Source: Stellaceae bacterium
GTDB lineage: Bacteria; Pseudomonadota; Alphaproteobacteria; ATCC43930; CGMCC-115725
Reading direction: 5' to 3'
Length of the DNA stretch: 64,000 nucleotides
Assembly (NCBI GenBank): GCA_036490955.1
Contig: DASXCX010000080.1
Span: 4,906 to 68,905, forward strand
Under the pieces are notes generated by a model that saw nothing but the letters and a program-made list of their open reading frames with translations, was not told the origin of the DNA and did not search any database. Shown here one piece after another: positions 1-64,000 of this stretch. Each line of letters starts with the position of its first letter. Positions within the stretch are counted from its first letter, which is position 1. Both the position numbers and the translations under genes were made by a program.

Positions 1-534
1 GAATTCGCGGTAGAGATCGCTGACGCCCTCCCAAGGCACGATCGCCTTCAGATGCGGCGGCCGCAGCGGCGCGACGCGCCATTGCGACATCGCGAGATAG
101 GAGACGCCGGAAAGCGCGACGCCGCCCTCGCACCAGCTTTGCGCCGCCGCCCATTCGATCAGATCGTAGTAATCCTCGGCATCCCGATCGCTCAGCACGC
201 CGGCGCGGCCTTCGGATTTGTGCATGCCGCGCACATCGGCCTGCATCACGGCATAGCCGGCGCGCACCCAGTAGAAAGGGTCGGGGGCCTCGAAGCCGGT
301 ATAACGCGAGATGTTGATGTCGCCGAAGCGCACGCCGGCAAGCCACATGAAGAAATTGCCGATACGGTCGGGCAATTTGTCCTTACCGTAGGGCGTGACC
401 GACATCAGCACCGGCACGCGTTTGCCGTCGGCGGGGCGGAAGACATTCGCGCTGAGCTTCATGCCGTCGCGCATCGGCACGACGACGTCGCGCTCGAAGA
501 GGATACCGGCGGCGCGCAGCTCGCTATCGTTCAT
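1..534 (-). CDS. CocE/NonD (S15 X-Pro dipeptidyl-peptidase) family hydrolase, N-terminal part; 3' end runs off the window
   Basis: Not in the ORF track because there is no stop inside the window. My minus-strand translation from ATG 534..532 reads MNDSELRAAGILFERDVVVPMRDGMKLSANVFRPADGKRVPVLMSVTPYGKDKLPDR...GVSYLAMSQW, a typical CocE/NonD N-terminus. ATGA overlap with the stop of the upstream gene. Confidence 0.7.
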   Translation of the reverse strand, partial: MNDSELRAAGILFERDVVVPMRDGMKLSANVFRPADGKRVPVLMSVTPYGKDKLPDRIGNFFMWLAGVRFGDINISRYTGFEAPDPFYWVRAGYAVMQADVRGMHKSEGRAGVLSDRDAEDYYDLIEWAAAQSWCEGGVALSGVSYLAMSQWRVAPLRPPHLKAIVPWEGVSDLYREF

Positions 535-1463
535 GGCGCAATCAGGCTCGCCGGATCGATATCGTGCTCGATGAGACCCTGCTGGCGCATCGTGGTGACC
601 CAGAATTGCAGCCCTTCGGGTTTCACCGGCACTTCCAGACCCGAGGGGATCTTCAGCGTCGCGGCCGCTTCCGGCGGCAGCTTGGTATGGGCGGCGATGG
701 CCGCGCGCACCGCTGCGGCGTTGCTGGGATCGTTGATGAAGGTGATCGCCTCGGCCATGGAAGCGCGGAGTTCCGCGAGTGGCTCTCGGTTTTCTGCCGC
801 CCAGGCGCGCGTCGTCGCATAGAGCACTGGGATAGTGCCGGCCGGGACCGCGGCTTCGAAATCGCCCATTGGATAGCCGACACCGCTTTGCACAATGCGG
901 CTGTAGAACGGCTCGACCGGCACCGCGGCGTCGACCAGGCCGCTTTTCAGCGCATCGCCCATCTGGCGCAACTGCACTTCGAGCCATTGCACCTTCGTGT
1001 CGTCACCGCCGGCCTTGCGCACCCAATCGCGCACCAGCACCTCGAAGATGCCGCCGAGGCTCGGCAAACCGACTTTGTGTCCCATCAGGTCGCGGGTCTC
1101 TTTGAGACCGCTGCCGGTGCGTCCGACGATCTGTCCATCGGCGGCGGAGGGATAGGCGGCGGTATTGGCAACGGCGACCAGATCGATGCCTTGCTCATGC
1201 GCCTGGACCAGCACCGTGGCGGTCGGCGCCGCGAGCTGCACCGAGCCTGACACCAGCGCCGGCGGCATGACCGCACCGCTTTGCGCCGGCGTGAATTCGA
1301 CGTCGAGCTCGTGCTTCTCGAGGATGCCCTGATCCTTGGCGACGAACATCGCGGCGAAAGACGCCGAGGCATTGTGCATGAAGGTTATCTTGGTCGCGGC
1401 GAAACTGGGCGGAGCGGTTGCCGCGATCAGCACGGCGACCGCTAATGGAGCGATGCGACGCAT
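531..1463 (-). CDS. ABC-type periplasmic substrate-binding protein (NMT1/THI5, NitT/TauT-like)
   Basis: 310-aa ORF with signal peptide MRRIAPLAVAVLIAATAPPSFA. Length and composition are typical of sulfonate/nitrate-type SBPs. No permease or ATPase gene is adjacent. Confidence 0.8.
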   Translation of the reverse strand: MRRIAPLAVAVLIAATAPPSFAATKITFMHNASASFAAMFVAKDQGILEKHELDVEFTPAQSGAVMPPALVSGSVQLAAPTATVLVQAHEQGIDLVAVANTAAYPSAADGQIVGRTGSGLKETRDLMGHKVGLPSLGGIFEVLVRDWVRKAGGDDTKVQWLEVQLRQMGDALKSGLVDAAVPVEPFYSRIVQSGVGYPMGDFEAAVPAGTIPVLYATTRAWAAENREPLAELRASMAEAITFINDPSNAAAVRAAIAAHTKLPPEAAATLKIPSGLEVPVKPEGLQFWVTTMRQQGLIEHDIDPASLIAP

Positions 1464-1580
1464 TCGTTTCCTCCAGCATTACACCGACCCTAACACGCCG
1501 TTGCGAGGAGCGCAGCGCCGAAGCAATCCAGGGCGTCGCATGGAATTCTGGATTGTTTGCTCGCCATGACGTCAACCGGC

Positions 1581-1617
1581 AAAACGAAAGAGGGCGTCTC
1601 TTGCGAGACGCCCTCTT
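1581..1617 (-). terminator. Rho-independent terminator after the coxM-like gene
   Basis: Perfect 13-bp stem AAGAGGGCGTCTC/GAGACGCCCTCTT (1588..1600 / 1605..1617) with loop TTGC. On the minus strand it is followed by CTTTCGTTTT. Confidence 0.65.
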
Positions 1618-1638
1618 ACGCAGATTAGCCGGGTCGGC

Positions 1639-2433
1639 TCAGCCGCAGGCTTGGACCGCGCGGCGCGCCATCACATTGACGAGGTGCGCGCGATATTCGG
1701 CGCTCGCATGGATGTCGGAGTTGAGACCGGCATCGGGCTGCTTGATGTCCTTGATCGCGTCCGGCGAGAAGTTCTTCGACAACGCCGTTTCCATGTCCTT
1801 CTGACGGAAGGCGCAGGCGCCGGCACCGGTAACGCCGACACGGACATTGTTGCCGGTCTTGGCGACGAACACGCCGACGATCGCATAGCGCGAAGCCGGG
1901 TTCGGGAATTTCATATAGGCGGACTTCTCGGGGATCGGGAAGCTGATCGCCGTGATGAGTTCGCTTGGCTCGAGGGCGGTCTCGAAGAGTCCCTTGAAGA
2001 AATCGTCGGCCGCGATCTCGCGCTTATTGGTGATGATGGTTGCGTTGAGCGCGAGCACGCTCGACGGATAATCCGCCGCCGGATCGCTGTTGGCGATCGA
2101 GCCGCCGCAAGTGCCGCGATGGCGCACGGCCGGATCACCGATATGGCCGGCGAGATGGGCGAGGCCCGGGATCGACTGCTTCACGACGTCGGAATTGGCG
2201 ACATCGAAATGCCGCGTCATCGCGCCGATGACGATGGCATTGCCTTCCTTCTTGATGCCCTTGAGCTCGGCAATCTTACCGAGATCGACGACGTCGGAGG
2301 GCTTGGCGAGACGCTGTTTCAGGGTCGGGAGCAGCGTCATGCCGCCGGCCATGACCTTGCCTTCCTCGACGCCGGAGACGAGCTTGGAGGCCTCGTCGAC
2401 GCTCTTCGCTTGGTGGTAGTTGAAATTATACAT
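1639..2433 (-). CDS. Molybdopterin-dehydrogenase FAD-binding medium subunit (CoxM/CutM-like)
   Basis: 264 aa. MAGGMTLLPTLKQRL and CGGSIANSDPAADYP motifs are typical of xanthine dehydrogenase/CODH family FAD subunits. Lies directly downstream of the 2Fe-2S subunit. Confidence 0.85.
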   Translation of the reverse strand: MYNFNYHQAKSVDEASKLVSGVEEGKVMAGGMTLLPTLKQRLAKPSDVVDLGKIAELKGIKKEGNAIVIGAMTRHFDVANSDVVKQSIPGLAHLAGHIGDPAVRHRGTCGGSIANSDPAADYPSSVLALNATIITNKREIAADDFFKGLFETALEPSELITAISFPIPEKSAYMKFPNPASRYAIVGVFVAKTGNNVRVGVTGAGACAFRQKDMETALSKNFSPDAIKDIKQPDAGLNSDIHASAEYRAHLVNVMARRAVQACG

Positions 2434-2443
2434 GGCCGCCCCC

Positions 2444-2914
<471 letters not shown>

Positions 2915-2931
2915 TCGTCGTCCTCCCTCAT

Positions 2932-2971
2932 ACTCAGGCGCCCATCTCTTGGGCGAACTCAGGCGCCCATC
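2932..2971. repeat. 15-bp direct repeat ACTCAGGCGCCCATC x2 in the coxG-coxS spacer
   Basis: Exact copies at 2932..2946 and 2957..2971, 25 bp centre to centre, in non-coding DNA. Confidence 0.8.
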
Positions 2972-3043
2972 CCCGGACGCCCTGCGCACGACCGAGTTTC
3001 GTGTCCAGCGGCGCTTCGGTCAAGCGGCCAAGCGCTGCTTTCT

Positions 3044-3766
3044 TCAATGATTGAACCACCATAGCAGCGCGAGCACGACGATGGCGAGGAGACTGACCCA
3101 GACCATCGGCGAAAGACGCTTGCTCTCGCTGCCGGGCGCGCTCGAGGGCGGCGTGCGGTCGGGTGGCGGCATGTCGACCGAGCCGCCGGGCGGCGGCGGT
3201 GTGACCGCGACGGCGACCGGCGGCGCTTCCGCGGCAGTGCCCGCATCGCCCGCGGGCATGGACGTGCTTGGCGCGGCCGCGGAGGGTGCTGCCGCTGTGG
3301 CAGGCGTGGTGGCGGCAGGTGCGCTGCCGGCGACGACGAGTTGCGCGAATTTCGCGAAGAAATTTTCGGCCATCTGGCGCGCGGTCGCATCGATGAGCCG
3401 CGACCCGATTTGCGCGAGCTTGCCGCCGACATTCGCCTCGACGGTGTAGCTCAGCTTCGTGCCGTCGCCGTCGTCGGTGAGCTTCACGGTGGCGCCGCCT
3501 TTGGCGAAGCCGGCCGGGCCGCCGGTGCCTTCGCCCATGATCTTGTAGCCGTTCGGCGGGTCGCGATCGGAGATCGTGACCTTGCCGCCGAAGCGCGCGC
3601 TCACGGGTCCGACCTTGGCGCGCACCGTCGCGCTCATCTCGGTGTCGGAATGCTTGGTGATCGTCTCGCAGCCCGGGATCGCCTGTTTCAGGATCTCGGG
3701 ATCGTTGAGCGCGTCCCATACTTTTTGGCGCGGCGCCGCAATGCGGTATTCGCCGGTCATATCCAT
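3044..3766 (-). CDS. CoxG-like SRPBCC protein with Pro/Ala-rich linker and C-terminal TM anchor
   Basis: Trimmed to [34 protein letters not shown] (ATG 3766, GGAGGC upstream). The C-terminus ...[22 protein letters not shown] is hydrophobic. Confidence 0.8.
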
Positions 3767-3908
3767 CGTAAATGCCTCCGCCTTACAGCGCGCGAAATTA
3801 TGGTGAGCGACCGTAGCGCTCGACCTACCGATGGGCAAGCAAACGGGGCCTGTTCTCGCCGCATGCGTGCATGCGTGAAACGCGCCTCCGCCGAAACGCG
3901 AAGCGCCA

Positions 3909-4865
3909 TCAGCCGAAACGCGGGAAGAGACGCAGCGCGTTGTCGCGATGGATCGCTTGCAGCAGCGCCGGCGCGAGATCGAGCTTCGTCAGCGCCTCGA
4001 CGATGCCGGTGGTCGAGCCGAACGGCGCATCGGAGCCGTAGGTGATCTGCGTCGACGGCCAGAGCTTCAGCACCGCCGCCATGCCAGCGGGATTGAGGGC
4101 AACACTCGCCACATCATAATACTGCCGCTGCAATTCGTATTCCGCGCCCTTTGGCACGAAGCGCGCCCGATCCTCTGGCGAGAGGGTGCGCACGCTGCCG
4201 ATCACGCGCTGCACGATCGACGGCAGCGTGCCGCCGCCATGCGAGAAGAGGAAGGTGACGTTCGGGCAACGCGCGAAGGTGCCGCGCAGCAAGAGGCTGG
4301 CGATAGCCCGGGCGCTGTCGGTTGGGAATTCGATCGTCGGTCCGGAGACGCCGGGAAAGACATTTCCGCAGCACGACATCGTCGGATGGACGAAGACCTT
4401 GGCGTTGCGGCGGTTGAGTTCGTCGAACACCGGATCGAAAGCCGGATCGCCCAAGAGCTTGCCGGCGTAAGAGGTGAGCACTCCGATGCCGTCGAGCTTC
4501 AGCACGTCGAGCGCATAGGCCGTCTCGGCGAGGCTGCCGTCGATATCGGGCACCGGGATCGCGCCGAACATGCCGAAGCGTTTGGGATGCTCGCGCATCA
4601 TCGCGGCGCCGAATTCGTTGCAGTCGCGCGCGCGGGCACGATTGTCGGCGGCGCTGTCGCCTTCGAACCATACGCCGGGACTGGTGATCGAGGTGATCGC
4701 GCTCTCGATGCCGGCCTTGTCCATCTGCTCGAGCGCGAGGCCCGGCGTCCAATTCTGATAGGCCGAGGCGGGGAGGATCGTCGCATCGTCGAGCAGGCGC
4801 TTGATATTCTGCGCGACGTAGCGCGATGGATAAATGTGATGATGGGTGTCGATGATGCGCGGCAT
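3909..4865 (-). CDS. Amidohydrolase_2 family (ACMSD-like) metal-dependent hydrolase/decarboxylase
   Basis: 318 aa with N-terminal IDTHHHIYP metal motif. Confidence 0.75.
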   Translation of the reverse strand: MPRIIDTHHHIYPSRYVAQNIKRLLDDATILPASAYQNWTPGLALEQMDKAGIESAITSITSPGVWFEGDSAADNRARARDCNEFGAAMMREHPKRFGMFGAIPVPDIDGSLAETAYALDVLKLDGIGVLTSYAGKLLGDPAFDPVFDELNRRNAKVFVHPTMSCCGNVFPGVSGPTIEFPTDSARAIASLLLRGTFARCPNVTFLFSHGGGTLPSIVQRVIGSVRTLSPEDRARFVPKGAEYELQRQYYDVASVALNPAGMAAVLKLWPSTQITYGSDAPFGSTTGIVEALTKLDLAPALLQAIHRDNALRLFPRFG

Positions 4866-4969
4866 GGATCCTCCCGTCTTCCTTGCGGCGTTATAGCAGA
4901 TTCATCGCACCGAGCATTGCCCGCTGCCGGCCGCGTCCGATATGGTGCCGCGGGAGAGGGGTATCGCGC

Positions 4970-6085
4970 ATGAAATTCTCGGTTTTCAACGGCATGCCTT
5001 ATGGGCGAACGCGCATGCCGGGCAATAAATGGCCGGTGCCCAACCAATATTTCGAACCCGATCAGGCGCGGCGCGCGGTCGCGTCGTGTCTCGAAGAAGT
5101 CGCGATGGAAGACGAGCTCGGCTTCGATTGGATTGCGTGCGCCGAGCATCATTATTCGCCCTTCAACCTCGCCCCCAACGTCACCGTGCTGGCGAGCGCG
5201 CTGACCCAGCATGTGAAGCGCGCCAAGATCGCGATCCTCGGCGCGTTGATCCCGCTCACCGGTAATCCGGTTCGCATCGCCGAAGAATACGCGATGATCG
5301 ATAATCTTTCCGGCGGCCGGCTGGTCGCGGGGCTGCTGCGCGGCGCGCCGTACGAGTATCTCGTCTACAACGTGAACCCGGCGGAATCGCGCACGCGTTT
5401 CGAAGAAGCGTGGGATTTGATTATCAAAGCCTGGACCGACCGCATGCCGTTCGGCTGGGAAGGCAAGTATTACCACTATCGCAACGTCTCGATCTGGCCG
5501 CGCCCGCTGCAAGAGCCGACGCCGCCGATCTATGTCTCTGGATCGAGCCGAGAATCCGGCGAGTTCGCCGCGCGCAAGAAAGTCGGGCTTGGCCTCGCTT
5601 TCACCAACATGCCGCTCGCCGCCGATGCCGCGAAGCATTATCGCGCGAAATGCGCCGAGTATGGCTGGGCGCCGGAAGCGGAGCAGATCATCTACCAACT
5701 CCCCATCCATGTCGGCGAGACCGACGAGCAGGCTTTCGATGTGGTGCGGCCGATGTTCGGCCACACCATGCCGGCCGGCGGCCTCAGCGACATGAACCGG
5801 TTGGTCGCGACCTCCGGCTTCTATGGCAAGGGCGATACCAATCTGCTCGCGCGGTTCAAGGATCTCACGGCCGACGAGCCGAAGAGCCTCGAAGAGGCGC
5901 TCGAGCGCGGCACGATGATCGTCGGTGGACCGAAAACCGTGCTGGAGCAGATCAAGCGGCTCAACCGGGAGATCGGCTGCGGCATGCTCAATCTCATCTT
6001 CGACCGGAGCGGCGCGCCGGATAAGAAACGGCGCTCGATCGAGCTCTTCGCCAAAGAAGTAATGCCCGCGGCGCGGGAGATTTGA
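4970..6085 (+). CDS. LLM-class (luciferase-like) flavin-dependent oxidoreductase
   Basis: Trimmed to MKFSVFNG (ATG 4970, GGGAGAGGGG upstream). Contains AEHHYSPF... and SGGRLVAGLLRG motifs. Confidence 0.8.
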   Translation: MKFSVFNGMPYGRTRMPGNKWPVPNQYFEPDQARRAVASCLEEVAMEDELGFDWIACAEHHYSPFNLAPNVTVLASALTQHVKRAKIAILGALIPLTGNPVRIAEEYAMIDNLSGGRLVAGLLRGAPYEYLVYNVNPAESRTRFEEAWDLIIKAWTDRMPFGWEGKYYHYRNVSIWPRPLQEPTPPIYVSGSSRESGEFAARKKVGLGLAFTNMPLAADAAKHYRAKCAEYGWAPEAEQIIYQLPIHVGETDEQAFDVVRPMFGHTMPAGGLSDMNRLVATSGFYGKGDTNLLARFKDLTADEPKSLEEALERGTMIVGGPKTVLEQIKRLNREIGCGMLNLIFDRSGAPDKKRRSIELFAKEVMPAAREI

Positions 6086-6088
6086 GCG

Positions 6089-6877
6089 ATGAGCATCACA
6101 GATAAATTCCTCGACGCCGGCGGCATCAAATTTCAGTACCGTGAGGTCGGCGAGAAGGGCAAGGTCATCGTCTTCTTGCACGGCGCGGGCGGCCAATCGC
6201 CGAAAGCCTCACGCTTCCCGGCGCTGCTCGGCGAGCGTCATCGCGTGCTGATCCCGTCACGGCCCGGCTTCGACCAGACGCCGATCGGCGACTGCAAGAC
6301 GCAGCAAGATATCGCCGAAGCTGTCGCGAAATTTATTGCCGCCGCCGCGCCGGGACAAAAGGTGCATCTCGTCGCGCAATCGGCCGGCGGTGCGATCGGC
6401 TGCTGGTTGACGGTATTGCATCCGGAATTGGTCGAAAGCCTCGTGCTGTCGGCCCCGGCGGCGTTCGCGGTTCGGCATGGCCCATCGAGCGGCGGCCAGC
6501 CCAGCCTCGCCGAGATGGCGAAGCGGCTCTATGGCGAGGAGCCCGCTTGGGATTCCGCGCCGACCGACGAAGAGAAGCAGCAGACCGGCAAGAACGCGCA
6601 AGCGAATATGGCGCGCTTCGCCTCGGCGGATGCGAACTCGGATCTCAAAGCGCGGCTGGGTGAGATCAATGTGCCGGTCCTGCTCCTTGTCGCCGGTGCC
6701 GACCAGATGATTCCCGAAGCGGCGATGACGCCTTATCAGGAGCTCATCCCACATTGCACACGCATCATCCTCTATGGCGCGGCGCATGAGCTGCCGATCT
6801 CAGCGGCGACGATCTGGGTGAAGCTGGTCGCCGATTTCGTCGATCGGGGCGAATACTTCGTCGTGAATATGGGATAG
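6089..6877 (+). CDS. Alpha/beta-fold hydrolase
   Basis: 262 aa. FLHGAGG oxyanion region and AQSAGG nucleophile elbow. Follows the LLM gene by 3 nt. Confidence 0.8.
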   Translation: MSITDKFLDAGGIKFQYREVGEKGKVIVFLHGAGGQSPKASRFPALLGERHRVLIPSRPGFDQTPIGDCKTQQDIAEAVAKFIAAAAPGQKVHLVAQSAGGAIGCWLTVLHPELVESLVLSAPAAFAVRHGPSSGGQPSLAEMAKRLYGEEPAWDSAPTDEEKQQTGKNAQANMARFASADANSDLKARLGEINVPVLLLVAGADQMIPEAAMTPYQELIPHCTRIILYGAAHELPISAATIWVKLVADFVDRGEYFVVNMG

Positions 6878-6921
6878 GGGTTGGCAGCCAGGGCGAGTTG
6901 AACCCTCATCGGGGTCTTGCG

Positions 6922-7833
6922 TCAGTTCGTCGACGATAGAAACGCGACCACGTCCTCGATCACGGGCGTCGCTTTTGACTGGAGCGGCGCGGCGAGATCG
7001 GCGATGAGGCGGACGTGACCGACGCCTGGATAGGTCTTAACCGTTACGGGACTCTTATGCGCGCGAAGCGCTTCCGCCAGCCGCATGGTATTGCGGGGTT
7101 GGACGGTCGTGTCGTCGAGTCCGGTCGCGAGCAACATCGGCGCTTCGCCGCCCGCGACGAAGGTGATCGGTTGAGTCTGGCGCGGATCTGGCGCAGAACC
7201 GAGGACGGGGCCTGAATCGTCATCGAGCGGTAAGAAGTCATAAGGTCCCGCGAGCCCGACAAAGCCGCGCAGGTCGCGCCGCGGATCGATGCCGACCTGC
7301 CCGAGCCAGCGGCCATCGAGCGCAAGCATCGCCGCATCGTACGCGCCGGCAGAATGACCCATGAGGTAGAAGCGCTTCGGGTCGAGCCCGAACGCATTTG
7401 CATGTCCGGCGACCCATGAGAATGCCGCCGCATTGTCTTCGAGGAAGGTCGGGAACCGAACTTCCGGAAAGAGCCGGTAATCCGGGATCGCAACAGCAAA
7501 GCCGCGCGCGGCGAAGGCTTGTCCGACGAAGCGATACGTGCCTTTGTCGCCATCACGCCAATCGCCGCCATAGATGAACACGATCGTCGGCAGCGGCGTC
7601 ACGCCTGCATCGGGCAGATAGAGATCGAGCAAGCCTCGCTTCCCCTCGCGGAAGCGCTGATCCGCCACGAGACGATATCCGGTATCCGGCACGAAAGCGT
7701 TGAGGATTTGCGAAGGGGAACAGCCGCTGACGATCGCCGCCGCCGCCGTTGTGGTGACCGCACGCGCCCGAACTAACCACCCGCGGCGGTCTATACCTAA
7801 GGGCGGGGGTTTCACGCTCTCATCGTATGGCAT
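6922..7833 (-). CDS. Alpha/beta hydrolase (esterase/lipase-type), probable lipoprotein
   Basis: Trimmed to MPYDES (ATG 7833). IVSGCS lipobox-like segment, GGDWRDGDK motif and GHSAGAY nucleophile elbow. Confidence 0.7.
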   Translation of the reverse strand: MPYDESVKPPPLGIDRRGWLVRARAVTTTAAAAIVSGCSPSQILNAFVPDTGYRLVADQRFREGKRGLLDLYLPDAGVTPLPTIVFIYGGDWRDGDKGTYRFVGQAFAARGFAVAIPDYRLFPEVRFPTFLEDNAAAFSWVAGHANAFGLDPKRFYLMGHSAGAYDAAMLALDGRWLGQVGIDPRRDLRGFVGLAGPYDFLPLDDDSGPVLGSAPDPRQTQPITFVAGGEAPMLLATGLDDTTVQPRNTMRLAEALRAHKSPVTVKTYPGVGHVRLIADLAAPLQSKATPVIEDVVAFLSSTN

Positions 7834-8115
7834 GGTCGTTGCTCGCGCGGCGATCGTTCCGTTACGGAGGCGCCGGATCGGAAGCAACGCCGGCTTCAGG
7901 ATATGCTCTCGCTTGGAATACGCTCAAACGGGGGAAATAGATGCACGGCAGGTCGATTACGTTGGCGTAGGATGGGATTCTGGCGCGCACTTCCATCGCA
8001 GACGAGTGCCGGCTCGGCTGCGAATGGCAAAAGTCATTGAAGGCGTCGTGGCCGATCATTCCGTTCATATCCGCGGCGACCATGACGGCTGCCGGGAAGA
8101 TCAAGGCTAAAGACT

Positions 8116-8526
8116 ATGCGAGACTCTCGGACCAGCAACGGCAAACGCGCGCTGCAAGTCGTCGTAGCCTTCTGCAGCGTGGTGCCCCTTGCCGCGGGCG
8201 CCGCCGGCATGATCCTCGGCCCCGCCTTGATTACGAATGGCGCTGGAGACAACCGCGACCTCGATGGTCATTTCCGGTATCTCTCCGGTCTGTTGTTCGG
8301 GATCGGACTTGCCTACGCGTTCTCGGTGCCTCGGATCGAGCGGCATCGGCAGCGATTTCTGATGTTGGGCGGTATCGTCGTTCTCGGCGGGTTTGGCCGG
8401 TTGCTTTCGCTTCTCCTGCGCGGGACGCCATCACCGGTCATGCTTGGCGCGCTGGTGATGGAACTTCTCGTGACCCCGAGCCTGACCCTTTGGCAATTGC
8501 GGATTTCCCGCGAGCAAGTAACCTGA
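8116..8526 (+). CDS. DUF4345-like small integral membrane protein
   Basis: 136 aa with four hydrophobic segments. The family call is from memory of its architecture. Confidence 0.55.
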   Translation: MRDSRTSNGKRALQVVVAFCSVVPLAAGAAGMILGPALITNGAGDNRDLDGHFRYLSGLLFGIGLAYAFSVPRIERHRQRFLMLGGIVVLGGFGRLLSLLLRGTPSPVMLGALVMELLVTPSLTLWQLRISREQVT

Positions 8527-8683
8527 GGTCGGGCTCGGCGCGAACGGTGGCAGCGAGGCGCGTCGGCATCGCGGATGGCCGCCATTGCGTGCCGGTTCTG
8601 CCCGAAGTGCCAAAGCCGGCCGGATCGCGGCTTGCCTAGACGGGTTAGAAACCCTTATAAACCCAAGGTATTTCGGCCAGATT

Positions 8684-8760
8684 CGGGGCGTAGCTCAGCC
8701 TGGTAGAGCGCCAGCTTTGGGAGCTGGATGCCGGAGGTTCGAATCCTCTCGCCCCGACCA
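8684..8760 (+). tRNA. tRNA-Pro: tRNA-Pro (anticodon UGG)
   Basis: Hand-folded cloverleaf: acceptor CGGGGCG/CGCCCCG, D stem GCTC/GAGC, anticodon stem CCAGC/GCTGG with loop TTTGGGA, T loop TTCGAAT, encoded CCA. Confidence 0.93.
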
Positions 8761-8778
8761 AATAAGGAACTTCAAGCG

Positions 8779-9075
8779 ATGGCGACCGCACGCATCCTTC
8801 GACCGGCCAAGACCGCGATGCAGTCGGGCAGAGCCGGCACGCGGCTCTGGGTGCTGGAATACGAGCCGGCGACGCCGCGCGATCCGGATCCGCTGATGGG
8901 CTGGGCGAGCGCGCGCGACACACTCAACCAAGTGCGGCTCAAATTCGAAACGCTCGACGAGGCGAAGCAATTCGCCGAGAAGAAAGGCCTCGACTACACC
9001 GTGGTCGAGCCGCAGGAGCGGTCTTTCAAGCCGAAGAGCTACGCCGACAATTTCCGTTACGACCGACCGAATTAA
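8779..9075 (+). CDS. ETC complex I subunit conserved-region protein (NDUFS4-like)
   Basis: Trimmed to MATARILRPAKTAMQSGRA...LMGW...SYADNF, the characteristic alphaproteobacterial NDUFS4-like small protein. Confidence 0.75.
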   Translation: MATARILRPAKTAMQSGRAGTRLWVLEYEPATPRDPDPLMGWASARDTLNQVRLKFETLDEAKQFAEKKGLDYTVVEPQERSFKPKSYADNFRYDRPN

Positions 9076-9096
9076 GCAGCCGCCGGCGGCGCTCGG

Positions 9097-9540
9097 TCAC
9101 TTTTTTGATGACACGTTGAGGTCGGCGGCGGCGCGGATGAGCGTCTTCAGCGCTTTGTCGTCGATCTTGTCGTCTTCGCGAATGTCGATCGCGCGCCGGA
9201 CATTGCCCTCGAGGCTCGAATTAAAGAGGCTGGCCGGGTCCTTGAGCGTGGCGCCCTTGGCGAAGGTCAGCTTTACGACGGCCTTATAGGTTTCGCCGGT
9301 ACAGATCATGCCGTCGCGATACCAGACCGGCACGCCGCGCCACTTCCACTCTTCGATCACGCCGGGAACCGCCGCTTTGATGAGCGCGCGGACATGGGCG
9401 AGCGTCTCGCCCCGCCAGTCGCCCAGTTCCTTGATCCGGGTGTCGATCAGCCGGGACGGTGATGCGCTTTTTGCCGGCGCGCTCTTCTTGCTCCGGCTTT
9501 TTTGGGCGCCGCTTTTTTTCGCAGGGACCTTTTTCATCAT
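9097..9540 (-). CDS. DUF1801-domain protein with Lys-rich N-terminus
   Basis: Trimmed to MMKKVPAKKSG (ATG 9540). Contains an EEWKWRGVPVWY... core. Confidence 0.6.
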   Translation of the reverse strand: MMKKVPAKKSGAQKSRSKKSAPAKSASPSRLIDTRIKELGDWRGETLAHVRALIKAAVPGVIEEWKWRGVPVWYRDGMICTGETYKAVVKLTFAKGATLKDPASLFNSSLEGNVRRAIDIREDDKIDDKALKTLIRAAADLNVSSKK

Positions 9541-9671
9541 GCTCGTGGTTCGCTTTTGACGATGCGAAGCCAAGCGCGCGGCGTGCGGCGCTGTCAAGGC
9601 GCCGGTACGCGAAGCACGCATGGCGCGCGCCAGTTTCTTTTGCCGCCGCTTTCTGCTGATATCGTGCTCGT

Positions 9672-9747
9672 GGGCCCTTAGCTCAGCGGATAGAGCAGCC
9701 GCCTTCTAAGCGGCAGGTCGCTGGTTCGATCCCAGCAGGGCCCGCCA
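9672..9747 (+). tRNA. tRNA-Arg: tRNA-Arg (anticodon UCU)
   Basis: Hand-folded: acceptor GGGCCCT/AGGGCCC, D stem GCTC/GAGC, anticodon stem GCCGC/GCGGC with loop CTTCTAA, T stem GCTGG/CCAGC, encoded CCA. Confidence 0.93.
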
Positions 9748-9855
9748 GCGCTGGAATGTACATCACAAACTCGCGGGCAGTCGGACCCATCCGTAACTGG
9801 GTGGGTCGGCGGCAGCGTCCGCCGTTGCCGGGAGCCCAGGGCCAGGTGCGCTGCC

Positions 9856-10410
9856 CTATCGCGCAGCCATTGCTGTTCGGAGGCGAAGGCTGTCCCCCCG
9901 CGTCGAGAGGAAAATCAGCATCTCGGTTGCGGCGGATACGAGCACGCGTAAAGCGTGAGCCAAGAGATTATTTGCGGTTTGGTACGCTTCGGCGTGAGCG
10001 AGGTGCGCGTCCTCTTCAACCAGGATGGTCCGCACGAGTAGCCCTAGTGGCGGGTCGGCGCGGTCAAGGTAAGCGATCTGCTCAACCAAGTGACGGCGCA
10101 CGGTGCGCTCGACCGCCGCCGTACACACATAAACGCCTGTCTGCCCGCATGCGGCTGTGAGCGCACCAAGGAAAGTGCCTCCGAATGACCACACGAACAT
10201 CATTCGACATGGTTTCGCAGCACGAGCCGGCATGGCTTCTCTGAAAAGACTGCGATGCCGCTGCTCGTGAGAGAGTGTTTCTTCGAGCCACGGGACAAGG
10301 TCAGGGTGGAACCGTCGGGCATTCGAAAGTTGCGCGGAGTAGATCGCCACCGCGCCATGCTCGCCAGCATGGTCGACCCGTAAAATGCGACGGACTAGTG
10401 TTGAGCCCAT
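9856..10410 (-). CDS. Demethoxyubiquinone hydroxylase (Coq7) family di-iron protein
   Basis: 184 aa. RVDHAGEHGAVAIY and EEDAHLAHAE motifs (ExxH di-iron ligands). Confidence 0.7.
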   Translation of the reverse strand: MGSTLVRRILRVDHAGEHGAVAIYSAQLSNARRFHPDLVPWLEETLSHEQRHRSLFREAMPARAAKPCRMMFVWSFGGTFLGALTAACGQTGVYVCTAAVERTVRRHLVEQIAYLDRADPPLGLLVRTILVEEDAHLAHAEAYQTANNLLAHALRVLVSAATEMLIFLSTRGDSLRLRTAMAAR

Positions 10411-10592
10411 GTGCGCAAGACTACCACAACTTGCAGGCCTCGGGATGTAGAAGGCGTCGATGCCGCGCCGGACGATTTCGGGGCGACCGGTCAGCCAGCG
10501 GCGGGATAGGAACAGTTAAAACCCAGTGCCCAGTTTTGTCCGTGTTGGCCCGCCAGTCCGTTTCATTTCTCTGCCCTGCGGGCCCCGTCGGT

Positions 10593-10608
10593 ATCGCGAA
10601 TTCGCGAT
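10593..10608. promoter_or_regulatory. Perfect 16-bp palindrome ATCGCGAATTCGCGAT, candidate MarR operator
   Basis: Seen directly. Lies between the marR-family stop (10681) and the coq7-like start (10410). Confidence 0.4.
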
Positions 10609-10680
10609 GAATGCGGCGCGCGCCGTGCCGTCGCTCGAAGCGGTGAAAACCGGACGGCGCGCCCTTCAGCTTTTAGCGGC

Positions 10681-11118
10681 TCATCGGCGCGCAAGCTGCG
10701 TGAGCAGCCCGCGCAGCAGCGGTGCCACTCGCTGCAATTCGCGCTGATGGGCCGCCGATAGCCGCGCAAGCAAGCGCTCCGCCTTCGGCGTCGCCCGGAT
10801 CAGCACCTGACGGCGGTCCGCGCTGCTTCTTTGCCGCCGGATGAGATTTTTTTCCGCGAGCCGGTCGAGCAAGCCGACGGCGCTGTGATGGCGGATACCG
10901 AGTCGTTCGGCGAGCAGGCCGGCGGTGACCGGAATGCCGGCGCCCGCGCCTTTGATCGCCAGCAGCGCCTGGTGCTGTTGCGCGCTAAGCCCCGCGGCGA
11001 GGGCGGCGTTCTCGCTGAAGATCAGGAAATGGCGGAGCACATAGCGGAATTCGGCGAGCCGCCCGTAATCCGCCGCTGTCAGCGCGCGCCGTCCCGGTTT
11101 TCCCGCCCTCGTGCTCAT
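10681..11118 (-). CDS. MarR-family transcriptional regulator
   Basis: 145 aa. Winged-HTH core LSAQQHQALLAIKG...GLLAERLGIRHHSAVGLLDRLAEKNLIRR. Confidence 0.85.
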   Translation of the reverse strand: MSTRAGKPGRRALTAADYGRLAEFRYVLRHFLIFSENAALAAGLSAQQHQALLAIKGAGAGIPVTAGLLAERLGIRHHSAVGLLDRLAEKNLIRRQRSSADRRQVLIRATPKAERLLARLSAAHQRELQRVAPLLRGLLTQLARR

Positions 11119-11216
11119 GCTGCGATACTTTGTCTGTCATGCGATGGACGGGCTTTCAAACATATCGTAGTCCGATATAACGGATAGCATTCCCGATTCA
11201 AGCCGTCATCTCGAGG

Positions 11217-13058
11217 GTGTCGCTGCGCATGGCCATGTTCGTTTCTGCAAAAAAGCCTGAGATTGCCGAGGATCGACTGCGCGATTTCAGCACGGACAGC
11301 CGCTTGCTCGTGCTGGTCGCGATGGCCTTCGTCATTGGCACGATCGGCGCGGGTGCGGCGTGGGCGCTGCTGCATCTGATCTACCTTGTCACAAACGTTT
11401 CCTATTACGGCCGATTCGACGCCGGCTCGGCCTCGATCAAGGGCTCGGCCACCATCGCCGGCCATGCGCTCGGCTGGTTCTCCGCCGCTATCCCGGTGGC
11501 CGGGTGCCTGATCATCGGCCTCATGGCGCGCTTCGGCTCGGAGAAGATTCGCGGCCACGGCATTCCGGAAGCGATGGAAGCGATCCTCATCGGCCGCAGC
11601 CGCATCGAGCCGAAGGTCGCGATCCTGAAGCCGCTCTCTTCGGCTATCTCGATCGGCACGGGCGGACCGTTCGGCGCCGAAGGCCCGATCATCATGACGG
11701 GCGGCGCTTGCGGCTCGCTGTTCGGGCAGTTCTTCCATCTTTCCAACGCCGAGCGAAAGACCTTGCTCGTCGCGGGCGCCGCCGCCGGCATGACCGCGAC
11801 CTTCGGCACGCCGGTCGCGGCGATGCTGCTGGCGGTCGAGCTCCTGCTCTTCGAGTGGAAGCCGCGCAGCTTCGTGCCGGTGGCGGTGGCGAGCGTCGTT
11901 GCCGCGGTGTGGCGTCCGGTTTTGATGGGGCCGAGCCCGCTCTTTCCAATGGCGGCGGGGGCGGCTTTACCGCCGCTCGGCTTGTTGCTCGCGGCCGGGC
12001 TCGGGATCGTCGCCGGGCTCGCCTCGGGCGTGCTCACGCAGATGGTCTATGCGAGCGAGGATCTCTTCCAGCGCCTGCCGATCCACTGGATGTGGTGGCC
12101 CGTGTTCGGCGGCATCGTGATCGGCGCCGGCGGATTGATCGAGCCGCACGCGCTCGGCGTCGGCTACGACAATATCGCGGCACTGCTCAACGGCGACATG
12201 AGCACCGCGGCGGTTGTGCGCTTGGCGATCGTGAAAGCGATCATCTGGTCCGTCGCGCTCGGTTCCGGCACCTCGGGCGGCGTGCTCGCGCCCTTGCTCA
12301 TCATGGGTGGGACGCTGGGCGCGCTGATCGGTCTCATCATGCCGACCGGCAGCGACGGCATTTGGGCGCTGATCGGCATGGCGGCGATGATGGGTGGAAC
12401 GATGCGCTCGCCGCTGACCGCGATCGTCTTTGCGATCGAGCTCACCCACAACTACACGGCCTTGCTGCCGCTCGCGGTTGCCTGCACCGCGGCCCATGCG
12501 ACGACGGTGCTGTTGCTGCGACGCTCGATTCTCACCGAGAAGGTTGCGCGTAAAGGCCATCACGTAATGCGCGAATACATCGTCGACCCGTTCGAGACGA
12601 CGCGCGTCGCCGAGATCATGGCCAAGCCGGTCGATACGCTTGCGGCCGAGATGATGATCAACGATGTCGTTGCCTTCTTCACCGCGCCCGACGCGCCGCC
12701 GCGACACAAGAGCTATCCCGTGCTCGACGAAACGGGCGCGCTGAGGGGCATGGTGGCGCGGGCCGATGTGCTGCGCTGGACGATGAGCGGCTGGGCCGCC
12801 GGTACACGGCTGCGCGATGTGCTCGGCGAGCACGAACTGGTCACGGGCTATGAGGATGAGCTGGTCGGCCCGCTCGCCGATCGCATGACTGCGGGCGATG
12901 TCGGCCGTGTGCCGATCCTCCGCCGCGGCGACGAGAAAGTTGTTGGCCTTGTCGCGCGGCGCGATCTGCTACGCGTGCGGGCGGAGGTCGTGCGCCATGA
13001 GCACGAGCGCGAGGTGCTGCTGCGGCTGCGCTTGCAGCCGCGACGCAGCACTCCTTAG
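11217..13058 (+). CDS. ClC-family chloride channel / H+-Cl- antiporter with C-terminal CBS pair
   Basis: 613 aa. GSEKIRGHGIPE, GIGTGGPFGAEGP and GTSGGVLAPLL selectivity-filter motifs. C-terminal CBS-like region. Confidence 0.88.
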   Translation: MSLRMAMFVSAKKPEIAEDRLRDFSTDSRLLVLVAMAFVIGTIGAGAAWALLHLIYLVTNVSYYGRFDAGSASIKGSATIAGHALGWFSAAIPVAGCLIIGLMARFGSEKIRGHGIPEAMEAILIGRSRIEPKVAILKPLSSAISIGTGGPFGAEGPIIMTGGACGSLFGQFFHLSNAERKTLLVAGAAAGMTATFGTPVAAMLLAVELLLFEWKPRSFVPVAVASVVAAVWRPVLMGPSPLFPMAAGAALPPLGLLLAAGLGIVAGLASGVLTQMVYASEDLFQRLPIHWMWWPVFGGIVIGAGGLIEPHALGVGYDNIAALLNGDMSTAAVVRLAIVKAIIWSVALGSGTSGGVLAPLLIMGGTLGALIGLIMPTGSDGIWALIGMAAMMGGTMRSPLTAIVFAIELTHNYTALLPLAVACTAAHATTVLLLRRSILTEKVARKGHHVMREYIVDPFETTRVAEIMAKPVDTLAAEMMINDVVAFFTAPDAPPRHKSYPVLDETGALRGMVARADVLRWTMSGWAAGTRLRDVLGEHELVTGYEDELVGPLADRMTAGDVGRVPILRRGDEKVVGLVARRDLLRVRAEVVRHEHEREVLLRLRLQPRRSTP

Positions 13059-13065
13059 CGCCCGC

Positions 13066-14472
13066 TCAGGCCTCCTGCGGCCGCGTGGCGCGCTTCGCTC
13101 GCCCGTGTGCGGGCAAAAGCAAGCTGCTCGTGGCACCGAGCAAGGAGAGCGCCATCGCGGTCGCCATCGCCGCACGAAAGCCGGCGACGAAAGCCTTCGG
13201 CGAGGCGGTGCTGCCGGTCGCCGAGAAGACCGCCACCATGATGGCAATGCCGAGCATGCCGCCGAGGAAGCGTAGCATGTTGAACGCGCCCGATGCTTTG
13301 CCCAGATCGGTTGGGTTGACAGCGCCGAGCACGGCGTTCTGCACTGCCGGCATCGCGATCGAGCCGCCGCAACCGGCAATGACCAGTGGGATCGCGAGTT
13401 GCAGCGTCGTAAGACCCGGTGTCGCGAGCAGCGCTATCAAACCCATGCCGATGCCTTGCAACATCATGCCGATCACGACGAGCCGTTTCTCGCCGATGCG
13501 ATTAATGAGACTACCGGCCACTGGCGCCATGAAGAACAGTGTCGCCGTCCAGGGCAGGATGCGCAGCCCGGCACCGAGCGGGCCGTAACCCTGCGCGGTC
13601 TGGAGGAATTGTGCGAGCAGGAAGCTCGTGCCGTAGATCGCCGCGTAATAGGGCAAGCTGGCGAGATTGCCGATCGCGAAACCGCGGCGGCGGAACAGGT
13701 CGAGCGACAGCATCGGCTGCGTTGCCCGCGCCTCCCACTGGATGAAGAGGACGAGCGCAAAGGCTGACAGGGCGAAGCCGGTGACAACCTCGCGGCTCAG
13801 CCAGCCGGCGTCACTGCCGCGCACCAGACTCCAGACCAGCCCGAAAGCGGCGATGGTCACGAGCGCGATGCCGGGCAGATCGAGCTTTGCCCTGGCGCCG
13901 GCGGATTCATCGATGTAGCGATAGATCAGCGGGCTCAGCACGAGGCCGATGGGCACGTTAATCCAGAAGATCCACTGCCAGGCAAAGCCGGCTGCGATCG
14001 CGCCGCCCAGCACCGGACCGGCGATCATCGCCGCACCGGTGATGCTGGCGAATAGGCCGAGCGCCTTGCCGCGCTCGGCCGGCGAATAGGCACCGCTCAG
14101 CAGCGCCATCGCAAGCGGCATGATCAGCGCCGCGCCGGCTCCCTGCATAGCGCGGGCAGCAATCAGCGTCGCGACATTCGGCGCGGCGCCACACACGGCC
14201 GACGATGCGGTGAACAGGACGAGCCCCGCGATCAGCATGCGGCGGCGACCGAACCGATCCCCGAGCGCGCTGCCGCCGGGCAGCAGCACCGCGAAGCTCA
14301 GGATGTAGGCGTTCACCGTCCATTCCAGCAGCTCCATTGACGCCCCGAGATCGGTGCGGATGACATTGAGAGCGGTATTAACAACCTGGGAATCGAGCGA
14401 GATCATGAAAGCCGCAGAAGCGGTGAGCGCCAAGGCCCAGCTTTGACTGGCGCGTGAGCGAGACATTGCCAT
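13066..14472 (-). CDS. MFS transporter, DHA2 (EmrB/QacA, 14-TMS) drug:H+ antiporter family
   Basis: 468 aa, multi-TM. GDRFGRRRMLIAG MFS motif A. Confidence 0.85.
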   Translation of the reverse strand: MAMSRSRASQSWALALTASAAFMISLDSQVVNTALNVIRTDLGASMELLEWTVNAYILSFAVLLPGGSALGDRFGRRRMLIAGLVLFTASSAVCGAAPNVATLIAARAMQGAGAALIMPLAMALLSGAYSPAERGKALGLFASITGAAMIAGPVLGGAIAAGFAWQWIFWINVPIGLVLSPLIYRYIDESAGARAKLDLPGIALVTIAAFGLVWSLVRGSDAGWLSREVVTGFALSAFALVLFIQWEARATQPMLSLDLFRRRGFAIGNLASLPYYAAIYGTSFLLAQFLQTAQGYGPLGAGLRILPWTATLFFMAPVAGSLINRIGEKRLVVIGMMLQGIGMGLIALLATPGLTTLQLAIPLVIAGCGGSIAMPAVQNAVLGAVNPTDLGKASGAFNMLRFLGGMLGIAIMVAVFSATGSTASPKAFVAGFRAAMATAMALSLLGATSSLLLPAHGRAKRATRPQEA

Positions 14473-14698
14473 CGAGATATTCCGCGGCGGCGTGAAGCGT
14501 CCGTGCCAGTAGAGCCGCCTACCTACGCTTCCCAGACGAGCCAGCGCGACGGAAGGATTCGCCCCCGGCGAAAAGTTTGGCTTCAGCGTGGCGCCAATTT
14601 CATCGGCAACCAGTTCGCGTCCGGTCGGTTAGAGAACCAACATCGACGCCACACTGAGGCTGGCGTCGCCGCGTGGATGATTATGATGAGGTTTAGCC

Positions 14699-14983
14699 AT
14701 GAAATTTTTCAGTATTGCCTTGGTTGGCGGACTGCTTCTCGGCGCGCCGGCTTTTGCCGACTCTGTAACCATTCAGACTCGCGACAGTGCCGGTGTTGCG
14801 GTGTCGCCGCCGGTTGCCGCCATGCCGGCGCCGACCGAGCAGCGGACGATCGAGCGGGACAAAGTCAAGCAATCGGACGATGGCATGAAGCGCGAGGAAA
14901 AACGCACCCAGGAAACCGTCACGCCGGCTGGCAAGTCGCGAAGCACGACCAAGACCGAGACGGATACGGATAACGACAACTAA
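14699..14983 (+). CDS. Small secreted protein, charged and low-complexity
   Basis: 94 aa with signal peptide MKFFSIALVGGLLLGAPAFA. Followed by a terminator. Confidence 0.55.
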   Translation: MKFFSIALVGGLLLGAPAFADSVTIQTRDSAGVAVSPPVAAMPAPTEQRTIERDKVKQSDDGMKREEKRTQETVTPAGKSRSTTKTETDTDNDN

Positions 14984-15024
14984 ATTCCGAGCGGCGCGCC
15001 CGTTCGGTTCGAAAATCCGGTTTA

Positions 15025-15057
15025 AAAAGCCCTGGTCCCAAAACGGCCAGGGCTTTT
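15025..15057 (+). terminator. Rho-independent terminator
   Basis: AAAAGCCCTGG ... CCAGGGCTTTT hairpin with a T-run. Confidence 0.6.
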
Positions 15058-15147
15058 GCCATTGAAAAGAAAATGTTTGGCGGCGGGAATCCTTTGCCTG
15101 GTTCGGATCGTCACAGTCTCGTTGGACCATCAAGACAGGAGACCGTC

Positions 15148-15456
15148 ATGAAACGCCAGATCGTCATCTATAAAGCCAAGCCCGAACACATCGCCGAGAA
15201 CGAGCGTCTGCTGAAAGGGGTGTTCGCAGAGTTGCGCGCCAAGCAGCCTCAGGATGTGCGCTATGTCTTGGTGCGCTTGGGCGACGACACCTATGTTCAC
15301 ATTGTCTTCACCGACGCGCCCGAAGGCGAGCCGAGCCCGCTCTCGAAGCTCGACGCCTTCCGCGCCTATCAGGCCGAGGTGCGCAGCCGCCTCCAGGCGC
15401 CGCCGACGACCGGCGAAGCGACCATCATCGGCGATTATCGTATGCTGGGCGAATGA
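15148..15456 (+). CDS. Small conserved hypothetical (possibly ABM/dimeric alpha-beta-barrel-like)
   Basis: Trimmed to MKRQIVIYKAK (ATG 15148, AGGAG upstream). Lies immediately upstream of the ECF sigma gene. Confidence 0.5.
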   Translation: MKRQIVIYKAKPEHIAENERLLKGVFAELRAKQPQDVRYVLVRLGDDTYVHIVFTDAPEGEPSPLSKLDAFRAYQAEVRSRLQAPPTTGEATIIGDYRMLGE

Positions 15457-15478
15457 TCGCGGCATGGAAGGGTATGGG

Positions 15479-16369
15479 ATGAGCCAGGAGATCGGTGACG
15501 CCCGCGCTGCCTTCGACCGGTTGCTCGGCGAGTTGCGGCCGAAGCTGCATCGCTATTGCGCGCGCATGACCGGGTCGGTCATCGACGGCGAGGATGCGGT
15601 GCAGGAAGCGCTGGTGAAGGCGATCGAGGCGTACCCGGCTTTCGCCGAGGTCGATAATCCCGAAGCCTGGCTCTTCCGCATCGCGCATAATGCGACGCTC
15701 GATCTGCTGCGCCGCCGCGCGCGGCAGCAAGCACGTCAGGACGAGAAGGAGTTGGAGATGATCGTCGATCCGGTCTCGACGGTCGAGGACCGCATCAACG
15801 CCGCGGTCAGCCTCAGGACCTTCATGCGTTTGCCGGCAGCGCAACGCAGCAGCGTGATCATGATGGACGTGCTCGGCTATTCGCTCGATGAGATCGCCGA
15901 TGTCACGGAGACGAGCCTGCCCGCGGTCAAGGCGGCGCTGCATCGCGGGCGGACGCGTCTCAAGGAGCTCGCGCAGGAGCCAGAGGACATGCCTGCACCG
16001 GTGCTATCCACCGCGGATCGTGTGCGTCTCACCGGCTATATCGATCATTTCAACGCGCGCGAATTCGACGCGCTGCGCAACCTTCTCGCCGATGAGGTGA
16101 AGGTTGACCTCGTCAATCGTCGCCGTTTGCACGGCCGCGGCGAGGTCTCCAATTATTTTGGGAACTACGAGCGTGCGACGCATTGGCATTTCGTGCCCGG
16201 CTTCGTCGAGGGCCGGGCCGCCATCCTTGTTTACAACCCGGCGGATCGGGCAGGACCGCCGACCTATTTCGTCTTGCTCGAATGGCGCGATGACCGGCTG
16301 TTGATGATCCGCGATTTCCTTTACGCTCCCTATGTCATGGACGGGGCGGAAGTGCAGCCATTGAGCTGA
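15479..16369 (+). CDS. ECF sigma-70 factor with NTF2/SnoaL-like C-terminal extension (SigJ/ECF41-like)
   Basis: Region 2 EDAVQEALVKA...WLFRIAHNATLDLLRRR and region 4 MDVLGYSLDEIADVTETSLPAVKAALHRGR, followed by ~120 extra residues. The start could be 15464 or 15479. Confidence 0.8.
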   Translation: MSQEIGDARAAFDRLLGELRPKLHRYCARMTGSVIDGEDAVQEALVKAIEAYPAFAEVDNPEAWLFRIAHNATLDLLRRRARQQARQDEKELEMIVDPVSTVEDRINAAVSLRTFMRLPAAQRSSVIMMDVLGYSLDEIADVTETSLPAVKAALHRGRTRLKELAQEPEDMPAPVLSTADRVRLTGYIDHFNAREFDALRNLLADEVKVDLVNRRRLHGRGEVSNYFGNYERATHWHFVPGFVEGRAAILVYNPADRAGPPTYFVLLEWRDDRLLMIRDFLYAPYVMDGAEVQPLS

Positions 16370-16467
16370 GCCGCGAAGACGGAACCGTCACGGCTCAGTC
16401 TGGCTTAGATCATGGGAACCGGAGGTCGAGCGGCGCCATTGTCACAAGCCAAAGAGAGAGCGATGTC

Positions 16468-16797
16468 ATGCCCATTCCGCTGCAAGTCACTTTTCGCAAA
16501 ATGCTGCCGTCGCCCTTTGTTCGCGAGCGCATTCGCGAGCGGACCGATAAGCTCGAGCAATATCATCAGCGCGTGACCGGGTGCCGCGTCGTGGTCGAGG
16601 CGCCGCATCGCCATCATCACAAAGGTAAGCTCTTCGCCATTGCGGTGGAGGTGAAAGTCCCGGGTGGGATGCTGACCTCGCATCGCAATCCTGGGAAGTG
16701 CCACGAGCACGAAGATGTCTACGTCGCGTTGCGCGACTCGTTCGATTCCATCGAACGCCAGATCGAGGATTTCGCCCGCCGCAAGCGCGGCGAATAG
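16468..16797 (+). CDS. HPF/RaiA-family ribosome-associated (hibernation) protein, short form
   Basis: 109 aa. MPIPLQVTFRKM...LEQYHQRVTGCRVVVE...HHKGKLF pattern. Confidence 0.7.
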   Translation: MPIPLQVTFRKMLPSPFVRERIRERTDKLEQYHQRVTGCRVVVEAPHRHHHKGKLFAIAVEVKVPGGMLTSHRNPGKCHEHEDVYVALRDSFDSIERQIEDFARRKRGE

Positions 16798-16804
16798 CAC
16801 GGAT

Positions 16805-17641
16805 CTAGGGCGCCGCCTTCGGAACGAGTTGGAGGTTCGCGTTGACGGCGACCCAGACGTCGAAATCGCCTGATGGCATGATCACGGTCTGCGGCGTCTG
16901 CTGATTGAAATTGATCGCGGGGCGCGGCTGCGGCTGGATCTCGGGCGGGGAGTTGGTAACGCTGAGATTAGCGAACCGGTCGATTTTCATATCCATGGCG
17001 GCTGCCAATTTTTCCGCTTGCGTGCGTAGCGCGGCGATTGCTTGCGGTGCGAGCTCGTTTTCGACCTCACGCATCGCGTCGGGGGTCAGCGACACCCGCA
17101 TGTCGGAGAGTTGCATCCCGTTATTCTCGAGATCGCTCACCAGCGGCGCCATGCCGGCGAAATCGGTGGTCGTCAATGACAAGAGCTGAATCGCGTGCCA
17201 GTCGCCGGCGCTCGAAACGGTCAACGGCACGGCGCTGCCATTGCCCGCCATGAGCATCGCACCTTGAACGCTCCGCGGCGCGTGCGGATCGGCTTCGCGC
17301 AGCACGGTGTAAGCCCCGGTCTCGATCGCGATCTTCGGAACGGCTTTCGCCTTCTGAATCGCACTATCCAGCAGGGTCTGCACTTGCGTCTGCAATTGTT
17401 TTGAATCGGCGCCGATCATATCGATCCTGAGTTCGACCTGGACTTGATCGCGCGGTACGCGGCGGTCGATACGCTGGCTCAGCATCAACGCGGTGCCGTG
17501 GTCGTTCGCTCCGGCGCTGCTGACGGTGACCAAGGTCTGCGCGCAAGCGTTTCCGGCGGCGAGACCGGCGCTACCCATCAACCCCAAGAATAGAGCGGTC
17601 GAGCGAATACGTTTCGCGTGATCGAACACCATTTTTACCAA
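16805..17641 (-). CDS. SIMPL/DUF541-like periplasmic protein
   Basis: 278 aa with a signal peptide. The architecture resembles SIMPL-domain proteins; this is a weak call. Confidence 0.5.
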   Translation of the reverse strand: MVKMVFDHAKRIRSTALFLGLMGSAGLAAGNACAQTLVTVSSAGANDHGTALMLSQRIDRRVPRDQVQVELRIDMIGADSKQLQTQVQTLLDSAIQKAKAVPKIAIETGAYTVLREADPHAPRSVQGAMLMAGNGSAVPLTVSSAGDWHAIQLLSLTTTDFAGMAPLVSDLENNGMQLSDMRVSLTPDAMREVENELAPQAIAALRTQAEKLAAAMDMKIDRFANLSVTNSPPEIQPQPRPAINFNQQTPQTVIMPSGDFDVWVAVNANLQLVPKAAP

Positions 17642-17815
17642 CCTTTTTGCGGCACTCTCGCGCTCTGTCTAAATGAAATTCGTGAGAAAAGAGCTACTAA
17701 TCGGTGCGATTTACGGAAAATCCCGCCAAGGCGCGCCAGCTTGCTTGCCGGCAAAAAAGCTCGCTCCGGGCCATCGTTCGTGCCAATTTCTGGCGATAGA
17801 CCGGGAGGAACGCGA

Positions 17816-18772
17816 ATGAAGCAACCGAAAATCGGCGCAGCATTGGTCGCTGTGTCGTTGCTGGCGATGACGGGCGCCGGCCATGCCGAAGATTCGCTGC
17901 GCGTCGCCAAAGGCGCGAGCCGCGCCTACAGCTTCATGATGCTCGACGTCGGCCTCGCCGCCGGTATCTTTAAAAAGCACGATCTCACCATCGAAGAGAG
18001 CAGCATCGATGGCGCGGCGCGGCTCCATCAGGCGATGGTGGCCGACAGCATCGATATCGCGCTCGGCGCGGGCACCGACATCGCTTTCATCGCCAAAGGC
18101 TCGCCCGAGAAGGGCGTCGGCGTGATGGCCCGGGAGGCGCTCAACATGGCGCTGGTAGTGAGCGCAAATAGTCCCATCCACGATATGGCCGGATTGAAAG
18201 CCAAGAAGATCGGGGTTACGAGCGCGGGTTCGTTGACCGACTGGTTCGCGCGCCAGATCAATTTTCGCGAGGGTTGGAAGGGCGACGATGCCTCCAACAT
18301 CGTTGCGCTCGGCAGCGCGGACGGCACCACCTCGGCACTGATCGCCGGCAATATCGACGCGCTGGTGGGGAGCGTCGAAGGCGGCTATGCGCTGGAGCAG
18401 CAAGGCCGCGCCAAGGTGCTGTTCGCGTTCGGCGATTTCGTCAAGCCGTTCATCACCCACGCGATTTATGCGGCCAACAAGCTTCAGGCGCAAAATCCCG
18501 CCGCGCTCAAGCGCTTCCTCGTCGCGTGGTACGATACGATCGCTTATGCCGCGAGCCACAAGACCGAGACCGTGAACACCGTTCAGCCGATCCTCAATAT
18601 GCCGGCGGAATGGGTTGGAAAGGTCTATGACGCCGAGAAGTCGATGTTTCCGACCGACGGCCACTACGATCCGGAAGCGCTGAAGCTCGTGGCCAAATCG
18701 CTGATCGACACGGACCAGATGCCTGCCGACACCGACCCCCACCGCTTGATCACCGAGCAGTATCTGCCCTAA
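17816..18772 (+). CDS. ABC-type substrate-binding protein (NMT1-like), orphan
   Basis: Trimmed to MKQPKIGAALVAVSLLAMTGAGHA (ATG 17816, GGGAGGA upstream). Confidence 0.75.
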   Translation: MKQPKIGAALVAVSLLAMTGAGHAEDSLRVAKGASRAYSFMMLDVGLAAGIFKKHDLTIEESSIDGAARLHQAMVADSIDIALGAGTDIAFIAKGSPEKGVGVMAREALNMALVVSANSPIHDMAGLKAKKIGVTSAGSLTDWFARQINFREGWKGDDASNIVALGSADGTTSALIAGNIDALVGSVEGGYALEQQGRAKVLFAFGDFVKPFITHAIYAANKLQAQNPAALKRFLVAWYDTIAYAASHKTETVNTVQPILNMPAEWVGKVYDAEKSMFPTDGHYDPEALKLVAKSLIDTDQMPADTDPHRLITEQYLP

Positions 18773-18783
18773 GACGCGCGGTT

Positions 18784-19854
18784 ATGACCGTCGCCTCGAT
18801 CGCGAGCATCTTCTCCGACCGGCCGCGCAGCCTGCGCGCGACCGTTCTGGGCCTCGCTTTGACGATCGGGGGGGCCAATCTCCTGGCGTGGTTTTGGGCG
18901 CTGGCGGCGTTCCACGATTATCCGGTGCTCCTCGGCACGGCCTTTCTCGCTTATGGCTTTGGCTTGCGCCACGCTGTCGATGCCGATCACATCGCGGCGA
19001 TCGACAATGCGACAAGGAAGTTGATGCAGGAGGGCAAGCGTCCGGCCGCGCTCGGCTTCTATTTCGCGCTCGGGCATTCGACCATCGTCGTTGTGGCGGC
19101 GGTCGCCGTTGCGGCAACCGCCGGCTGGCTGCGCCAGGATTTTCCGCGGCTGCAAGAGGTGGGCGGCATCGTCGGCACGGGAATTTCCGCGCTCTTCCTG
19201 CTCGCGGTCGCGATCGTCAATCTCTTCATCTTCGCCGCGGTGTGGAAAAGCTTCCGCCGCGTGCGCGCTGGCGAGAAGCTCGGCGCCGGCGAGCTCAATA
19301 CACTGCTTGCGGGGCAGGGCGTCCTGGCGCGGCTGTTCCGGCCGCTCTTCCGCCTGGTGACGCGCAGCTGGCATATGTTCGCGGTCGGGCTGCTCTTCGG
19401 CCTCGGCTTCGACACGGCGACCGAGATCGGGCTGCTCGGCATCGCCGCGAGCGAGGCGGCGCGCGGGCTGTCGCTGTGGGCGACGCTGGTCTTCCCCGCG
19501 CTCTTCACCGCGGGCATGTGCCTGATCGATGCGACCGACAGCGTATTGATGGTCGGCGCTTATGGCTGGGCTTTGGCCAAGCCGGTACGGAAGCTCTACT
19601 ACAACCTCACCATCACTTTCGCCTCGGTGGTGGTGGCGCTGCTGATTGGCGGCGTCGAGCTGCTCGGCATCGCGATCGAGCGCCTCGGTCTGACGGGTCC
19701 GTTCTGGGACGCGATCGCCGCGCTCAACGACAATTTCGGCAGCCTCGGCTACGTCGTTCTCGCGATCTTCATCGTGAGCTGGATAGGCTCGATGGCGATC
19801 TATCGCCTCAAAGGCTATGGCGCGCTCGATATGGAAGCGGAGGCGGCGGAATGA
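18784..19854 (+). CDS. HoxN/HupN/NixA-family nickel/cobalt transporter (NiCoT)
   Basis: 356 aa, 8 TM. Signature LRHAVDADHIAAIDN and LGHSTIVV. Confidence 0.88.
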   Translation: MTVASIASIFSDRPRSLRATVLGLALTIGGANLLAWFWALAAFHDYPVLLGTAFLAYGFGLRHAVDADHIAAIDNATRKLMQEGKRPAALGFYFALGHSTIVVVAAVAVAATAGWLRQDFPRLQEVGGIVGTGISALFLLAVAIVNLFIFAAVWKSFRRVRAGEKLGAGELNTLLAGQGVLARLFRPLFRLVTRSWHMFAVGLLFGLGFDTATEIGLLGIAASEAARGLSLWATLVFPALFTAGMCLIDATDSVLMVGAYGWALAKPVRKLYYNLTITFASVVVALLIGGVELLGIAIERLGLTGPFWDAIAALNDNFGSLGYVVLAIFIVSWIGSMAIYRLKGYGALDMEAEAAE

Positions 19855-20243
19855 TCGCGCGCCGGCATCGCTTGCCGCCGACGCGCCCGCCGCGCGGCGT
19901 GTGGCTCGCTTTCTTCGCGGTGACACTGCAGGTGCTGCTGCCGTTCTTCCTCGCACTCCAAATCGCGCACGCCGAGGAACCGGGCAGCGCCGCGGTCATC
20001 TGCTCGGCGCTCGGCCATGATACGCATCAGGGTAGCAGCCCTGCGGATCAGGGGCAGATCGATCAGTGCTGCTCGATCTGCACGACCCTCGAGGCGGCGC
20101 AGGGTTTCGCGCCGCCCATGACGCTGCCGCTCGCCATGCCGGCGGAAATCGGCCGCAACGTTCTCGCCGCGAGCAATGTCGCATGGCGCGCGCTGCTCAT
20201 AGCTTCTCCCTATCAATCGCGGGGACCGCCTTCCATCGCCTGA
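19851..20243 (+). CDS. DUF2946-like small Cys-containing protein
   Basis: This is the C-terminal part of the artefactual track ORF 18888..20243. MIARRHRLPP...WLAFFAVTLQVLLPFFLAL...VICSALGH...CCSICT. ATGA overlap with the NiCoT stop. Confidence 0.6.
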   Translation: MIARRHRLPPTRPPRGVWLAFFAVTLQVLLPFFLALQIAHAEEPGSAAVICSALGHDTHQGSSPADQGQIDQCCSICTTLEAAQGFAPPMTLPLAMPAEIGRNVLAASNVAWRALLIASPYQSRGPPSIA

Positions 20244-20313
20244 TTTGCACGCATTAGCCGAAGCACCCCCGCGCGGCGCTTCGCTCGTCAATTCATGCAG
20301 ATGGAAAGCCAAC

Positions 20314-21237
20314 GTGAACAAGAACCTGTTTTGGTATCCGGCGCTCGGCGCCGCGTTCGCCATGCCTTTCTACTCCTTACCAGCGAATGCCCACGGATTT
20401 GCCGGGCAGCGCTTCTTTCCGGCCACGATCCAGACGGACGATCCATTCGTCGCCGACGAGATGTCGTTGCCGACTGTGACCGTCAATCCAAAAGCACAAG
20501 ATGGATCGCGCGAAAGCGATATCGGCTTCGATATCGCAAAGCGCATCACGCCTAATTTCGGATTGACCGCCGCCGATCAATGGAAATATATCCGCGTCCC
20601 GGGGGCGCCTCATCAATACGGCTTCGACAATCTCGAAACGGGCGCGCAATACCAACTCTTCGTCGACGCGTCGCATGAGGCGATGGCGCTCGTCGGGCTC
20701 GACGCGAGTTGGGCACACACTGGTCGGGTCAATGGCGCCGGCGCCGACGATTTCACCACGCTGTCGCCGGCGTTCGATTTCGGCAAGGGCTTTGGGGATT
20801 TGCCGGACTGGCTGAGCTATGCGCGGCCATTCGCCATAACCGCCAATCTCGGATTCGATTTCCCAACCAAGACCGAAAGTGCCGGCAATCCCAATCCGAA
20901 CAATTTCACCGCCGGCGCGGCCCTCGAATACAGCTTCGAGTATCTGGAACATCACGTGAAGGATATCGGATTTGGTGCGCCATTCGACCGCATGATCGCG
21001 TTAGTCGAATGGACCTCGACGACCAATCTCAATCGTGTGCCGAATGGCAGCGTCACTACCGGCATCATCGCGCCGGGGTTGATCTGGGCGGGGCAACATT
21101 ATCAGCTCGGCGCCGAACTGCTCGTGCCCTACGGCAACAGCGCCCAAGGTCACGGGATCGGCGGTGTCCTGCAATTCCATCTCTATCTCGACGATCTTTT
21201 CCCCAACAGCATCGGCAAGCCGATATTCGGAGATTGA
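20314..21237 (+). CDS. Outer-membrane beta-barrel transporter (MetA/phenol-degradation-like family)
   Basis: In-frame GTG 20314 gives a signal peptide (M)NKNLFWYPALGAAFAMPFYSLPANA. Alternating beta pattern and a C-terminal aromatic-rich end. The alternative ATG start is 20245. Confidence 0.6.
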   Translation: MNKNLFWYPALGAAFAMPFYSLPANAHGFAGQRFFPATIQTDDPFVADEMSLPTVTVNPKAQDGSRESDIGFDIAKRITPNFGLTAADQWKYIRVPGAPHQYGFDNLETGAQYQLFVDASHEAMALVGLDASWAHTGRVNGAGADDFTTLSPAFDFGKGFGDLPDWLSYARPFAITANLGFDFPTKTESAGNPNPNNFTAGAALEYSFEYLEHHVKDIGFGAPFDRMIALVEWTSTTNLNRVPNGSVTTGIIAPGLIWAGQHYQLGAELLVPYGNSAQGHGIGGVLQFHLYLDDLFPNSIGKPIFGD

Positions 21238-21239
21238 TC

Positions 21240-21605
21240 ATGCGTAATTCGAAATTTCGCGTAGCGCTGTCCCTATTATTGCTCGCGGCCGCAACGCCCC
21301 GCGCCTTCGCCCACGCTTTCCCCGATCACGCGCAACCGGCGGTTGGCAGTACCGTCTCGCCCGCGCCGGCTGAACTCAAAATCTGGTTTACGGGGAAACT
21401 CGAGCCGGCCTTCAGCAAGCTCGATGTTCGGGATGCGAGCGGCGCTGGGGTCGATAAAGGCGATGCGGCGGTCGATCCGCAGGACGCGACTCTCCTTCAC
21501 GTCTCGCTAAAGCCATTGCCGGCCGGCACTTATAAGGTTCATTGGCATGCGGTTTCGGTCGATACGCATGCGACCGACGGCGATTTCACCTTCTCGGTGA
21601 AGTAG
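21240..21605 (+). CDS. copC: CopC-domain periplasmic copper-binding protein
   Basis: 122 aa. The mature N-terminus HAFPDHAQP begins with a His (the His-brace ligand). Contains YKVHWHAVSVDTH. Confidence 0.85.
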   Translation: MRNSKFRVALSLLLLAAATPRAFAHAFPDHAQPAVGSTVSPAPAELKIWFTGKLEPAFSKLDVRDASGAGVDKGDAAVDPQDATLLHVSLKPLPAGTYKVHWHAVSVDTHATDGDFTFSVK

Positions 21606-21633
21606 CCGCGAGCGCTCTGACAGAGCTAAAGCG

Positions 21634-22596
21634 ATGGATCCGTTGCTTATCGCTACGCGCGTATTGCATTTCGCCGGCGCGCTGTCGCTCGTCGGCGTGC
21701 TGGGCTTTGCCGCGTTCGTCGCCGATCTCCCGTCGCCGCGGCTGGCGCGGCAACTCCGTGTCGCAGGGCGGTCGAGTGCCGCGCTGTTGCTCCTGACGGC
21801 GCCGCTCTGGCTCATTCTCGTCGCCGAGAATATGAGCGCGGAAGCGCTGCCCGCGACAATTTCCCATGGCGTGCCGAGGGTCGTCTTGCTCGACACGCAA
21901 TTCGGACGCGCGCTGGGATTGCGCTTCGTCCTCACGCTGGTGCTGCTGCCGTTGCTCGCGCGGCTCGGTAAGGATCGTGTGCTCGATCGCGCGGCGGTTC
22001 TGCTTGCCGCGGTGAGCGTCGCGGCGATTGCCTGGCAGGGGCATGCGGGCGACGAACTCGGCCGCGACGCGGTGATTCATCTCACCGCCGACGCGGCGCA
22101 TCTGCTCGCCGCCGGACTCTGGCTCGGCGCGTTGCTGCCGCTGATGCTCTTGCTCCGCGACACGATCGAGATCGATCAGCGCTACGAAGCAGCGAAGCGG
22201 TTTTCGATGCTCGGTGTCATCTGTGTCGCGGCGTTGCTGCCGAGCGGCATCGTCAATGCTTATTACCTTGTCGGCTCGGTACCGGCGCTGATCGGTACCG
22301 TCTACGGCCAGATACTGCTGCTGAAGCTCGTCATCGTGCTGGCGATGTTGGCGCTCGCCACCGTCAATCGCGGGTACCTCGTGCCGCGCCTCGCCGCGCG
22401 CGACGATCACGCTGCGCGGCGCCTCGCGCGGCATTCGGGCATCGAAGCCCTACTGGGGCTCGGCGTGATCGCAATCGTCGCGGTGCTCGGCACGATGGAG
22501 CCGGCGCTGCATGAGCCGGTTGTTTGGCCGTTTGGCGCCGTGTCACCGGCCGATTCATCGCCGGCCATGCCGGCCGATCACATGCATCAGGATTAA
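21634..22596 (+). CDS. copD: CopD-family copper resistance/import membrane protein
   Basis: 320 aa, ~8 TM, follows copC. Confidence 0.8.
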   Translation: MDPLLIATRVLHFAGALSLVGVLGFAAFVADLPSPRLARQLRVAGRSSAALLLLTAPLWLILVAENMSAEALPATISHGVPRVVLLDTQFGRALGLRFVLTLVLLPLLARLGKDRVLDRAAVLLAAVSVAAIAWQGHAGDELGRDAVIHLTADAAHLLAAGLWLGALLPLMLLLRDTIEIDQRYEAAKRFSMLGVICVAALLPSGIVNAYYLVGSVPALIGTVYGQILLLKLVIVLAMLALATVNRGYLVPRLAARDDHAARRLARHSGIEALLGLGVIAIVAVLGTMEPALHEPVVWPFGAVSPADSSPAMPADHMHQD

Positions 22597-22611
22597 GTGA
22601 AGGAGAGGGTG

Positions 22612-23127
22612 ATGAAGGCTATTCTTGTCATGGCGGCAGCGGCTTTGCTCGCGTCACCGGTTTGGGCCGATTCGAACGGCATCAAGGTCGACCAGGTTTG
22701 GGCGCGTGCGACGCCCGGCGCCGTTAAGACCGGCGCGATCTATCTCACCATTACCAATACCGGCACGACGCCGGATACGCTCGAAGGAGCGGTGAGCACG
22801 TCAGTGGCCGAGCATGCCGATCTGCATGAGGAGAAGATGGCCAACGGCGTGATGGAGATGCGACCGGTGGAATCGTTAACCATCGCGCCGGGCAAGAGCG
22901 TCATCTTGGAGCCGAATGGCTATCACATCATGCTGACCGGGTTGAAGGCACCGCTTAAAGAAGGCCAGACCGTGCCGCTGACTCTGACCTTTGACCATGC
23001 GGGCCAGCAGCAGGTCATCGCTTCGGTTGCCAAAGTCGGGGCGATGCACGCGGATGAGAGGAGCGGTGTTGGCGCGGCGCCCGCTGGAGCCCCCGATATG
23101 TCCTCGATGCCGGGCATGTCGCACTGA
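22612..23127 (+). CDS. PCu(A)C copper chaperone (DUF461)
   Basis: Trimmed to MKAILVMAAAALLASPVWA (AAGGAGAGGG upstream). HxxM...GYHIML copper-binding pattern and a Met-rich C-terminus. Confidence 0.85.
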   Translation: MKAILVMAAAALLASPVWADSNGIKVDQVWARATPGAVKTGAIYLTITNTGTTPDTLEGAVSTSVAEHADLHEEKMANGVMEMRPVESLTIAPGKSVILEPNGYHIMLTGLKAPLKEGQTVPLTLTFDHAGQQQVIASVAKVGAMHADERSGVGAAPAGAPDMSSMPGMSH

Positions 23128-23281
23128 CGAGTCGAATCAGAGTCGTCGCAATACGTGTCGACGCAATACGAGTCGCGTGTATCGAATCGTCATGACGAAA
23201 ATGACATGCAATATCGTCGCGGCACTCGATGACGGAACCGTCGCGACCTATGCGGTCGTTCTGTTGAGAGCCCGAATCGGC

Positions 23282-23360
23282 TTTTATTATTTTCAATAAA
23301 TTATTTTAATATCAATATATTGTATTATATTGTTGATATTATAGATCATGATGATTTATC
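23282..23360. promoter_or_regulatory. Extreme AT-rich tract with internal inverted and direct repeats
   Basis: TTTTATTATTTTCAATAAATTATTTTAATATCAATATATTGTATTATATTGTTGATATTATAGATCATGATGATTTATC. Inverted repeat AATATCAA (23308..23315) / TTGATATT (23333..23340). Direct repeat ATATTGT x2. Confidence 0.5.
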
Positions 23361-23490
23361 CACGTTAAGCACGTCGCGCGAAACGCGTCGCGAGAGCGCT
23401 TTCACGTCAGCGAAATTGAAGCTGCACAAATCCGTCATGCGCCGCTGCTACGTCGTTCACGTCGTCCCATGCATTGTTCGAGGACACGGA

Positions 23491-23913
23491 ATGACAGCGT
23501 TTCCTGCAAAACACCAAAAGCTTCAGGCCGCGATGAAGAACGGTCTGATGAATTTCATCAGCGCGACGAAAGCCAGCAAGCCGCGGCGTCGGCCGCATCT
23601 CTGGCTGGTGCCGCCGGCGTCGAAGCCATTGCCAGCGCCGCAAGTCGCGCAAATCGATCCGGTGGCGCTCACGGTCCTGGCGGTCAATCGGCTGGGCCTC
23701 GCGACCTTCCGCAGCTCGACGAGCGGTAAGGTCGCGACGGTGTCCGTGCCGGACGCGCGCACGGCCGAGATTTTCCGAGCCGCGTTGCGCGAGATGGAGA
23801 AGATCCGCCGTACCGATCGGCTGGTCGACGTGGTTGTCGCCGGCGATGATGGCGCCGCGCCGGGACCCGGCGATCGAGCGGGCAATCGAGGTCGCGATGC
23901 AGTCAAAGCTTGA
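23491..23913 (+). CDS. Hypothetical protein
   Basis: Track ORF 23320..23913 trimmed to MTAFPAKHQKL (ATG 23491), because the upstream part crosses the AT-rich tract. Confidence 0.45.
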   Translation: MTAFPAKHQKLQAAMKNGLMNFISATKASKPRRRPHLWLVPPASKPLPAPQVAQIDPVALTVLAVNRLGLATFRSSTSGKVATVSVPDARTAEIFRAALREMEKIRRTDRLVDVVVAGDDGAAPGPGDRAGNRGRDAVKA

Positions 23914-24490
23914 AATCAAGGGCGCGGAAAGCGCCCTTTTTTTTCGTCATTGGCTGCGGCATCCGCTCGAAATCGGCGCCTTCCTGCCGTCGAGCGCGGC
24001 GGTTGGCCGCGCGATGGCGAAAGCGGCCGCCTTCGATCGGCCCGGGATGGTTCTGGAACTCGGCGGCGGCACCGGAGCGGTGACCGCGAGCCTGCTCGAA
24101 GCAGGCTGTGCGCCGGAGCGGCTGATCGTGGTCGAGCGTGAAACTGCGCTTGCCGCGATGCTGCGGCGGCGCTTCGGCGGGTTGCGGATCGTCGAGGGCG
24201 ACGCTTGCGCGATCGACATCATCCTCGCCGAGCACGGCATTACCAAGCTCGCGGCGATCGTCTCCTCTCTGCCGATCAAATGGTTCCCCATCGCCGGCCA
24301 GCGAGCGGTGATCGCGCCATGTCTCGATATCGCCGGCGAGGACGGCAGCTTCATCCAGCTGACCAATGCGTTGGTCTCGCCGGTGGCGATGAGCGCGCTC
24401 GACCTCGACGGGTGCGAGATCGCGCGGGTGTGGTCGCAATTCCCGCCGGTGCAGATCTGGCGCTATCGGCGCCGGCGAGGACTCGCATGA
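23897..24490 (+). CDS. Class I SAM-dependent methyltransferase, phospholipid N-methyltransferase (PmtA)-like
   Basis: Trimmed to MQSKLEIKG. FFRHWLRHPLEIGAFLPSS...VLELGGGTGAVT is the COG3963-type pattern. Confidence 0.7.
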   Translation: MQSKLEIKGAESALFFRHWLRHPLEIGAFLPSSAAVGRAMAKAAAFDRPGMVLELGGGTGAVTASLLEAGCAPERLIVVERETALAAMLRRRFGGLRIVEGDACAIDIILAEHGITKLAAIVSSLPIKWFPIAGQRAVIAPCLDIAGEDGSFIQLTNALVSPVAMSALDLDGCEIARVWSQFPPVQIWRYRRRRGLA

Positions 24491-25305
24491 TGACCCATTT
24501 GCAAGCGATCAATCGTTTTCGCTCGATCTGGATCTCCGACTTCCATTTGGGAACCCGCGGATGCAAAGCAGAATTCCTCCTCGATTTCCTGCGCCATACC
24601 GAATCCGAATACCTTTACCTCGTGGGCGATATCGTCGACGGTTGGAGGCTCAAGAAGTCGTGGTACTGGGCCCAAAGCCACAACGACGTTATCCAAAAGA
24701 TCCTCCGCAAGGCGCGGAAGGGGACGAAGGTCATCTACGTTCCCGGCAATCACGACGAGATGCTACGCGACTACACCGGACTGCAGTTCGGTGGCGTGAT
24801 GGTCGAATCCGAAGTCATCCATATGACCGCGGATGGCCGCCGCATGCTCGTCATCCATGGCGACGCCTTCGACGGCGTCGTTCGATATGCTCGCTGGTTG
24901 GCTCTCTTGGGCGATTGGGCCTACGACCTGATGCTCAAGATAAACAATTGGTACAACCACGCGCGGCGTCACCTCGGCTATCCTTACTGGTCGCTCTCGG
25001 CCTATCTCAAATCGCGCGTCAAAAACGCGGTGCAATTCGTCGGCGATTATGCCAATGCGATCACCGCCGAGGCCCGGGCGCGCAAGGTCGACGGCATCAT
25101 CTGCGGCCATATCCACCAGGCCGAGATGCGCGACATGAACGGCGTGCTCTACTGCAACGATGGCGATTGGGTCGAAAGCTGCACCGCCTTGGTCGAGCAC
25201 TTCGACGGTTCGCTCGAAATCCTGCACTGGATGACGCTGCGCGCCTGCGATCCTTTCAATCCGCCGGATCAGCGCGAGCTCGAGCTGATTGAAGAGGACG
25301 CATGA
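24487..25305 (+). CDS. LpxH-family (UDP-2,3-diacylglucosamine diphosphatase-like) metallophosphoesterase
   Basis: Trimmed to MMTHLQ. ISDFHLG, LVGDIVDGW, GNHD and GHIH calcineurin-like motifs. ATGA overlap with the upstream gene. Confidence 0.8.
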   Translation: MMTHLQAINRFRSIWISDFHLGTRGCKAEFLLDFLRHTESEYLYLVGDIVDGWRLKKSWYWAQSHNDVIQKILRKARKGTKVIYVPGNHDEMLRDYTGLQFGGVMVESEVIHMTADGRRMLVIHGDAFDGVVRYARWLALLGDWAYDLMLKINNWYNHARRHLGYPYWSLSAYLKSRVKNAVQFVGDYANAITAEARARKVDGIICGHIHQAEMRDMNGVLYCNDGDWVESCTALVEHFDGSLEILHWMTLRACDPFNPPDQRELELIEEDA

Positions 25306-26303
25306 AGATTCTGTTGGCCAGCGACGCTTGGCCACCACAGGTCAATGGCGTCGTGCGCACGATGCTGACGGTGATGCGGGAGCTCGAAGCGCTCGGGCAC
25401 ACGGTCGTCACCCTGACGCCCGATCAGTGCTTCACGGTGGCGTGTCCCTTCTACAAGGAGATCAGGCTGGCGATTAACCCGGGCGGCGCCGTCGGGCGGA
25501 TAATCGAGGAGACCAAGCCCGATGCGATCCATATCGTCACCGAAGGTCCGATCGGTATCGCGGCGCGGCGCTGGTGTATGCGGCATGGGCTGCGCTTCAC
25601 CACCGCCTATCACACGCGCTTCCCGGAATATCTCGCGGTCCGCTGCATCGCGCCGCAACGCTTCACCTATGCGTTGCTGCGCCGCTTTCATGCGCCTGCG
25701 GTGCGGGTGATGGTCGCGACGGAATCGGTACGGCGCGAGCTCGCCGGTCATGGCTTTAACAATCTCGCGCCATGGGGCCGCGGGGTCGATCCGCTCCTGT
25801 TCGATCCGGAGCTTCGTGACGAGAAGCCGGAGTTCCAGCGGCCGATCTTTCTCTATGTCGGCCGCGTCGCGCATGAGAAGAATCTTCCGGCTTTCCTCGG
25901 CCTCGATCTGCCTGGCTCGAAAGTCGTGGTCGGCGAGGGGCCGGCACTCGCCACGCTGAAAGCGCGTTTCCCCGACGTCCATTTTCTCGGCAAGCGCGAA
26001 GGCCAGTCTTTGGCGAAGGCTTATGCCTCGGCCGACGTTTTCGTTTTCCCGAGCCGCACCGACACTTTCGGTCTGGTAATGCTGGAAGCGCTCGCCTCGG
26101 GCGTGCCGGTCGCAGCCTATCCGGTACCGGGTCCGCTCGACGTGCTGGGCGGCAGCGATGCCGGCGCGCTCGATGAGGATTTGCAACGCGCGGCGCTCAA
26201 AGCGCTCGAATTACCGAGGGCGCGCTGCCGCGAGCATGCGCTGCGCTTCACCTGGTCGGCTTGCGCGCGCCAGTTCCTCGATCAGCTCTGTCCCGCGCGC
26301 TAG
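25302..26303 (+). CDS. GT4-family glycosyltransferase
   Basis: 333 aa. The N-terminus MKILLASDAWPPQVNGVV and the E..G....EA C-terminal motif (FGLVMLEALASG). Confidence 0.85.
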   Translation: MKILLASDAWPPQVNGVVRTMLTVMRELEALGHTVVTLTPDQCFTVACPFYKEIRLAINPGGAVGRIIEETKPDAIHIVTEGPIGIAARRWCMRHGLRFTTAYHTRFPEYLAVRCIAPQRFTYALLRRFHAPAVRVMVATESVRRELAGHGFNNLAPWGRGVDPLLFDPELRDEKPEFQRPIFLYVGRVAHEKNLPAFLGLDLPGSKVVVGEGPALATLKARFPDVHFLGKREGQSLAKAYASADVFVFPSRTDTFGLVMLEALASGVPVAAYPVPGPLDVLGGSDAGALDEDLQRAALKALELPRARCREHALRFTWSACARQFLDQLCPAR

Positions 26304-26316
26304 CGTGACAAATTAT

Positions 26317-28695
26317 CTAAAGGGGCGCCTCGACCAGCAGTACGGGCTCTTCCGGCCGCAGCGGTAGGGCGAACTTGCCGTGCATCGGGATGGGCGCGAA
26401 AGCGGTCCCTCCGGTGCGGCGCGCGACCAGCCAATGGAGCGCCGCCGGAATACGCAGCTCGGGCGCAATCTCCGCCAAAGCCACACCAAGCGACTGCGCG
26501 ATTTCGACATTGCTGCGCCGTCCGTCGATCGCGGCGAGAAAGCGCTGCGTCTGCGGTGAAGGTTCGTAAGTAATGGTGCGGCCATTGCGCAGCAAGACCG
26601 GCAATTTCGCGCCGGGCTCTATGGCGTGCGCGAGCGCGTGGCCTCCGAATTCGCTCATCGCCGAGAGGATCGCCTCGGGCTCGGCCGGGTCGAGCGCGGC
26701 GTTCGCCACGCGCGTCGCGTAAAACGTATGCAGCGCGAGGCTGCCGTCGAGCGCTTCGGCCATATCCTCGCGCTGCGGCTGCGGCAGGCGGGCGAGCCGG
26801 ACGCGCTCGTCGGGATTGCCGATATAGAGATCGAGATCGTATTGCAGGGAACAGGTCGCGGGCGCGGCCTTGTAGGTGCCGAAAGCCTGAAGATGCAGCC
26901 CCGCGCCGCTGAGGAAATCGCGCACGCCCGATGCCGTATAGGCGCGATCCTGATCGTGCAGCAGCGTGTCCCAGAGATTCGTGTCGTCTTTCAGATAAGC
27001 CGCCTGGATATTCTCCCACCCTTCGCACAGCCGGAATGGGTTCGTTGCCGGCAAATGGGCGAGGATGTCGCGTGCGAGGGCGAGCTTCTGCTCGCGATCG
27101 TCGATGCCGGCGGTCGCGCCGCGCAGCACCTCCTGCATCGCATAGATATGCGCGCGGCCGGGAAGGCCGTAGAGCATCAGCGCCATGCCGCCATCGGGCG
27201 CCAGCATGGCTTCGAGGGCGCGCAGGCCCGCTTCGGGATCGGGCAGATGGTGGAGCACGCCGAGGCAAGTGATGTAGTCGAAGGCGTCGAGGCCAAGCTG
27301 CGGTGCTTCGAGCAGCGAAGCGTTGACGAATCGGATATTCGTCAGGCGACGCATCTTCGCGCGCGCCTCGGCGATCGAGAGGCTCGCCGAGGAAAGATCG
27401 AGCGCGACGATGTCGGACGGCGTGTGACGCAACTGCTCGCCGAGCCACATGACACTGTCGCCGGTGCCGCAACCAGCAACGAGCACGCGCAAGCCTTTGC
27501 CGAAATCGCGCCCGCCGGCGAAGCAATATTGATTGACCTTGGCGAGAATGTCGGGTGGCGTGACATAGCGCACGTAGCGCTCGCCTTCGGGATCGCGTGC
27601 CGGGAAAGGCAGGCTTTCGTATTGTCCGCGCACGCCGCTATGCGATGCCTCTCTCATGCGCTCGCGCAACAATGCGCCGCTGCGCTCGCCCGCCCGCGCG
27701 TGCAGCGCGCCGCCGAGATTCTTGCGCGCCTCGCCGTAGTCCGGCCGCAGCGCTAGCGCACGTTCGTAGCGGGCGATCGCGTCGTCGAAGCGGCCGATGT
27801 TTTGCAACGCCGCGCCGAGATTGTTGAGAATCTCGACATCTTCGGGCTGCAACGCCAGTGCGCGCTCGAAACAGGCGATCGCGTTTGCGTACTCGCCCTT
27901 TTTATCGAGCACGAGACCGAGGCCGTTGTGCGCCTCGCCATAATCACGCCGCAGCGAAATTGCGCGTTCGAGATGCGTCGCCGCGGCGTCGAGTTCGCCC
28001 ATCTCATGCAGAACGTTGCCGAGATTGGCGCAAGCCTCGGCGAAATCCGGCCTGACGGCGAACGCGCGCTCATAAGACGCGCGTGCGTCAGCGAGCTTGC
28101 CGAGATCGTGCAGCGCGTTGCCGAGGTTGTTCATCGCCTCGGCGTAATCGGGTCGAAGGGCAAGGGCACGTTCGTAGCGCGTGATCGCCTCGCCTGCCTT
28201 GCCCTGCTCGCGCAGGGCATTGCCGAGATTCATTTGGCCTTCGGCATAGTCGGGATTATGCGCCAAGGCGCGTTTGTGGAGACCGATCGCGTCTTCGGCG
28301 CGGCCTTGCATCAATCGCAGATTGCCCAGATTGCTCAAGGCTTCGACGTAATCGGCCTTCAGCGTCAGCGCCCGCTCGTAATGCGCGGTGGCTTCGTCGA
28401 TCCGGCCGAGCGCGGCGAGCGCGAGGCCGCGGTTGTTGTGGAAGAACGGCACAGCGTCGGTAATCGCGATCGCCTGGCCGATAAGATCGATCGCGCTGAG
28501 CGGCTCGCCGCGCTGATAGGCAAGTACGCCGAGGAGATGAAGACTGTCCGCGTGGCGCGGGTCGCGCGCCAGGATCTGGCGATAGAGCCGCTCGGCTTCG
28601 GCGTAATGCCCGCTTTGATGCAGGCGGAGCGCCTCGTTGAAGCTGTCTTGCGCGCCGCCGCCCTTTTTGGCAAGCCGCCGTTCAACCCGGCTCAT
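26317..28695 (-). CDS. TPR-repeat protein fused to a class I SAM-dependent methyltransferase domain
   Basis: 792 aa. About 9 tandem 34-aa TPRs (AxxxYxxALxxxPdyaeA), then VLVAGCGTGD motif I. Confidence 0.8.
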   Translation of the reverse strand: MSRVERRLAKKGGGAQDSFNEALRLHQSGHYAEAERLYRQILARDPRHADSLHLLGVLAYQRGEPLSAIDLIGQAIAITDAVPFFHNNRGLALAALGRIDEATAHYERALTLKADYVEALSNLGNLRLMQGRAEDAIGLHKRALAHNPDYAEGQMNLGNALREQGKAGEAITRYERALALRPDYAEAMNNLGNALHDLGKLADARASYERAFAVRPDFAEACANLGNVLHEMGELDAAATHLERAISLRRDYGEAHNGLGLVLDKKGEYANAIACFERALALQPEDVEILNNLGAALQNIGRFDDAIARYERALALRPDYGEARKNLGGALHARAGERSGALLRERMREASHSGVRGQYESLPFPARDPEGERYVRYVTPPDILAKVNQYCFAGGRDFGKGLRVLVAGCGTGDSVMWLGEQLRHTPSDIVALDLSSASLSIAEARAKMRRLTNIRFVNASLLEAPQLGLDAFDYITCLGVLHHLPDPEAGLRALEAMLAPDGGMALMLYGLPGRAHIYAMQEVLRGATAGIDDREQKLALARDILAHLPATNPFRLCEGWENIQAAYLKDDTNLWDTLLHDQDRAYTASGVRDFLSGAGLHLQAFGTYKAAPATCSLQYDLDLYIGNPDERVRLARLPQPQREDMAEALDGSLALHTFYATRVANAALDPAEPEAILSAMSEFGGHALAHAIEPGAKLPVLLRNGRTITYEPSPQTQRFLAAIDGRRSNVEIAQSLGVALAEIAPELRIPAALHWLVARRTGGTAFAPIPMHGKFALPLRPEEPVLLVEAPL

Positions 28696-28719
28696 CGTTG
28701 CCGGCCTTTCGCGCCAGGA

Positions 28720-29145
28720 TCAAAATGCAGCGCACGCCTCGCTCGTGATCACGCCGACCGAGCGTTGCTTGAATTGCGCGCGATAGGCGTTGATGACGCT
28801 GCCAATCCGCGTCCTGAGATCGGATTCCGGATCGGCAACGACGAGCAGAATCTTACTCGGCTCGTGGATCAGCTTGCCACTCGCCTGATCGTACCATTGC
28901 CCGGTGCCGTCCATCACGGTGAAGCCGTCGGGAAATTGCGGCGTGATCGCACGCGCCGCGAAAGCATCCCATTCCGCGTCGGTCAGCGGTCCGCGGCCCG
29001 CGATGTCGCGGCCGAAGAAAATCTGGGCGATGGTGTAGCGCCCTTGTCCCGGCAGAGGGCAGGCCGGCGCTGCCGCTTGTTTCGGCGCCGACATGGCGCA
29101 TGCGGCCAAGCCGAGCGCGCAGAAAAGGGCGAAGATACGGTGCAC
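28720..29145 (-). CDS. DUF3574-like lipoprotein
   Basis: 141 aa with LAAC lipobox. Confidence 0.6.
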   Translation of the reverse strand: MHRIFALFCALGLAACAMSAPKQAAAPACPLPGQGRYTIAQIFFGRDIAGRGPLTDAEWDAFAARAITPQFPDGFTVMDGTGQWYDQASGKLIHEPSKILLVVADPESDLRTRIGSVINAYRAQFKQRSVGVITSEACAAF

Positions 29146-29160
29146 GGGGCTGTTTCGCGT

Positions 29161-30204
29161 TCACACAGCTTTGGCCGAGGCGGGCCGCTTCTTCGCAAAG
29201 GCCGGCATCACCTCCTTGGCGAAGATCTGCAAGGTCGCGATCGAGCCCGTCGGATCGACCAGCAGAACATTCTCGACGCCGCCGGCTTCGAGCTTCTTCA
29301 GCCGGAGGATGATCTCCTCGGGCGTGCCGAGCAGCGGCGCGTCGTCGAATTCGACCGGCGGACCGTTGTAGTCTTTAAGCTGCGCATAACGCTCGGCGCC
29401 CCGGCCGCGGGCGAGCGTGCCGATGTTCTTCAACATGTTGATGCGCATCGCCAGCGCCTTCTCGCGGTCGGCGGCGTTGCGTACGAGCTGCAAGCCGCGC
29501 GTCGTGCCGACCATTGCCGGATCGTAGGCGCGGCCGGCTTTGAGGCATTCATCCTTGAACATCGCGACGCGCTCGATCGTGAGATCGCAGGGGGCGATCT
29601 GGTCGAGCAGCAAATTGTAGCCTTCGCGCGCAGCGCGGCGGATCGATTCCTCGCTGCCTGCGCCAAGCCAGAAGGGCGGATGCGGTCGCTGCACCGGCGC
29701 AGGCTCGACAACGATATTCTCGTAATGCCAGCGCTTGCCGTGATGCGAGAAACGGCCGGCGCTGTTCCATGCCTTGCGGATGACGTCCATCGCCTCGTCG
29801 AAGCGCTCGGTCGCTTCGTCCATCGGCACGCAGAAGCCGCTGAACTCGACATCGCGATAGCCTTTGCCGACGCCAAAATCGAGCCGGCCGTTGGAAAGCA
29901 GATCGACGGTCGCGGCCGCTTCGGCGACGAGCACCGGATTGTGCCAGGGCAGCACGACGACCGCCGTACCGAGACGGATACGTGTCGTGCAGCCCGCGAG
30001 ATAGCTCAAGAGGCCGAGTGAGGCCGAGACCTGACCGACGCCGGTGAAGTGATGCTCGACGACGAAGACGCTTTCGAAGCCGAGATCCTCGGCTTCGCGC
30101 ACATAATTGATGTAGTCGCGATAGCCCTGGCTATCGCCGCCTTGATGCTCGCCGACCGGCGTACCGCTGCGCGAGCGCGCGCCGCCGAAAAGACCGAATC
30201 GCAT
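29161..30204 (-). CDS. LLM-class flavin-dependent oxidoreductase
   Basis: 347 aa. VVEHHFTG... and SNGRLDFGVGKGY motifs. Confidence 0.8.
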   Translation of the reverse strand: MRFGLFGGARSRSGTPVGEHQGGDSQGYRDYINYVREAEDLGFESVFVVEHHFTGVGQVSASLGLLSYLAGCTTRIRLGTAVVVLPWHNPVLVAEAAATVDLLSNGRLDFGVGKGYRDVEFSGFCVPMDEATERFDEAMDVIRKAWNSAGRFSHHGKRWHYENIVVEPAPVQRPHPPFWLGAGSEESIRRAAREGYNLLLDQIAPCDLTIERVAMFKDECLKAGRAYDPAMVGTTRGLQLVRNAADREKALAMRINMLKNIGTLARGRGAERYAQLKDYNGPPVEFDDAPLLGTPEEIILRLKKLEAGGVENVLLVDPTGSIATLQIFAKEVMPAFAKKRPASAKAV

Positions 30205-30261
30205 AAGGCTTCCTTCTCTCTGGTCGCGCGCGACCCTACCATAAGGAGTCGCGCAGGACGA

Positions 30262-30753
30262 CTATTGTTCGGCAGCCGCCAGCAGCAGCTCGAGCGCCCG
30301 TTCAACAGTGGCGCGGCGAATGCCGCTGCGATCGCCGGGAAACACGTGATGCTCACTTTGCGTCTTGCCGCCGCGTTGCGCGGTCGCGAGATGGACGAGA
30401 CCGACCGGCTTGTCCGCAGAGCCGCCGCCCGGCCCGGCGATGCCCGTAACGGCGACCGCGAGCTCGACCGGCGCATGGGCGAGCGCGCCGGTCGCCATGG
30501 CGCGCGCGACCTCGGCGCTGACGGCGCCATGCCAGGCGATAAGCGCCGCCGGCACGCCCAGCATCTCGGTTTTGGCGCGGTTGGAATAGGTAACGAAGCC
30601 GCGCTCGACGACGTCGGAGGAGCCGGCGATGTCAGTGAGCGCGCCGGCGATCAGCCCGCCTGTGCAGGATTCAGCTGTTGCGACCATCAGCTTCTTTTCG
30701 CGGCAGCGCGCCAACACGCCTTCGGCGAGCGCGCGAATGCGGTCATCGCTCAA
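30262..30753 (-). CDS. CinA-C/PncC-type nicotinamide-nucleotide amidohydrolase
   Basis: ATAESCTGGL and VAVTGIAGPGGG motifs. Likely TTG start at 30753, 7 nt after GGAGG. The track ATG at 30774 would overlap pgpA further. Confidence 0.8.
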   Translation of the reverse strand: MSDDRIRALAEGVLARCREKKLMVATAESCTGGLIAGALTDIAGSSDVVERGFVTYSNRAKTEMLGVPAALIAWHGAVSAEVARAMATGALAHAPVELAVAVTGIAGPGGGSADKPVGLVHLATAQRGGKTQSEHHVFPGDRSGIRRATVERALELLLAAAEQ

Positions 30754-31192
30754 GCAGCCACCTCCCGATCGCAATCACCATCAATGCATAGATCGCGGCG
30801 AGCACATCGTCGATCATGATACCGAAACCGCCGCCGCAGCGCCGCTCGACGGCGCGGATCGGCCAGGGCTTCCAGATATCGAACAAGCGAAAGAGCGCGA
30901 AGCCGATCGCATAGGCGAAGAGATTGAGCGGCAGAGCGACCACGGTGAGCCACTGGCCGACGACCTCGTCGACGACGATCCAGCCAGGATCGTGGTCGCG
31001 CTGATCGCGGATGGCAAAATGCGCCGCGATCCAGCCTACAGGAAAGAGGACGATGGCCGCTGCCAGCAGGGACCACTTGCCAGCATAGACAACGATCAGC
31101 CACGCGAAAGGCAGCGCGGCGAGAGAGCCCCATGTCCCCGGCGCGCCGGGTAGAAAGCCGCTGCCGAACCAGCTTGCGATCAGTCGCGCCAT
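30743..31192 (-). CDS. pgpA: Phosphatidylglycerophosphatase A
   Basis: This is the C-terminal 149 aa of artefactual track ORF 30743..31882. MARLIASWFGSGFLPGAPGTWGS...VVDEVVGQW...FDIWKPWPI. Confidence 0.85.
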   Translation of the reverse strand: MARLIASWFGSGFLPGAPGTWGSLAALPFAWLIVVYAGKWSLLAAAIVLFPVGWIAAHFAIRDQRDHDPGWIVVDEVVGQWLTVVALPLNLFAYAIGFALFRLFDIWKPWPIRAVERRCGGGFGIMIDDVLAAIYALMVIAIGRWLLER

Positions 31193-31194
31193 GC

Positions 31195-32346
31195 TTACGG
31201 CAATTGCACGGTCGCGATGGCTTGCGCCGCCATGCCTTCGCCGCGGCCGAGGAAGCCGAGTTTCTCCGTCGTCGTCGCCTTGATGCTGACGCGGGTCGGC
31301 GGCAAGGCAAGGATCTCGGCGATCTTCGCCACCATCGCATCGCGATGCGGCCCGATGCGCGGCGCCTCGCACATCATCGTCACGTCGACATGGACGATCC
31401 GGCCCTTGGCTTGCCCGACGAGATCGGCGGCGTAGCGCAGGAATAGATGCGATGGCGCGCCGCGCCATTTCGGATCGCTCGGCGGGAAATGCATGCCGAT
31501 ATCGCCGGCGCCGAGCGCGCCGAGGATTGCATCGGTCAGCGCATGCAGCCCGACATCGGCATCGGAATGGCCGATGAGACCGTGGCTGTGCGGGATTTTG
31601 AGCCCGCAAAGCCAGACATGATCGCCCGGCCCGAAAGCATGCACATCGAAACCCTGGCCGCTGCGATAGTCGCCCGTACCGCCGCTTGTCAGCTTCTCGG
31701 CGCGCGCGAAATCGTCTGTCGTCGTCACTTTGAAATTGCTTTCCGCGCCTTCGACCAGGCGCACGGTCAGACCGGCGCGCTCGGCGACGGCCGCATCGTC
31801 GGTCAGTTCCATCCCGGCGGCGGTGCGGTGCGCTGCGAGGATGGCGCGATAGTCGAAGCCCTGCGGCGTCTGTACACGCCATAGCGCGCTGCGGTCGAGC
31901 GTATCGGTAACAACGCCGTTTTCGCCGCGCTTGACCGTGTCCGCAAGCGGCAGCGCCGGGATCGCGGCCGGTGCGGTGTCGAGTGCATCGAGCACGCGGT
32001 CGATCAGGCTTTGTTCGACGAAGGGTCGCGCCGCATCGTGGATAAGCACGCGCAGTGGCGCGAAGCTTTGGAGACTCTCGAGACCGAGCCGCGCCGAATC
32101 CTGCCGTGCGGCACCGCCTCGCACGGGCGGCAATATGTCGAGCCCGGCCACCGCTGCGTCATAGAGGTCATGATCGGCTGGGTTATAGACGACGCGCACG
32201 CGATCGATCCTCGGATGCTCGGCCAATCGCTCCACCGAATGCCGGAGCAGCGTTTGACCGCCGAGGCTCCTATATTGCTTGGGTCGCTCGCCGCCGAGCC
32301 GCGTGCCGCGGCCGGCCGCAACGACGATGGCGATGCATGCCAGCAT
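31195..32346 (-). CDS. ispDF: Bifunctional IspD/IspF (MEP cytidylyltransferase / MEcPP synthase)
   Basis: 383 aa. AAGRGTRLG at the N-terminus; FDVHAF...GHSDADVGLHA in the C-terminal half. Confidence 0.92.
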   Translation of the reverse strand: MLACIAIVVAAGRGTRLGGERPKQYRSLGGQTLLRHSVERLAEHPRIDRVRVVYNPADHDLYDAAVAGLDILPPVRGGAARQDSARLGLESLQSFAPLRVLIHDAARPFVEQSLIDRVLDALDTAPAAIPALPLADTVKRGENGVVTDTLDRSALWRVQTPQGFDYRAILAAHRTAAGMELTDDAAVAERAGLTVRLVEGAESNFKVTTTDDFARAEKLTSGGTGDYRSGQGFDVHAFGPGDHVWLCGLKIPHSHGLIGHSDADVGLHALTDAILGALGAGDIGMHFPPSDPKWRGAPSHLFLRYAADLVGQAKGRIVHVDVTMMCEAPRIGPHRDAMVAKIAEILALPPTRVSIKATTTEKLGFLGRGEGMAAQAIATVQLP

Positions 32347-32491
32347 GGCGCCAAGCTAGCGCAGGCGGCTCCCAGAGGGCAGGGTCCTTAGCCGAAAAGG
32401 GCGGAATCTCGCGCCCGAAATATCGTTGCAATCATTGTGCACTGCGGTATTATGTGCTCAATCTATGAGCAACGCGGATTTTGCATAGAAA

Positions 32492-33475
32492 ATGAGCATC
32501 CGAATTGGTCCTCTAGAGCTTGAAGCGCCGGTCATCCTCGCACCGATGTCCGGTGTCACAGATCTGCCGTTCCGGCGATTGGTTAAGTCGCACGGCGCCG
32601 GGCTCGTCGTCTCCGAGATGATCGCCAGCGAGGCGATGATCCGCGAGACGCGCCAATCGATGACCATGGCGAAGAACTGCCCGGAAGAGCAGCCGATGGC
32701 GGTGCAACTCGCCGGTTGCGAGCCGGCGGTCATGGCCGAAGCGGCAAAGCTCAATGCCGATCGCGGCGCGGCGCTGATCGATATCAATTTCGGCTGCCCG
32801 GTGAAAAAGGTCGTGAACGGCCAGGCCGGCTCCGCGCTGATGCGGGAAGAAGGACTGGCCGCGCGCATCCTTGAAGCCACCGTGAAGGCGGTCAATCTGC
32901 CGGTCACCTTGAAGATGCGCACCGGTTGGGACGACAACAGCCGTAACGCGCCGAAGCTGGCGAAGATCGCCGAAGATGCCGGCATCAAGATGATCACGGT
33001 GCATGGCCGCACACGTTGCCAGTTTTATGAGGGCCATGCCGATTGGTCTTTCGTGCGCCGCGTGAAAGAGGCGGTATCGCTGCCGGTAATCGTCAATGGC
33101 GACATCACGACTCTCGAAAAGGCACAAGAAGCGCTGACCCTTTCAGGCGCCGACGGCGTGATGGTCGGCCGCGGCGCTTATGGCAAGCCATGGTTCCTGC
33201 ACCAGGTGATGCATTTCTTCAAGACCGGCACGCGGCTTCCCGATCCGCCGCTGGCCGAGCAGCGAGATGCGCTGCTCGCGCATTACGACGCTATGCTGTC
33301 GCATTACGGTATCGGCGTCGGCAGCCGCATCGCGCGCAAGCATCTCGGCTGGTATTCGAAAGGGCTTTTCGGCTCATCGGAATTCCGCGCAGCGGTCAAT
33401 CGCTGCGACGACCCAGCGCGAGTCAAAACCATGGTCGAAGAATTCTACACGCCGCTCTTGGCGGAGGCGGCGTAA
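32492..33475 (+). CDS. dusB: tRNA-dihydrouridine synthase B (NifR3)
   Basis: 327 aa. LAPMSGVTD and DINFGCP motifs. Lies upstream of ntrBC as in other alphaproteobacteria. Confidence 0.9.
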   Translation: MSIRIGPLELEAPVILAPMSGVTDLPFRRLVKSHGAGLVVSEMIASEAMIRETRQSMTMAKNCPEEQPMAVQLAGCEPAVMAEAAKLNADRGAALIDINFGCPVKKVVNGQAGSALMREEGLAARILEATVKAVNLPVTLKMRTGWDDNSRNAPKLAKIAEDAGIKMITVHGRTRCQFYEGHADWSFVRRVKEAVSLPVIVNGDITTLEKAQEALTLSGADGVMVGRGAYGKPWFLHQVMHFFKTGTRLPDPPLAEQRDALLAHYDAMLSHYGIGVGSRIARKHLGWYSKGLFGSSEFRAAVNRCDDPARVKTMVEEFYTPLLAEAA

Positions 33476-33478
33476 GTC

Positions 33479-34611
33479 ATGGCGGCCCGCGGCAGCGTCA
33501 TCCGGCGCCTACCGCCCGAGGTCGCGGTCGAAGCGCATGCCGTGCTCGCGGCGCTGCCCGATCCCGTGCTCGTCGTCGATGAGCAGGGGACATTGCGTTA
33601 CGCCAATCATGCCGCCGAGGAATTCTTCGACGCGGGCAAGACCATGTTGCTGGGTCTGCCGCTTCCCGGTTTGTTGCCGCCGGACAGCCCGGTCTTCGCG
33701 CTGATCGACAGCGTGCGCCGAACCGGCGCGAGCGTTTCCGAATATGGCGTCGGCGTCGACATGCCGCGTATCGGGCCGCGGACGCTGACCGTCCAGGCGG
33801 CGCCGATGGGCGATGGCTCGGACCTCGTCGTCGTGACGCTGCAGGGCCGCTCGATCGCCGACAAGATCGACCGTCAGCTCACGCATCGCAATGCGGCCCG
33901 CTCGGTGACGGCGATGGCCTCGATGCTGGCGCATGAGGTGAAGAATCCGCTTTCCGGCATCCGCGGCGCAGCGCAGCTCCTCGAAGAGAACGCGAACCAG
34001 GCCGATCGCGAGCTGACACGGCTCATCTGCGACGAGACCGATCGCATTTGCGCGTTGGTCGATCGCATGGATGTGTTCTCCGATCGCCGGCCGCTCGAGA
34101 GAGCGGCAATCAACATCCACGAAGTTCTTGAACGCGTGCGCCGCGCCGCGCAATCGGGCTTCGCGCGCAATGTTCGCTTCATCGAGGAATACGATCCGTC
34201 GTTGCCCGCCGTCCACGGTAATCGCGATCTGCTGATCCAGACCTTCCTCAACCTGGTCAAGAACGCCGCCGAAGCGGCGCCGGCGCAAGGCGGCGAGATT
34301 CAGCTCGCCACCTCGTATCAGCACGGCGTGCGCATGATGGTCGCCGGCAGCGATAGCCGCGTTCATCTGCCGCTCGTGGTGACGGTAACCGATAATGGCG
34401 AGGGCATTCCCGAAGATATCCAAGGGCATCTCTTCGATCCCTTCATTTCGACCAAGCACAATGGCAGCGGCCTCGGCCTCGCGCTTGTCGCCAAGGTGAT
34501 CGGCGACCACGGCGGCGTCATCGAATTCGATTCGCAGCCGCGGCGCACCGTGTTCCGTGTCTACCTGCCTGTGGCGCCGGTGGCTGCCATCTCACCGAGC
34601 GAGAGCCCGTC

Positions 34612-34615
<4 letters not shown>
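33479..34615 (+). CDS. ntrB: Nitrogen regulation sensor histidine kinase NtrB
   Basis: 378 aa. PAS region, H-box [15 protein letters not shown], and N/G boxes. Confidence 0.9.
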
Positions 34616-36057
<1,442 letters not shown>

Positions 36058-36061
36058 AGTC

Positions 36062-38272
36062 ATGAGCGAAGGGCGGGGGTTCGTGACGTGGGCCGGGCGG
36101 GTCGGTCTCGGGCGCAAGCTCGCGCTCACGCTTGGCGTTTTCGCGCTGCTGTCGGGATTTGCGACGCTCGCGGTACTGCGCGGCGTCTGGCCGGGCGCGC
36201 CGGTGCCGCATCTCGATCAGCTTGCCCTGCTGCTCAATTTCGTTCTCCTGCTGCCGTTGATCGCCATCGTGGCGTGGCGGCTGGTGCAGCTTTGGGCGGA
36301 GCGGCGGCGCGGTCTTGCCGGCTCGCGCCTTCACACGCGTCTCGTCGTGCTGTTCAGCCTGGTCGCGGTGATCCCGACGATCTTCGTCGCGATCTTTTCC
36401 TATCTGCTTTTCAGCTTCGGCGTACAAGCCTGGTTCGGCGAGCCGGTCCATGACGCCGTTACCGGCTCGCTCGCCGTTGCCGAGGCCTATCTCCACGAGC
36501 ACCAGCAGACGATCCGCGCCGATGTCGTCGGCATGGCGAATGATCTCAATCGCGACGCCAATCTCTTGAGCCTCAACCCGCAGCGCTTCAACGAGGTCGT
36601 GCGCGCACAGGCTGCGCTCCGCTCGCTGACGGAGGCGATTGTGTTCGACGGGCAGGGGCATCTCCTCGCGCGCACCGGCTTCAGCTTCGCGCTCGAATTG
36701 CAGCCCGTGCCGGATTGGGCGATCGCGTCCGCGCGCGCCGGCGACGTGGCGGTGATGACCAACGACAATGACGACCGCGTCCGCGCTCTCGTCCGGCTCG
36801 AGCGCTACGGCGACGTCTATCTCTATGCTGGCCGCTTCATCGACCCGAATGTGATCAATCACATGCGGCAGACCCAAAGCGCGGTTGCGCAATACGAGCA
36901 GCTCGAGGGCCAGCGCTCGGACTACCAGATCGTCCTTTCCATCGTGTTCTTCGGCGTCGGCCTGCTGCTGCTGACCGGCGCAGTCTGGGTCGGCTTGGCC
37001 ATGGCGACCCGGATGGCCAAGCCGATCGCGTCGCTCGTTGCGGCGGCGGAACGTGTGCGTGGGGGCGATCTCGCGGCGCGCGTTCCGGCGGGCGATAGCG
37101 ACGAGGAATTCTCTTCGCTGTCGCGCGCCTTCAACCGCATGACGCATCAATTGCAGACCCAGCAGAGCGAGCTGATCGAAGCCAACCGGCAGCTTGATCA
37201 GCGGCGCCGATTCACCGAGACCGTGCTGTCGGGCGTCTCCGCCGGCGTCATCGGCCTCGACCAGCAAGGCCGCATCAATCTGCCGAACCGCTCGGCTTCG
37301 CTGCTGCTTGGGACCGATCTCGATCAGCATATCGGCAAAGACCTCGCCGAGGTCGTGCCGGAAATGGCCGGGCTCTATGACGAGGCGGAGCGCCGTCCCG
37401 ACCGGCTGGCGCAGGCGCAGGTGCAGATCGTGCACGCCGGCCGCGCGCATATGTTGCTCGTCCGGGTCGCCGCCGAGCGTCTTGAAGGCGAAGCCAAAGG
37501 TTACGTCGTCACCTTCGACGACATCACCGATCTGCAGGCGGCGCAACGCAAAGCGGCTTGGGCCGACGTCGCCCGCCGCATCGCGCACGAGATTAAGAAT
37601 CCGCTGACCCCCATCCAGCTTTCGGCCGAGCGCCTGAAGCGGAAGTATCTCAAGGACATCGCCAACGATCGCGAGACTTTCGCCGCCTGCACGGACACCA
37701 TCATCCGCCATGTCGGCGATATTGGTCGCATGGTCGATGAGTTCTCTTCCTTCGCGCGGATGCCGGCGCCGGTGCTGCGCGACGAGGATCTAAACGAGAT
37801 CGTGCGCCAGGCGGCGTTCCTGCAGCGCGCGGCAACGCCCGAGATCCGCGTCGAGACCGAGCTGCCCGGCGCGCCCCTGCGCCTTAACTGCGATTCGCGG
37901 CAGGTGGCCCAGGCCCTCGTCAATCTGATGAAGAATGCGGCCGAATCGATCCTGTCGCGCGAAGGCGACGTGCCGCCTGGCGAGATAGCCGTCAGCCTCG
38001 GCCGTGACGGCGAGGACGTTGTGCTGTCGGTCGAGGATAACGGCCGCGGCCTGCCGCGCGAAGGCCGCGAGCGGTTGATCGAGCCTTATGTGACGACGCA
38101 TGCGAAAGGCACCGGCCTGGGTCTCGCTATCGTGAAGAAAATCATGGAAGATCATCACGGCGAGCTCGTTCTCGATGATCGAGAAGGCGGCGGTGCACGG
38201 ATAAGCCTCGTGTTTCATCCGCAGGAGGTAAAGAACGTTACGCCAAAACCGGTAGCTCAGGTGGAAGCCTAA
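36062..38272 (+). CDS. ntrY: Sensor histidine kinase NtrY
   Basis: 736 aa. N-terminal TM segments, HAMP, PAS, and H-box IAHEIKNPLTPIQLS. Confidence 0.9.
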   Translation: MSEGRGFVTWAGRVGLGRKLALTLGVFALLSGFATLAVLRGVWPGAPVPHLDQLALLLNFVLLLPLIAIVAWRLVQLWAERRRGLAGSRLHTRLVVLFSLVAVIPTIFVAIFSYLLFSFGVQAWFGEPVHDAVTGSLAVAEAYLHEHQQTIRADVVGMANDLNRDANLLSLNPQRFNEVVRAQAALRSLTEAIVFDGQGHLLARTGFSFALELQPVPDWAIASARAGDVAVMTNDNDDRVRALVRLERYGDVYLYAGRFIDPNVINHMRQTQSAVAQYEQLEGQRSDYQIVLSIVFFGVGLLLLTGAVWVGLAMATRMAKPIASLVAAAERVRGGDLAARVPAGDSDEEFSSLSRAFNRMTHQLQTQQSELIEANRQLDQRRRFTETVLSGVSAGVIGLDQQGRINLPNRSASLLLGTDLDQHIGKDLAEVVPEMAGLYDEAERRPDRLAQAQVQIVHAGRAHMLLVRVAAERLEGEAKGYVVTFDDITDLQAAQRKAAWADVARRIAHEIKNPLTPIQLSAERLKRKYLKDIANDRETFAACTDTIIRHVGDIGRMVDEFSSFARMPAPVLRDEDLNEIVRQAAFLQRAATPEIRVETELPGAPLRLNCDSRQVAQALVNLMKNAAESILSREGDVPPGEIAVSLGRDGEDVVLSVEDNGRGLPREGRERLIEPYVTTHAKGTGLGLAIVKKIMEDHHGELVLDDREGGGARISLVFHPQEVKNVTPKPVAQVEA

Positions 38273-38275
38273 TCG

Positions 38276-39730
38276 ATGGCGAACGAGATTCTAGTCGTCG
38301 ACGACGAAGCCGATATCCGCGCGCTGATGTGCGGGATCCTCGGCGACGAGGGTTATGAGACACGCCAAGCCGGCAACAGCGCCGAGGCGCTCGCCGCGAT
38401 CCGCTCGCGCCAGCCGTCGCTTGTCGTGCTCGACATCTGGCTGCAAGGCAGCGAGCTCGACGGGCTCGAGATTTTGAAGATCATCAAGCGCGAGCTGCCG
38501 CATATCCCGGTCGTGATGATCAGCGGCCACGGAAATATCGAGACCGCGGTCGCGGCGATCAAGATCGGCGCTTACGACTTCATCGAAAAGCCTTTCAAAT
38601 CGGATCGTCTGCTCATCATCGTCGAACGCGCGATCGAGGCGGCGCGGCTGAAGCGCGAGAACGAGGAATTGCGCCAACGCACCGGGGGCGATGAGGATCT
38701 CGTCGGGCAGTCGCACGCGATTTCCCAGCTTCGCCAACAGCTCGATCGTGTCGGCCCAACCAACAGCCGCGTGCTGATCACCGGCGCGCCGGGAGCCGGC
38801 AAGGAAGTGGTGGCGCGGCTGCTCCACGCCGGCTCGCGCCGCGGCAAGGGTCCGTTCGTCGTGCTGAGCTGCGCGACGATGCGGCCGGAGCGTTTCGAGA
38901 TCGAGTTGTTCGGCACCGATGCCGGCGCCGAGGGACCGGAATCGCCGCGCAAGGTCGGCACCTTCGAGCAGGCGCATGGCGGCACGCTGTTCCTCGACGA
39001 AGTCGCGGATATGCCGCTTGAGACGCAAGGCAAGATCGTGCGCGCGCTCCAGGACCAAACCTTCGAGCGAGTGGGCGGTACGCGCGTGAAGGTCGATGTG
39101 CGCGTCATCGCCGCGACCAATCGCGATCTCACCATCGAGATCGCGGCCGGCCGCTTCCGCGAGGATCTCTACTACCGTCTCGCCGTCGTGCCGCTGCACG
39201 TGGCACCGCTGCGTCAGCGCATCGAGGATATTCCGGCGCTGGCCCGGCATTTCATGGTGCGCGCCGCCGAGAATGCGCGCCTGCCGCCGCGCGAATTCGG
39301 CGACGACGCGATTGCCGCGCTTCAGGCTTACGAATGGCCGGGCAATGTGCGCCAACTCAAGAACGCGGTCGACTGGACCTTGATCATGGCGCCCGCGGGC
39401 AGCGATCCGATTCGCGCCGAGATGCTGCCGGCGGAGATCGGCTCGATCGCGCCGGCGGTCGTGCGCTGGGACCGCGGCGGCGAGCTCATGACCTTGCCGC
39501 TGCGCGACGCGCGCGAGATGTTCGAGCGCGAATATCTCTTTGCCCAGATCGCGCGCTTCGGCGGCAATATCTCGCGTACCGCGGCGTTTGTCGGCATGGA
39601 GCGCTCGGCGCTGCATCGCAAGCTCAAATCGCTCGGCGTGCTGAGCGGCGAGCGGAACGGCGAGCGCCAGGCCGATGAGCGCGGCCCCGACGAGCCCGCC
39701 GCCAAAGCCGATTTGTCCGAGGCGAATTGA
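38276..39730 (+). CDS. ntrX: Response regulator NtrX (sigma-54-interaction-domain family)
   Basis: 484 aa with receiver and AAA+ domains (GAPGAGKE). Follows ntrY. Confidence 0.9.
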   Translation: MANEILVVDDEADIRALMCGILGDEGYETRQAGNSAEALAAIRSRQPSLVVLDIWLQGSELDGLEILKIIKRELPHIPVVMISGHGNIETAVAAIKIGAYDFIEKPFKSDRLLIIVERAIEAARLKRENEELRQRTGGDEDLVGQSHAISQLRQQLDRVGPTNSRVLITGAPGAGKEVVARLLHAGSRRGKGPFVVLSCATMRPERFEIELFGTDAGAEGPESPRKVGTFEQAHGGTLFLDEVADMPLETQGKIVRALQDQTFERVGGTRVKVDVRVIAATNRDLTIEIAAGRFREDLYYRLAVVPLHVAPLRQRIEDIPALARHFMVRAAENARLPPREFGDDAIAALQAYEWPGNVRQLKNAVDWTLIMAPAGSDPIRAEMLPAEIGSIAPAVVRWDRGGELMTLPLRDAREMFEREYLFAQIARFGGNISRTAAFVGMERSALHRKLKSLGVLSGERNGERQADERGPDEPAAKADLSEAN

Positions 39731-39746
39731 GGCCGAATAGGGCTCT

Positions 39747-40613
39747 ATGTCCCGCATTGCTTATGTGAACGGCCGTTATCTCGAGCATCGCCATGCGTGC
39801 GTGCATATCGAGGATCGCGGCTATCAATTCGCCGATGGCTGTTACGAGGTCGTCGCGATGCGCGATGGCGTCTTCATCGATGCCGGGCTGCATCTGCAGC
39901 GGCTGCGACGCTCGCTCGCGGCGCTGAGCATTACCTCTCCGATGAACGATGCCGCGCTGATGGTCGTGATGAGCGAGGTCGCGCACCGCAATCTGGTGCG
40001 CGAGGGCTTTGTCTACATGCAGATCACGCGCGGCGTCGCGACGCGCGATTTTTCTTTTCCGGCCAAGACGCGGCCGAGCCTCGTGATGACCGCGCGCTCG
40101 AAGCTGCTGGTCGACCCGAAGCTTCTGGCGTCCGGCATCAAGGTCATCACCATTCCGGACCAGCGTTGGGCGCGACCCGACATCAAATCGGTCTCGCTGT
40201 TGCCTAACGCGCTTGGCAAGGAGCAGGCGAAGAAGGCGGGGGCCTACGAAGCGTGGCAGGTCGATCGCGACGGCAACGTCACTGAAGGCACCTCGTCCAA
40301 CGCCTGGATCGTGACCAAGGCCGGCGAGGTGGTGACGCGCCAAGCCGATCAGGGGATCCTCAACGGCGTGACGCGGCTCGGCTTGTTGCGGGTCATCGCG
40401 GCGTCGGGGTTGCGGCTCGCCGAGCGACCCTTCAGCGTCATCGAAGCAAAGCAAGCGGCCGAGGCGCTTTTGACCAGCAGCACGAATTTCGTCGTGCCGG
40501 TCGTGCGGATCGATGATACGCCGATCGGCGACGGCGAGCCGGGTCCGCTCGCCGGAAAACTGGCGGCGTCCTATGCGGATTACGCGGCGCTCGGCGGCTC
40601 GGACAAAGCATGA
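39747..40613 (+). CDS. Class IV aminotransferase (D-amino-acid/branched-chain type)
   Basis: 288 aa. DRGYQFADGCYEV and EGTSSNAW motifs. Confidence 0.85.
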   Translation: MSRIAYVNGRYLEHRHACVHIEDRGYQFADGCYEVVAMRDGVFIDAGLHLQRLRRSLAALSITSPMNDAALMVVMSEVAHRNLVREGFVYMQITRGVATRDFSFPAKTRPSLVMTARSKLLVDPKLLASGIKVITIPDQRWARPDIKSVSLLPNALGKEQAKKAGAYEAWQVDRDGNVTEGTSSNAWIVTKAGEVVTRQADQGILNGVTRLGLLRVIAASGLRLAERPFSVIEAKQAAEALLTSSTNFVVPVVRIDDTPIGDGEPGPLAGKLAASYADYAALGGSDKA

Positions 40614-41284
40614 CGGCCGATAACGAAAAAATGCCGCGCGCCATCGTCTTCGATTGGGACAACACCCTCGTCGATAGCTGGGGGACCATCCACGAAGCAC
40701 TGGTTCGGACGTTCACGGCTATGGGGCATGAGCCGTGGACATTGGCCGAGACCAAGATGCGGGTGCGGCGTTCGTTGCGCGACGCCTTTCCGGCGCTGTT
40801 CGGCGATCGCTGGGACGAGGCGCGCAAGCTCTATCTCGATCATTTCACCGCGATGCATATCGAGCGGCTGGCGCCGATCCTCGGCGCGGCCGAGCTGCTA
40901 GCCGAAGCGCAGCAAGCGGGTTTCCATCTTGCCGTGCTCAGCAACAAGACCGGCCGTATCCTGCGGCTTGAAGCCGATCATCTCGGCTGGACCCCGTATT
41001 TCAAACGCCTCGTCGGCGCGGGCGACGCCAAAGCCGACAAGCCCGATCCGCTCGCGATGCAAATCGCGCTCGAAGGTTCGGGCTTTACCGGCGCCGATGT
41101 TTGGTATGTCGGCGATACCGCGCTCGATATGGAATGCGCCGCGCGGGCCGGCTGCACCGCCGTGTTGCTCGGTGCACTCGATCCCGAGGATCAGGGCTTC
41201 GCGACGTTCCCGCCGCAGCGCCACTTCGCGGATTTCACGGCGCTTGGCCGGTCGCTGCTTGGCCGGAGGCCGCCGCGCGAATAG
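40610..41284 (+). CDS. HAD-superfamily hydrolase (phosphoglycolate phosphatase-like)
   Basis: 224 aa. DWDNTLVDS motif I, SNK motif II, VGDTALD motif III. Confidence 0.8.
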   Translation: MTADNEKMPRAIVFDWDNTLVDSWGTIHEALVRTFTAMGHEPWTLAETKMRVRRSLRDAFPALFGDRWDEARKLYLDHFTAMHIERLAPILGAAELLAEAQQAGFHLAVLSNKTGRILRLEADHLGWTPYFKRLVGAGDAKADKPDPLAMQIALEGSGFTGADVWYVGDTALDMECAARAGCTAVLLGALDPEDQGFATFPPQRHFADFTALGRSLLGRRPPRE

Positions 41285-41627
41285 GCCCGGCGATCCACCG
41301 GAAGCTGGTCAGGACCCCATTGTCGAAATGGCATTCGACCGCGACGTTGCGCGCCTGGGATGAGTTTTCGGCGACACCGTTGCGTATGCCTTGGACGGTC
41401 GCCAACGCGCTTTCCATGCTGGTGTCGATATGGCTACCCACGATGTCGATGTCGCCATTGGGAAAAGCGCGCCTCATGAAATCGCTGCAACGGTCGACCA
41501 TGCTGACGCTGCCGAGCGCCATTTTGGTGTCGAAGCCAACCTCGCTCATGCGGCTGCAGCCGGCCAACGCGCAAAGCATGCCGGCCGCCGCGGCCGATCG
41601 TGGAATTTGGTGAAATATCAAGCCCAT
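41235..41627 (-). CDS. Hypothetical lipoprotein
   Basis: Trimmed to MGLIFHQIPRSAAAAGMLCALAGCS (lipobox). Its 3' end converges on and overlaps the HAD gene by ~50 nt. Confidence 0.45.
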   Translation of the reverse strand: MGLIFHQIPRSAAAAGMLCALAGCSRMSEVGFDTKMALGSVSMVDRCSDFMRRAFPNGDIDIVGSHIDTSMESALATVQGIRNGVAENSSQARNVAVECHFDNGVLTSFRWIAGPIRAAASGQAATGQAP

Positions 41628-41794
41628 GCGATACGATCCCGATGTTACAAAGGTGAAACACAAATTCCTGACTCCGAGCCTTGTGATTTCCCTTTAACAC
41701 CCAATTTTGGTATCCATTGGGCGGCAAGAGGCGCTCTTCGGCGGGCACGGATATGGGTCCGGTCAGCCGCAATAATTCAAGAAGGGGTATCCCC

Positions 41795-42046
41795 ATGTCT
41801 TCCGAAAAGACTCAGAATGTGCAGGACGTTTTTCTGAACAACGTCCGCAAGAACAAGACACCGGTCACGGTCTTTCTGGTCAATGGCGTCAAGCTGCAGG
41901 GAATCATCACCTGGTTCGATAATTTCTGCGTGTTGCTGCGTCGCGACGCACACTCGCAACTCGTCTACAAGCATGCGATCTCGACGGTGATGCCGGCGGG
42001 ACCAATCCAGCTCTTCGAGCCGGGGCAATCCGCCGAAGAAGCCTGA
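41795..42046 (+). CDS. hfq: RNA chaperone Hfq
   Basis: Trimmed to [48 protein letters not shown]...YKHAISTV (Sm1/Sm2). Confidence 0.95.
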
Positions 42047-42050
42047 GCGG

Positions 42051-43364
42051 ATGGTGGAAGCTGCGGGCGAGCGCGCCGCGACAGTCGGGCGCTGCCTGGT
42101 TGTTCATCCTTGCCTGAGATCCGCGGCGGCGCGCGGCGAGGGCGCACGTACGCCCGAGATGCGTCTCGACGAGGCGGTCGGTCTCGCGCGCGCGATCGCG
42201 CTCGAGGTCGTCGCCTCCGAAGTCGTGCGCATGAGCGCATGGCGGCCGGGCACCCTGCTCGGCGCCGGCACGGTGAAGCGCCTCGCCGAGTTGGTGGAGG
42301 AGCAAGAGATTGCCGTCGCGGTGATCGATGCGGCCGTCACGCCGGTGCAGCAACGCAATCTCGAGCGCGAGCTGAAATGCAAGGTCATCGACCGCACCGG
42401 CCTGATCCTCGAGATTTTCGGCGCGCGTGCCCGCACGCATGAAGGCGCGCTGCAGGTCGAGCTCGCTGCGCTGACCTATCAACGCTCGCGGCTGGTGCGG
42501 TCTTGGACGCATTTGGAGCGCCAGCGCGGCGGCTTCGGCTTTCTCGGCGGACCGGGTGAAAGCCAGCTCGAGATCGATCGCCGTCTCATCACCGATCGCA
42601 TCACCCATTTGAAGCGCGAGCTCGATACGGTGAAGCGCACCCGCGCGCTGCATCGCGAGGCGCGCAAGCGCGTGCCGTATCCGGTCGTTGCGCTGGTCGG
42701 CTACACCAATGCCGGCAAATCGACGCTGTTCAATCGCCTGACCCGCGCCGAGGTCGTCGCCGCCAATCAGCTCTTCGCGACGCTCGATCCGACCATGCGC
42801 CGGCTGCCGCTGCCGTCGGGCCGCAGTGCCATCCTCTCCGATACGGTCGGCTTCGTCTCCGAGTTGCCGACGCCGCTCGTCGCCGCTTTCCGCGCCACGC
42901 TCGAAGAAGTCACCTCGGCCGATCTCGTCATCCATGTCCGCGACATGCATCATCCCGAGAGCGAGGCGCAGCGCGACGATGTCCACGCCGTGCTGGGCGA
43001 ACTCGGCCTCGGCGCGACGGTCGAGGCCGGCCTCATCGAGGCGCTCAACAAGATCGATCTGCTGCCCGAGGATCAAAAGATCGTGCTGCGCAATCAAGCG
43101 CGCCGGAACGTCGCCGCGGTGCCGATATCGGCGACGACCGGCGAGGGCTGCAACGAGCTTTTGGCGCTGATCGACAACCGTCTCGATGCTGGCCGCCAGA
43201 CCGCCCAGCTCGACGTGCCTTTGAGCGACGGCGCGGCCATCGCCTGGCTCTACAGCCATGGCGAGGTGGTCGAGCGCGATGACGATGAGCGCCACGCGCA
43301 TATGACCGTGCGGCTCAGCGAAGCCGATCTCGGACGCTTCCAGACCCGGCAGGTCCGCGATTAG
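42051..43364 (+). CDS. hflX: GTPase HflX
   Basis: 437 aa. GPGESQLE and GYTNAGKST (G1) motifs. Lies downstream of hfq. Confidence 0.92.
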   Translation: MVEAAGERAATVGRCLVVHPCLRSAAARGEGARTPEMRLDEAVGLARAIALEVVASEVVRMSAWRPGTLLGAGTVKRLAELVEEQEIAVAVIDAAVTPVQQRNLERELKCKVIDRTGLILEIFGARARTHEGALQVELAALTYQRSRLVRSWTHLERQRGGFGFLGGPGESQLEIDRRLITDRITHLKRELDTVKRTRALHREARKRVPYPVVALVGYTNAGKSTLFNRLTRAEVVAANQLFATLDPTMRRLPLPSGRSAILSDTVGFVSELPTPLVAAFRATLEEVTSADLVIHVRDMHHPESEAQRDDVHAVLGELGLGATVEAGLIEALNKIDLLPEDQKIVLRNQARRNVAAVPISATTGEGCNELLALIDNRLDAGRQTAQLDVPLSDGAAIAWLYSHGEVVERDDDERHAHMTVRLSEADLGRFQTRQVRD

Positions 43365-43457
43365 CCGCGACGATCACGAAAGCGTTCCCTGAATGTTCTT
43401 GATACGGTGGCCGGCCCTAGCCTAGTCTTGGCTATTTTCGCGGATTAGGGGGATGCC

Positions 43458-44291
43458 GTGAATCGATCGGCAAAGCTCGGCGCGGTTGCTGTTTTAGTGC
43501 TCGGCGTCGGAGCCTGCGGGCCGTTGGCGGTGGATCCGCCCGCCCGCACAACCGTCAAGGTGAGCGGCGATAAATTCAGTAAGGAAGTCACACTCGAAGG
43601 TCTTCCGCAAAACAACGCGTTCGCGGACAACAGCACGTTTTGGATGCTGCGCAGCTTTGTGAACCCACAAGCGCACACAGCCCGGCATCAGATTTACGTC
43701 GACTGGTTCTTCCCTGGCCACGGCACAACGAAGTATCGCGCAGCGGACGACACGGCGCGGACCTTACCGACGCAGCAAATATACAAAGAATCCTGCGGCA
43801 GGCAGTGCGGACAAACGGACACGGTGATCATCGATATCGACGAGGCGGCGCTGCGAGCCCGTGCCAGGACAGGGTTCCAGGTCAAGCTCAGCGGCAATGA
43901 CGGCGTGTCTACGATCGTTGGCATCACGCCTCAGATGATCGCGGCGCAGCTTCAGGCCGAAGACAACTTTATCCCTTCGACGGTCAACGTACGCGCGCAA
44001 GCGCCAATAGCGAACCCGAATGCACGCACGTCGGATGGCAAGCCGCTTCTCGGCGTTACATGCGGTAACATGCCGCTCGCGAACGCCGTAGTCGTGCAAA
44101 GAATCGCTGCAAATACTCCGGCTGAGGCGGCCGGGATCCAGAGAGGCGACATGATACTGCGCTATAATGGGCAGATCGTCACCGACGTGGATCAATTCGA
44201 CAGCCTCATCTTGCAAACCGTTCCGGGAACGTTGGTGCCGATAGAGATCAGCCGCGGCTTGAACCGGCTGAACATCTCAGCGCAAATGTAG
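43458..44291 (+). CDS. PDZ-domain lipoprotein
   Basis: GTG start, lipobox LGVGAC. C-terminal PDZ-like segment AAGIQRGDMILRYNGQIV. Confidence 0.6.
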   Translation: MNRSAKLGAVAVLVLGVGACGPLAVDPPARTTVKVSGDKFSKEVTLEGLPQNNAFADNSTFWMLRSFVNPQAHTARHQIYVDWFFPGHGTTKYRAADDTARTLPTQQIYKESCGRQCGQTDTVIIDIDEAALRARARTGFQVKLSGNDGVSTIVGITPQMIAAQLQAEDNFIPSTVNVRAQAPIANPNARTSDGKPLLGVTCGNMPLANAVVVQRIAANTPAEAAGIQRGDMILRYNGQIVTDVDQFDSLILQTVPGTLVPIEISRGLNRLNISAQM

Positions 44292-44352
44292 CCGGCTCTT
44301 CCCTCGCGGCAGAATTCGCGATAGAGGCGCGTCAGCATCAAGGAGACGCGCC

Positions 44353-45219
44353 ATGAAGCTCGCATTCCTCGGCCTCGGCGTGATGGGGTTTCCGATGGCG
44401 GGGCATCTCGCCAAGGCGGGCCACGAGGTCACGGTCTACAACCGGACTGCCGCTAAGGCGCGCGCCTGGATCGAGCAACACAAGGGCGCAGCGAAGCCGA
44501 CACCCGCGGAAGCCGCGGCCGGCGCCGAGATCGTCTTCACCTGCGTCGGCAATGACGACGATGTGCGCCAGGTCGTGCTGGGCGATGCGGGCGCGCTCGT
44601 CGGCATGAGCAAGGGTGCGCTACTGGTCGATCACACGACGGCGTCGGCCGAGCTGGCGCGCGAGCTCGATGCGGCGGCGAAAGCGAAGGGCTTGGGATTT
44701 CTCGACGCGCCGGTCTCGGGCGGGCAGGCCGGCGCGCAGAACGGCACGCTCACGGTGATGGTCGGCGGCGATGCGCAAAGCTTCGCGCGTGCCGAGAAGG
44801 TGATGGCGCATTACGGGCGCGCGGTCACGCATATGGGGCCGGCCGGCAACGGCCAGCTCACCAAGATGGTCAATCAGATCATGATCGCCGGCCTGGTTCA
44901 GGCGCTGTCGGAGGGACTCAATTTCGCAGTACGCGCCGGGCTCGATGCGCATAAGGCGGCGCAGGTCATTTCGAAAGGCGCGGCGCAATACTGGCAGCTC
45001 GAGAACCGCTATCAGACCATCCTCGACGACAAGTTCGATTTCGGGTTCGCGGTCGATTGGATGCGCAAGGATCTCGCGATCTGCCTCGCCGAGGCGCGAC
45101 GCAACAAATCGGCGCTGCCGGTGACGGCGCTGGTCGACCAGTTCTATGAGCGTGTGCAGGAACGGGGCGGCGGCCGTTGGGACACATCGAGCCTGTTCCA
45201 TCTCCTTGCCCATCCCTGA
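44353..45219 (+). CDS. NAD(P)-dependent beta-hydroxyacid dehydrogenase (3-hydroxyisobutyrate dehydrogenase family)
   Basis: 288 aa. [15 protein letters not shown] Rossmann motif and DAPVSGG. Confidence 0.85.
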
Positions 45220-45347
45220 CGGCCGTCCCGTGGGCGCGGACCCATGAGCCTATCGCGTGCCTCTCTGTTGCCGATGTTTCTCCCGTGACATAGTGAGCCG
45301 GTCGGCGACGCGCTGAACGATCGCCGTTCGTCACGGGAGGATTTGAG

Positions 45348-46763
45348 ATGAGCGCAACCATCAATCGTCGCGGCTTTCTTGCGGCAGCATCGGCGGCGAT
45401 CGCCGCTTCGGCCGTATCCGGCAGCGACGCGACTGCAGCGACGAAACGCGCGCCGCCGGCGAAGGCACAACGCGAATATCTCATCCGCGGCGCAGCGATC
45501 GTCTCGATGGACCCGGCGGTCGGCGATCTCGCCAAAGGCGATGTGCATGTGCGCGACGGCGCCATCGTTGCCGTCGGTCCGCGCGTCGCCGCGCCGGGGG
45601 CCAGCGTTATCGACGGCGCGAATATGATCGCCCTGCCGGGCCTCATCGATACGCATTGGCATATGTGGGAAAGCGTCGCGCGCAACCTTGCCGGCGATGA
45701 TGCGAAGACCGGCTATTTTCCGCACAGCCGGACGCTCGGCGTGCTGTTTACGCCGGAAGACAATGCGCGCGGCGTGCGGCTCGGGCTTGCCGAAGCGATC
45801 CATTCCGGCATCACCACCGTACACAACTGGTCGCATAACAATCTCACGCCCGCCTATGCCGAAGCCGAGCTCATGGTGCATCGCGAGGCCGGCAGCCGCG
45901 CACGCTATTCCTATGGCTATTCACGCAAGACCGGCACCAACACGATGCTGCCGCTCGACGATATCCGCGCCTTCCATGCGAAATACTTCGGCACGCCGGG
46001 CGACGGTCTCGTCACCTTCGGCATCGCGACGCGTGGGCCGAACAGCAATCCGATCGAGATCTGTGCCCAGGAAATGGCCTTCGCGCGCGAGCTGAAAATT
46101 CCGCTCACCACCCATGTCGGGATCGAGCCGGGCAAGAATTCCTTCGTCGAGATGATGGCGAAGGCCAATCTGCTGGGCCCCGACGTCCTGCTGGTCCATG
46201 CCACGAACAGCACGGATGCCGAACGCAAAATCCTTGCCGATACCAAGACGCCGGTCAGCTGCAGTCCCTTTACCGAGATGCGTACCGGCTTCGGCGTCAC
46301 CCCGGTGCGTGCCTTTCTTGCCGCCAACGTGCCGTTCGGCCTCTCGATCGACACGACCGTGCTGTGCGGCAACGCCGACATGTTCGCGATCATGAAGGTG
46401 ATGCAGAACATCGACGACGGCACGACGCCGAGCGAATTCGGCATCACTGCGCGGCGCGTGCTCGAGATGGGCACGATCGACGGCGCACGGGCGCTCGGTA
46501 TCGCCGATCGCGTCGGCTCGCTCACGCCGGGCAAGCGCGCCGACGTCATCCTCGTGCGCACCGACGCGATCAACATGGCGCCGATGGCCGATCCCATCCG
46601 CATGGTCGTGCAGGCAGCGCAGCCCGCCAACGTCGATACGGTGATGGTCGATGGCCGTATCCTGAAACGCGCCGGCAAGCTGACGACGCTCAATGAAGCG
46701 AAGGTGATGCGCGAAGCCGCCGAGACGATCGCGCGCGTCAACGCGCAGATCAGCAAGACGTGA
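45348..46763 (+). CDS. Amidohydrolase (chlorohydrolase/deaminase-type) with Tat signal
   Basis: 471 aa. Twin-arginine motif NRRGFLAAASAA and DTHWHMWE metal motif. Confidence 0.8.
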   Translation: MSATINRRGFLAAASAAIAASAVSGSDATAATKRAPPAKAQREYLIRGAAIVSMDPAVGDLAKGDVHVRDGAIVAVGPRVAAPGASVIDGANMIALPGLIDTHWHMWESVARNLAGDDAKTGYFPHSRTLGVLFTPEDNARGVRLGLAEAIHSGITTVHNWSHNNLTPAYAEAELMVHREAGSRARYSYGYSRKTGTNTMLPLDDIRAFHAKYFGTPGDGLVTFGIATRGPNSNPIEICAQEMAFARELKIPLTTHVGIEPGKNSFVEMMAKANLLGPDVLLVHATNSTDAERKILADTKTPVSCSPFTEMRTGFGVTPVRAFLAANVPFGLSIDTTVLCGNADMFAIMKVMQNIDDGTTPSEFGITARRVLEMGTIDGARALGIADRVGSLTPGKRADVILVRTDAINMAPMADPIRMVVQAAQPANVDTVMVDGRILKRAGKLTTLNEAKVMREAAETIARVNAQISKT

Positions 46764-46873
46764 CCGGTCGCGCGGTCGCCGTTGTGGTTGACAAGGACGC
46801 GGCTTCGGCTTCTGCTAGCGCCAGAGAATAAGCGATCGCCGCCAGGCGGCGACCAAAGCGGGGAGGGAGAGGG

Positions 46874-47887
46874 ATGCGGTTTTCAGCCATCATCATCGGT
46901 ACGGCCGTCGCGACGGCGCTTGGTCTGAGCGCCCAGATCGCGCGGGCGGAAGAGCTGCTCAACATCCGCATCGGCTGGGTCGTGCCAGTCGGCAATTGGG
47001 CCTCGATCCTTTACGAGAAGAAGGATCTGATGATCCATTACGGCAAGACCTATACGGTCACGCCGACGCATTTCGCCGGCACGCCGCCGATGATCACGGC
47101 GCTCGCCTCGGGCGATCTCGACATCGCCGACCTCGCCTATTCTTCTTTCGCGACCGCGGTCGAGAATGCGGGCATGAAGGATATCAAATTCATCGCCGAC
47201 GAAGCACAGGATGGCGCCGAAGGCCATGATTCGGGCGCCTATTACGTGCTGAAGGACGGCCCGATCCACAAGGTAGAGGACCTCAAAGGCAAGGTCGTCG
47301 CCGATGTCGGCGCCGGCTCGGCGGTCGATATCGCGATCCGCGCGATGCTCAAGAAGCACGGGCTCGAGACGCCGCGCGACTACACCATCGTCGAAGCGGC
47401 CTTTCCTAATATGGAATCCCTACTTGAATCGAAGAAGGCGGATTTGATCGCCGCAGTGCAGCCTTTCACCTTGAAGCCGAGCTTCATCGAGAATACGCGG
47501 CCGTTATTCAACGCCGTCGACGCGCTCGGCGGACCGACGCAATTCGTCGTTTGGACGGCGCATGAGGCTTATATCCAGAAGAACCGTGCGGCGCTGGTCG
47601 ATATGTTCGAGGATGCGATCCGGGTGACGCGCTGGCTCACCGACCCGAAAAATCACGATGCCGTCGTGCAAATCGCTGCGCAGATCACCAAGCAGCCGCC
47701 TGATCAGCTGCAATATGTCTTTTCGAAGACCGATCTCTATCGCGATCCGAACATGCTGCCGAACACGCCCAATCTGCAGCGCGCGGTCGATGCGCAATAC
47801 GAGGTCGGCTATCTCAAGCAAAAGCTCGACGTGAAGCCCTACGCCGATCTAAGCATGATCAAGGAAGCAGCGGCGCGCATAAAGTAA
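46874..47887 (+). CDS. ABC-type substrate-binding protein (NMT1-like), orphan
   Basis: 337 aa with a signal peptide. Confidence 0.75.
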   Translation: MRFSAIIIGTAVATALGLSAQIARAEELLNIRIGWVVPVGNWASILYEKKDLMIHYGKTYTVTPTHFAGTPPMITALASGDLDIADLAYSSFATAVENAGMKDIKFIADEAQDGAEGHDSGAYYVLKDGPIHKVEDLKGKVVADVGAGSAVDIAIRAMLKKHGLETPRDYTIVEAAFPNMESLLESKKADLIAAVQPFTLKPSFIENTRPLFNAVDALGGPTQFVVWTAHEAYIQKNRAALVDMFEDAIRVTRWLTDPKNHDAVVQIAAQITKQPPDQLQYVFSKTDLYRDPNMLPNTPNLQRAVDAQYEVGYLKQKLDVKPYADLSMIKEAAARIK

Positions 47888-47917
47888 CGACGCAGCGGAG
47901 CAGGGGAGTTTCGCGGA

Positions 47918-48928
47918 ATGATCGTGGTTTATCGCGCGGCGCTTGCCGCGCTGGCACTGCTCGTTGCTACGGCGTCGGTTGCTCCGGCGCGCGCCGAGGA
48001 CGAGCATACGACGCTCGCCATTCCCGGCATCACCATCGGCTTCATCACGCGCTTCATTGCCGACGACGAGGGCATGTGGAAGAAGCAGGGTCTCGACGTG
48101 AAGGTGCTCGATATCGCCGGCATCGGCTCGATGAATGCGGTGATCGCGGGCTCGGTCGATTTCTCGATGTCGTCGGGCCCGTCGATCACCCGCGCCTGGG
48201 CCAAGGGTCAGCATCTCGTCGCCCTCGCCACCGCGATCAATCAATCCGACGAGGACATCGTCATCCGCAAGGAAATCGCCGATGCCGGCCATTTCGACCC
48301 GAAAGCACCCTTGAAAGAGCGCGGCAAACTTCTCAAAGGCCTGACGATCGCGGTTGGCGGCGTCGGCGCGATCCCCGATGTCGTGCTGAAGGTGGTGCAG
48401 ATCGATGCCGGCCTCTCGCGTGACAGCGTGACGGCGACGCCGATGCAGCCGCCCGAATATATGGCGGCATTCGAGCGCAAGGCGATCGACGGCTTCGTCT
48501 CCGGTCCGCCTTTCATCCAGCAGGCCGTGGTGGCGGGGACGGGCGTGGTGCTGTCGGATTCGGCCAAGGGCGAGCCCGTCGAATATTCGCCGCAATCGGC
48601 GGGGCTGCTGCTGACACGCGGCGATTTCTGCGGCGGCCATCGGTCGATCTGCGAGAAGATGGTACACGGCATCGTCGAGGCGGCGAAATTCCTGCACGAG
48701 CATCGCGCAGAATCGATCGCCATCGCCAAGAAGCATTTCGGCGCCTATGGCGACGAGGTGCTGGGGCAATCGATCGACATGCTCACGGCGATGACGCCGT
48801 CGCCGCCGCTTACCACGCCGCAAATGCTCGAGAACGGCGACCGCATCAATATCGCTGCCGGCTTCCTCAAGGACAGCGACAAGCTCTCGGACTACGCGCC
48901 GCTGATCGACAATCAGTTCACGAAGTGA
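47918..48928 (+). CDS. ABC-type substrate-binding protein (NMT1-like), orphan
   Basis: 336 aa with a signal peptide. Confidence 0.75.
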   Translation: MIVVYRAALAALALLVATASVAPARAEDEHTTLAIPGITIGFITRFIADDEGMWKKQGLDVKVLDIAGIGSMNAVIAGSVDFSMSSGPSITRAWAKGQHLVALATAINQSDEDIVIRKEIADAGHFDPKAPLKERGKLLKGLTIAVGGVGAIPDVVLKVVQIDAGLSRDSVTATPMQPPEYMAAFERKAIDGFVSGPPFIQQAVVAGTGVVLSDSAKGEPVEYSPQSAGLLLTRGDFCGGHRSICEKMVHGIVEAAKFLHEHRAESIAIAKKHFGAYGDEVLGQSIDMLTAMTPSPPLTTPQMLENGDRINIAAGFLKDSDKLSDYAPLIDNQFTK

Positions 48929-48992
48929 CGCAGGTAAGCTCAGCCATCCCGGCCTTCGCTGGGAAGCGGAAAAAGCCGACGGCTGATCGTGG

Positions 48993-50468
48993 CTAAATCT
49001 TGAAACTCTCGGCGAAGATGTCGGGCTTGTAGCCGACCTTGCCGAAGAGATAAGCGCGCGATTCATCCGCCATCTTCTTGAACCGCGCCATGTCGACGCC
49101 GATCATCTTGCCGTGCTGCTTGCGGATGACGCCGCCGATGATCACCGTATCGATATTGCTGCGATCGGCGGCTGCGACCACGGTGCCGAGGGCGTTGTTC
49201 GACGGGTAGAGGTTGATCGCGTCGGTGCGGATCATGACGATATCGGCTTCCTTGCCCGGCGCCAGCGTGCCGATCTTGTCGGAGAGGCCGGCACAAGCCG
49301 CGCCGTTGACGGTCGCGCAAGTCAGCACGTCGCGCATCGAGACCGGCTTCGGCGGGTTGGCGTCGCCGTTGAGCTTGCGATTGGTCGCGACCGCGCGCTG
49401 GATGTGGAATGCGGTGCGCATCTCCATGAACATGTCGGTCGAGTAGGAGGTCTCGTTATCGACGCTGAAGCCCGGCTTCATGCCGTGATCGAGCGCATGC
49501 TGGTAGGCCGGGAAGCCCTCGCCGAGCCCATATTGCGAATCCGAGCGCGGGCAGACATCGATGGTGACGCCGGCGTTCTTCATGTTCTGCCACGTGCTCT
49601 CGGGCAGGTTGCCGCAATGGTTGAAGGTCACGTCCGGGCCAAGCAGCTTCTCGTCGGCGAACTGATCCATGATCTTGCCCATGGCCGGGCCTTGGAACTC
49701 CATCGTGATCCGTAGGCCGAGCGAGCGGGCATAGGTCCATTGCTCTTTCACCGGTCCGGCGAAGATGCGCAAGGTCACGAGTTGGTCCGTCGATGAGAAG
49801 AATTGCTTCTGCAGCCGTGCCAGATCCTGCGGCAACTGATGATCCCAATCGCCGGCTTGCGGTCCGCCGGCGGCATGAACGCCGCGGATGCCGCTGTCGA
49901 ACAGCGCCTTGATCGCCGCATCGGAATGCGCGGCAGTGCGCGAGTTGTGCGAATTGTCGATGATGCAAGTGATGCCGGCATCGATGCAGCCGAGCGCGGT
50001 GATGAGATTGCCGGCATACATGTCGTCCGGCCGATAAGCCTTGGCGAAGGATAGATGCGTCGCGGCGGAATAAGCGTCGAGCGTCGCGGCGTTGGGATTG
50101 ATGCGGCGGAGCTGGCCTTCCCAGGAATGACGATGGCAATCGACGAAGCCGGGGATGAGGATCGCATTGGAGCCGTCGATCACCGTCGCGCCGGCCGATT
50201 TGAGGTCGCCGCCGACAGCGGCGATCTTCTTGCCCTCGACCAGGAGATCGCCCTTGGCAATATCGCCGAGCTTCTCGTCCATGGTGATGATCGTTGCACC
50301 CTTGATGAGGATGCGGCCGTTCGGTTTGCCTCGACCCGGCTGAACGACGTTGCTCTCGACCGCTTCGGCCGTGCGGGGCATCGCGGGCGCGGCGACGCTC
50401 GCCGCGACGATGGCGCCCGCCTTCATCAGGCCGCGCCGCGAAATTTTGCTGGGCTCACCACGCTTCAT
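48993..50468 (-). CDS. Amidohydrolase with Tat signal (paralogue type of 45348..46763)
   Basis: 491 aa. SRRGLMKAGAIVAA twin-arginine signal and DCHRHSWE metal motif. Confidence 0.8.
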   Translation of the reverse strand: MKRGEPSKISRRGLMKAGAIVAASVAAPAMPRTAEAVESNVVQPGRGKPNGRILIKGATIITMDEKLGDIAKGDLLVEGKKIAAVGGDLKSAGATVIDGSNAILIPGFVDCHRHSWEGQLRRINPNAATLDAYSAATHLSFAKAYRPDDMYAGNLITALGCIDAGITCIIDNSHNSRTAAHSDAAIKALFDSGIRGVHAAGGPQAGDWDHQLPQDLARLQKQFFSSTDQLVTLRIFAGPVKEQWTYARSLGLRITMEFQGPAMGKIMDQFADEKLLGPDVTFNHCGNLPESTWQNMKNAGVTIDVCPRSDSQYGLGEGFPAYQHALDHGMKPGFSVDNETSYSTDMFMEMRTAFHIQRAVATNRKLNGDANPPKPVSMRDVLTCATVNGAACAGLSDKIGTLAPGKEADIVMIRTDAINLYPSNNALGTVVAAADRSNIDTVIIGGVIRKQHGKMIGVDMARFKKMADESRAYLFGKVGYKPDIFAESFKI

Positions 50469-50514
50469 GACGTTCCCCCAATGTTTATTGTGGGGGCGAG
50501 TCTAGCGCCACCGG

Positions 50515-51318
50515 CTAGCGTTTTTCTCCCTTATTCTCCTCGCGCTTCGCCCACTGCCATTTCGCCTCCATCTCGTCGAGGCTGGCGCTGCCGGGCTGTT
50601 TGCCGTCGGCGGCGAGCAAGGTCTCGACGCGGCGAAAGCGGCGCTCGAATTTGCGGCAGGCGCGGCGCAGCGCCTGTTCCGGATCGTGCTCGAGCTTGCG
50701 CGCGAGATTGACGACGGCGAAGAGCAGATCGCCTAGCTCGTCCTCGATACGGTCGCTGCTGTCCTCGGCGATCGCCTCGCAAACCTCGGCGATCTCTTCC
50801 TCGATCTTGTCGAAGACCGGATCGACATCGGGCCAGTCGAAGCCGACACGCGCGGCGCGGCGCTGCAGCTTCGCGGCGCGGGTGAGGGCGGGCAGTCCCG
50901 GCCCGATCCCGTCGAGCGCGCTCGCCGCGCCCTTGGCGGCGCGCTCCTTGGCCTTGAGGTCTTCCCAGGCCACGATCGTCGCCGCGGCATTGGCGATCTC
51001 GGCCGCGGCGAAGACATGCGGATGCCGCGTGATCATCTTGTCGCTGATCGCCTTGGCGACATCTTCGAACATAAAGCTGCCGGCTTCCTCGGCCATGCGC
51101 GAATGGAAGACGACCTGAAGCAGCAGATCGCCGAGCTCTTCCTTGAGCGCCGGCACATCGTCGGCCTCGGCGGCTTCGGCGACCTCATAGGCTTCCTCGA
51201 TTGTATAAGGCGCGATAGTTTTGAAGCTCTGCACGACGTCCCAGGGACAGCCGGTTTTGGGGTCGCGCAGCCGCGCCATGATCGTCAGGAGCCGCTGAAG
51301 CTGGGGCGTATCGGTCAT
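50515..51318 (-). CDS. mazG: Nucleoside triphosphate pyrophosphohydrolase MazG
   Basis: This is the C-terminal 267 aa of track ORF 50515..51849, starting MTDTPQLQRLLTIMARLRDPKTGCPWD. It has two EExxE-type MazG repeats (EEAYEVAEA, EEIAEVCEA). Confidence 0.88.
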   Translation of the reverse strand: MTDTPQLQRLLTIMARLRDPKTGCPWDVVQSFKTIAPYTIEEAYEVAEAAEADDVPALKEELGDLLLQVVFHSRMAEEAGSFMFEDVAKAISDKMITRHPHVFAAAEIANAAATIVAWEDLKAKERAAKGAASALDGIGPGLPALTRAAKLQRRAARVGFDWPDVDPVFDKIEEEIAEVCEAIAEDSSDRIEDELGDLLFAVVNLARKLEHDPEQALRRACRKFERRFRRVETLLAADGKQPGSASLDEMEAKWQWAKREENKGEKR

Positions 51319-51400
51319 GCGCGAGCCCCGGAAAATGCCCCGGAAATAAGGGGATCTCGGAGGGTTGGGGATGAATCTGTGCGCCATCGCCGGCACCCAA

Positions 51401-51428
51401 ATATCGCATAATGTATACTCTGGTGAAA
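51401..51428 (+). other. Degenerate dif-like site (left junction)
   Basis: ATATCGCATAA-TGTATA-CTCTGGTGAAA. The XerC-side arm and central hexamer are conserved; the XerD-side arm is degenerate. Confidence 0.6.
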
Positions 51429-51750
51429 CATTCGCGCTAACCTGTTCCGCAGTTGTTCCTAAGGCGATTATTGTAAAAACGGCGGCACTGATCTTAGCGA
51501 GGATCGCGCGATATTGCGCTTTTGCCCCTTCCGATCTTGCGCGCCAAGTATTCAGGTCTAAAAGCGCCGTAGCCGCATCGACACCAGCACGGTTAGCCAG
51601 TTCAATCATCGTGTCATCGTCAGGCCATGCGCGGCGCGTGCGGTATTGGGAAACGCTTTGGCGGATTATGTTTAGAGCATCTGCCAACGCTGTATCCGAC
51701 TTGAAGCCGCAGCGCTCGCGCGCACGGTCAAGGTATTCATCGATCGTCAT
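51403..51750 (-). CDS. Phage repressor-like HTH protein (DUF3693/CI-like); has no stop of its own in the integrated state
   Basis: MTIDEYLDRARERCGFKSDTALADALNIIRQSVSQYRTRRAWPDDDTMIELANRAGVDAATALLDL..., then a hydrophobic segment. GGAGAG lies 8 nt before ATG 51750. The frame runs across the left dif-like core into mazG, so the 3' coordinate is set at the core. Confidence 0.6.
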
Positions 51751-51954
51751 GTAGGGCGCTCTCCAAAGCGGTAGAGCTGCGATCATGCTCTCGAAAAAAG
51801 CTGTTGACAATAGACACACTCCATAGGCTCCGCTGTCAGCCACAGACACTAGCGATGGTGTCTCGGTCCTTCACCGGATCGCGGGCGCGCCGAACTCCAA
51901 GGCGGTACGCGCCCGCTTCCGGTGAGCGAGGCGAGTTTTCCGCAGCGGGCTTCC

Positions 51955-52055
51955 TGGCAGGTTCACCCGTTGCGGCTTTGGAGGCGAGCGATCGCCAGTG
52001 AGGCGGCGAAGAGGGGAAACCTTCCTCGCCGCCTCCAAATCCCCTGAACCTGCCA
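51955..52055. repeat. Nested/alternative inverted repeats (~100 nt structured element)
   Basis: Outer stem TGGCAGGTTCA (51955..51965) / TGAACCTGCCA (52045..52055). Inner stem TTTGGAGGCG (51977..51986) / CGCCTCCAAA (52030..52039). This competes with GAGGCGGCGA (52000..52009) / TCGCCGCCTC (52026..52035). Confidence 0.6.
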
Positions 52056-52104
52056 ACGGCGCGCGCGCAGCGCGCGACCGGCGAACGGTGAAGGAAGGTG
52101 GACG

Positions 52105-52512
52105 ATGAACATCGGTCGTTTAGTCCGAGCGCAAGAGCCCGGCGAATTTATCGGCAACATCACGACGCGAACGCTCGCCTTGCAGCTCGTCATGCGGCAA
52201 AGCATCCGCTGGAAATCGGCGGATAAAAATTCGCCGAAGTATGAACTCTTCGAGCGATCGCGGCATGGCGAAGTGGCGATCGGCATGGCGTGGGAAAAGA
52301 CGGCGCATACAGTCGACAATCTCGGCCGAAAATATCTCTCGCTGTTGCTCGATGATCCATCCTTCGATCAGCAGCTGCAATGCAGCGGCTTCGAGACCGA
52401 GGACGGCTACGACATCGTGTGGCAGCGGCCGCGCGACGATCGCAACTTTCGCCCTGATCCTGGGCGCGCGGCTGATCGACGCGACGATCCGGAAGTGTTC
52501 AATCGCGGGTGA
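52105..52512 (+). CDS. DUF736-domain protein
   Basis: 135 aa. IGNITTRTLALQLVM...KNSPKYELF...EVAIGMAWEK...YLSLLLDDPSF...YDIVWQRPR is the DUF736 pattern known from alphaproteobacterial plasmids and ICEs. GAAGGAAGG RBS. Confidence 0.7.
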   Translation: MNIGRLVRAQEPGEFIGNITTRTLALQLVMRQSIRWKSADKNSPKYELFERSRHGEVAIGMAWEKTAHTVDNLGRKYLSLLLDDPSFDQQLQCSGFETEDGYDIVWQRPRDDRNFRPDPGRAADRRDDPEVFNRG

Positions 52513-52844
52513 TGCGCGAGCTGGCGAATCATCGCGCGTGGCGCATCGGGATGCACGGTTACAAAATCACCGTGCATCCCGTGCACGCGTTCCCGTTCAT
52601 CGAGCAACGCGATATCGAATTGCAGCAGCGAGGCGCGGACTGGTGGTGCGTCGCGGTGTGGCGCTTAGAAAGCGCGGAGCCCATCACACTCGATCACTGG
52701 GCGCGTCTCGATCGCGAGCGTCTCGCGTTGCAGCTCTACGATTGCGCATATCTTCGCGAGCATCATCCGATCGTAGACATGCGAGCCGTTTACGACCATT
52801 GCGCGACGTGGATGGAACACGAAATCAGGAGACGCGCCGCATGA
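52509..52844 (+). CDS. Hypothetical protein (element early region)
   Basis: 111 aa. GTGA/ATG overlap with the upstream gene. Confidence 0.5.
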   Translation: MMRELANHRAWRIGMHGYKITVHPVHAFPFIEQRDIELQQRGADWWCVAVWRLESAEPITLDHWARLDRERLALQLYDCAYLREHHPIVDMRAVYDHCATWMEHEIRRRAA

Positions 52845-52915
52845 TTTGGCCGATTGTAAGCGTCGCGGTGATTTTTTCCTTCAGGTTTCGTCGGCGCGCG
52901 TGGTGGGACGAATGA
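52841..52915 (+). CDS. 24-aa hydrophobic micro-ORF
   Basis: MIWPIVSVAVIFSFRFRRRAWWDE. ATGA overlaps at both ends; AGGAG lies 9 nt upstream. Confidence 0.35.
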   Translation: MIWPIVSVAVIFSFRFRRRAWWDE

Positions 52916-53094
52916 TTTGGCTCATGCATCGCTGGCACGCGCGGCGCGAGATGCGTCGTGCATGGCGTCATATCAAGGATAGCGCGCGGCAGATGCGCCA
53001 GGATCGCGAAGTCGTCGCCGATCTCCATCTCAGCGAGGCGATCACGGCGTTGCGCTATGCTCGCTCCTGGCTTTACGAGGGACATTCTCGCTAG
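52912..53094 (+). CDS. Hypothetical 60-aa basic protein
   Basis: MIWLMHRWHARREMRRAW... ATGA-coupled to the micro-ORF. Confidence 0.45.
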   Translation: MIWLMHRWHARREMRRAWRHIKDSARQMRQDREVVADLHLSEAITALRYARSWLYEGHSR

Positions 53095-53098
53095 CGAC

Positions 53099-54223
53099 AT
53101 GTCGAGCGCCCTTGTCAATATCGCACACAGCTTTTCCGCTTCGCCCGATATCGTCAATATCGCACACAGCTTTTCCGCTTCGCCCGATATCGAAGGCAGG
53201 CGGCGGCTGTTTCAGCTGCACGCAACGGCGGCGCGGATCATGCGAGACGAGCGCGTCGCGACATGCGGCCGGCGCTCGATCTTCAGCCATGTCGACGTGC
53301 GTTGCGGCGATCGCGCATCCTTCGGTGGCGTCGAGACGTGCGGCTCGGTTTGGATGTGCCCGAAATGCGCCTCGCGCATCGCTGAGGGCCGTCGCCAAGA
53401 AATCCGCGCGCTCGCCGATCAGCATTGCCGCTCGGGTGGCGCGATCTACATGGCCGCGTTCACCATCCCGCATCAAGCGTGGGACAGGCTCGACGTGCGA
53501 GATGCTGAGGGAAAGCGAACCGATCAAGGATTGTTAGGCGCAATTTCGAAGTCTTGGTCAAAGATGATCAGCGGAAGAGCATGGCAACGTGAGTACGAAA
53601 AAGCGGGATGCAGCGGCGGCGTTAGAGCGTTGGAAGTTACTCACGGTCGCAATGGTTGGCATCCCCACCTGCACGCTGTTTTTTTTCTTTCATCGGACGA
53701 TGCCGCTGCTGAGTTCGGAGTTTTTCTTTTCGAGCGTTGGGCTCGCATCGTTCAACGTATGGGTTTCGGAGATTGCAATGCGAATATATGGCGCTTTGAG
53801 AAAGCCGCGAACTACGACGCGGTGACCGACTACGTCGTCAAAGGCAATTTCGATATGGAGTTGACGCGCGGGCACATGAAGCTCGCGAAGGGCGGCGGTC
53901 GATCGCCCTGGCAGCTCCTCGCCGATGCTCGCTTAGGCGACAATCGCGCGGTGTGGCTCTTCCGCGAATTCGCGACGGCGTTCAAGGGTGCGCGCCAATT
54001 GACTTGGTTCGGCGATCTTCGTGAGGCGCGTAGCGATCTAGACATTGCGAGCGCCGAGGAATCATCGCCGATCATCGGGCGCATTTCACGTCGCGCATTC
54101 TCGACAATCCATGCGCGCGGCGTTGCGTGCGACGTGCTGGAAGCGGCCGAGCGTGGCGGTTGGGGCGCGGTGTTGGAATTTTTAGCAGGGGAGGGGATAT
54201 GTCCCGATCTCAAATCGACGTAG
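53099..54223 (+). CDS. HUH rolling-circle replication initiator (Rep_1/pC194-phage type)
   Basis: Track ORF 52958..54223 trimmed to MSSALVN (ATG 53099). Zn-finger-like CGSVWMCPKC, HUH motif WHPHLHAVFF, and Tyr motif DYVVKG. Confidence 0.75.
   Translation: MSSALVNIAHSFSASPDIVNIAHSFSASPDIEGRRRLFQLHATAARIMRDERVATCGRRSIFSHVDVRCGDRASFGGVETCGSVWMCPKCASRIAEGRRQEIRALADQHCRSGGAIYMAAFTIPHQAWDRLDVRDAEGKRTDQGLLGAISKSWSKMISGRAWQREYEKAGCSGGVRALEVTHGRNGWHPHLHAVFFLSSDDAAAEFGVFLFERWARIVQRMGFGDCNANIWRFEKAANYDAVTDYVVKGNFDMELTRGHMKLAKGGGRSPWQLLADARLGDNRAVWLFREFATAFKGARQLTWFGDLREARSDLDIASAEESSPIIGRISRRAFSTIHARGVACDVLEAAERGGWGAVLEFLAGEGICPDLKST
53114..53191 (+). repeat. Perfect 39-bp tandem duplication (2 copies) in the 5' end of rep
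   Basis: GTCAATATCGCACACAGCTTTTCCGCTTCGCCCGATATC at 53114..53152 and 53153..53191. It is in frame (VNIAHSFSASPDI x2). The junction creates the hairpin CGATAT-cgtca-ATATCG. Confidence 0.95.
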
Positions 54224-54390
54224 TGATGCGTCACGTCGACAAACTCAAAGCAAGCGCATCGTTGACCGCGCTCGCGCCGAATGCGGCTCCGTTCGCGGAA
54301 GCGATCATGGCGCAGCTCGTCGACCTGGAAAATCGTATTGACGCGCTTCAGCGCGCCGTCGACGCGATGCGCGGAGCGCCGATCCTGTGA
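54199..54390 (+). CDS. Hypothetical 63-aa helical protein
   Basis: MSRSQIDVVMRHVDKLK... GGAGGGG lies immediately upstream of ATG 54199. Confidence 0.5.
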   Translation: MSRSQIDVVMRHVDKLKASASLTALAPNAAPFAEAIMAQLVDLENRIDALQRAVDAMRGAPIL

Positions 54391-54773
54391 AACAAGGCCC
54401 GCGCAACGTCGCGCTCGGCGCGATCTCTTGTCCGCTGTGTCACGAAGATATGCGCGTGACGACGAACAAGGAAGGTTATCCCACGGCGTATTGCGCGCCG
54501 TGTCGCTGTCAGCTCCAAGTCCGCGCGCCGCAAGGCTCGCTGCTACTTCTCGGAAAGGTTCACGAATGGCAAGGCAACGAAGCAATCGCCGAAATGGTCG
54601 ACGCAGCAGACGCGCGCGTGATGTACCAGAAGCTCCCCGCGTTGAAACCCCCGAAGCTGCCGCCTCACTTGAGCTCGACGAAGCCGGCTTCCTCAAAGAC
54701 GACAACGCCGGAACCGGAGAAGCCGAAGGATCAGCCGGCAAAGGGCCGCACGTTTCTGGGTCTGCCGCTCTAG
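54387..54773 (+). CDS. Zinc-ribbon protein with Pro/Lys-rich tail
   Basis: CPLC...CAPC four-Cys ribbon. GTG start overlaps the upstream stop. Confidence 0.5.
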   Translation: MKQGPRNVALGAISCPLCHEDMRVTTNKEGYPTAYCAPCRCQLQVRAPQGSLLLLGKVHEWQGNEAIAEMVDAADARVMYQKLPALKPPKLPPHLSSTKPASSKTTTPEPEKPKDQPAKGRTFLGLPL

Positions 54774-54778
54774 AGGAC

Positions 54779-55174
54779 ATGATTGCCGAAGCCGCGGCGT
54801 CGCCGCTCGGCAATAGCGGCGCGCCGCCGATCGACGCGCCGAAGGTCGAGCCTGCGCTGACGGCGGTCAACTTTCCCGGCATCTGCATGGGCGCTTCGGT
54901 GCTCATGTCGCTGGGCCTGAGCAAAATCGGTTTCGGCGCGCTGACCGAGAAGGAAGGCGAGGCGCTGACCAATTCCATGTTGCGCGTGGTGACGGCATTC
55001 GAGATTTCCATCGGCGATCCGCGCACGGCGGCGGTCCTCGATCTCGGCGGCACGCTCACCGCGATCATGTTGCCGCGTATCATGGACGACATGGCGCGGC
55101 GCAAAGTGCGCAACGCTTCGCCGACGCAAGCGGCGGCGAACGATCGCGCGGCCGATGAGCCTGCATCAGCCTGA
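54779..55174 (+). CDS. Hypothetical membrane protein
   Basis: This is the C-terminal part of track ORF 54281..55174, from MIAEAAASPL. It has hydrophobic segments FPGICMGASVLMSLGL and AAVLDLGGTLTAIML. Confidence 0.5.
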   Translation: MIAEAAASPLGNSGAPPIDAPKVEPALTAVNFPGICMGASVLMSLGLSKIGFGALTEKEGEALTNSMLRVVTAFEISIGDPRTAAVLDLGGTLTAIMLPRIMDDMARRKVRNASPTQAAANDRAADEPASA

Positions 55175-55751
55175 CAATCGGCTTTATCTCGGCATGGGCG
55201 GGAGCGGCAAAACGTGGCTCGCGCTGCGTCATGCCGATGCCTTCGACCGCGTCGTGTACGTTCGGCCGGAAGATCGTGAGCGCGCGCCCTATCCCGAGAC
55301 GCGCGATCGCATCGCCCTATGCCGCGCGATGCAGCAGCCGCGCTTTGCGGTGACGTTCACGACCGACGCCAACCCGGAGCTCTGGGAATGGGCGAACCGG
55401 GCAGCGATGGCGCGCGGTGACTGTCTCGTGATTTGGGAAGAGGCGTCATCGCTCGGCGACGGCAAGCCGCGCCTCCCAACCCATGCTCATGCGCTATGGA
55501 TGCGCGGCCGTCATGCGCGCTGCCGGGTGTTTGCCTGTTCGCAGCGGCCGTCGCGTATCTCACGCGATTGTACGGCGAACTTGAGCCGCGCCGTGATCTT
55601 CGCGACGACGGAGCCGAACGACCTAAAATTCTACCGGGACATGATCGGCGATCGCGCGGCGATCGAGCGCATCCGCTCTCTAGCGAGGTATGAGGCGGTC
55701 GATTTCAACCCTTTGGGAGGCTGGACGGTCAAGAAATCGCCCTTCGACTAG
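55155..55751 (+). CDS. FtsK/HerA-superfamily P-loop ATPase (candidate genome-packaging ATPase)
   Basis: 198 aa with no TM segment. Walker A GMGGSGKT, Walker B CLVIWEEAS, and the RGRH...SQRPSRIS motif typical of the HerA/FtsK clade. Confidence 0.7.
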   Translation: MSLHQPDNRLYLGMGGSGKTWLALRHADAFDRVVYVRPEDRERAPYPETRDRIALCRAMQQPRFAVTFTTDANPELWEWANRAAMARGDCLVIWEEASSLGDGKPRLPTHAHALWMRGRHARCRVFACSQRPSRISRDCTANLSRAVIFATTEPNDLKFYRDMIGDRAAIERIRSLARYEAVDFNPLGGWTVKKSPFD

Positions 55752-55840
55752 CTCGCTAGCGTAACGGCTTTTTCCCCAATGGCATGAAAAATGTCGTAGC
55801 GATGGTCAGGGCGATTTTGCCTCGAACCCCGGAGGGGAAC

Positions 55841-55927
55841 ATGTCTGTTCGGTCCATTGCCATGACCACGGTCGCGCTCTTCGTCGCGATCTACATCTAC
55901 GACAAGGTCAAGGGCTCGCTGCCCTGA
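55841..55927 (+). CDS. 28-aa single-TM peptide
   Basis: Below the ORF-track cut-off. MSVRSIAMTTVALFVAIYIYDKVKGSLP, with GGAGGGG RBS. Confidence 0.45.
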   Translation: MSVRSIAMTTVALFVAIYIYDKVKGSLP

Positions 55928-55973
55928 TCGGCCGTTAAGCGTCCCGCCTTAAGAACACAGAGGACTTCGCAAA

Positions 55974-57050
55974 ATGGCGATCAGCAATCAGTTCAAGCTG
56001 GTAAACCGAATTGGCACCTTCGCGCAGACGGTCGGCCGTCAGCCGCTCAATCTCGACGTAGGCGCGCCGCTCACCGGCATCGATATCCGGTTGCGTTACA
56101 CCGTCGCGACGGGAGCGACCGCGCCGACAGGCGTTCAGTACGGCGCGGTGTTTCAACTCGCGCAGCTCATCCAGCGCATGGAGCTGGTGGTCAATGGCGA
56201 GGACACCGTCATGTCGGTGCAGCCGTGGCTTTACATCGCGCGTTTCGCACAAGAGCGTGGCGGCCTTTTCCCGCGCGGCTTCGAGACGCCGATCAACATG
56301 GCGGCGAACCAGAACACGAACGTGGACGTCCATATCCCGATCCACTTCGATCTCATTCGCGGTCGCAAGCGCAATGACTGCGCGGTCGACCTTCGCGGCA
56401 TCCGCGCGGCGCAGCTCTATCTGACGTTCGGCGGCGCGGCCAATCTCTTTGGCGTGCCCGGCGCGACGGTGGCGATCTCGAATATCATCGTCGATATCGA
56501 GGCCACCTACATCGAGCAAGTGCCCGCGCGCGACAAGAACGGCAAGCCGATCCTCTTCGCGGTGCGCCAGCTCGACGAGCTAACGCTGCCGCTTCCGGGA
56601 GCGAACAATCAGACGACGCTCGACATCGATCAGCGGACGGGCGTCAACCTGATTTCGCTGGGCATGTTCTTTGATACGCTCATCGGCGGCGTGCATGGTG
56701 GCGACGATACCGGTCTCATCAACGGCGCGACGTTCCAGGGCGATTTGAAGCTGCGCAGCGGCGGCAGCTACTTCGGCGTGACGCAAGCGGCCTTCGTCAA
56801 GGCGCGTGCGCGCGACGAAATGCGCTTGATCAACGCCGGGCAGGCGCTCGACGTGGCGTCGATGCTCAATCCGGAGTTCCCCGGCTTCTTCTTCTGGGAT
56901 CAGCGTTACGACGGCAAATTGTCGACCGGCATTCCGACGGGTGCGCTGGACGCCAATTTGCAGCTCTTGCTCAACCAGAATTTCAACACGGGCAACACGA
57001 CGCTTTTCGTTCAACGCGAAAGCGTGCGTCCGCTGAACGTCGGTATCTAA
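55974..57050 (+). CDS. Candidate major capsid protein (beta-rich, jelly-roll type suspected)
   Basis: 358 aa with no TM segment, rich in beta-prone residues. Lies directly after the ATPase and is followed by a strong hairpin. This is assigned from position and composition, not from a recognised motif. Confidence 0.5.
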   Translation: MAISNQFKLVNRIGTFAQTVGRQPLNLDVGAPLTGIDIRLRYTVATGATAPTGVQYGAVFQLAQLIQRMELVVNGEDTVMSVQPWLYIARFAQERGGLFPRGFETPINMAANQNTNVDVHIPIHFDLIRGRKRNDCAVDLRGIRAAQLYLTFGGAANLFGVPGATVAISNIIVDIEATYIEQVPARDKNGKPILFAVRQLDELTLPLPGANNQTTLDIDQRTGVNLISLGMFFDTLIGGVHGGDDTGLINGATFQGDLKLRSGGSYFGVTQAAFVKARARDEMRLINAGQALDVASMLNPEFPGFFFWDQRYDGKLSTGIPTGALDANLQLLLNQNFNTGNTTLFVQRESVRPLNVGI

Positions 57051-57060
57051 TACTCGCGGA

Positions 57061-57099
57061 GGCGGCGCGCCGAGGCCGGTCTATAGGCAGCGCGCCGCC
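57061..57099 (+). terminator. Stem-loop after the capsid-candidate gene (possible attenuating terminator)
   Basis: GGCGGCGCGC (57061..57070) / GCGCGCCGCC (57090..57099), a perfect 10-bp stem. There is no T-tract. Confidence 0.35.
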
Positions 57100-57127
57100 C
57101 ATCCTCGATTAACTTCGCGAGGCGAGC

Positions 57128-57454
57128 ATGGACGAAAGCGCGGACACTCTCGACCTGGGCAGCGATCCGCTTGACGTTTTCTCGCAAGGCGGCAGCGGGA
57201 CGGTCGACACGCCGGCCGACAATCCGTCGAACGGCATCGATCTAAATTCGCTTCTCGGCAATCTGACGGGCGCGGCGACGACGGCTTTCACGGCGGCGCA
57301 GAACAGCGCGGCGGCGCAGTCGATCGCGCAAGCGCAGATCGCGGCGAGCGCGGCGAGCCCTGGCAACCCGCTGGCGATCCTCTCGACCGTCAATCCCACC
57401 TATCTGTGGATCGGTGCCGGCATCATCGTCCTCGCGCTGATCCTGAGGAAGTAG
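57128..57454 (+). CDS. Tail-anchored small membrane protein (acidic N-terminus, C-terminal TM plus basic end)
   Basis: MDESADTLDLGSD...YLWIGAGIIVLALILRK. Confidence 0.6.
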   Translation: MDESADTLDLGSDPLDVFSQGGSGTVDTPADNPSNGIDLNSLLGNLTGAATTAFTAAQNSAAAQSIAQAQIAASAASPGNPLAILSTVNPTYLWIGAGIIVLALILRK

Positions 57455-57458
57455 CGCG

Positions 57459-57818
57459 ATGCGTTTTGATGCGCGCATAGGCGAATGGATCGAGCCTAGC
57501 GATCGGCTCTGTTCGCTTTTCGATCTTGGCGCGAAGGTATCCGGCAACACTGACAGCACGGCGACGCAAACGTCGAGCGTGAGCTTCATCCCGAGCGTCA
57601 GCAACAATTCATCGCAGCCGCTGGTGTCGAGCTTTCCGGCCGGGCAGGGCCTGTCGACGCTCAACACAGCCTTGCCCGGCTCCGCGGCGTTCCTGCCGTC
57701 GACCTATGCCGGCTTGACGACGGACACGGCTAGCTCGACCACGCCGTCGCTGACCACGCTGTTGCTGCTGGGCGCGCTCGCGGCCGGCGCATTCTTCCTC
57801 TTGCGGAAGCACCTATGA
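57459..57818 (+). CDS. Tail-anchored small membrane protein
   Basis: ...GQGLSTLNTALPGSA...LLLLGALAAGAFFLLRKHL. Shares the GLSTLNTALP motif with the next gene. Confidence 0.6.
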   Translation: MRFDARIGEWIEPSDRLCSLFDLGAKVSGNTDSTATQTSSVSFIPSVSNNSSQPLVSSFPAGQGLSTLNTALPGSAAFLPSTYAGLTTDTASSTTPSLTTLLLLGALAAGAFFLLRKHL

Positions 57819-58183
57819 GCGCGGGGCTTGTGCCGATCGACGTATCCATCGCCGCGCCGGCGAGCGGGACGTTTGAGAGCGGCGCTGAGAACGATCTTGG
57901 CTTGTCGTTCAATCCGGGCTTTGTCGTCGGTCCGGGCTTCCTGACGCAAAGCGGTACGGCATCGCCTTCGGCGTCGAGCAGCCAGGAAAGCTTCCCGTCG
58001 TCGAGTTCGCCCGCGACGGCGTTGGCCAATCCGCCTGCCGGAATTGGCCTATCGACCCTGAACACCGCGCTGCCGAATTCGGCCGGCGCGCTCGCCACGA
58101 CGTCGACGGCAAGCAGCTCGCTTCTGCTGTGGCTGCTGATCGGCGGCGCGGCAATTCTTCTTTTGAGCGGAGGGAAACGCTGA
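57815..58183 (+). CDS. Tail-anchored small membrane protein (paralogue of 57459..57818)
   Basis: ...GIGLSTLNTALPNSA...LLLWLLIGGAAILLLSGGKR. ATGA overlap with the upstream gene. Confidence 0.6.
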   Translation: MSAGLVPIDVSIAAPASGTFESGAENDLGLSFNPGFVVGPGFLTQSGTASPSASSSQESFPSSSSPATALANPPAGIGLSTLNTALPNSAGALATTSTASSSLLLWLLIGGAAILLLSGGKR

Positions 58184-58317
58184 TGGCGTGGGGCAACTCG
58201 AGCGACAACGGTATCCGGGCGAGCGGCGGAACGATCGGCATGTTGCTGGTCGTCGGCGGCGCGCTGCTGGCGTTGTGGATGATTCATCCGAAATTCTCCG
58301 CGAGCCTCGGGCGGTGA
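58183..58317 (+). CDS. 44-aa single-TM protein
   Basis: MAWGNSSDNGIRASGGTIGMLLVVGGALLALWMIHPKF..., overlapping the upstream stop. Confidence 0.45.
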   Translation: MAWGNSSDNGIRASGGTIGMLLVVGGALLALWMIHPKFSASLGR

Positions 58318-58623
58318 ATGTGCGGCGGCAGCTCGTCATCGCAAACATCGGCGACGTCGACCAACACGACGGCGGTCACGAGTGTCAGCAACGTTACAAC
58401 CAATGTGCCGATCACCGTCGACACGTCGGATTTGGCGGACGCGTTGAAGGCGCTCGCGGGTGCGGACGAGGTGGGCGCGGTCGTGTCGGGCGCGGCGCAA
58501 GTGCAAAGCGCGAAGATCGCCGCGAGCGCCGGGCCTTCATGGTCGACGATCATCACGATCGGCGGCGCGTTGATCGGTATCGCGATCGCGCTGCATCTCA
58601 TCAAGGTAAAGGGCTTTAAATGA
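58318..58623 (+). CDS. Tail-anchored small membrane protein (Ser/Thr-rich N-terminus)
   Basis: MCGGSSSSQTSATS...WSTIITIGGALIGIAIALHLIKVKGFK. Confidence 0.55.
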   Translation: MCGGSSSSQTSATSTNTTAVTSVSNVTTNVPITVDTSDLADALKALAGADEVGAVVSGAAQVQSAKIAASAGPSWSTIITIGGALIGIAIALHLIKVKGFK

Positions 58624-59453
58624 CGACGCGCAATCGCCCGAATTACCAGATCTATTATCTGCCGCTGACGAACGCCGGGCAGATGGACGTGCCGGCGATC
58701 GGCACGCGCGTTGCGATGCTCGGGTGCTTCACCGGCGCGACGGTGATTTTCAGCGGCGGCGCTCAGCAGCTCGCGGGCGGTACGCCAACAGCGGGCACGG
58801 TCAATGTCCAGGTTGGCAAGACGCTGGGCGACGGCATTCCCTTCGCGCCGGGCAACAAGCTTCGCGTCGATAACAAATTTGATTTTCTGCGTTTCAGTTG
58901 GTCGGCGCAGGCCGGTGTCATCGCGATCATGGCTGTCAGCGACGACGCGGAAGGCAACGGCATCGAATTCGACGCGCCGCCTGCCGTCGCGCTCGGCAAC
59001 TTCACGCTGCAACAAGGCGGCAACGTCGCTCAGGTCGATTTCAACGGCGCGCTACAGGTGCAGCTCCGCGACGTGTTCGGCGGCTTGATCGGCGAGGGTG
59101 ATCCGTCGAGCGGCGGCCTGCGCGTCGACAATTCAACGCGCATCGGCGCATCGTCTGTCTCGCTCAATGGGCCGGCGGCAGGCGCGACGACGATCCTGGC
59201 GGCAGGATCAAACACAAACGGCGTCACGGTGAAGGCCGGCTTCACTGTGCTCGGCGGCTCAGCGGTTTTCTTGCAGCTCTGTAGTGGCGCGACGCCGCCC
59301 ACGTCGCTGACAAGCAATCCGTCACTGCTCACGGGTTTCAGCACCTTCGGCGTGCTTCCCGAGGATATCTATTTGCCGCCAGGGCAAGGGCTATATGCGT
59401 GGGAAGGCTCGGCCGGCGCTGGCGGCATGTTCGGAACCTACACGGTGCATTGA
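58620..59453 (+). CDS. Candidate vertex/spike (receptor-binding) protein
   Basis: 277 aa, Gly/Ala/Val/Thr-rich, beta-prone, no TM segment. Assigned from position after the membrane-protein cluster. Confidence 0.4.
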   Translation: MTTRNRPNYQIYYLPLTNAGQMDVPAIGTRVAMLGCFTGATVIFSGGAQQLAGGTPTAGTVNVQVGKTLGDGIPFAPGNKLRVDNKFDFLRFSWSAQAGVIAIMAVSDDAEGNGIEFDAPPAVALGNFTLQQGGNVAQVDFNGALQVQLRDVFGGLIGEGDPSSGGLRVDNSTRIGASSVSLNGPAAGATTILAAGSNTNGVTVKAGFTVLGGSAVFLQLCSGATPPTSLTSNPSLLTGFSTFGVLPEDIYLPPGQGLYAWEGSAGAGGMFGTYTVH

Positions 59454-59455
59454 TC

Positions 59456-59686
59456 ATGACAGTCGAGATTGGTCGGAACGTCACCAATTTTGCGAACGGG
59501 TCGAGCGTCGTCGCTGTGACGACGGCAACGCTACCCGACGAAACCAAGCCCGTGAGCCAGGACAACGCGCCGAGCGCCGTTGCCACGGCTTACACGATCA
59601 CGGCGGGACCGGACGGCGCGATGCCGCCCGGCTATCCCGATGCATTTCCCGGCGCGACGGTGAGCGACAATGATCAAACCGGCTGA
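59456..59686 (+). CDS. Hypothetical 76-aa protein
   Basis: Trimmed to MTVEIGRNVTNF (ATG 59456). Confidence 0.45.
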   Translation: MTVEIGRNVTNFANGSSVVAVTTATLPDETKPVSQDNAPSAVATAYTITAGPDGAMPPGYPDAFPGATVSDNDQTG

Positions 59687-60095
59687 TCTTCTGCCGATCA
59701 TTCAATGCGAAGCGCCCGATTTCGATCCGGCGCTGATCCTCGGCTTCGTGCAGACCGAAAGCAGCTTCAACGAGCGCGCGTTTCGCATCGATCGCAACGG
59801 CGGCAGCTACGGCTTGATGCAGCTCGATCTAAGTACCGCGCGCGATCGCGGCTATCCCGGCGATGCCTTCGGTCTTTACGATCCGAAAACCAATATCCAT
59901 TACGGCGTGGCGCAGCTCCGCTGGATCAACCGCTACCTCGCGTCTTATTCGGCGGTCGGCCTGCAATCGATGATCGCCGCATACAACGAAGGCGTGGGCC
60001 GCGTCGTCAAGGGCAATCCCGATCCGCGTTACGTCGCCTCGGTGATCGCGTCGCGCGATCGTTTCCGCGCGATCCTGCATGAAGGCGTGGCATGA
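59670..60095 (+). CDS. Lytic transglycosylase (SLT domain)
   Basis: 141 aa. Catalytic QTESSFN, GLMQL and AYNEG motifs. Confidence 0.8.
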   Translation: MIKPADLLPIIQCEAPDFDPALILGFVQTESSFNERAFRIDRNGGSYGLMQLDLSTARDRGYPGDAFGLYDPKTNIHYGVAQLRWINRYLASYSAVGLQSMIAAYNEGVGRVVKGNPDPRYVASVIASRDRFRAILHEGVA

Positions 60096-60256
60096 CCGTC
60101 ATCGATGCGGATTACGTCCTGAAGCAGCTAGAGGCTCACCAAGCCGAATGCGCGCGGCGCTGGTGGTCCGTGATGAGTTTAGCGATCGGCAATCTGGTGG
60201 TGCTGGTCGCGGGTATGGCGACAATCATCGTCGACCTTCTTAGCCACCATCATTGA
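60092..60256 (+). CDS. 54-aa holin-like single-TM protein
   Basis: Below the track cut-off. MTVIDADYVLKQLEAHQAECARRWWSVMSLAIGNLVVLVAGMATIIVDLLSHHH. ATGA overlap with the SLT gene. Confidence 0.45.
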   Translation: MTVIDADYVLKQLEAHQAECARRWWSVMSLAIGNLVVLVAGMATIIVDLLSHHH

Positions 60257-60266
60257 GGAGAAAAGC

Positions 60267-60452
60267 ATGAACGCTTCGCTACTCGCATTGCTCGCCCTAC
60301 TGGTCGAGAATGCGCCGAAGATCACGGCCGATGCTGTGAAAACCTATGCCGATATCGCCCATGGCGAGGGTGGTCTCGGTAAAGTGCAAACCGCGCTGGC
60401 CGATCTGTCGAAGACGGTGAGCGACGCGGTTGCGGCTCAGCAGGCCGCGTAA
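60267..60452 (+). CDS. Hypothetical 61-aa protein
   Basis: MNASLLALLALLVENAPK... AGGAGAA RBS. Confidence 0.45.
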   Translation: MNASLLALLALLVENAPKITADAVKTYADIAHGEGGLGKVQTALADLSKTVSDAVAAQQAA

Positions 60453-60453
60453 C

Positions 60454-60606
60454 ATGGCCGACGAAACCGAGGAAAAGAAATCGCCGCTCGCCGCGCGCAT
60501 TGCGGCGCTGGAGGACGGGTTCCAAAAGTTGGAGAAGCTGGTGATGAGCCACCACGTCAAATTCAACTGGCCGGAAGAGGCGACCGATGGCGAAGCGAAA
60601 GCGTAA
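60454..60606 (+). CDS. Hypothetical 50-aa charged helical protein
   Basis: Below the track cut-off. MADETEEKKSPLAARIAALEDGFQKLEKLVMSHH... Confidence 0.35.
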   Translation: MADETEEKKSPLAARIAALEDGFQKLEKLVMSHHVKFNWPEEATDGEAKA

Positions 60607-60661
60607 GCGTCGGATGCCGAAGCGCGGCAAAAACGGCCGTTTCAAAAAGCGGCGGTGATCG

Positions 60662-60895
60662 ATGGACGGTGACAGCTCGTCGCAATTCTCGACGGATGCC
60701 CTTGGCAATCTGATCGGCGAAGCGCCGGGCTCACCGTTCATTACCAATTCCGGCGACGCGATCGGCGCGGGCGGTTCGGTGCTCAGCACCGGCGCGGGTA
60801 GCTTGCTCGGCGACCTTGTGCCTTCGCTTCCCTGGTACGTCTGGGTGGCGCTCGGCGTCTTAGGCTTCGTTCTCTTGCGCGATGTGGTGAAGTGA
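60662..60895 (+). CDS. Tail-anchored small membrane protein (MDGD class)
   Basis: MDGDSSSQFS...LPWYVWVALGVLGFVLLRDVVK. Confidence 0.55.
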   Translation: MDGDSSSQFSTDALGNLIGEAPGSPFITNSGDAIGAGGSVLSTGAGSLLGDLVPSLPWYVWVALGVLGFVLLRDVVK

Positions 60896-61182
60896 TGGAC
60901 GGCGACACGGTTCAAGCCAACATCGACGATCAGCCCGGCATTTCGGGCGGCTTCAATCCGCTCGCGTTGATCGATTCGACGCTGAGCGACGCGCAGTTGA
61001 ACAATCTCGCCGGCTCGCCGTCGACCGATGCCGCGCTCGCCTCGGGCGACGAAAGCTTGCTTTCGCAGCTCGGCGCGCCGTCGAGCGCGACGGGCCTCGG
61101 CTCGATCTTCGGCAATGTGCCGAGCTGGTTTCTGATCGGCGCTGTCGGGCTGGTGGTCGTGGCCGTGATGATGAGGAAGTAG
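60892..61182 (+). CDS. Tail-anchored small membrane protein (MDGD class)
   Basis: MMDGDTVQANIDD...VPSWFLIGAVGLVVVAVMMRK. ATGA overlap. Confidence 0.55.
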   Translation: MMDGDTVQANIDDQPGISGGFNPLALIDSTLSDAQLNNLAGSPSTDAALASGDESLLSQLGAPSSATGLGSIFGNVPSWFLIGAVGLVVVAVMMRK

Positions 61183-61184
61183 CG

Positions 61185-61448
61185 ATGGACGGCAGCGACA
61201 CGTCACAGCAAAGCGACGACAGCACGCCGCAAGAAATCCTGGGCGTGTTTCAGGGGAGTGTGTCGACGCCGCTGGGGCCGGCCGATGCGTTCTCGACCTT
61301 GAGCGTCGACCCTTCCGTCCTGGCCGGCAACGCGACGGCGGCCGGCTCGGCTTTCGCGAGCGGCGCGCTTGGGCAGCTCACGCCGTTTCTGCCCTATCTC
61401 GCGATCGGCACCGTCGTGCTGGTCGCGGTGATCGCGCTGAAAGGGTGA
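61185..61448 (+). CDS. Tail-anchored small membrane protein (MDGD class)
   Basis: MDGSDTSQQSDDS...LPYLAIGTVVLVAVIALKG. Confidence 0.55.
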   Translation: MDGSDTSQQSDDSTPQEILGVFQGSVSTPLGPADAFSTLSVDPSVLAGNATAAGSAFASGALGQLTPFLPYLAIGTVVLVAVIALKG

Positions 61449-61894
61449 TCCGGCGCGCGACCGCGGCCGATCTTGATCCCGTCGCGGCGATCGCCGTGGC
61501 GCTTTGCGCGACGTTCGGCCCGGACTATCCCAAGCCCGATCGTTCACATATCCTCGCCGAGCTGCGCCGGGTTATCGAGAACGGTTTTATCCTGGTAAGC
61601 GAAAGGTGCGGGACGATCGATGGCGCGCTGGCTTTGGAGCGCGGCCGGTTTTCATTCTCGGCCGAGCCCGTGATCTTCGATCGCGGATTTTACGCGACGG
61701 GCAGCGGGCGGCAGCTCCTCGCCGCAGCGCGCGCGCTCGGCCGAGCGCTGGGCTTGCCGGTCTATGTCACGCGCTTCACGCGCGCGACCGTGCGGCTCGC
61801 GGCCGAGCGTCCATCGACACGAGTTGAGCGGTGGGGTCGGCCAGACCCTGACGCTATAGCAATCAAAAAATATATCACTGACAGCCCGGCTTGA
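61445..61894 (+). CDS. Hypothetical protein, possibly GNAT-fold
   Basis: 149 aa. GTGA overlap with the upstream gene. Only the N-terminal IRRATAADLDPV resembles GNAT N-termini, so the call is weak. Confidence 0.35.
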   Translation: MIRRATAADLDPVAAIAVALCATFGPDYPKPDRSHILAELRRVIENGFILVSERCGTIDGALALERGRFSFSAEPVIFDRGFYATGSGRQLLAAARALGRALGLPVYVTRFTRATVRLAAERPSTRVERWGRPDPDAIAIKKYITDSPA

Positions 61895-61930
61895 CGGGTC
61901 TCGGTCCCGGCCTTCAACGGGGCTGGCGTG

Positions 61931-62077
61931 CTACGGCGATGGAGCGGGCGCGGCCGGGCAATCGGAGTAGTGGAAAAACGGCATCCCGACTTCGTGACAG
62001 GTCGAGCCGTCCGGCGCTTTCTGGACGTTGACGCAACCGGCGAGCGCGAGGCAAAGCAGCAAAAAAAGCGGTTTCAT
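61931..62077 (-). CDS. 48-aa lipoprotein
   Basis: Below the track cut-off. MKPLFLLLCLALAGCVNVQKAPDGSTCHEVGMPFFHYSDCPAAPAPSP with a LAGC lipobox. Its ATG overlaps (ATGA) the stop of the HTH frame upstream. Confidence 0.5.
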   Translation of the reverse strand: MKPLFLLLCLALAGCVNVQKAPDGSTCHEVGMPFFHYSDCPAAPAPSP

Positions 62078-62504
62078 CCGTTCCCCTTTAAGGTGCGACG
62101 GACGATCTTACACACCGTGACCTCGTGAAGGCCAACCCGGAGTCCGATGGCGGCGTTGGAAAGCCCCCTTCGGGCGAGCCGCATGAGATTTCACGGTCGC
62201 GCGAGATGCGCGCCAGGGCCTTCCTCTGGCGCTCTGTGGCGGCTTTGGAGAACCGTATCGCTGGCTTGCCCCAAATCTTTTCATGCCGCGCGGCCTGATC
62301 GGCGCGATCGCGGGCGAGCGCTGCCAGCACGTCATGCGCCTGGGCGACGGCTTTGAGCGCGTCGGCCGGCAGATCGAGCAGGGGCGAGGGCAAAGCCTCC
62401 CCCAAGGTTTTGCGGTGCCGAGGCACACCCCGAAGGGTTGCGGTGAAACCTTGATTGATTGTTAACACGATGCCCAGGGCGCGTAATCGTGAGCGGCCCG
62501 GCAT
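62074..62504 (-). pseudogene. HTH-domain regulator with an apparent -1 frame break near 62185..62190
   Basis: Frame of 62088..62504 reads ...AATERQRKALARISRDREI, then runs into nonsense. The -1 frame continues (N)LMRLARRGLSNAAIGLRVGLHEVTVCKIVRRTLKGNG* (62184..62074), a clear HTH. Confidence 0.4.
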
Positions 62505-62571
62505 GTCATATGCTCGACTTTGAGATAGCCAGCCATCGCTGAGCTGAGGCAGAGCACGACGAAAACCGTTC

Positions 62572-62757
62572 TCAGCATGGCAACGGCATCCGGGCGAGGA
62601 CGCGGGTGACGGCGTCGGCGCCGGCCAGGGCCAGCTCGCGATCGTGGGTCAAGCCGGGCAGCGGACAGCCCGGCACGTCGCTGACGATATCGCCGATCGC
62701 CGCCGCGAGCTGCTCATAGGCGACCATCAGCGTCAGCAGTTTCTCGCGCTGGGTCAT
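62572..62757 (-). CDS. Hypothetical 61-aa protein
   Basis: ATGA-coupled to 62754..62954. Confidence 0.45.
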   Translation of the reverse strand: MTQREKLLTLMVAYEQLAAAIGDIVSDVPGCPLPGLTHDRELALAGADAVTRVLARMPLPC

Positions 62758-62954
62758 GGCGCTATTTTTTTAGCTGCCAATCTGGCGAAGCGAGCGGCTT
62801 CGCGACGCAGTCGCGCAAGCAACGTGGGACAGGGTGGAATGTCGCCATCGGCAATGGCGCGTTCGATTAGTTTAGCGTGTTCTAAAGCTTCAAGCGCTTT
62901 GTCGAGCAGTTCACGAATCGTTTCGAATTCGAAGCCTTCAGGTATAATCGTCAT
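62754..62954 (-). CDS. Hypothetical 66-aa helical protein
   Basis: MTIIPEGFEFETIRELLDKALEALEHAK... Visibly lower GC than its surroundings. Confidence 0.5.
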   Translation of the reverse strand: MTIIPEGFEFETIRELLDKALEALEHAKLIERAIADGDIPPCPTLLARLRREAARFARLAAKKIAP

Positions 62955-63047
62955 GCTGCGGCTCGCGGGGAGAGAGCGCGGGCGCGGTAATTAGATACCG
63001 CGTTGCCTAAGCCTGGGGACCGATCGGTGCGCCGTTTCCGCCGCCGA

Positions 63048-63075
63048 AACGCGCATAATGTATATTATGGGAAAT
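63048..63075 (+). other. dif: dif (XerC/XerD chromosome-dimer resolution site)
   Basis: AACGCGCATAA-TGTATA-TTATGGGAAAT. 23/28 identical to the E. coli dif 28-mer as I recall it, including the whole central hexamer. Intergenic. Confidence 0.75.
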
Positions 63076-63122
63076 AATGGCGCCACGTTTCACTTCACAT
63101 ACCCAACGGCTAGAGGTAGACA

Positions 63123-63950
63123 ATGTACCTCTATAGCGCCGGCCCGGAACCTTGCGAATCGTCGCCTTGGCAGTCCCGCCGGCTTTGGAGCCTATGGGAC
63201 ATGATGAGACTTAAGGCCGGTAGTTTCATGGCCATGATTGTCAACAATCGAAGCATGCAACTCGTGATGCAAGACATGAACGCGACAATAGAACCGGGAG
63301 TTCGCGACGCGGCCAAAAAGTATATCGAGAATATGAAAAACACATGCGATGAGCTCGGGCTGTCTGTTACATCCGATATGACGGTGTATCTGGCTCAAGC
63401 GCGAACGGTCCAGGATTTTCGCAATGCCATGGCCATGATTGAACGGGCGATGCATTCCGAACTGAACCGGCGTGTATTTGTTGCTCCCGATACCGCTTAC
63501 ATCGAATTTTTTGAGAGATCTACCCTGTTTGGTGAAAGCGTTTTCAATGCCTTCCCTTCCGCAGCAGACGATATTTTTGAAGCTGGGAGTTGCTTGGCTC
63601 TTGAACGCAGTACGGCATGCGTCATGCACCTGATGCGCGTTATGGAATGCGGTCTCGCGGCGCTTGCCGGTGCGGTGGCTGTGGAAAAGCAAAACGATTG
63701 GGGAAGCTACTTGCGGGAGATCACTAGGGAACTGACGCAGCGTGCAAAGACATCTGGCGCTCGCTCACCGGATGAACAGTTTTATGCCGAAGCAGCGGCC
63801 AGTTTTGATCACGTGCGCAGGGCGTGGCGTAATCCAACTATGCATGTCGAACACACGTATCCACCGAAGCGGGCCAAAGAGATATTGGAAGCAGTAAAAT
63901 CTTTTATGAATCATCTCTCGACGAAGATTTCCGAGGAACGACGCGCTTGA
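63123..63950 (+). CDS. Hypothetical protein with HEPN-type RNxxxH motif (possible defence/abortive-infection RNase)
   Basis: 275 aa, all-helical by composition, visibly AT-richer than host genes. WRNPTMH lies at 63828..63845 near the C-terminus. The start is uncertain: the inverted repeat TAGAGGTA-N7-TACCTCTA overlaps ATG 63123, and internal Met codons follow. Confidence 0.5.
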   Translation: MYLYSAGPEPCESSPWQSRRLWSLWDMMRLKAGSFMAMIVNNRSMQLVMQDMNATIEPGVRDAAKKYIENMKNTCDELGLSVTSDMTVYLAQARTVQDFRNAMAMIERAMHSELNRRVFVAPDTAYIEFFERSTLFGESVFNAFPSAADDIFEAGSCLALERSTACVMHLMRVMECGLAALAGAVAVEKQNDWGSYLREITRELTQRAKTSGARSPDEQFYAEAAASFDHVRRAWRNPTMHVEHTYPPKRAKEILEAVKSFMNHLSTKISEERRA

Positions 63951-64000
63951 ACGCCTTATCAAAAGCCTCTGGCGACTCATCCGCCTCTAGCTTCTTGGCG

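Follow-up and report, generated by a model that had tools for sequence, protein, structure and literature searches.

An integrase-less double jelly-roll prophage at the dif site of a soil Stellaceae bacterium

XerCD/dif integration has been proposed for Jorvik of Rhodobacter, one of the integrase-less, tailless membrane phages (PMC10589892; OP588643), and likewise for NO16 of Vibrio (PMC9966536) and PhiCjT23 of Flavobacterium (PMC9719478). In Vibrio, a systematic analysis of 258 prophages with double jelly-roll (DJR) capsid proteins distinguished full, left-armed and right-armed types of attP (PMC12715192). The genomes of TLCphi and of the Vibrio DJR IMEXs (integrative mobile elements exploiting Xer) include a gene for XafT, a protein combining an HTH with DUF3653 that activates XerD (PMC6744903, PMC12715192).

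Here we describe an element at the dif site of a member of the Stellaceae (Alphaproteobacteria, Rhodospirillales), a soil alphaproteobacterium. Judged by its sequence, the element represents a new lineage of the already described dif-integrating DJR phages, unrelated to them in sequence, and it appears to be set apart by having no XafT/DUF3653 homolog and by an attP that lies inside a regulator ORF. The window, that is, the whole 64-kb stretch of DNA that was analysed, has a G+C content of ~63% and carries two dif-like sites on the same strand and in the same orientation. The left one, attL (51401..51428, + strand), reads ATATCGCATAA-TGTATA-CTCTGGTGAAA and is a hybrid, in which the XerC arm ATATCGCATAA is that of the host (11/11 identical to the host dif), the spacer is TGTATA, and the XerD-side arm CTCTGGTGAAA is foreign, phage-derived and degenerate. 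The right one, attR (63048..63075, + strand), is a regenerated full dif, AACGCGCATAA-TGTATA-TTATGGGAAAT, with a phage-derived XerC arm AACGCGCATAA, the same spacer and the host XerD arm TTATGGGAAAT; this last arm is identical at 11/11 positions to that of the empty-site dif described below and matches published alphaproteobacterial dif sites (PMC2731167).

Compared with each other, attL and attR agree at 8/11 positions on the XerC side, 6/6 in the spacer and 6/11 on the XerD side. The 13-mer CGCATAATGTATA occurs exactly at 51405..51417 and 63052..63064 and nowhere else in the 64-kb window, where no third copy was found with ≤2 mismatches either, and it is therefore not a dispersed repeat. The two flanking sites are thus as earlier described: the original prediction had given both 28-bp sequences, their orientation and the positions of the 13-bp direct repeat, all of which are borne out by the window sequence, and recomputing the arm identities and the conservation of the central hexamer returned the same values. 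The dispersed-repeat alternative that it had raised is answered by the two-copy count in the window.

The left flank of attL is housekeeping DNA, as had been predicted, with the host mazG at approximately 50515..51318 on the - strand (Pfam MazG, 1.8e-42). Orthologous loci were fetched from GTDB species genomes with MazG as the query, and mazG orthologs 83-90% identical to that of the window adjoin dif in five of them (L001-L005). In four (L001, L002, L003 and L005; MazG 87-90% identical), the empty site ATATCGCATAA-TGTATA-TTATGGGAAAT is present exactly, ~100 bp upstream of mazG and in the orthologous position, so the empty allele anticipated by the original prediction exists verbatim in Stellaceae relatives without the insert. 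The XerC arm and spacer of attL are identical to this dif in all four, the left flank of the window aligns with them as far as 51417, and no part of 51418..63064 is present in any of them. One closely similar 28-mer also lies near mazG in more distant Rhodospirillales loci, and among the published dif sites of Alphaproteobacteria the motif is matched by, for instance, that of Magnetospirillum (PMC2731167). The insertion thus lies at the host chromosomal dif, as indicated by the empty sites, the conserved neighbourhood and the match to published dif sequences; GC skew in the 10-kb flanks of the relatives was too weak to place the terminus, or a terminus switch, independently.

In the relatives the far flank encodes Lactamase_B/TatD/metG, and in the window the last 0.9 kb, beyond the intact dif, have no match to the relatives. 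A longer contig from JGI covers the same locus (L066; 49499 is added to its positions to give those of the window), and on it this DNA belongs to an IS1595-family element of 2,637 bp (L066 13582..16218, + strand; 63081 to ~65717 in window coordinates, past the window end). The element is not part of the phage; it carries a transposase with Pfam hits and two passenger ORFs, is bounded by inverted repeats (29/40 matching), and is accompanied by an 8-bp target duplication, AATAATGG, at 63073..63080, which shares 3 bp with the end of the XerD arm and thus of dif. Beyond it, the flank that adjoins dif in L003 and L001 resumes. The right flank is therefore non-syntenic and lower in GC because an IS1595-family insertion abuts dif, and a second island at this place was rejected in favour of this insertion with its target-site duplication. 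With the left flank and the flank that resumes after the IS, both true flanks of the prophage are accounted for.

The DNA between the two crossover points, 51418..63064 (+ strand, 11,647 bp), corresponds to one genome copy linearised at attP. Its capsid protein has 27 close homologs, many of them on contigs of 9.4-11.6 kb. One of these contigs, L068, whose capsid protein is 85% identical, overlaps at its ends by 30 bp and so closes to a circle of 11,545 bp with a single dif-like site, ATATCGCATAA-TGTATA-GTATTGGGAAG, whose XerD arm is degenerate; two others (L080 and L090) have one similar site each, again with the XerC arm and spacer intact and the XerD arm degenerate. With L068 permuted to start at the attP spacer, the two are collinear over their full length (8 ordered HSPs covering 71.5% of the insert). 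Joining 63064 to 51418 restores a 148-aa HTH ORF, whose alignment with the homologs in L068, L080 and L090 spans the junction. The restored ORF and the collinearity show that the prophage ends are the two halves of attP, which is deduced to be AACGCGCATAA-TGTATA-CTCTGGTGAAA, with a spacer identical to that of dif and a degenerate XerD arm. The spacer is in fact identical at 6/6 positions in attL, attR and the attP sites of the relatives. The deduced attP has the sequence that had been predicted for the circular junction; the exact junction of the window element had 0 matches in the JGI metagenome contigs, in which a scan with the capsid profile found only 4 loci. An extrachromosomal attP form was seen for the relatives, as the L068 circle and as the single sites of L080 and L090.

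Five further relatives occupy this dif in other genomes of the Stellaceae, and in some the XerC arm is the degenerate one. The locus L076/L077 has the architecture of the window, with ATGTCGCATAA-TGTATA-TTATTCGGAAA as the site nearer mazG and a full dif at the opposite end. The loci L074/L075 (end sites at 5261..5288 and 16390..16417) and L086 (487..514 and 11616..11643) are its mirror image, having a perfect dif on the mazG side and AAAACGACCTG-TGTATA-TTATGGGAAAT at the far end, which implies a right-armed attP that has no XerC arm (4/11). In L088 the element abuts a full dif beside the Lactamase_B flank. Both flanks are syntenic with the empty-site genomes in L075 and L076. For L078 only a divergent mazG-side site is available, the contig ending before the other prophage end.

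Two relatives depart from this arrangement and are recorded here as separate observations. The phage-side site of L078, next to the HTH gene (6006..6033), reads TTGTCGCATAA-TATGTA-GTTTCGTGAAC and so has another spacer; it is separated from mazG by an MFS transporter gene. In the circular relative L089 (1..9567, 127-bp terminal overlap, ~9.4 kb), a single strand carries every gene, the leftward HTH module is missing, and dif-like sites with a score of ≥17/28 are absent; L089 may be a variant of the family that does not integrate, either strictly lytic or plasmid-like.

The gene content was profiled with a six-frame Pfam scan of all 88 stop-to-stop segments of ≥70 aa in 51380..63100, in which only DUF736, SLT, Phage_CI_repr, HTH_3 and Rep_1 were detected. 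The rightward early operon opens with a DUF736 gene (52105..52512, +; 1.8e-17), and the same gene position is kept in L068, L074, L080 and L088. A Rep_1-like rolling-circle replication initiator follows (53057..54223, +; phrog_11698, 1.2e-69), which has a weak match to Pfam Rep_1 (1.7e-4), the HUH-type motif WHPHLHAVFF and the Tyr motif TDYVVKG, and whose homologs in the relatives also score with Rep_1. The 5' part of the Rep ORF contains a perfect 39-bp tandem duplication (53114..53192, 2.0 copies), by which 13 aa are duplicated in frame; each unit starts with GTCAATATCGCA, of which ATATCGCA is common to the XerC arm. This duplication could be an iteron or origin element, or could simply be recent. 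Between the Rep and ATPase genes, a 128-aa ORF (54387..54773, +) encodes a CxxC...CxxC zinc-ribbon-like motif and a Pro/Lys-rich low-complexity C-terminus; it has no family match, and its position is kept in the relatives.

The morphogenesis genes come next. A small packaging ATPase of 198 aa (55155..55751, +), a P-loop protein with the Walker A motif GMGGSGKT, matches phrog_2666 (2.8e-23) and, weakly by tblastn, the packaging ATPases of Bam35 and GIL16c. It lies directly upstream of the capsid gene, so that an FtsK/HerA-type packaging ATPase adjoining the capsid gene is indicated by sequence (Walker A and phrog_2666). No sequence of the phage collection, the PDB or IMG/VR was matched by the capsid protein (358 aa; 55974..57050, +), which was identified by fold comparison only; a profile search of 1.84 billion representative proteins retrieved only 96 clusters. 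Its AlphaFold model, built from 19 homologs (pLDDT 79, pTM 0.83), was matched by Foldseek to PRD1/PR772 P3, the STIV MCP, PBCV-1 Vp54 and PM2 P2 with E values of 1e-15 to 1e-11, the matches to PRD1 P3, STIV MCP and PM2 P2 having TM scores of 0.65-0.76 and a probability of 1.00. Among predicted viral structures (BFVD), the best matches were STIV, Bacillus phage Wip1 and Gluconobacter phage GC1. Five small ORFs downstream (57128..58623, +), each with a C-terminal hydrophobic helix and syntenic in all relatives, encode putative virion membrane proteins. The 277-aa protein that follows (58620..59453, +) has no family match and stands at the spike/penton position of PM2 and Jorvik, matching Jorvik gp14 in position; by gene position only, it is a putative spike or penton. 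A lytic transglycosylase (SLT; 59670..60095, +; Pfam SLT, 3e-15) precedes the late small ORFs (60092..61894, +), several of them with TM helices, and a 149-aa ORF, among which only a non-significant acetyltransferase hint was obtained. Altogether, at least nine (about ten) small ORFs with a single hydrophobic helix encode putative membrane proteins.

All ORFs for structure, replication and lysis are intact and collinear with the circular L068, and the insert is a complete prophage of a small, tailless, putatively membrane-containing DJR virus with a circular genome. The gene set (DJR capsid, ATPase, Rep, SLT and putative small membrane proteins) is that expected of a tailless virus with an internal membrane and not of a filamentous one, and the packaging ATPase points to dsDNA. 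The original prediction was right that the DNA between the sites is phage-like; its assignment to a CTXphi/VGJphi-type phage is contradicted by the DJR capsid of a tailless virus. A filamentous phage was rejected on the same ground, no inovirus or other filamentous-phage families being found in the insert by family scans. The head module of a tailed phage, a gene transfer agent and a capsid-forming satellite were also considered, and were rejected on the strength of the capsid fold and of the family scans.

No recombinase or transposase domain was found by Pfam in any of the 88 six-frame segments of 51380..63100, nor did the small leftward ORFs of the insert match a recombinase, in a search that covered recombinases having a Pfam model; the predicted lack of such an ORF thus agrees with the scan. 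Directly repeated sites that are reciprocal hybrids, one of them regenerating dif, flank an element in which no integrase, recombinase or transposase was detected by the six-frame scan. It is therefore very probably an integrase-less prophage that entered dif by reciprocal exchange, with XerC and XerD of the host as the likely catalysts, which makes it an IMEX. The earlier reading of the locus as an IMEX is upheld by the empty site, the lack of a recombinase and the circular relatives, and the part that named XerC as the mediator can be kept as a tentative reading of the sites. No xerC or xerD was found among ten ORFs of the window of about the right size, which were all housekeeping genes. 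Having no integrase of its own, the element almost certainly uses the host recombinases.

Two other explanations of the flanking sites were weighed. By one, the left site would resemble dif by chance or belong to a dispersed repeat, and the DNA of phage type would have come in by an unrelated route. The window alone gives this some room, as the 13-mer has a chance expectation of 0.32 at ≤2 mismatches and two matches were reached in 2/100 shuffles under this lenient test. The comparative evidence (empty sites and a circular relative) is much stronger than such within-window statistics: only two copies occur in the window, the empty site is exact, the boundary at 51417 is exact, the gene restored by joining the ends is conserved, and the same architecture recurs in several independent genomes. 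We consider a chance site already refuted by the comparative data, its probability being practically nil. By the other explanation, the element has a recombinase of its own that the profiles missed, either the HUH Rep or an unannotated ORF, and dif is merely a conserved target. Most ORFs indeed have no family assignment, a Rep endonuclease is present, and no XafT-like factor was found. Against this, the sites are exact reciprocal hybrids of 28-bp XerC-spacer-XerD sites, swapped within the spacer and inner arm, and such exact products are the signature of an Xer tyrosine-recombinase reaction and not of HUH nicking and joining. In addition, two relatives with unrelated replication modules (L076 and L090) are nevertheless at dif or have dif-like sites, and no catalytic recombinase domain was present in the six frames. 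We thus regard an own recombinase as very unlikely and retain integration by the host XerC and XerD.

As exact reciprocal hybrids, attL and attR point to a tyrosine-recombinase reaction in which the strands were exchanged inside the spacer or at its edges. We propose that the dif ATATCGCATAA-TGTATA-TTATGGGAAAT and a left-armed attP, AACGCGCATAA-TGTATA-CTCTGGTGAAA, would undergo reciprocal site-specific recombination, with the crossover within the shared 13 bp, CGCATAA-TGTATA. The products would be the crippled hybrid attL beside mazG and a regenerated functional dif, attR, at the far end, and the regeneration of a functional dif would leave the host still able to resolve chromosome dimers. As for the pathway, our guess is that XerC would start the exchange at the intact border of XerC arm and spacer, and that the resulting Holliday junction would be left either to XerD, whose action the identical spacer would permit, or to replication. 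A XerD-first route like that of TLCphi would need an activator. The HTH protein and the small leftward ORFs had no match to XafT/DUF3653 up to E 10, and none was detected in the six-frame scan; the lack of a DUF3653 protein favours an exchange initiated by XerC for the left-armed element of the window. The right-armed relatives, in turn, suggest that some XerD activation must exist in the phage family.

The position of attP has consequences for the regulator. In the window element, L068, L080 and L090, attP lies inside the CDS of a CI-like HTH regulator, 36-48 codons before the stop. In the prophage, the 5' two-thirds of this gene are at 51418..51750 (- strand; start ATG at 51750; Phage_CI_repr, 8.5e-7; phrog_638, 7.6e-23), and the 3' end with the stop codon, cut from the 5' part by integration, is at 62951..63064 (- strand). 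The 3' end encodes the basic tail FRRRKR...ALSPRAAA, which is kept as FRRR(K/N)R...ALSPRAA in the proteins of L068, L080 and L090. The truncated gene reads through attL, in frame, into mazG, and the result is an uninterrupted ORF of 444 codons (50515..51849, - strand), of which the N-terminal third is the phage CI-type HTH. The JGI annotation calls this read-through as one 431-aa gene; it is a read-through of the HTH gene into mazG and not one real gene. The fusion is probably an accident of frame, and it could yield a fusion protein or place mazG under a phage promoter.

Two small leftward genes, encoding proteins of 61 and 66 aa (62572..62954, - strand; the 61-aa protein is homologous to a 62-aa protein of L068), lie downstream of the HTH gene in the circle and are cut off from it in the prophage. 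A further leftward regulator with a C-terminal HTH (62077..62462, - strand) is frameshifted: tblastn with its L080 and L068 homologs showed it split over two frames, and the alignment with both places a 2-nt insertion near 62187-62190 that splits off the C-terminal HTH. The same insertion is present in the assembly L066, which differs from the window at 1 position in the 11.7 kb of the prophage; with so few differences the two assemblies represent the same population and say little on decay.

The frameshift means that this copy may be defective, and it is possible, though we think it rather doubtful, that the present copy is a decaying, immobile remnant, Xer-integrated once and now unable to excise or to form virions. 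Such a remnant would fit the frameshift in a conserved leftward HTH regulator in both assemblies, the splitting of the CI-like gene with the loss of a promoter for the genes downstream, the IS that landed beside attR, and the fact that no contig with the circular junction was found in the JGI metagenome contigs. It agrees less well with the structural, replication and lysis ORFs, which are intact and collinear with the circular relative, and with the intact cores of attL and attR; the two assemblies, as essentially the same population, carry little information on it. We favour a complete prophage at dif. More speculatively, and with a low probability in our estimate, Xer recombination at dif would act as a genetic switch, giving an integration-dependent immunity that a host recombinase would operate with the help of an Xer-activating or directionality factor not yet recognised. 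Under such a switch, the regulator would lose its conserved basic C-terminal tail upon integration and, here, become fused in frame to mazG, and the leftward genes downstream of it would be parted from their promoter. If this were true, the lack of a XafT/DUF3653 homolog and the right-armed attP without an XerC arm in some relatives would imply that factor.

With this locus, the hosts of integrase-less DJR phages that target dif, which were aquatic members of Vibrio, Rhodobacter and Flavobacterium, come to include the uncultured soil Stellaceae. Across roughly a dozen genomes and contigs, the in silico set of states is complete, comprising the empty site, attL, attR and the circular attP. The occurrence of left-armed and right-armed attP in one family that has no XafT homolog offers a natural test set for the hijacking of Xer without known activators. 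Automated annotation mis-calls such prophages, the phage regulator and mazG being called as one fused gene.

Among the known systems, the Vibrio dif-type DJR prophages and NO16 (proposed Asemoviridae; PMC12715192, PMC9966536) resemble the Stellaceae element in being integrase-less DJR elements of the IMEX type at dif, and the Vibrio prophages also resemble it in the variation among full-length, left-armed and right-armed attP, as seen across the Stellaceae family, and in a repressor beside attP. They differ in their gammaproteobacterial hosts and in a XafT homolog (P15) in the lysogeny module, none being detected here. Their attP lies between two terminal genes, whereas that of the Stellaceae element lies inside the regulator ORF, and a tblastn search of the phage collection with the Stellaceae capsid protein gave no match. 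Jorvik (PMC10589892; OP588643) shares an alphaproteobacterial host, a small circular genome, of dsDNA in Jorvik and probably so here, a virion membrane, which is putative for the Stellaceae element, and further an ATPase, a DJR capsid, small membrane proteins, an SLT lysin and the lack of an integrase; its attP and attB are likewise dif-like, with XerCD integration proposed. Its replicase is of a different type, and its dif-like attB lies in the RuBisCO operon, whereas the Stellaceae family uses a conserved dif beside mazG. Sequence kinship with Jorvik was rejected: phmmer of Jorvik against 121 family proteins gave no matches, the hhalign probability for the capsid proteins was 0.2%, and the ATPases share only a motif. 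Membership of the Corticoviridae by sequence was likewise not supported, PM2 P2 being matched at the fold level only.

PhiCjT23 and the FLiP-like phages (PMC9719478) are tailless as well and contain a membrane, as is predicted here, with a rolling-circle Rep and dif motifs flanking the prophages; unlike the element of the window, which has 11.6 kb and a packaging ATPase, they have 6-8 kb ssDNA genomes and Bacteroidota hosts. TLCphi and the gonococcal genetic island (PMC6744903) show the same site pattern, in which the XerC arm is good, the spacer equals that of dif, the XerD arm is degenerate, and one functional dif is regenerated. TLCphi differs as a filamentous satellite needing XafT for XerD, no such protein having been found here; the gonococcal island differs in being no virus but a large secretion-system island.

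CTXphi and VGJphi share dif integration by the host XerCD without an integrase. The CTXphi attP is folded ssDNA formed from two inverted sites, whereas here there is one site of the double-strand type, the circular relatives having a single dif-like position each and no paired inverted sites of the CTX kind. In the VGJ type the spacer differs from dif on the XerD side, whereas here it is identical at 6/6 positions. In form, then, the attP is like the site of TLCphi or of the gonococcal island, or like the left-armed sites of the Vibrio DJR prophages, and unlike those of CTX or VGJ. Of the patterns named in the original prediction, likeness to the gonococcal island stands, and the CTXphi/VGJphi type does not fit a single site with a 6/6 spacer.

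For an attP within a regulator gene, there is a parallel with the mycobacteriophages BPs, Brujita and Charlie, in which, reportedly from 2013 work by Broussard et al., attP lies inside the repressor gene, and whose integrated and free forms are said to encode regulators with different C-termini. These phages integrate by their own tyrosine integrase at a tRNA attB, whereas the Stellaceae element would use dif and a recombinase of its host.

Follow-up and report, generated by a model that had tools for sequence, protein, structure and literature searches.

The question raised by this locus is what kind of mobile element has settled beside the host gene mazG in a Stellaceae bacterium. The window analysed is the whole stretch of 64,000 nucleotides. 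Positions 51403-63075 are very likely the integrated genome of a tailless, temperate icosahedral phage that has a double jelly-roll (DJR) capsid and an internal lipid membrane and integrates by means of the host Xer system. This reading is based on the folds and families of the encoded proteins, the structure of the terminal sites, the lack of any recombinase gene and a relative that is circular. The phage genome is most probably circular dsDNA.

Extent of the element and its terminal sites

The element (51403-63075) is about 11.65-11.7 kb long and has one dif-like site at either end. The first-pass annotation had given a shorter span, 52105-61894, and had overlooked both ends, a cI-like repressor gene on the minus strand, a gene at 54779-55174 and three minus-strand ORFs at 62088-62954. 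The ORFs that it did list are all present on the plus strand where it placed them. Its description of them as mostly joined by ATGA/GTGA overlaps was overstated, because only seven plus-strand junctions are 4-nt overlaps, whereas about six others overlap by 17-97 nt.

The left end, attL (51403-51428, plus strand; ATCGCATAA-TGTATA-CTCTGGTGAAA), is a left-armed dif-like site with an intact XerC arm and central hexamer and a degenerate XerD arm. The right end, attR (63050-63075, plus strand; CGCGCATAA-TGTATA-TTATGGGAAAT), is a near-canonical dif. The two are direct sites and the only dif-like matches within the 64-kb window, for which the chance expectation is 0. The left arm of attL and the right arm of attR together make up exactly the intact dif of a related Stellaceae genome (ATCGCATAATGTATATTATGGGAAAT). 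That dif likewise adjoins mazG, and in the window mazG (50515-51318; Pfam E 4e-43) lies directly next to attL. None of the approximately 20 ORFs of the element scanned for families is an integrase or recombinase, and no unassigned gap exceeds 354 nt. attL is traversed by the 3' end of the gene for the repressor, a cI-like HTH protein with one hydrophobic segment (51400-51750, minus strand; Phage_CI_repr E 4.9e-7, with 30.4 bits where the cut-off is 22 bits). It is 45-62% identical to the products of the attP-adjacent genes of two relatives, L001 and L005.

The same arrangement recurs in the lineage. Three more relatives (L009/L015, L012 and L014) have a dif-like site on either side, and L013 has one such site followed by the contig end. 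The attP is left-armed in the window, L001, L005 and L014, and right-armed in L009/L015. L001, whose capsid protein is 85% identical to that of the window, has a 30-nt terminal overlap that closes it into an 11,545-bp circle, collinear with the window element and with a single attP at the equivalent position. The Rep join of this circle is confirmed by linear contigs from other samples; alternatively, a circular contig could come from a tandem prophage array.

Early genes and the state of the window copy

The early operon is on the plus strand and begins with a DUF736 gene (52105-52512), an assignment that the Pfam match upholds (E 1.8e-17); L001, L005, L008, L009, L013 and L014 have a match to it at the corresponding place in their early regions. 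A 111-aa ORF without family (52509-52844) is followed by the gene for an HUH protein of the Rep_1/pC194 type that initiates rolling-circle replication (53099-54223; phrog_11698 E 1.2e-69). Its start is most likely ATG 53099, giving 374 aa; the GTG at 52958, where the mechanical ORF begins, is an unlikely start. The Rep_1 match of the window protein is weak (21.6 bits, under the cut-off), and the Reps of three relatives match without the weak mark. The earlier reading of the protein as an HUH Rep is nonetheless sound, as the motifs CxSVWMCPxC, HPH(L/I)H and DYVVKGNFD are invariant in four relatives. Among deposited phages, the Rep comes closest to those of Propionibacterium B5 (Bifilivirus) and of Pseudomonas PMBT54, presumably both ssDNA filamentous phages. 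Further along lie an 87-aa ORF without family (54127-54390), a 128-aa Cys-rich, Zn-ribbon-like protein (54387-54773) in the position of PM2 P13/P14, with sequence similarity to PM2 P14 below significance, and a 131-aa protein (54779-55174) that overlaps the ATPase start and corresponds in position to PM2 gp h and Jorvik gp6.

Compared with its relatives, the window Rep has an extra 11-aa insertion and a 13-aa duplication, the latter seen at the 5' end of rep as a perfect 39-bp tandem duplication (53114-53191). The duplication and insertion could impair Rep, and the window copy may therefore not be inducible. It is conceivable, though unlikely, that the window holds a provirus of the same kind in the form of a decaying or cryptic remnant that no longer forms particles. 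Besides the changes in Rep, neither of which occurs in the relatives, the repressor has had its C-terminal tail replaced on integration, its ORF is fused in frame to mazG, and in some relatives (L008 and L014) the capsid and ATPase matches are fragmented. However, both Rep changes are in frame, the genes common to the window and the circular L001 are all intact, collinear ORFs, and sequencing or assembly errors could account for the fragmented relatives.

Capsid, packaging ATPase and other candidate virion genes

The 358-aa protein encoded at 55974-57050 (plus strand) had been singled out as the capsid candidate, with a jelly-roll fold expected; AF2, Foldseek and a family profile agree that it is a major capsid protein, of the DJR type. 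The AF2 model is confident (pLDDT 83.9, pTM 0.84), and its best Foldseek matches are DJR capsid proteins throughout, among them PRD1/PR772 P3 (E 1e-16, TM 0.70-0.73) and the coat protein of Sulfolobus turreted icosahedral virus (STIV, Turriviridae; TMt 0.76), while structural matches in BFVD include Wip1, GC1 and STIV. The family profile, built from 93 sequences, has the STIV coat protein as its closest solved capsid (E 1.6e-15), ahead of PRD1 P3 (E 0.002), and the STIV match persists with a narrow profile (E 0.0036). By its modelled fold and these profiles the protein falls in the STIV group, and its DJR fold is of the "tall" kind seen in PRD1 and STIV. Its homologues, whose confinement to plasmids or ICEs would have spoken against a phage, are found on many contigs of 9.4-11.6 kb, of which one is circular, and also within proviruses in chromosomes; 72,556 plasmid records contain none. 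The strong hairpin described 3' of the capsid gene does have a 10-bp GC stem, but it has no U-tract, the folding z-score of the region is only -0.96 and the terminator scan does not list it.

The gene at 55155-55751 (plus strand) encodes a 198-aa ATPase for genome packaging that falls in the FtsK/HerA superfamily. Between the P9/A32 and Zot/pI types it sides with the former: a profile search of PDB sequences matches HerA (1.5e-5) and STIV2 B204 (2e-5) over nearly the full length, whereas Zot (2r2a) is below significance (E 0.33). The profile scores Jorvik P9 at 31.6 bits and PM2 P9 at 30.4 bits, and the latter shares phrog_2666 with the window protein. Across 33 homologues the Walker A motif GxGGSGK is invariant; in the Walker B motif WEE invariance is limited to W94, with E96 almost invariant. 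Of the proposed likeness to PM2 and FLiP, that to PM2 holds for the gene order and the ATPase, but not for the STIV-group capsid protein, which has no detectable sequence relation to PM2 P2 (E 0.17, non-significant) and, in the PDB sequence searches, no FLiP or PhiCjT23 match.

These proteins bear on two further readings. An ssDNA phage of the FLiP/PhiCjT23 (Finnlakeviridae) type is very improbable: the Rep_1-type HUH protein, with its nearest deposited counterparts in presumed ssDNA phages, would suit it, but the dsDNA phage PM2 likewise encodes a replication initiation protein, the rolling-circle Rep P12. PhiCjT23-like prophages also use dif (PMC9719478); FLiP-group viruses, however, are without a packaging ATPase (PMC5894146), and the element has a conserved HerA/FtsK-type one beside its capsid gene. 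Neither the PDB sequence-profile matches nor the top 50 structural matches of the capsid protein include a FLiP or PhiCjT23 chain. The dif integration without integrase, the many small membrane proteins and a Rep resembling those of two presumably filamentous phages would also suit a filamentous phage or a plasmid-like element that lacks a capsid and exploits Xer, but this reading is scarcely credible, being already contradicted by the DJR capsid, the HerA-type ATPase and the plasmid-record search.

The remaining plus-strand genes fit a tailless membrane phage. By hydropathy alone (Kyte-Doolittle scan), ten small proteins are assigned to the membrane, each with one hydrophobic segment, mostly C-terminal. 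The two clusters of tail-anchored proteins noted before are present, but not every segment is C-terminal and two more proteins lie outside them. The first cluster (57128-58623), in the PM2 P3/P4/P8 position, has five proteins of 108, 119, 122, 62 and 101 aa, candidate internal-membrane proteins whose segment is C-terminal in four and central in the 62-aa one. The second (60662-61448), analogous to Jorvik gp16-19, has three C-terminal-TM proteins of 77, 96 and 87 aa. Outside them are a 47-aa single-TM protein directly 5' of the capsid gene (55784-55927; P7 position) and a 54-aa single-TM peptide (60092-60256) inferred to be holin-like.

A 277-aa protein (58620-59453) is a weak candidate for the vertex or spike. 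In alignment its N-terminal part of about 145 aa is conserved and its C-terminal domain is variable; AF2 predicts two beta-sandwich domains (pLDDT 71, pTM 0.41), and the weak Foldseek matches are bicupins, XepA and the turret protein A223 of STIV (prob 0.95, E 3.6e-3, TM about 0.2). It is followed by a 95-aa ORF without family (59399-59686) and by the lytic transglycosylase (59670-60095), correctly recognized before as SLT-family (Pfam SLT E 3e-15) and found in all relatives. Two small soluble ORFs of 61 and 58 aa (60267-60606) precede the second membrane-protein cluster, and a 149-aa ORF without family (61445-61894), conserved in L001 and L005, follows it. The three accessory ORFs on the minus strand (62088-62954; 138, 61 and 66 aa) form a block that differs among relatives; L001 has a DUF6525 gene there.

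Putative life cycle and relation to known phages

For the temperate DJR phage proposed here, the circular form would carry as attP a left-armed dif mimic (XerC arm and TGTATA, with a degenerate XerD arm), which, judging from the sites, host XerC/XerD would recombine with the chromosomal dif beside mazG, leaving a crippled site at attL and restoring a functional dif at attR. Lysogeny would be kept by the cI-like repressor beside attL, and the HUH endonuclease would initiate rolling-circle replication of the excised circle. The PM2-like late operon would give rise to a membrane vesicle bearing some ten small single-TM proteins, around which DJR capsid trimers would form a lattice, with the two-domain beta-sandwich protein at the vertices. 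The ATPase would pump DNA into this vesicle, and the SLT transglycosylase and the holin-like peptide would act in entry and/or lysis.

The view that a capsid virus using dif is unusual has been overtaken by the literature. Jorvik-like phages of Alphaproteobacteria (PMC10589892), phages of the PhiCjT23-like kind (PMC9719478) and, in Vibrio, 140 "dif-type" DJR prophages (Ma & Zhang 2025, PMC12715192) have all been reported to integrate at dif through XerCD, and a 2018 catalogue contains STIV-group proviruses of bacteria whose layout is Rep-ATPase-MCP-lysin (PMC5894146). Because both are already published, novelty of kind fails. The catalogue's examples include a Magnetospirillum marisnigri provirus and contigs of about 11 kb (LNFM01012713, CXWL01002797; HTH-REP-ATP-MCP-lys). 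In layout, these share with the window element the size of about 11 kb, the HTH-Rep-ATPase-capsid-lysin order and an alphaproteobacterial host; a capsid family tied to the STIV coat by profile, a B204-like ATPase and a beta-sandwich protein downstream of the capsid gene are further likenesses. As differences, many STIV-group genomes encode tyrosine integrases, and dif/XerCD integration is not described in PMC5894146 ("XerC" occurs 0 times). STIV itself has a B204-like ATPase of equal size, but its host is an archaeon, its genome measures 17.7 kb and encodes a tyrosine integrase, and it has no HUH Rep.

Rhodobacter phage Jorvik and Jorvik-like prophages (Vinavirales; PMC10589892) are tailless membrane phages of Alphaproteobacteria, as the window element is predicted to be. 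They too lack an integrase, have dif-like attP/attB with XerCD integration proposed, a P9-type ATPase and a late operon running P7-capsid-membrane proteins-spike-Slt-short hydrophobic proteins. However, the Jorvik capsid has no sequence similarity to that of the window detectable by hmmsearch or hhalign, and Jorvik is 8.8 kb long, has a replicase of 212 aa that is not of the HUH type, and carries its packaging genes on the other strand. Pseudoalteromonas phage PM2 (Corticoviridae) shares a circular genome of about 10 kb, an ATPase of the same PHROG family and the one-strand order Rep-P13/P14-gp h-P9-P7-P2-membrane proteins-spike. It differs in P2, a minimal DJR protein of 269 aa, and in its Rep (P12, 634 aa), which has no BLAST similarity to the window Rep. 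PM2 is a lytic phage and is not known to integrate at dif.

The Vibrio prophages differ in their gammaproteobacterial hosts, PM2-group capsids and size of about 12.9 kb, and have a lysogeny module of P16/RstR and P15/XafT (PMC12715192). They are integrative mobile elements exploiting Xer (IMEX). Like the window element, they are DJR prophages that have no integrase and one junction of which restores dif; their dif mimics are full-length, left-armed or right-armed, and the window lineage has both left- and right-armed ones.

Capsid protein and packaging ATPase

The element at 51403-63075 is predicted to be the provirus of a tailless phage with a double jelly-roll (DJR) capsid, inserted at dif, with no integrase of its own and with a presumed internal membrane, largely as the first-pass annotation had proposed. 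The 358-aa product of 55974-57050 (+), its candidate major capsid protein, was modeled with AlphaFold2 from 25 homologues (pLDDT 83.9, pTM 0.84), and the model has a DJR fold. When it was compared with the PDB by Foldseek, the best 50 of 142 matches (E<=0.001) were all DJR capsid proteins, headed by P3 of PRD1 and PR772 (E about 1e-16, TM 0.70-0.73) and followed by the STIV coat protein (TMt 0.76) and PBCV-1 Vp54. In BFVD, the tectiviruses Wip1 and GC1 come first and then STIV.

Single-sequence searches of Pfam, NCBIfam, and the PDB with the capsid protein gave nothing useful, and tblastn against 50,697 phage records and against plasmid records gave no match. The capsid family is thus not carried by any deposited phage or plasmid record searched. 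A search of 5.8 billion proteins yielded 27 homologues, some from Stellaceae genome bins and others from many contigs of 9.4-11.6 kb. When 1.84 billion cluster representatives were searched exhaustively by HMM, the result was 93 capsid clusters at 50% identity (58 of them at E<=1e-10), mostly of 310-360 aa. The breadth of the profile decides what can be seen. The narrowest profile has 0 matches in the PDB, and a search for related loci from the narrowest alignment returned just 4 close loci; the 32-sequence profile has STIV as its sole capsid-protein match (E 0.0036), and the 93-sequence profile matches the STIV coat protein at E 1.6e-15 across 275 positions, PRD1 P3 at E 0.002, and PM2 P2 at E 0.17. 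The link to STIV is visible only with the two broader profiles, and the structure model and the broadened profile were alone informative. Kinship with PM2 P2 or Jorvik P2 was rejected, as neither hmmsearch nor hhalign gave a significant score. Because of the structure matches and the profile links, the capsid protein is assigned, from its model and its sequence profiles, to the STIV group of DJR proteins (Yutin et al. 2018, PMC5894146), and to neither the PM2 nor the FLiP group.

The 198-aa ATPase (55155-55751, +) is conserved among homologues and encoded beside the capsid gene, which starts 222 nt past the end of the ATPase gene. A 33-sequence ATPase profile matches HerA (E 1.5e-5) and, over nearly their full length, the B204 packaging NTPases of STIV2 (2e-5, positions 49-199 of 204) and STIV (7.7e-5). 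Against the Zot-type chain 2r2a, E is 0.33, so the choice between a packaging ATPase and Zot/pI, which the first-pass annotation had left to a profile comparison, falls to the former (about 1e-5 for HerA and B204). The ATPase cannot tell the STIV group from others, because the P9 proteins of Jorvik (31.6 bits) and PM2 (30.4 bits) are equally similar to it as B204. The family phrog_2666 takes in the ATPase of the element and the P9 proteins of PM2 (E 2.6e-50) and Jorvik. Its label, "terminase large subunit", is misleading for annotation pipelines, as its members are packaging ATPases of the HerA/FtsK type.

The computational checks that the first-pass annotation had suggested came out as it expected, and nothing that can be tested computationally spoke against its view of the capsid and ATPase genes. 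Its ORFs were all found on the plus strand at the same coordinates, and its DUF736 and lytic transglycosylase (SLT, 59670-60095, +) calls are upheld by Pfam (E 1.8e-17 and E 3e-15, respectively). The HUH Rep (53099-54223, +) has a Cys motif, the HUH motif HPH[L/I]H, and the Tyr motif DYVVKGNFD, all unchanged in 4/4 aligned Reps. One gene absent from that account encodes a 131-aa protein (54779-55174); it follows the Zn-ribbon gene and overlaps the start of the ATPase gene. Two details needed correction. The 4-nt gene overlaps exist, but at just 7 plus-strand junctions, so that "mostly" was too strong. The hairpin 3' of the capsid gene exists, with a GC stem of 10 bp; it has no U-tract, however, and is indistinguishable from shuffled sequence.

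The early operon opens with a conserved DUF736 gene (52105-52512 in the window), which is also present in the related loci L001, L005, L008, L009, L013, and L014. DUF736 is known mainly from plasmids and ICEs, and no PHROG family was matched by the protein. The accessory ORFs of the element have no match in Pfam, NCBIfam, or PADLOC. By BLAST, neither the Zn-ribbon protein compared with PM2 P14 nor a 149-aa ORF compared with the Jorvik acetyltransferase gave significant similarity.

In a hydropathy scan of the structural operon, ten small proteins have a single hydrophobic segment, mostly C-terminal. The two membrane-protein clusters lie where they had been placed; outside them, one protein of 47 aa is encoded just 5' of the capsid gene and one of 54 aa past the SLT gene. 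These ten proteins are suggestive of an internal lipid membrane in the virion. The 277-aa protein (58620-59453, +) is a plausible candidate for the vertex or spike, with weak structural matches. About 145 N-terminal residues are conserved in the alignment and the C-terminal domain is variable; the AlphaFold2 model consists of two beta-sandwich domains. Foldseek with the whole model gave weak, low-TM matches to bicupins, XepA, and STIV A223 (the last with probability 0.95, E 3.6e-3, and TM about 0.2).

Ends of the element and integration at dif

Two dif-like sites, oriented as direct repeats, bound the element; they are the sole such sites in the 64 kb, as against 0 expected in shuffles. attL (51403-51428) consists of the XerC arm ATCGCATAA, the center TGTATA, and the XerD arm CTCTGGTGAAA; attR (63050-63075) consists of the XerC arm CGCGCATAA, the same center, and the XerD arm TTATGGGAAAT. 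The element is thus about 11.65 kb long, in agreement with the earlier estimate. A query with dif of the E. coli type (3 mismatches allowed) found no site, and a general scan for direct repeats passed over both. They came to light when the junctions were read, and a search with their local consensus followed. The host mazG gene (Pfam E 4e-43) abuts attL, and a cI-like repressor (Phage_CI_repr E 4.9e-7) is encoded on the minus strand just inside it. A Pfam scan of about 20 ORFs of the element revealed no integrase or recombinase, and the largest unassigned gap is 354 nt.

Relatives supply evidence for a free form and an intact dif. L001, a Logan contig (SRR20462244) whose capsid protein is 85% identical to that of the window, has ends that overlap by 30 nt, giving an 11,545-bp circle. 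Its homology with the window extends from about 51849 to 62757. The contig ends cut the rep gene, which is intact in linear contigs from other samples. The circle carries a single dif-like attP, ATCGCATAA-TGTATA-GTATTGGGAAG, at position 9176, where the repressor gene ends (3'); the window element is opened at precisely this point. The attP predicted for the window element itself is CGCGCATAA-TGTATA-CTCTGGTGAAA. L005 has an equivalent dif-like site beside its repressor gene (8229). A related provirus in the genome of another member of Stellaceae (L009/L015) likewise adjoins mazG. Of the two sites that flank it (5261-5286 and 16390-16415 in L009), one is an intact dif, ATCGCATAATGTATATTATGGGAAAT, and the other is right-armed, AACGACCTG-TGTATA-TTATGGGAAAT. 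The left arm of attL and the right arm of attR in the window, when joined, give this intact dif exactly; such identity of the reconstructed attB with an intact dif is expected from recombination between attP and dif. On a 1.25-Mb contig (L014, sites at 4475 and 15470), mazG, a left-armed attL, the element, and dif follow one another as in the window. A further relative, L012, has two flanking sites (5104 and 15657) and adjoins an MBL-fold hydrolase gene.

From these sites we infer integration at dif by the host XerC/XerD recombinases. The features of integrative mobile elements exploiting Xer (IMEX) are present, namely two direct dif-like sites from which a canonical dif is regenerated, and no recombinase. 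The single attP on a free circle is seen in the relatives L001 and L005, not on the window's own sequence.

The attP designs differ among close relatives: attP is left-armed in the window, L001, L005, and L014 but right-armed in L009/L015, where the element is also reversed with respect to mazG. At attL of the window, the cI-like repressor ORF has no stop ahead of mazG, and a 444-aa ORF (50515-51849, minus strand) crosses the site. Integration would thus create an in-frame repressor-MazG read-through and place mazG downstream of the prophage repressor promoter.

Directly past attR, at 63076-64000, GC content drops to about 52%, and a 275-aa ORF there (63123-63950) has no match in Pfam, NCBIfam, or PADLOC. 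Since the gene at that side of dif in related genomes encodes an MBL-fold hydrolase, this region may be a second island or another Xer-exploiting element stacked at dif.

Relation to described phages

A DJR capsid protein and an FtsK/HerA-superfamily ATPase encoded beside it are hallmarks of tailless DJR membrane phages. Among these, Vinavirales (Corticoviridae and Jorvik-like phages) resemble the element in layout. The PM2 order is P12, P13, P14, gp h, P9, P7, P2, P3/P4/P8, gp j, P1, P5/P6, and it is mirrored in the element by Rep, a small ORF, the Zn-ribbon protein, the 131-aa protein, the ATPase, a tiny TM protein, and the capsid protein, followed by small TM proteins, the spike candidate, and more small TM proteins. 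The circular genome of about 9-13 kb in Vinavirales is also matched (L001 is circular), and the succession of Slt and short hydrophobic proteins resembles the Jorvik late operon. The PM2/FLiP-like module of the first-pass annotation stands as to PM2-type gene order and the ATPase but not as to the capsid protein, whose sequence is not detectably related to PM2 P2 and matched no FLiP chain in the PDB sequence searches.

Tectiviridae, whose genomes are linear with inverted terminal repeats, are ruled out by the HUH Rep and the circular relative, despite the resemblance of the capsid fold to PRD1 P3; Pfam and PHROG matches reveal no protein-primed family-B DNA polymerase among the element genes. 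A filamentous phage of the Inoviridae type, with a Zot/pI assembly ATPase and no icosahedral capsid protein, is ruled out by the Zot comparison (2r2a, E 0.33) and the DJR capsid protein; only the Rep resembles those of presumed filamentous phages. Finnlakeviridae (FLiP and PhiCjT23, with ssDNA genomes) lack a packaging ATPase and are very unlikely given the conserved ATPase of the element, and the PDB sequence searches matched neither FLiP nor PhiCjT23.

The first-pass annotation thought that a capsid-type virus using dif would be unusual. This view fails, as the integration strategy has been published and so has the capsid group. Jorvik and Jorvik-like alphaproteobacterial prophages lack an integrase, and their attP and attB resemble dif (PMC10589892), and PhiCjT23-like ssDNA DJR prophages of Flavobacterium have dif motifs on both sides (PMC9719478). 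In Vibrio, 140 "dif-type" DJR prophages, formally integrative mobile elements exploiting Xer, have full-length, left-armed, or right-armed attP (PMC12715192), classes that the variety among the window's relatives mirrors. Bacterial STIV-group proviruses are catalogued as well, among them one of Magnetospirillum, laid out as REP-ATP-MCP-hydrolase, and contigs of about 11 kb laid out as HTH-REP-ATP-MCP-lys (PMC5894146 supplement); the STIV-group sequences of that study include OAN44006, LNFM01012713, and CXWL01002797. Sulfurimonas examples came later (PMC11531552). Xer is not mentioned in the 2018 STIV-group paper (PMC5894146), and we found in the literature neither a description of a STIV-group capsid lineage integrating at dif nor an isolated bacterial virus with a STIV-group capsid, the group being known from sequence surveys alone.

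The chances seem to us even that the Stellaceae clade is an undescribed family-level lineage of bacterial viruses, combining an STIV-type (archaeal-like) DJR capsid protein, a PM2-type layout, and a Rep nearest those of presumed filamentous phages. The clade comprises about 93 capsid clusters and has no deposited phage relative. In that case, no bacterial lineage of the STIV group would have been shown to exploit Xer before it, with close relatives already using left- and right-armed attP and swapping replication modules. The locus reveals no new mechanism. It extends to a third capsid lineage the published pattern in which small tailless phages, like filamentous ones, use XerCD/dif without an integrase. 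It offers a complete, well-delimited provirus whose attL and attR ends are exact, together with a reconstructed attB, a circular relative of 11.5 kb, and a named host family, Stellaceae, of uncultured soil or freshwater Alphaproteobacteria. With its resolved ends and a relative in circular form, the locus is a useful starting point for work on bacterial viruses of the STIV group.

Replication module

The Rep of the window matches phrog_11698 (E 1.2e-69) and, weakly, Rep_1 (21.6 bits); Rep_1 is also matched by the Reps of three relatives, there not marked as weak. Its nearest counterparts in the 50,697 deposited phage records, at 26-32% identity, belong to Propionibacterium phage B5 (Bifilivirus) and Pseudomonas phage PMBT54, both of which we take to be filamentous, and to a 6.7-kb swan-associated phage; no DJR phage is among them. 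Judged by these nearest Reps, the replication module appears to be of filamentous-phage and plasmid type, joined to a structural module of DJR type. The locus thus illustrates module exchange between phage groups, and the comparison points to an exchange of replication modules between two types of tailless phages, DJR and filamentous. Exchange has also occurred inside the lineage, since the early region differs in L012 (capsid protein 75% identical): at 5100-7000 it is short, without HUH Rep or DUF736, and encodes a 175-aa wHTH-like protein. Exchange of replication modules is likewise reported in Vinavirales.

Translation of Rep probably starts at ATG 53099 rather than at GTG 52958. The 5' end of rep contains a perfect 39-bp tandem duplication (53114-53191), read as two in-frame copies of the 13-aa repeat VNIAHSFSASPDI, and relatives carry one copy of this unit. 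A further difference is an insertion of 11 aa (DVRDAEGKRTD region) in the Rep of the window, missing from three relatives.

Follow-up and report, generated by a model that had tools for sequence, protein, structure and literature searches.

Evidence that a chromosomal dif site in a Stellaceae bacterium was probably rebuilt by a tailless prophage integrated through the host Xer recombinases

The dif site, built as 11-6-11, is where XerC and XerD, activated by FtsK moving along KOPS, resolve chromosome dimers. The two arms of dif are the binding sites of XerC and XerD, and dimer resolution is XerD-first and FtsK-activated; elements that exploit Xer integrate independently of FtsK and mostly XerC-first (PMC6744903). 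TLC-phi integrates XerD-first with an activator of its own, XafT (DUF3653), and its attP has a defective XerD arm and a core identical to that of dif; XafT-like elements have been reported in gamma- and betaproteobacteria only (PMC6744903). Capsid-forming phages that integrate at dif, with a full or one-armed attP beside the repressor, are known in Vibrio and PM2 (PMC12715192), and use of Xer has been proposed for the alphaproteobacterial phage Jorvik (PMC10589892). Among insertion sequences, dif hunting has so far been reported for the IS1202 family, on the XerC side and with a 5-bp duplication; elements of the ISAjo2 type are inserted at a distance of 5 bp from the XerC arm, are flanked by 5-bp duplications and have a TnsB-like transposase of 441-457 amino acids (PMC10132070). 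The dif sites of Alphaproteobacteria have CGCATAA-(N)6-TTATGG in common (PMC2731167). In Table 1 of that paper, TTATGG is the usual start of the alphaproteobacterial XerD arm, the arm reads TTATGGAACTT in Agrobacterium and TTATGGAAAAT in Ehrlichia and Rickettsia, and the Magnetospirillum site, in the orientation used here, reads TTGTCGCATAA-TGTATA-TTATGGCGACG (PMC2731167).

We analyzed a 64,000-nucleotide stretch of DNA from a Stellaceae bacterium (the window). The sequence AACGCGCATAATGTATATTATGGGAAAT is located on the plus strand at exactly 63048-63075, with arms and core AACGCGCATAA-TGTATA-TTATGGGAAAT. It is intergenic, because a minus-strand open reading frame (ORF) ends at 62954 and a plus-strand ORF starts at 63228. 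The first-pass annotation had described a dif-like 28-mer in a noncoding gap, matching E. coli dif at 23 of 28 positions. The sequence and the flanking ORFs agree with the first statement, and our comparison by hand with the E. coli site, GGTGCGCATAATGTATATTATGTTAAAT, agrees with the second; we take the arms and core of E. coli dif to be GGTGCGCATAA-TGTATA-TTATGTTAAAT. The same annotation had put every mismatch in the outer arm positions. This is correct for three of the five, at positions 1-3 of the XerC arm, which are the outermost, and incorrect for the other two, GG in place of TT at positions 6-7 of the XerD arm, which are mid-arm. The CGCATAA-TGTATA-TTATGG of the site matches Magnetospirillum, and the arm cores match other alphaproteobacterial sites. 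As expected for a site with five mismatches, a search of the window for the E. coli 28-mer with up to three mismatches gave no match.

The window can be extended rightward by 1.9 kb, to the equivalent of position 65907, with a JGI contig (L131) that is 99.8% identical (28 mismatches in 14,331 bp). In a 28-mer scan of the window and this extension, the site at 63048 ranked first, with 25 of 28 positions matching the clade consensus. A site at 51401 ranked second (23/28), and nothing else scored 17/28 or more except the reverse readings of these two. The 63048 site is the only complete dif in the 65.9 kb covered, and there is likewise one per contig in at least 119 relatives.

That last count comes from a search for exact copies of the 24-mer CGCATAATGTATATTATGGGAAAT (core and XerD arm) in 185,579 species genomes, which gave at least 119 loci. 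Each contig concerned has a single copy of the 24-mer, and the species, at least 119 in number, are nearly all Alphaproteobacteria; among the loci listed, the carriers are Stella and other Stellaceae, Thalassobaculum, Nisaea, and Rhodospirillales-like and Kiloniellales-like metagenome-assembled genomes (MAGs). Variation among the listed loci is confined to the four outer bases of the XerC arm (TTAT in 23, ATAT in 21, AAGT in 16, AACG in 7, and others). We oriented the listed loci by the site and pooled them for a test of KOPS polarity and GC skew. The KOPS sequence GGGNAGGG was distributed between top and bottom strands 160:12 on the left (XerC) side and 3:113 on the right (XerD) side, and GGGCAGGG was distributed 88:1 and 2:57, respectively. 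Mean GC skew went from +0.015 on the left to -0.007 on the right of the site (Mann-Whitney p of about 1e-6). Such a pattern is what FtsK-orienting sequences that converge on dif should show.

The window itself gives the same picture on the side that it covers. All six copies of GGGNAGGG are on the plus strand and point toward the 63048 site (6:0); KOPS at 54188 and 57642, within the prophage described below, are directed toward its attR, and the 1.9-kb extension, to the right of dif, contains a single KOPS, which is on the bottom strand. GC skew stays positive along the whole window. Because the window ends 925 bp past dif, the evidence for the switch itself comes from the pooled relatives. 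Two complete chromosomes, those of Stella sp. ATCC 35155 and S. vacuolata, have the site at 46.9% and 53.8% of their length, respectively; this would place it opposite the origin on the assumption, made here, that coordinate 1 of each record is close to oriC. The XerC-side neighbor of dif is mazG in dozens of clade genomes. The identification of the 28-mer as dif in the first-pass annotation is thus upheld, both by the single-copy 24-mer in at least 119 species and by the switch of KOPS polarity and GC-skew sign in the pooled relatives. Its proposal that the window spans the replication terminus was right about the location, as indicated by KOPS, skew and the mid-chromosome position in the two Stella genomes, and generous about the span, since the window continues for only 925 bp past dif and so barely takes in the terminus. 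We estimate a probability of about 0.9 that positions 63048-63075 are an active chromosomal dif at the replication terminus, rebuilt by a prophage that the host Xer proteins integrated.

Two other readings of the 28-mer have to be set against this. One takes it for a chance AT-rich, palindrome-like sequence without function, for which the shortness of the site speaks and nothing else. A search of the window for the 19-bp core GCGCATAATGTATATTATG with up to three mismatches gave 2 matches, against 0.00 expected from 100 dinucleotide shuffles; the exact 24-mer is single copy in at least 119 species despite diverged flanks; and KOPS polarity flips at the site. A chance origin of the match is therefore excluded, and we give the idea of a functionless sequence practically no weight. 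The other reading makes the 28-mer a mere Xer site of a mobile element or plasmid on an episome, with the true chromosomal dif elsewhere. The window does come from a metagenome-assembled contig of about 71 kb, mobile DNA adjoins the site on both sides, and the XerC arm appears to be phage-derived. But the 4- to 6-Mb chromosomes of relatives carry the same site beside mazG and the MBL-TatD-MetG-HolB genes, and KOPS converge on sites of the 63048 type. Moreover, positions 60000-64000 had no plasmid match by megablast, and past the transposon that follows the site the ancestral flank returns. An episome is thus very improbable.

The search with the 19-bp core also matched positions 51404-51422, on the same strand as the 63048 site. 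The 28 bp at 51401-51428 read ATATCGCATAA-TGTATA-CTCTGGTGAAA, with XerC arm and core intact but a match to the XerD arm of just 6/11, and are located just upstream of mazG. This second dif-like site is absent from the first-pass annotation. The alignment of the four closest relatives (contigs L103, L052, L083, and L040; 84-89% identity) with the window covers 48000 to 51428-51434 and then breaks off. At the break, all four have a complete dif, ATATCGCATAA-TGTATA-TTATGGGAAAT; a gene for a small cupin-like protein, one for an MBL-fold protein, tatD, and metG come next. Because the closest relatives have an intact dif at this place, next to mazG, 51429-63047 is an insertion into the ancestral dif. 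The left junction, attL, would then consist of the host XerC arm, the core, and an XerD-like arm from the element. The right junction, attR, would consist of the XerC arm of the element (AACG CGCATAA), the core, and the host XerD arm and would thus be a hybrid dif. By the same comparison, the XerC arm of the 63048 dif appears to be phage-derived, and the ancestral host arm, ATATCGCATAA, appears now to be at 51401. The AACG variant of the XerC arm occurs naturally in at least 7 other species, so attR should be a competent dif; since only attR keeps two good arms after integration, it should also be the site that serves dimer resolution. The junction sequences predicted from this arrangement are ATATCGCATAATGTATATTATGGGAAAT for the empty site and AACGCGCATAATGTATACTCTGGTGAAA for the circular form.

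Free genomes related to the inserted element allow its ends to be compared with an attP. Homologues of its capsid protein form 27 clusters, with 44-87% identity once the window's own sequence is set aside, and are found on several metagenomic contigs of about 10-11.5 kb; the window's capsid gene is 100% identical to that of a 70.8-kb Stellaceae MAG contig. Contig L120 (11,575 bp) represents a circle of about 11.5 kb, because it has a 30-nt terminal overlap with both ends inside Rep. Its attP reads ATATCGCATAA-TGTATA-GTATTGGGAAG, and that of L124 (11,464 bp) reads ATATCGCATAA-TGTATA-AAATCAGGACT. About 71% of the prophage aligns colinearly with both, at 68-79% nucleotide identity. Its two ends, 62951-63064 and 51401-52483, map to overlapping segments of L124 (8129-8243 and 8227-9293) and meet there at the 17-bp XerC arm and core (8227-8243). 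This overlap is direct evidence for an attP made of XerC arm, core, and degenerate XerD arm, and a dif-like attP is present at the joined ends of the free circle in both L120 and L124. For the window prophage, the corresponding attP would be AACGCGCATAA-TGTATA-CTCTGGTGAAA. Since the attP of the related circles is exactly where the prophage ends join, the 63048 dif is best read as a hybrid of a phage XerC arm and a host XerD arm.

Related prophages are found at dif in other Stellaceae (L126, L127/L128, L130/L108, and L006), and these integrations appear to be independent of one another. The L126 prophage is located between mazG and MBL, with a probable attP of TTGTCGCATAA-TGTATA-TTATTCGGAAA. 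The layout in L130/L108 is that of the window, and in L006 a capsid gene with 71% identity is 5.4 kb from dif. In L127/L128 it is the XerC arm that is degenerate (AAAACGACCTG-TGTATA-TTATGGGAAAT), with the complete dif on the mazG side. Within a single bin, MFD03399.bin.1.6, one allele is empty (L085, mazG-dif-MBL) and another is occupied (L108/L130); the right flanks of the two are 99.3% identical. As in an integrative mobile element exploiting Xer (IMEX), the window element is at dif, is bounded by dif and a hybrid site, has an empty site as its counterpart in relatives, and encodes no recombinase of its own.

Features of the dif locus, its prophage and its right flank, in window coordinates (extended with L131 beyond 64000)
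Feature	Position	Strand	Basis
Host mazG	50515..51318	-	mazG-like sequence next to dif in dozens of loci; MazG domain (Pfam) in genes of L126-L129
Putative hybrid attL	51401..51428	+	XerC arm of the host (ATATCGCATAA), core TGTATA, degenerate XerD-like arm of the phage (CTCTGGTGAAA, 6/11)
Predicted integrated tailless prophage, body	51429..63047	+	About 71% colinear with free genomes L120 and L124
CI-like HTH repressor, terminal gene at attL	51429..51750	-	PF07022, E 5e-7; phrog_638, E 4e-24
DUF736 protein, divergent from repressor gene	52105..52512	+	PF05284, E 2e-17; kept in L120, L124, L127, L130
Rolling-circle replication initiator (Rep)	53057..54223	+	phrog_11698, E 1e-69; weak Rep_1 match
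P-loop packaging ATPase	55155..55751	+	phrog_2666, E 3e-23; Walker A GMGGSGKT
Predicted double jelly-roll major capsid protein, 358 aa	55974..57050	+	AlphaFold model and Foldseek
Run of small, mostly Ala/Gly/Ser-rich putative membrane/virion proteins	57128..59453	+	ORF translations; order kept in all relatives
Lytic transglycosylase (SLT)	59670..60095	+	PF01464, E 3e-15
Two small leftward genes (66 aa, 61 aa) at attR terminus	62572..62954	-	ORFs
Complete dif, probable attR of prophage	63048..63075	+	24-mer single copy in at least 119 species; KOPS/skew switch there
XerC arm AACGCGCATAA	63048-63058	+	Probably phage-derived
Central region TGTATA	63059-63064	+	
XerD arm TTATGGGAAAT	63065-63075	+	Probably host-derived
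Left target-site duplication AATAATGG, 8 bp	63073..63080	+	Last 3 nt of dif and 5 nt
IS1595-family transposon, 2,637 bp	63081..65717 (window part 63081..64000)	+	Inverted repeats, transposase, target duplication
240-aa passenger ORF	63228..63950	+	Gene call; weak phrog_32483 match

With one att copy, the prophage unit measures 11,647 bp, and its GC content is 62.4%, compared with 63.8% for the host (see the table for its genes). The repressor frame crosses the att site, and in the circularized form the ORF has 148 amino acids. Among phage records, Rep matches only the replication proteins of PMBT54 and B5, with 27-32% identity. The gene for the packaging ATPase directly precedes that for the capsid protein, and genes for small hydrophobic, putative membrane proteins follow. 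An AlphaFold model of the 358-amino-acid protein, made with 19 homologues, had a pLDDT of 79 and a pTM of 0.83. Foldseek matched it with a probability of 1.00 to P3 of PRD1/PR772, the major capsid protein of STIV, Vp54 of PBCV-1, and P2 of PM2 (E of about 1e-15 for PRD1/PR772 P3 and the STIV protein and 3e-11 for PM2 P2), and, with the same probability, to the capsid proteins of two phages, Wip1 of Bacillus and GC1 of Gluconobacter. On the basis of this model, the protein is predicted to be a double jelly-roll capsid protein. The predicted fold, the ATPase gene just upstream, and the small membrane proteins downstream are traits of Tectiliviricetes.

Other prophage proteins are less readily placed. 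Those encoded by 57128..59453 had no family matches; one of them, of 277 amino acids, may be a spike or vertex protein. The two terminal genes at attR (66 and 61 amino acids), which had no Pfam or PHROG match even at E ≤ 5, are candidates for lysogeny or Xer-accessory functions. The only proteins of more than 200 amino acids are Rep, the capsid protein, and the 277-amino-acid structural protein. Among the ORFs scanned with Pfam, which had at least 77 amino acids and included the larger shadow-frame ORFs, none had a domain of tyrosine or serine recombinases. DUF3653/XafT (PF12375) was found in no ORF, nor, with the threshold relaxed to E ≤ 5, in the three attR-terminal ORFs. The capsid protein and ATPase had no tblastn match at E ≤ 1e-3 in 50,697 deposited phage records, and thus no sequence similarity at this threshold to Corticoviridae, Autolykiviridae, Jorvik-like phages, or Tectiviridae; a scan of IMG/VR with the capsid alignment pattern found no relative. 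We conclude from the gene content that 51429-63047 is, in all likelihood, a tailless prophage without an integrase of its own.

We propose that a circular tailless virus of about 11.6 kb, lacking an integrase, would have brought in an attP with a good XerC arm, a core identical to that of the host, and a degenerate XerD arm. The host Xer recombinases would have bound this attP and crossed it with the ancestral dif. The outcome would be a crippled hybrid attL by mazG and, at the far end of the prophage, a fully competent dif. An IS1595-family DDE transposon would have inserted later or independently, with a target duplication that begins at the last 3 nt of the XerD arm, and would have left the 28-mer intact.

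We consider it highly probable that the host Xer proteins integrated the prophage. Many of its ORFs have no recognizable family, which leaves room for the view that it entered by a recombinase of its own, or by homologous recombination, and that the flanking dif-like sequences are incidental. Against this, tyrosine and serine recombinase domains are absent from all scanned ORFs, shadow frames included, and the three proteins larger than 200 amino acids are Rep, the capsid protein, and a structural protein. The crossover is within the 17 bp of arm and core that the element has in common with dif, and the independent relatives are all at dif. We regard such an entry as hardly credible. Within host-Xer integration, the order of strand exchange is more evenly balanced. 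XerD-first exchange with an unrecognized factor, for which the 66-, 61-, and 138-amino-acid genes beside attP are candidates, has about an even chance. XerC-first, FtsK-independent exchange, as in VGJ and CTX, with the Holliday junction resolved by replication or by XerD, is somewhat less probable; it would affect the integration step only. The near-perfect XerC arm of attP and the lack of an encoded DUF3653 protein suit this order, and most mobile elements exploit XerC-initiated reactions (PMC6744903). It does not account for the attP core, which equals that of dif at 6/6 positions in both free genomes, a TLC-type signature that XerC-only exchange would not need. It also fits poorly with sister phages that use the opposite half-site (L127, with a good XerD arm and a degenerate XerC arm), and unannotated small genes adjoin attP. 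Since the attP fits the TLC type but no DUF3653 protein is encoded, we commit ourselves to integration by host Xer and not to an order of strand exchange.

Docking of Xer-exploiting elements at dif had been offered in the first-pass annotation as the explanation for accessory DNA on both sides of the site. This holds for the left side, with its 11.6-kb prophage lacking an integrase, and fails for the right side, which is an IS1595-family DDE transposon. Its imperfect terminal inverted repeats match at 19 of 23 positions (CGCCACGTTTCACTTCACATACC, from 63081, and the complement of GGCGACGTTACACTTGACATACC). Its transposase of 312 amino acids, encoded at 15046-15984 of L131, has the domains PF12762 (DDE_Tnp_IS1595) and PF12760 (Zn_ribbon_IS1595). 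The right copy of the AATAATGG duplication is at extended coordinates 65718-65725 on L131; an 8-bp target duplication is a trait of the IS1595 family. Past the transposon, the ancestral flank of L083, L040, and L052 resumes. Two passenger ORFs, of 240 and 157 amino acids, are carried within it, and the former had no Pfam or PADLOC match. A second Xer-exploiting element, XerD-armed and in tandem array, had been considered for this flank and was ruled out by the inverted repeats, the IS1595 transposase, the 8-bp duplication, and the resumed ancestral flank.

The same type of element is found at the same offset from dif, with different duplications and different flanks, at 9 or more loci. In L005 the duplication is AATATCAG, and the transposon carries DUF3800 cargo and is followed by MBL-tatD. 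The duplications are AATGATTG and AATTATTG in L024 and L138, respectively, and AATTTATA in L011. A transposon at this offset is also present in L078 and in five metagenome contigs (L134-L137 and L139), in one of which (L136) it is apparently in the opposite orientation. The duplications match within each genome and differ between genomes, which argues for independent insertions at a position measured from dif. The dull alternative, that the transposon simply prefers AT-rich targets in a genome of 64% GC, does not readily explain the single-base precision. Measurement from dif is part of a broader and more speculative reading, in which the Stellaceae dif is exploited both by a phage with a new class of Xer activation factor and by an IS1595 transposon that targets XerD-bound dif. 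We advance this only tentatively, as a combination that is less likely than not. If it were true, phages with a one-armed attP and without DUF3653/XafT would imply a new Xer activation factor, perhaps one of the unannotated proteins of 61-138 amino acids encoded beside attP, and an IS1595 duplication that always starts from dif position 26, in both orientations, would imply targeting via XerD-bound dif.

For annotation, these data locate the terminus and supply NNNNCGCATAA-TGTATA-TTATGGGAAAT as the dif consensus of Stellaceae, Thalassobaculaceae, and related Rhodospirillales-like lineages, for most of which metagenomes are the only source, and they give mazG-dif-MBL/TatD as the ancestral context of the terminus. 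Xer-dependent lysogeny of tailless capsid phages, described for Vibrio and one Rhodobacter phage, would be extended to a family of soil Alphaproteobacteria and to a phage lineage without sequence relatives among deposited phages; within this group, both XerC-armed and XerD-armed attP occur. The transposon is possibly a new variant of the dif-hunting elements, and its place at the XerD edge suggests that insertion sequences target dif more widely than the single family described so far would indicate. Current concepts are unchanged; well-resolved examples and two testable leads are added.

The 63048 site resembles the described dif sites of E. coli and Alphaproteobacteria (PMC2731167) in its 28 bp, its 11-6-11 layout, its CGCATAA/TTATG inner palindrome, and its TGTATA core, which is identical to that of E. 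coli. Like proteobacterial dif in general, it is intergenic, AT-rich in a GC-rich genome, and at the convergence of KOPS and skew, and it is the one complete copy in the 65.9 kb covered. It differs from E. coli dif in its XerD arm, TTATGGGAAAT, which is of the alphaproteobacterial TTATGG type, and from the ancestral dif of its clade in its XerC arm, apparently the phage copy, in which AACG... replaces ATAT...

With the dif-type phages of the Vibrio and PM2-like group (PMC12715192) and with Jorvik (PMC10589892), the prophage shares a circle of about 9-12 kb, a double jelly-roll capsid gene beside the ATPase gene, and the lack of an integrase, here read from sequence. Also shared are a dif-like attP (full or 17-bp one-armed) in a leftward operon beside the repressor, a junction that regenerates dif, and the occurrence of both XerC-armed and XerD-armed attP variants. 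The host, by contrast, is one of the Stellaceae, and the capsid protein has 358 amino acids and is predicted to be structurally nearest to the PRD1/STIV type. No P15/XafT homologue was detected in the Stellaceae prophage, and its attB is at dif, whereas the attB of Jorvik in Rhodobacter capsulatus is off the chromosomal dif. The TLC-phi/XafT elements (PMC6744903) and the gonococcal genetic island likewise combine a good XerC arm, a dif-identical core, and a degenerate XerD arm in attP; the Stellaceae element differs from TLC-phi/XafT in having no DUF3653 and in being, as predicted from its genes, a capsid-forming virus and not a satellite or island. The transposon recalls the IS1202-family dif hunters of the ISAjo2 type (PMC10132070) in its fixed distance from dif in independent genomes, which implies, as for those elements, that the site is read through the Xer recombinase or the dif DNA itself. 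It differs from ISAjo2 in belonging to the IS1595 family, with a 312-amino-acid transposase, an 8-bp duplication, and passenger genes, and in lying on the XerD side in both orientations. Thus, dif sites, dif-integrating capsid phages, and dif-targeting insertion sequences are all already known; the host family is new.

We detected an IS1595-family transposon carrying passenger genes at the edge of dif in the window and at other loci (see table below). In every case (at least nine loci), the 8-bp target duplication starts at the third-last base of the XerD arm of dif. These insertions differ from one another in their flanks and target duplications, and one is apparently in inverted orientation. 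The fixed start of the duplication across such differing loci suggests that dif-edge-specific targeting occurs in an insertion-sequence family that is not known to do this. In a dozen loci (L010, L012, L018, L019, L035, L058, L060, L061, L067, L076, L102, and L114), one record of which is labeled “chromosome 2,” the sequence flanking dif is conserved to its left and right (ATCAACGGGTTGCGATC... dif ...GGCGGGCGCATTCGGG).

Within a single bin, MFD03399.bin.1.6, we found both an empty allele, mazG-dif-MBL (L085; MBL denotes the MBL-fold gene), and a prophage-occupied allele (L108/L130), with right flanks that are 99.3% identical. The population represented by this bin is thus polymorphic for the prophage. 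Among sister prophages of one capsid lineage, the design of attP, the dif-like site on the circular phage form, varies: in some, the XerC arm is good and the XerD arm degenerate; that of L127 has a perfect XerD arm and a degenerate XerC arm. These sister prophages occur in either orientation relative to their structural genes. In the genomes of L126 and L127/L128, the MBL-fold gene terminates at a stop codon within the XerD arm of dif.

In the integrated prophage, the repressor open reading frame (ORF) is in frame with mazG with no intervening stop codon, giving an ORF of 444 aa; over this frame, JGI calls a gene whose 431-aa product carries both Phage_CI_repr and MazG domains. The C terminus of the repressor, which is 148 aa long in the circular form, is replaced upon integration. 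The fusion frame, which reads across attL, the left prophage junction, probably arose by chance. A DUF736 gene beside the repressor/attP region is conserved across most of the phage group.

Features at dif and in the related phages and prophages
Feature	Locus	Coordinates	Strand	
Continuous repressor-mazG frame	Window	50515-51849	minus	
DUF736 gene	Window	52105-52512
DUF736 gene homologues	L120, L124, L127, L130
IS1595-family transposon, including passenger genes	Window	63073-64000
Same, continued	L131 (window extension)	to ~65725
IS1595-family transposon at dif	L005	219-3016
IS1595-family transposon at dif	L024	3530-5977
IS1595-family transposon at dif	L011, L078, L134-L139
Sister prophage, same capsid lineage	L127/L128	5261-5288 and 16390-16417
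Sister prophage, same capsid lineage	L126	6079-6106 and 16632-16659

A second half-site, AACGCGCATAA-TGTATA-TTGCTCAGAGG, lies 5.4 kb from dif on the XerC side in Thalassobaculum litoreum DSM 18839 (L096), an arrangement consistent with a Xer-exploiting element of ~5.4 kb. This strain is cultured and could be used as an experimental system.
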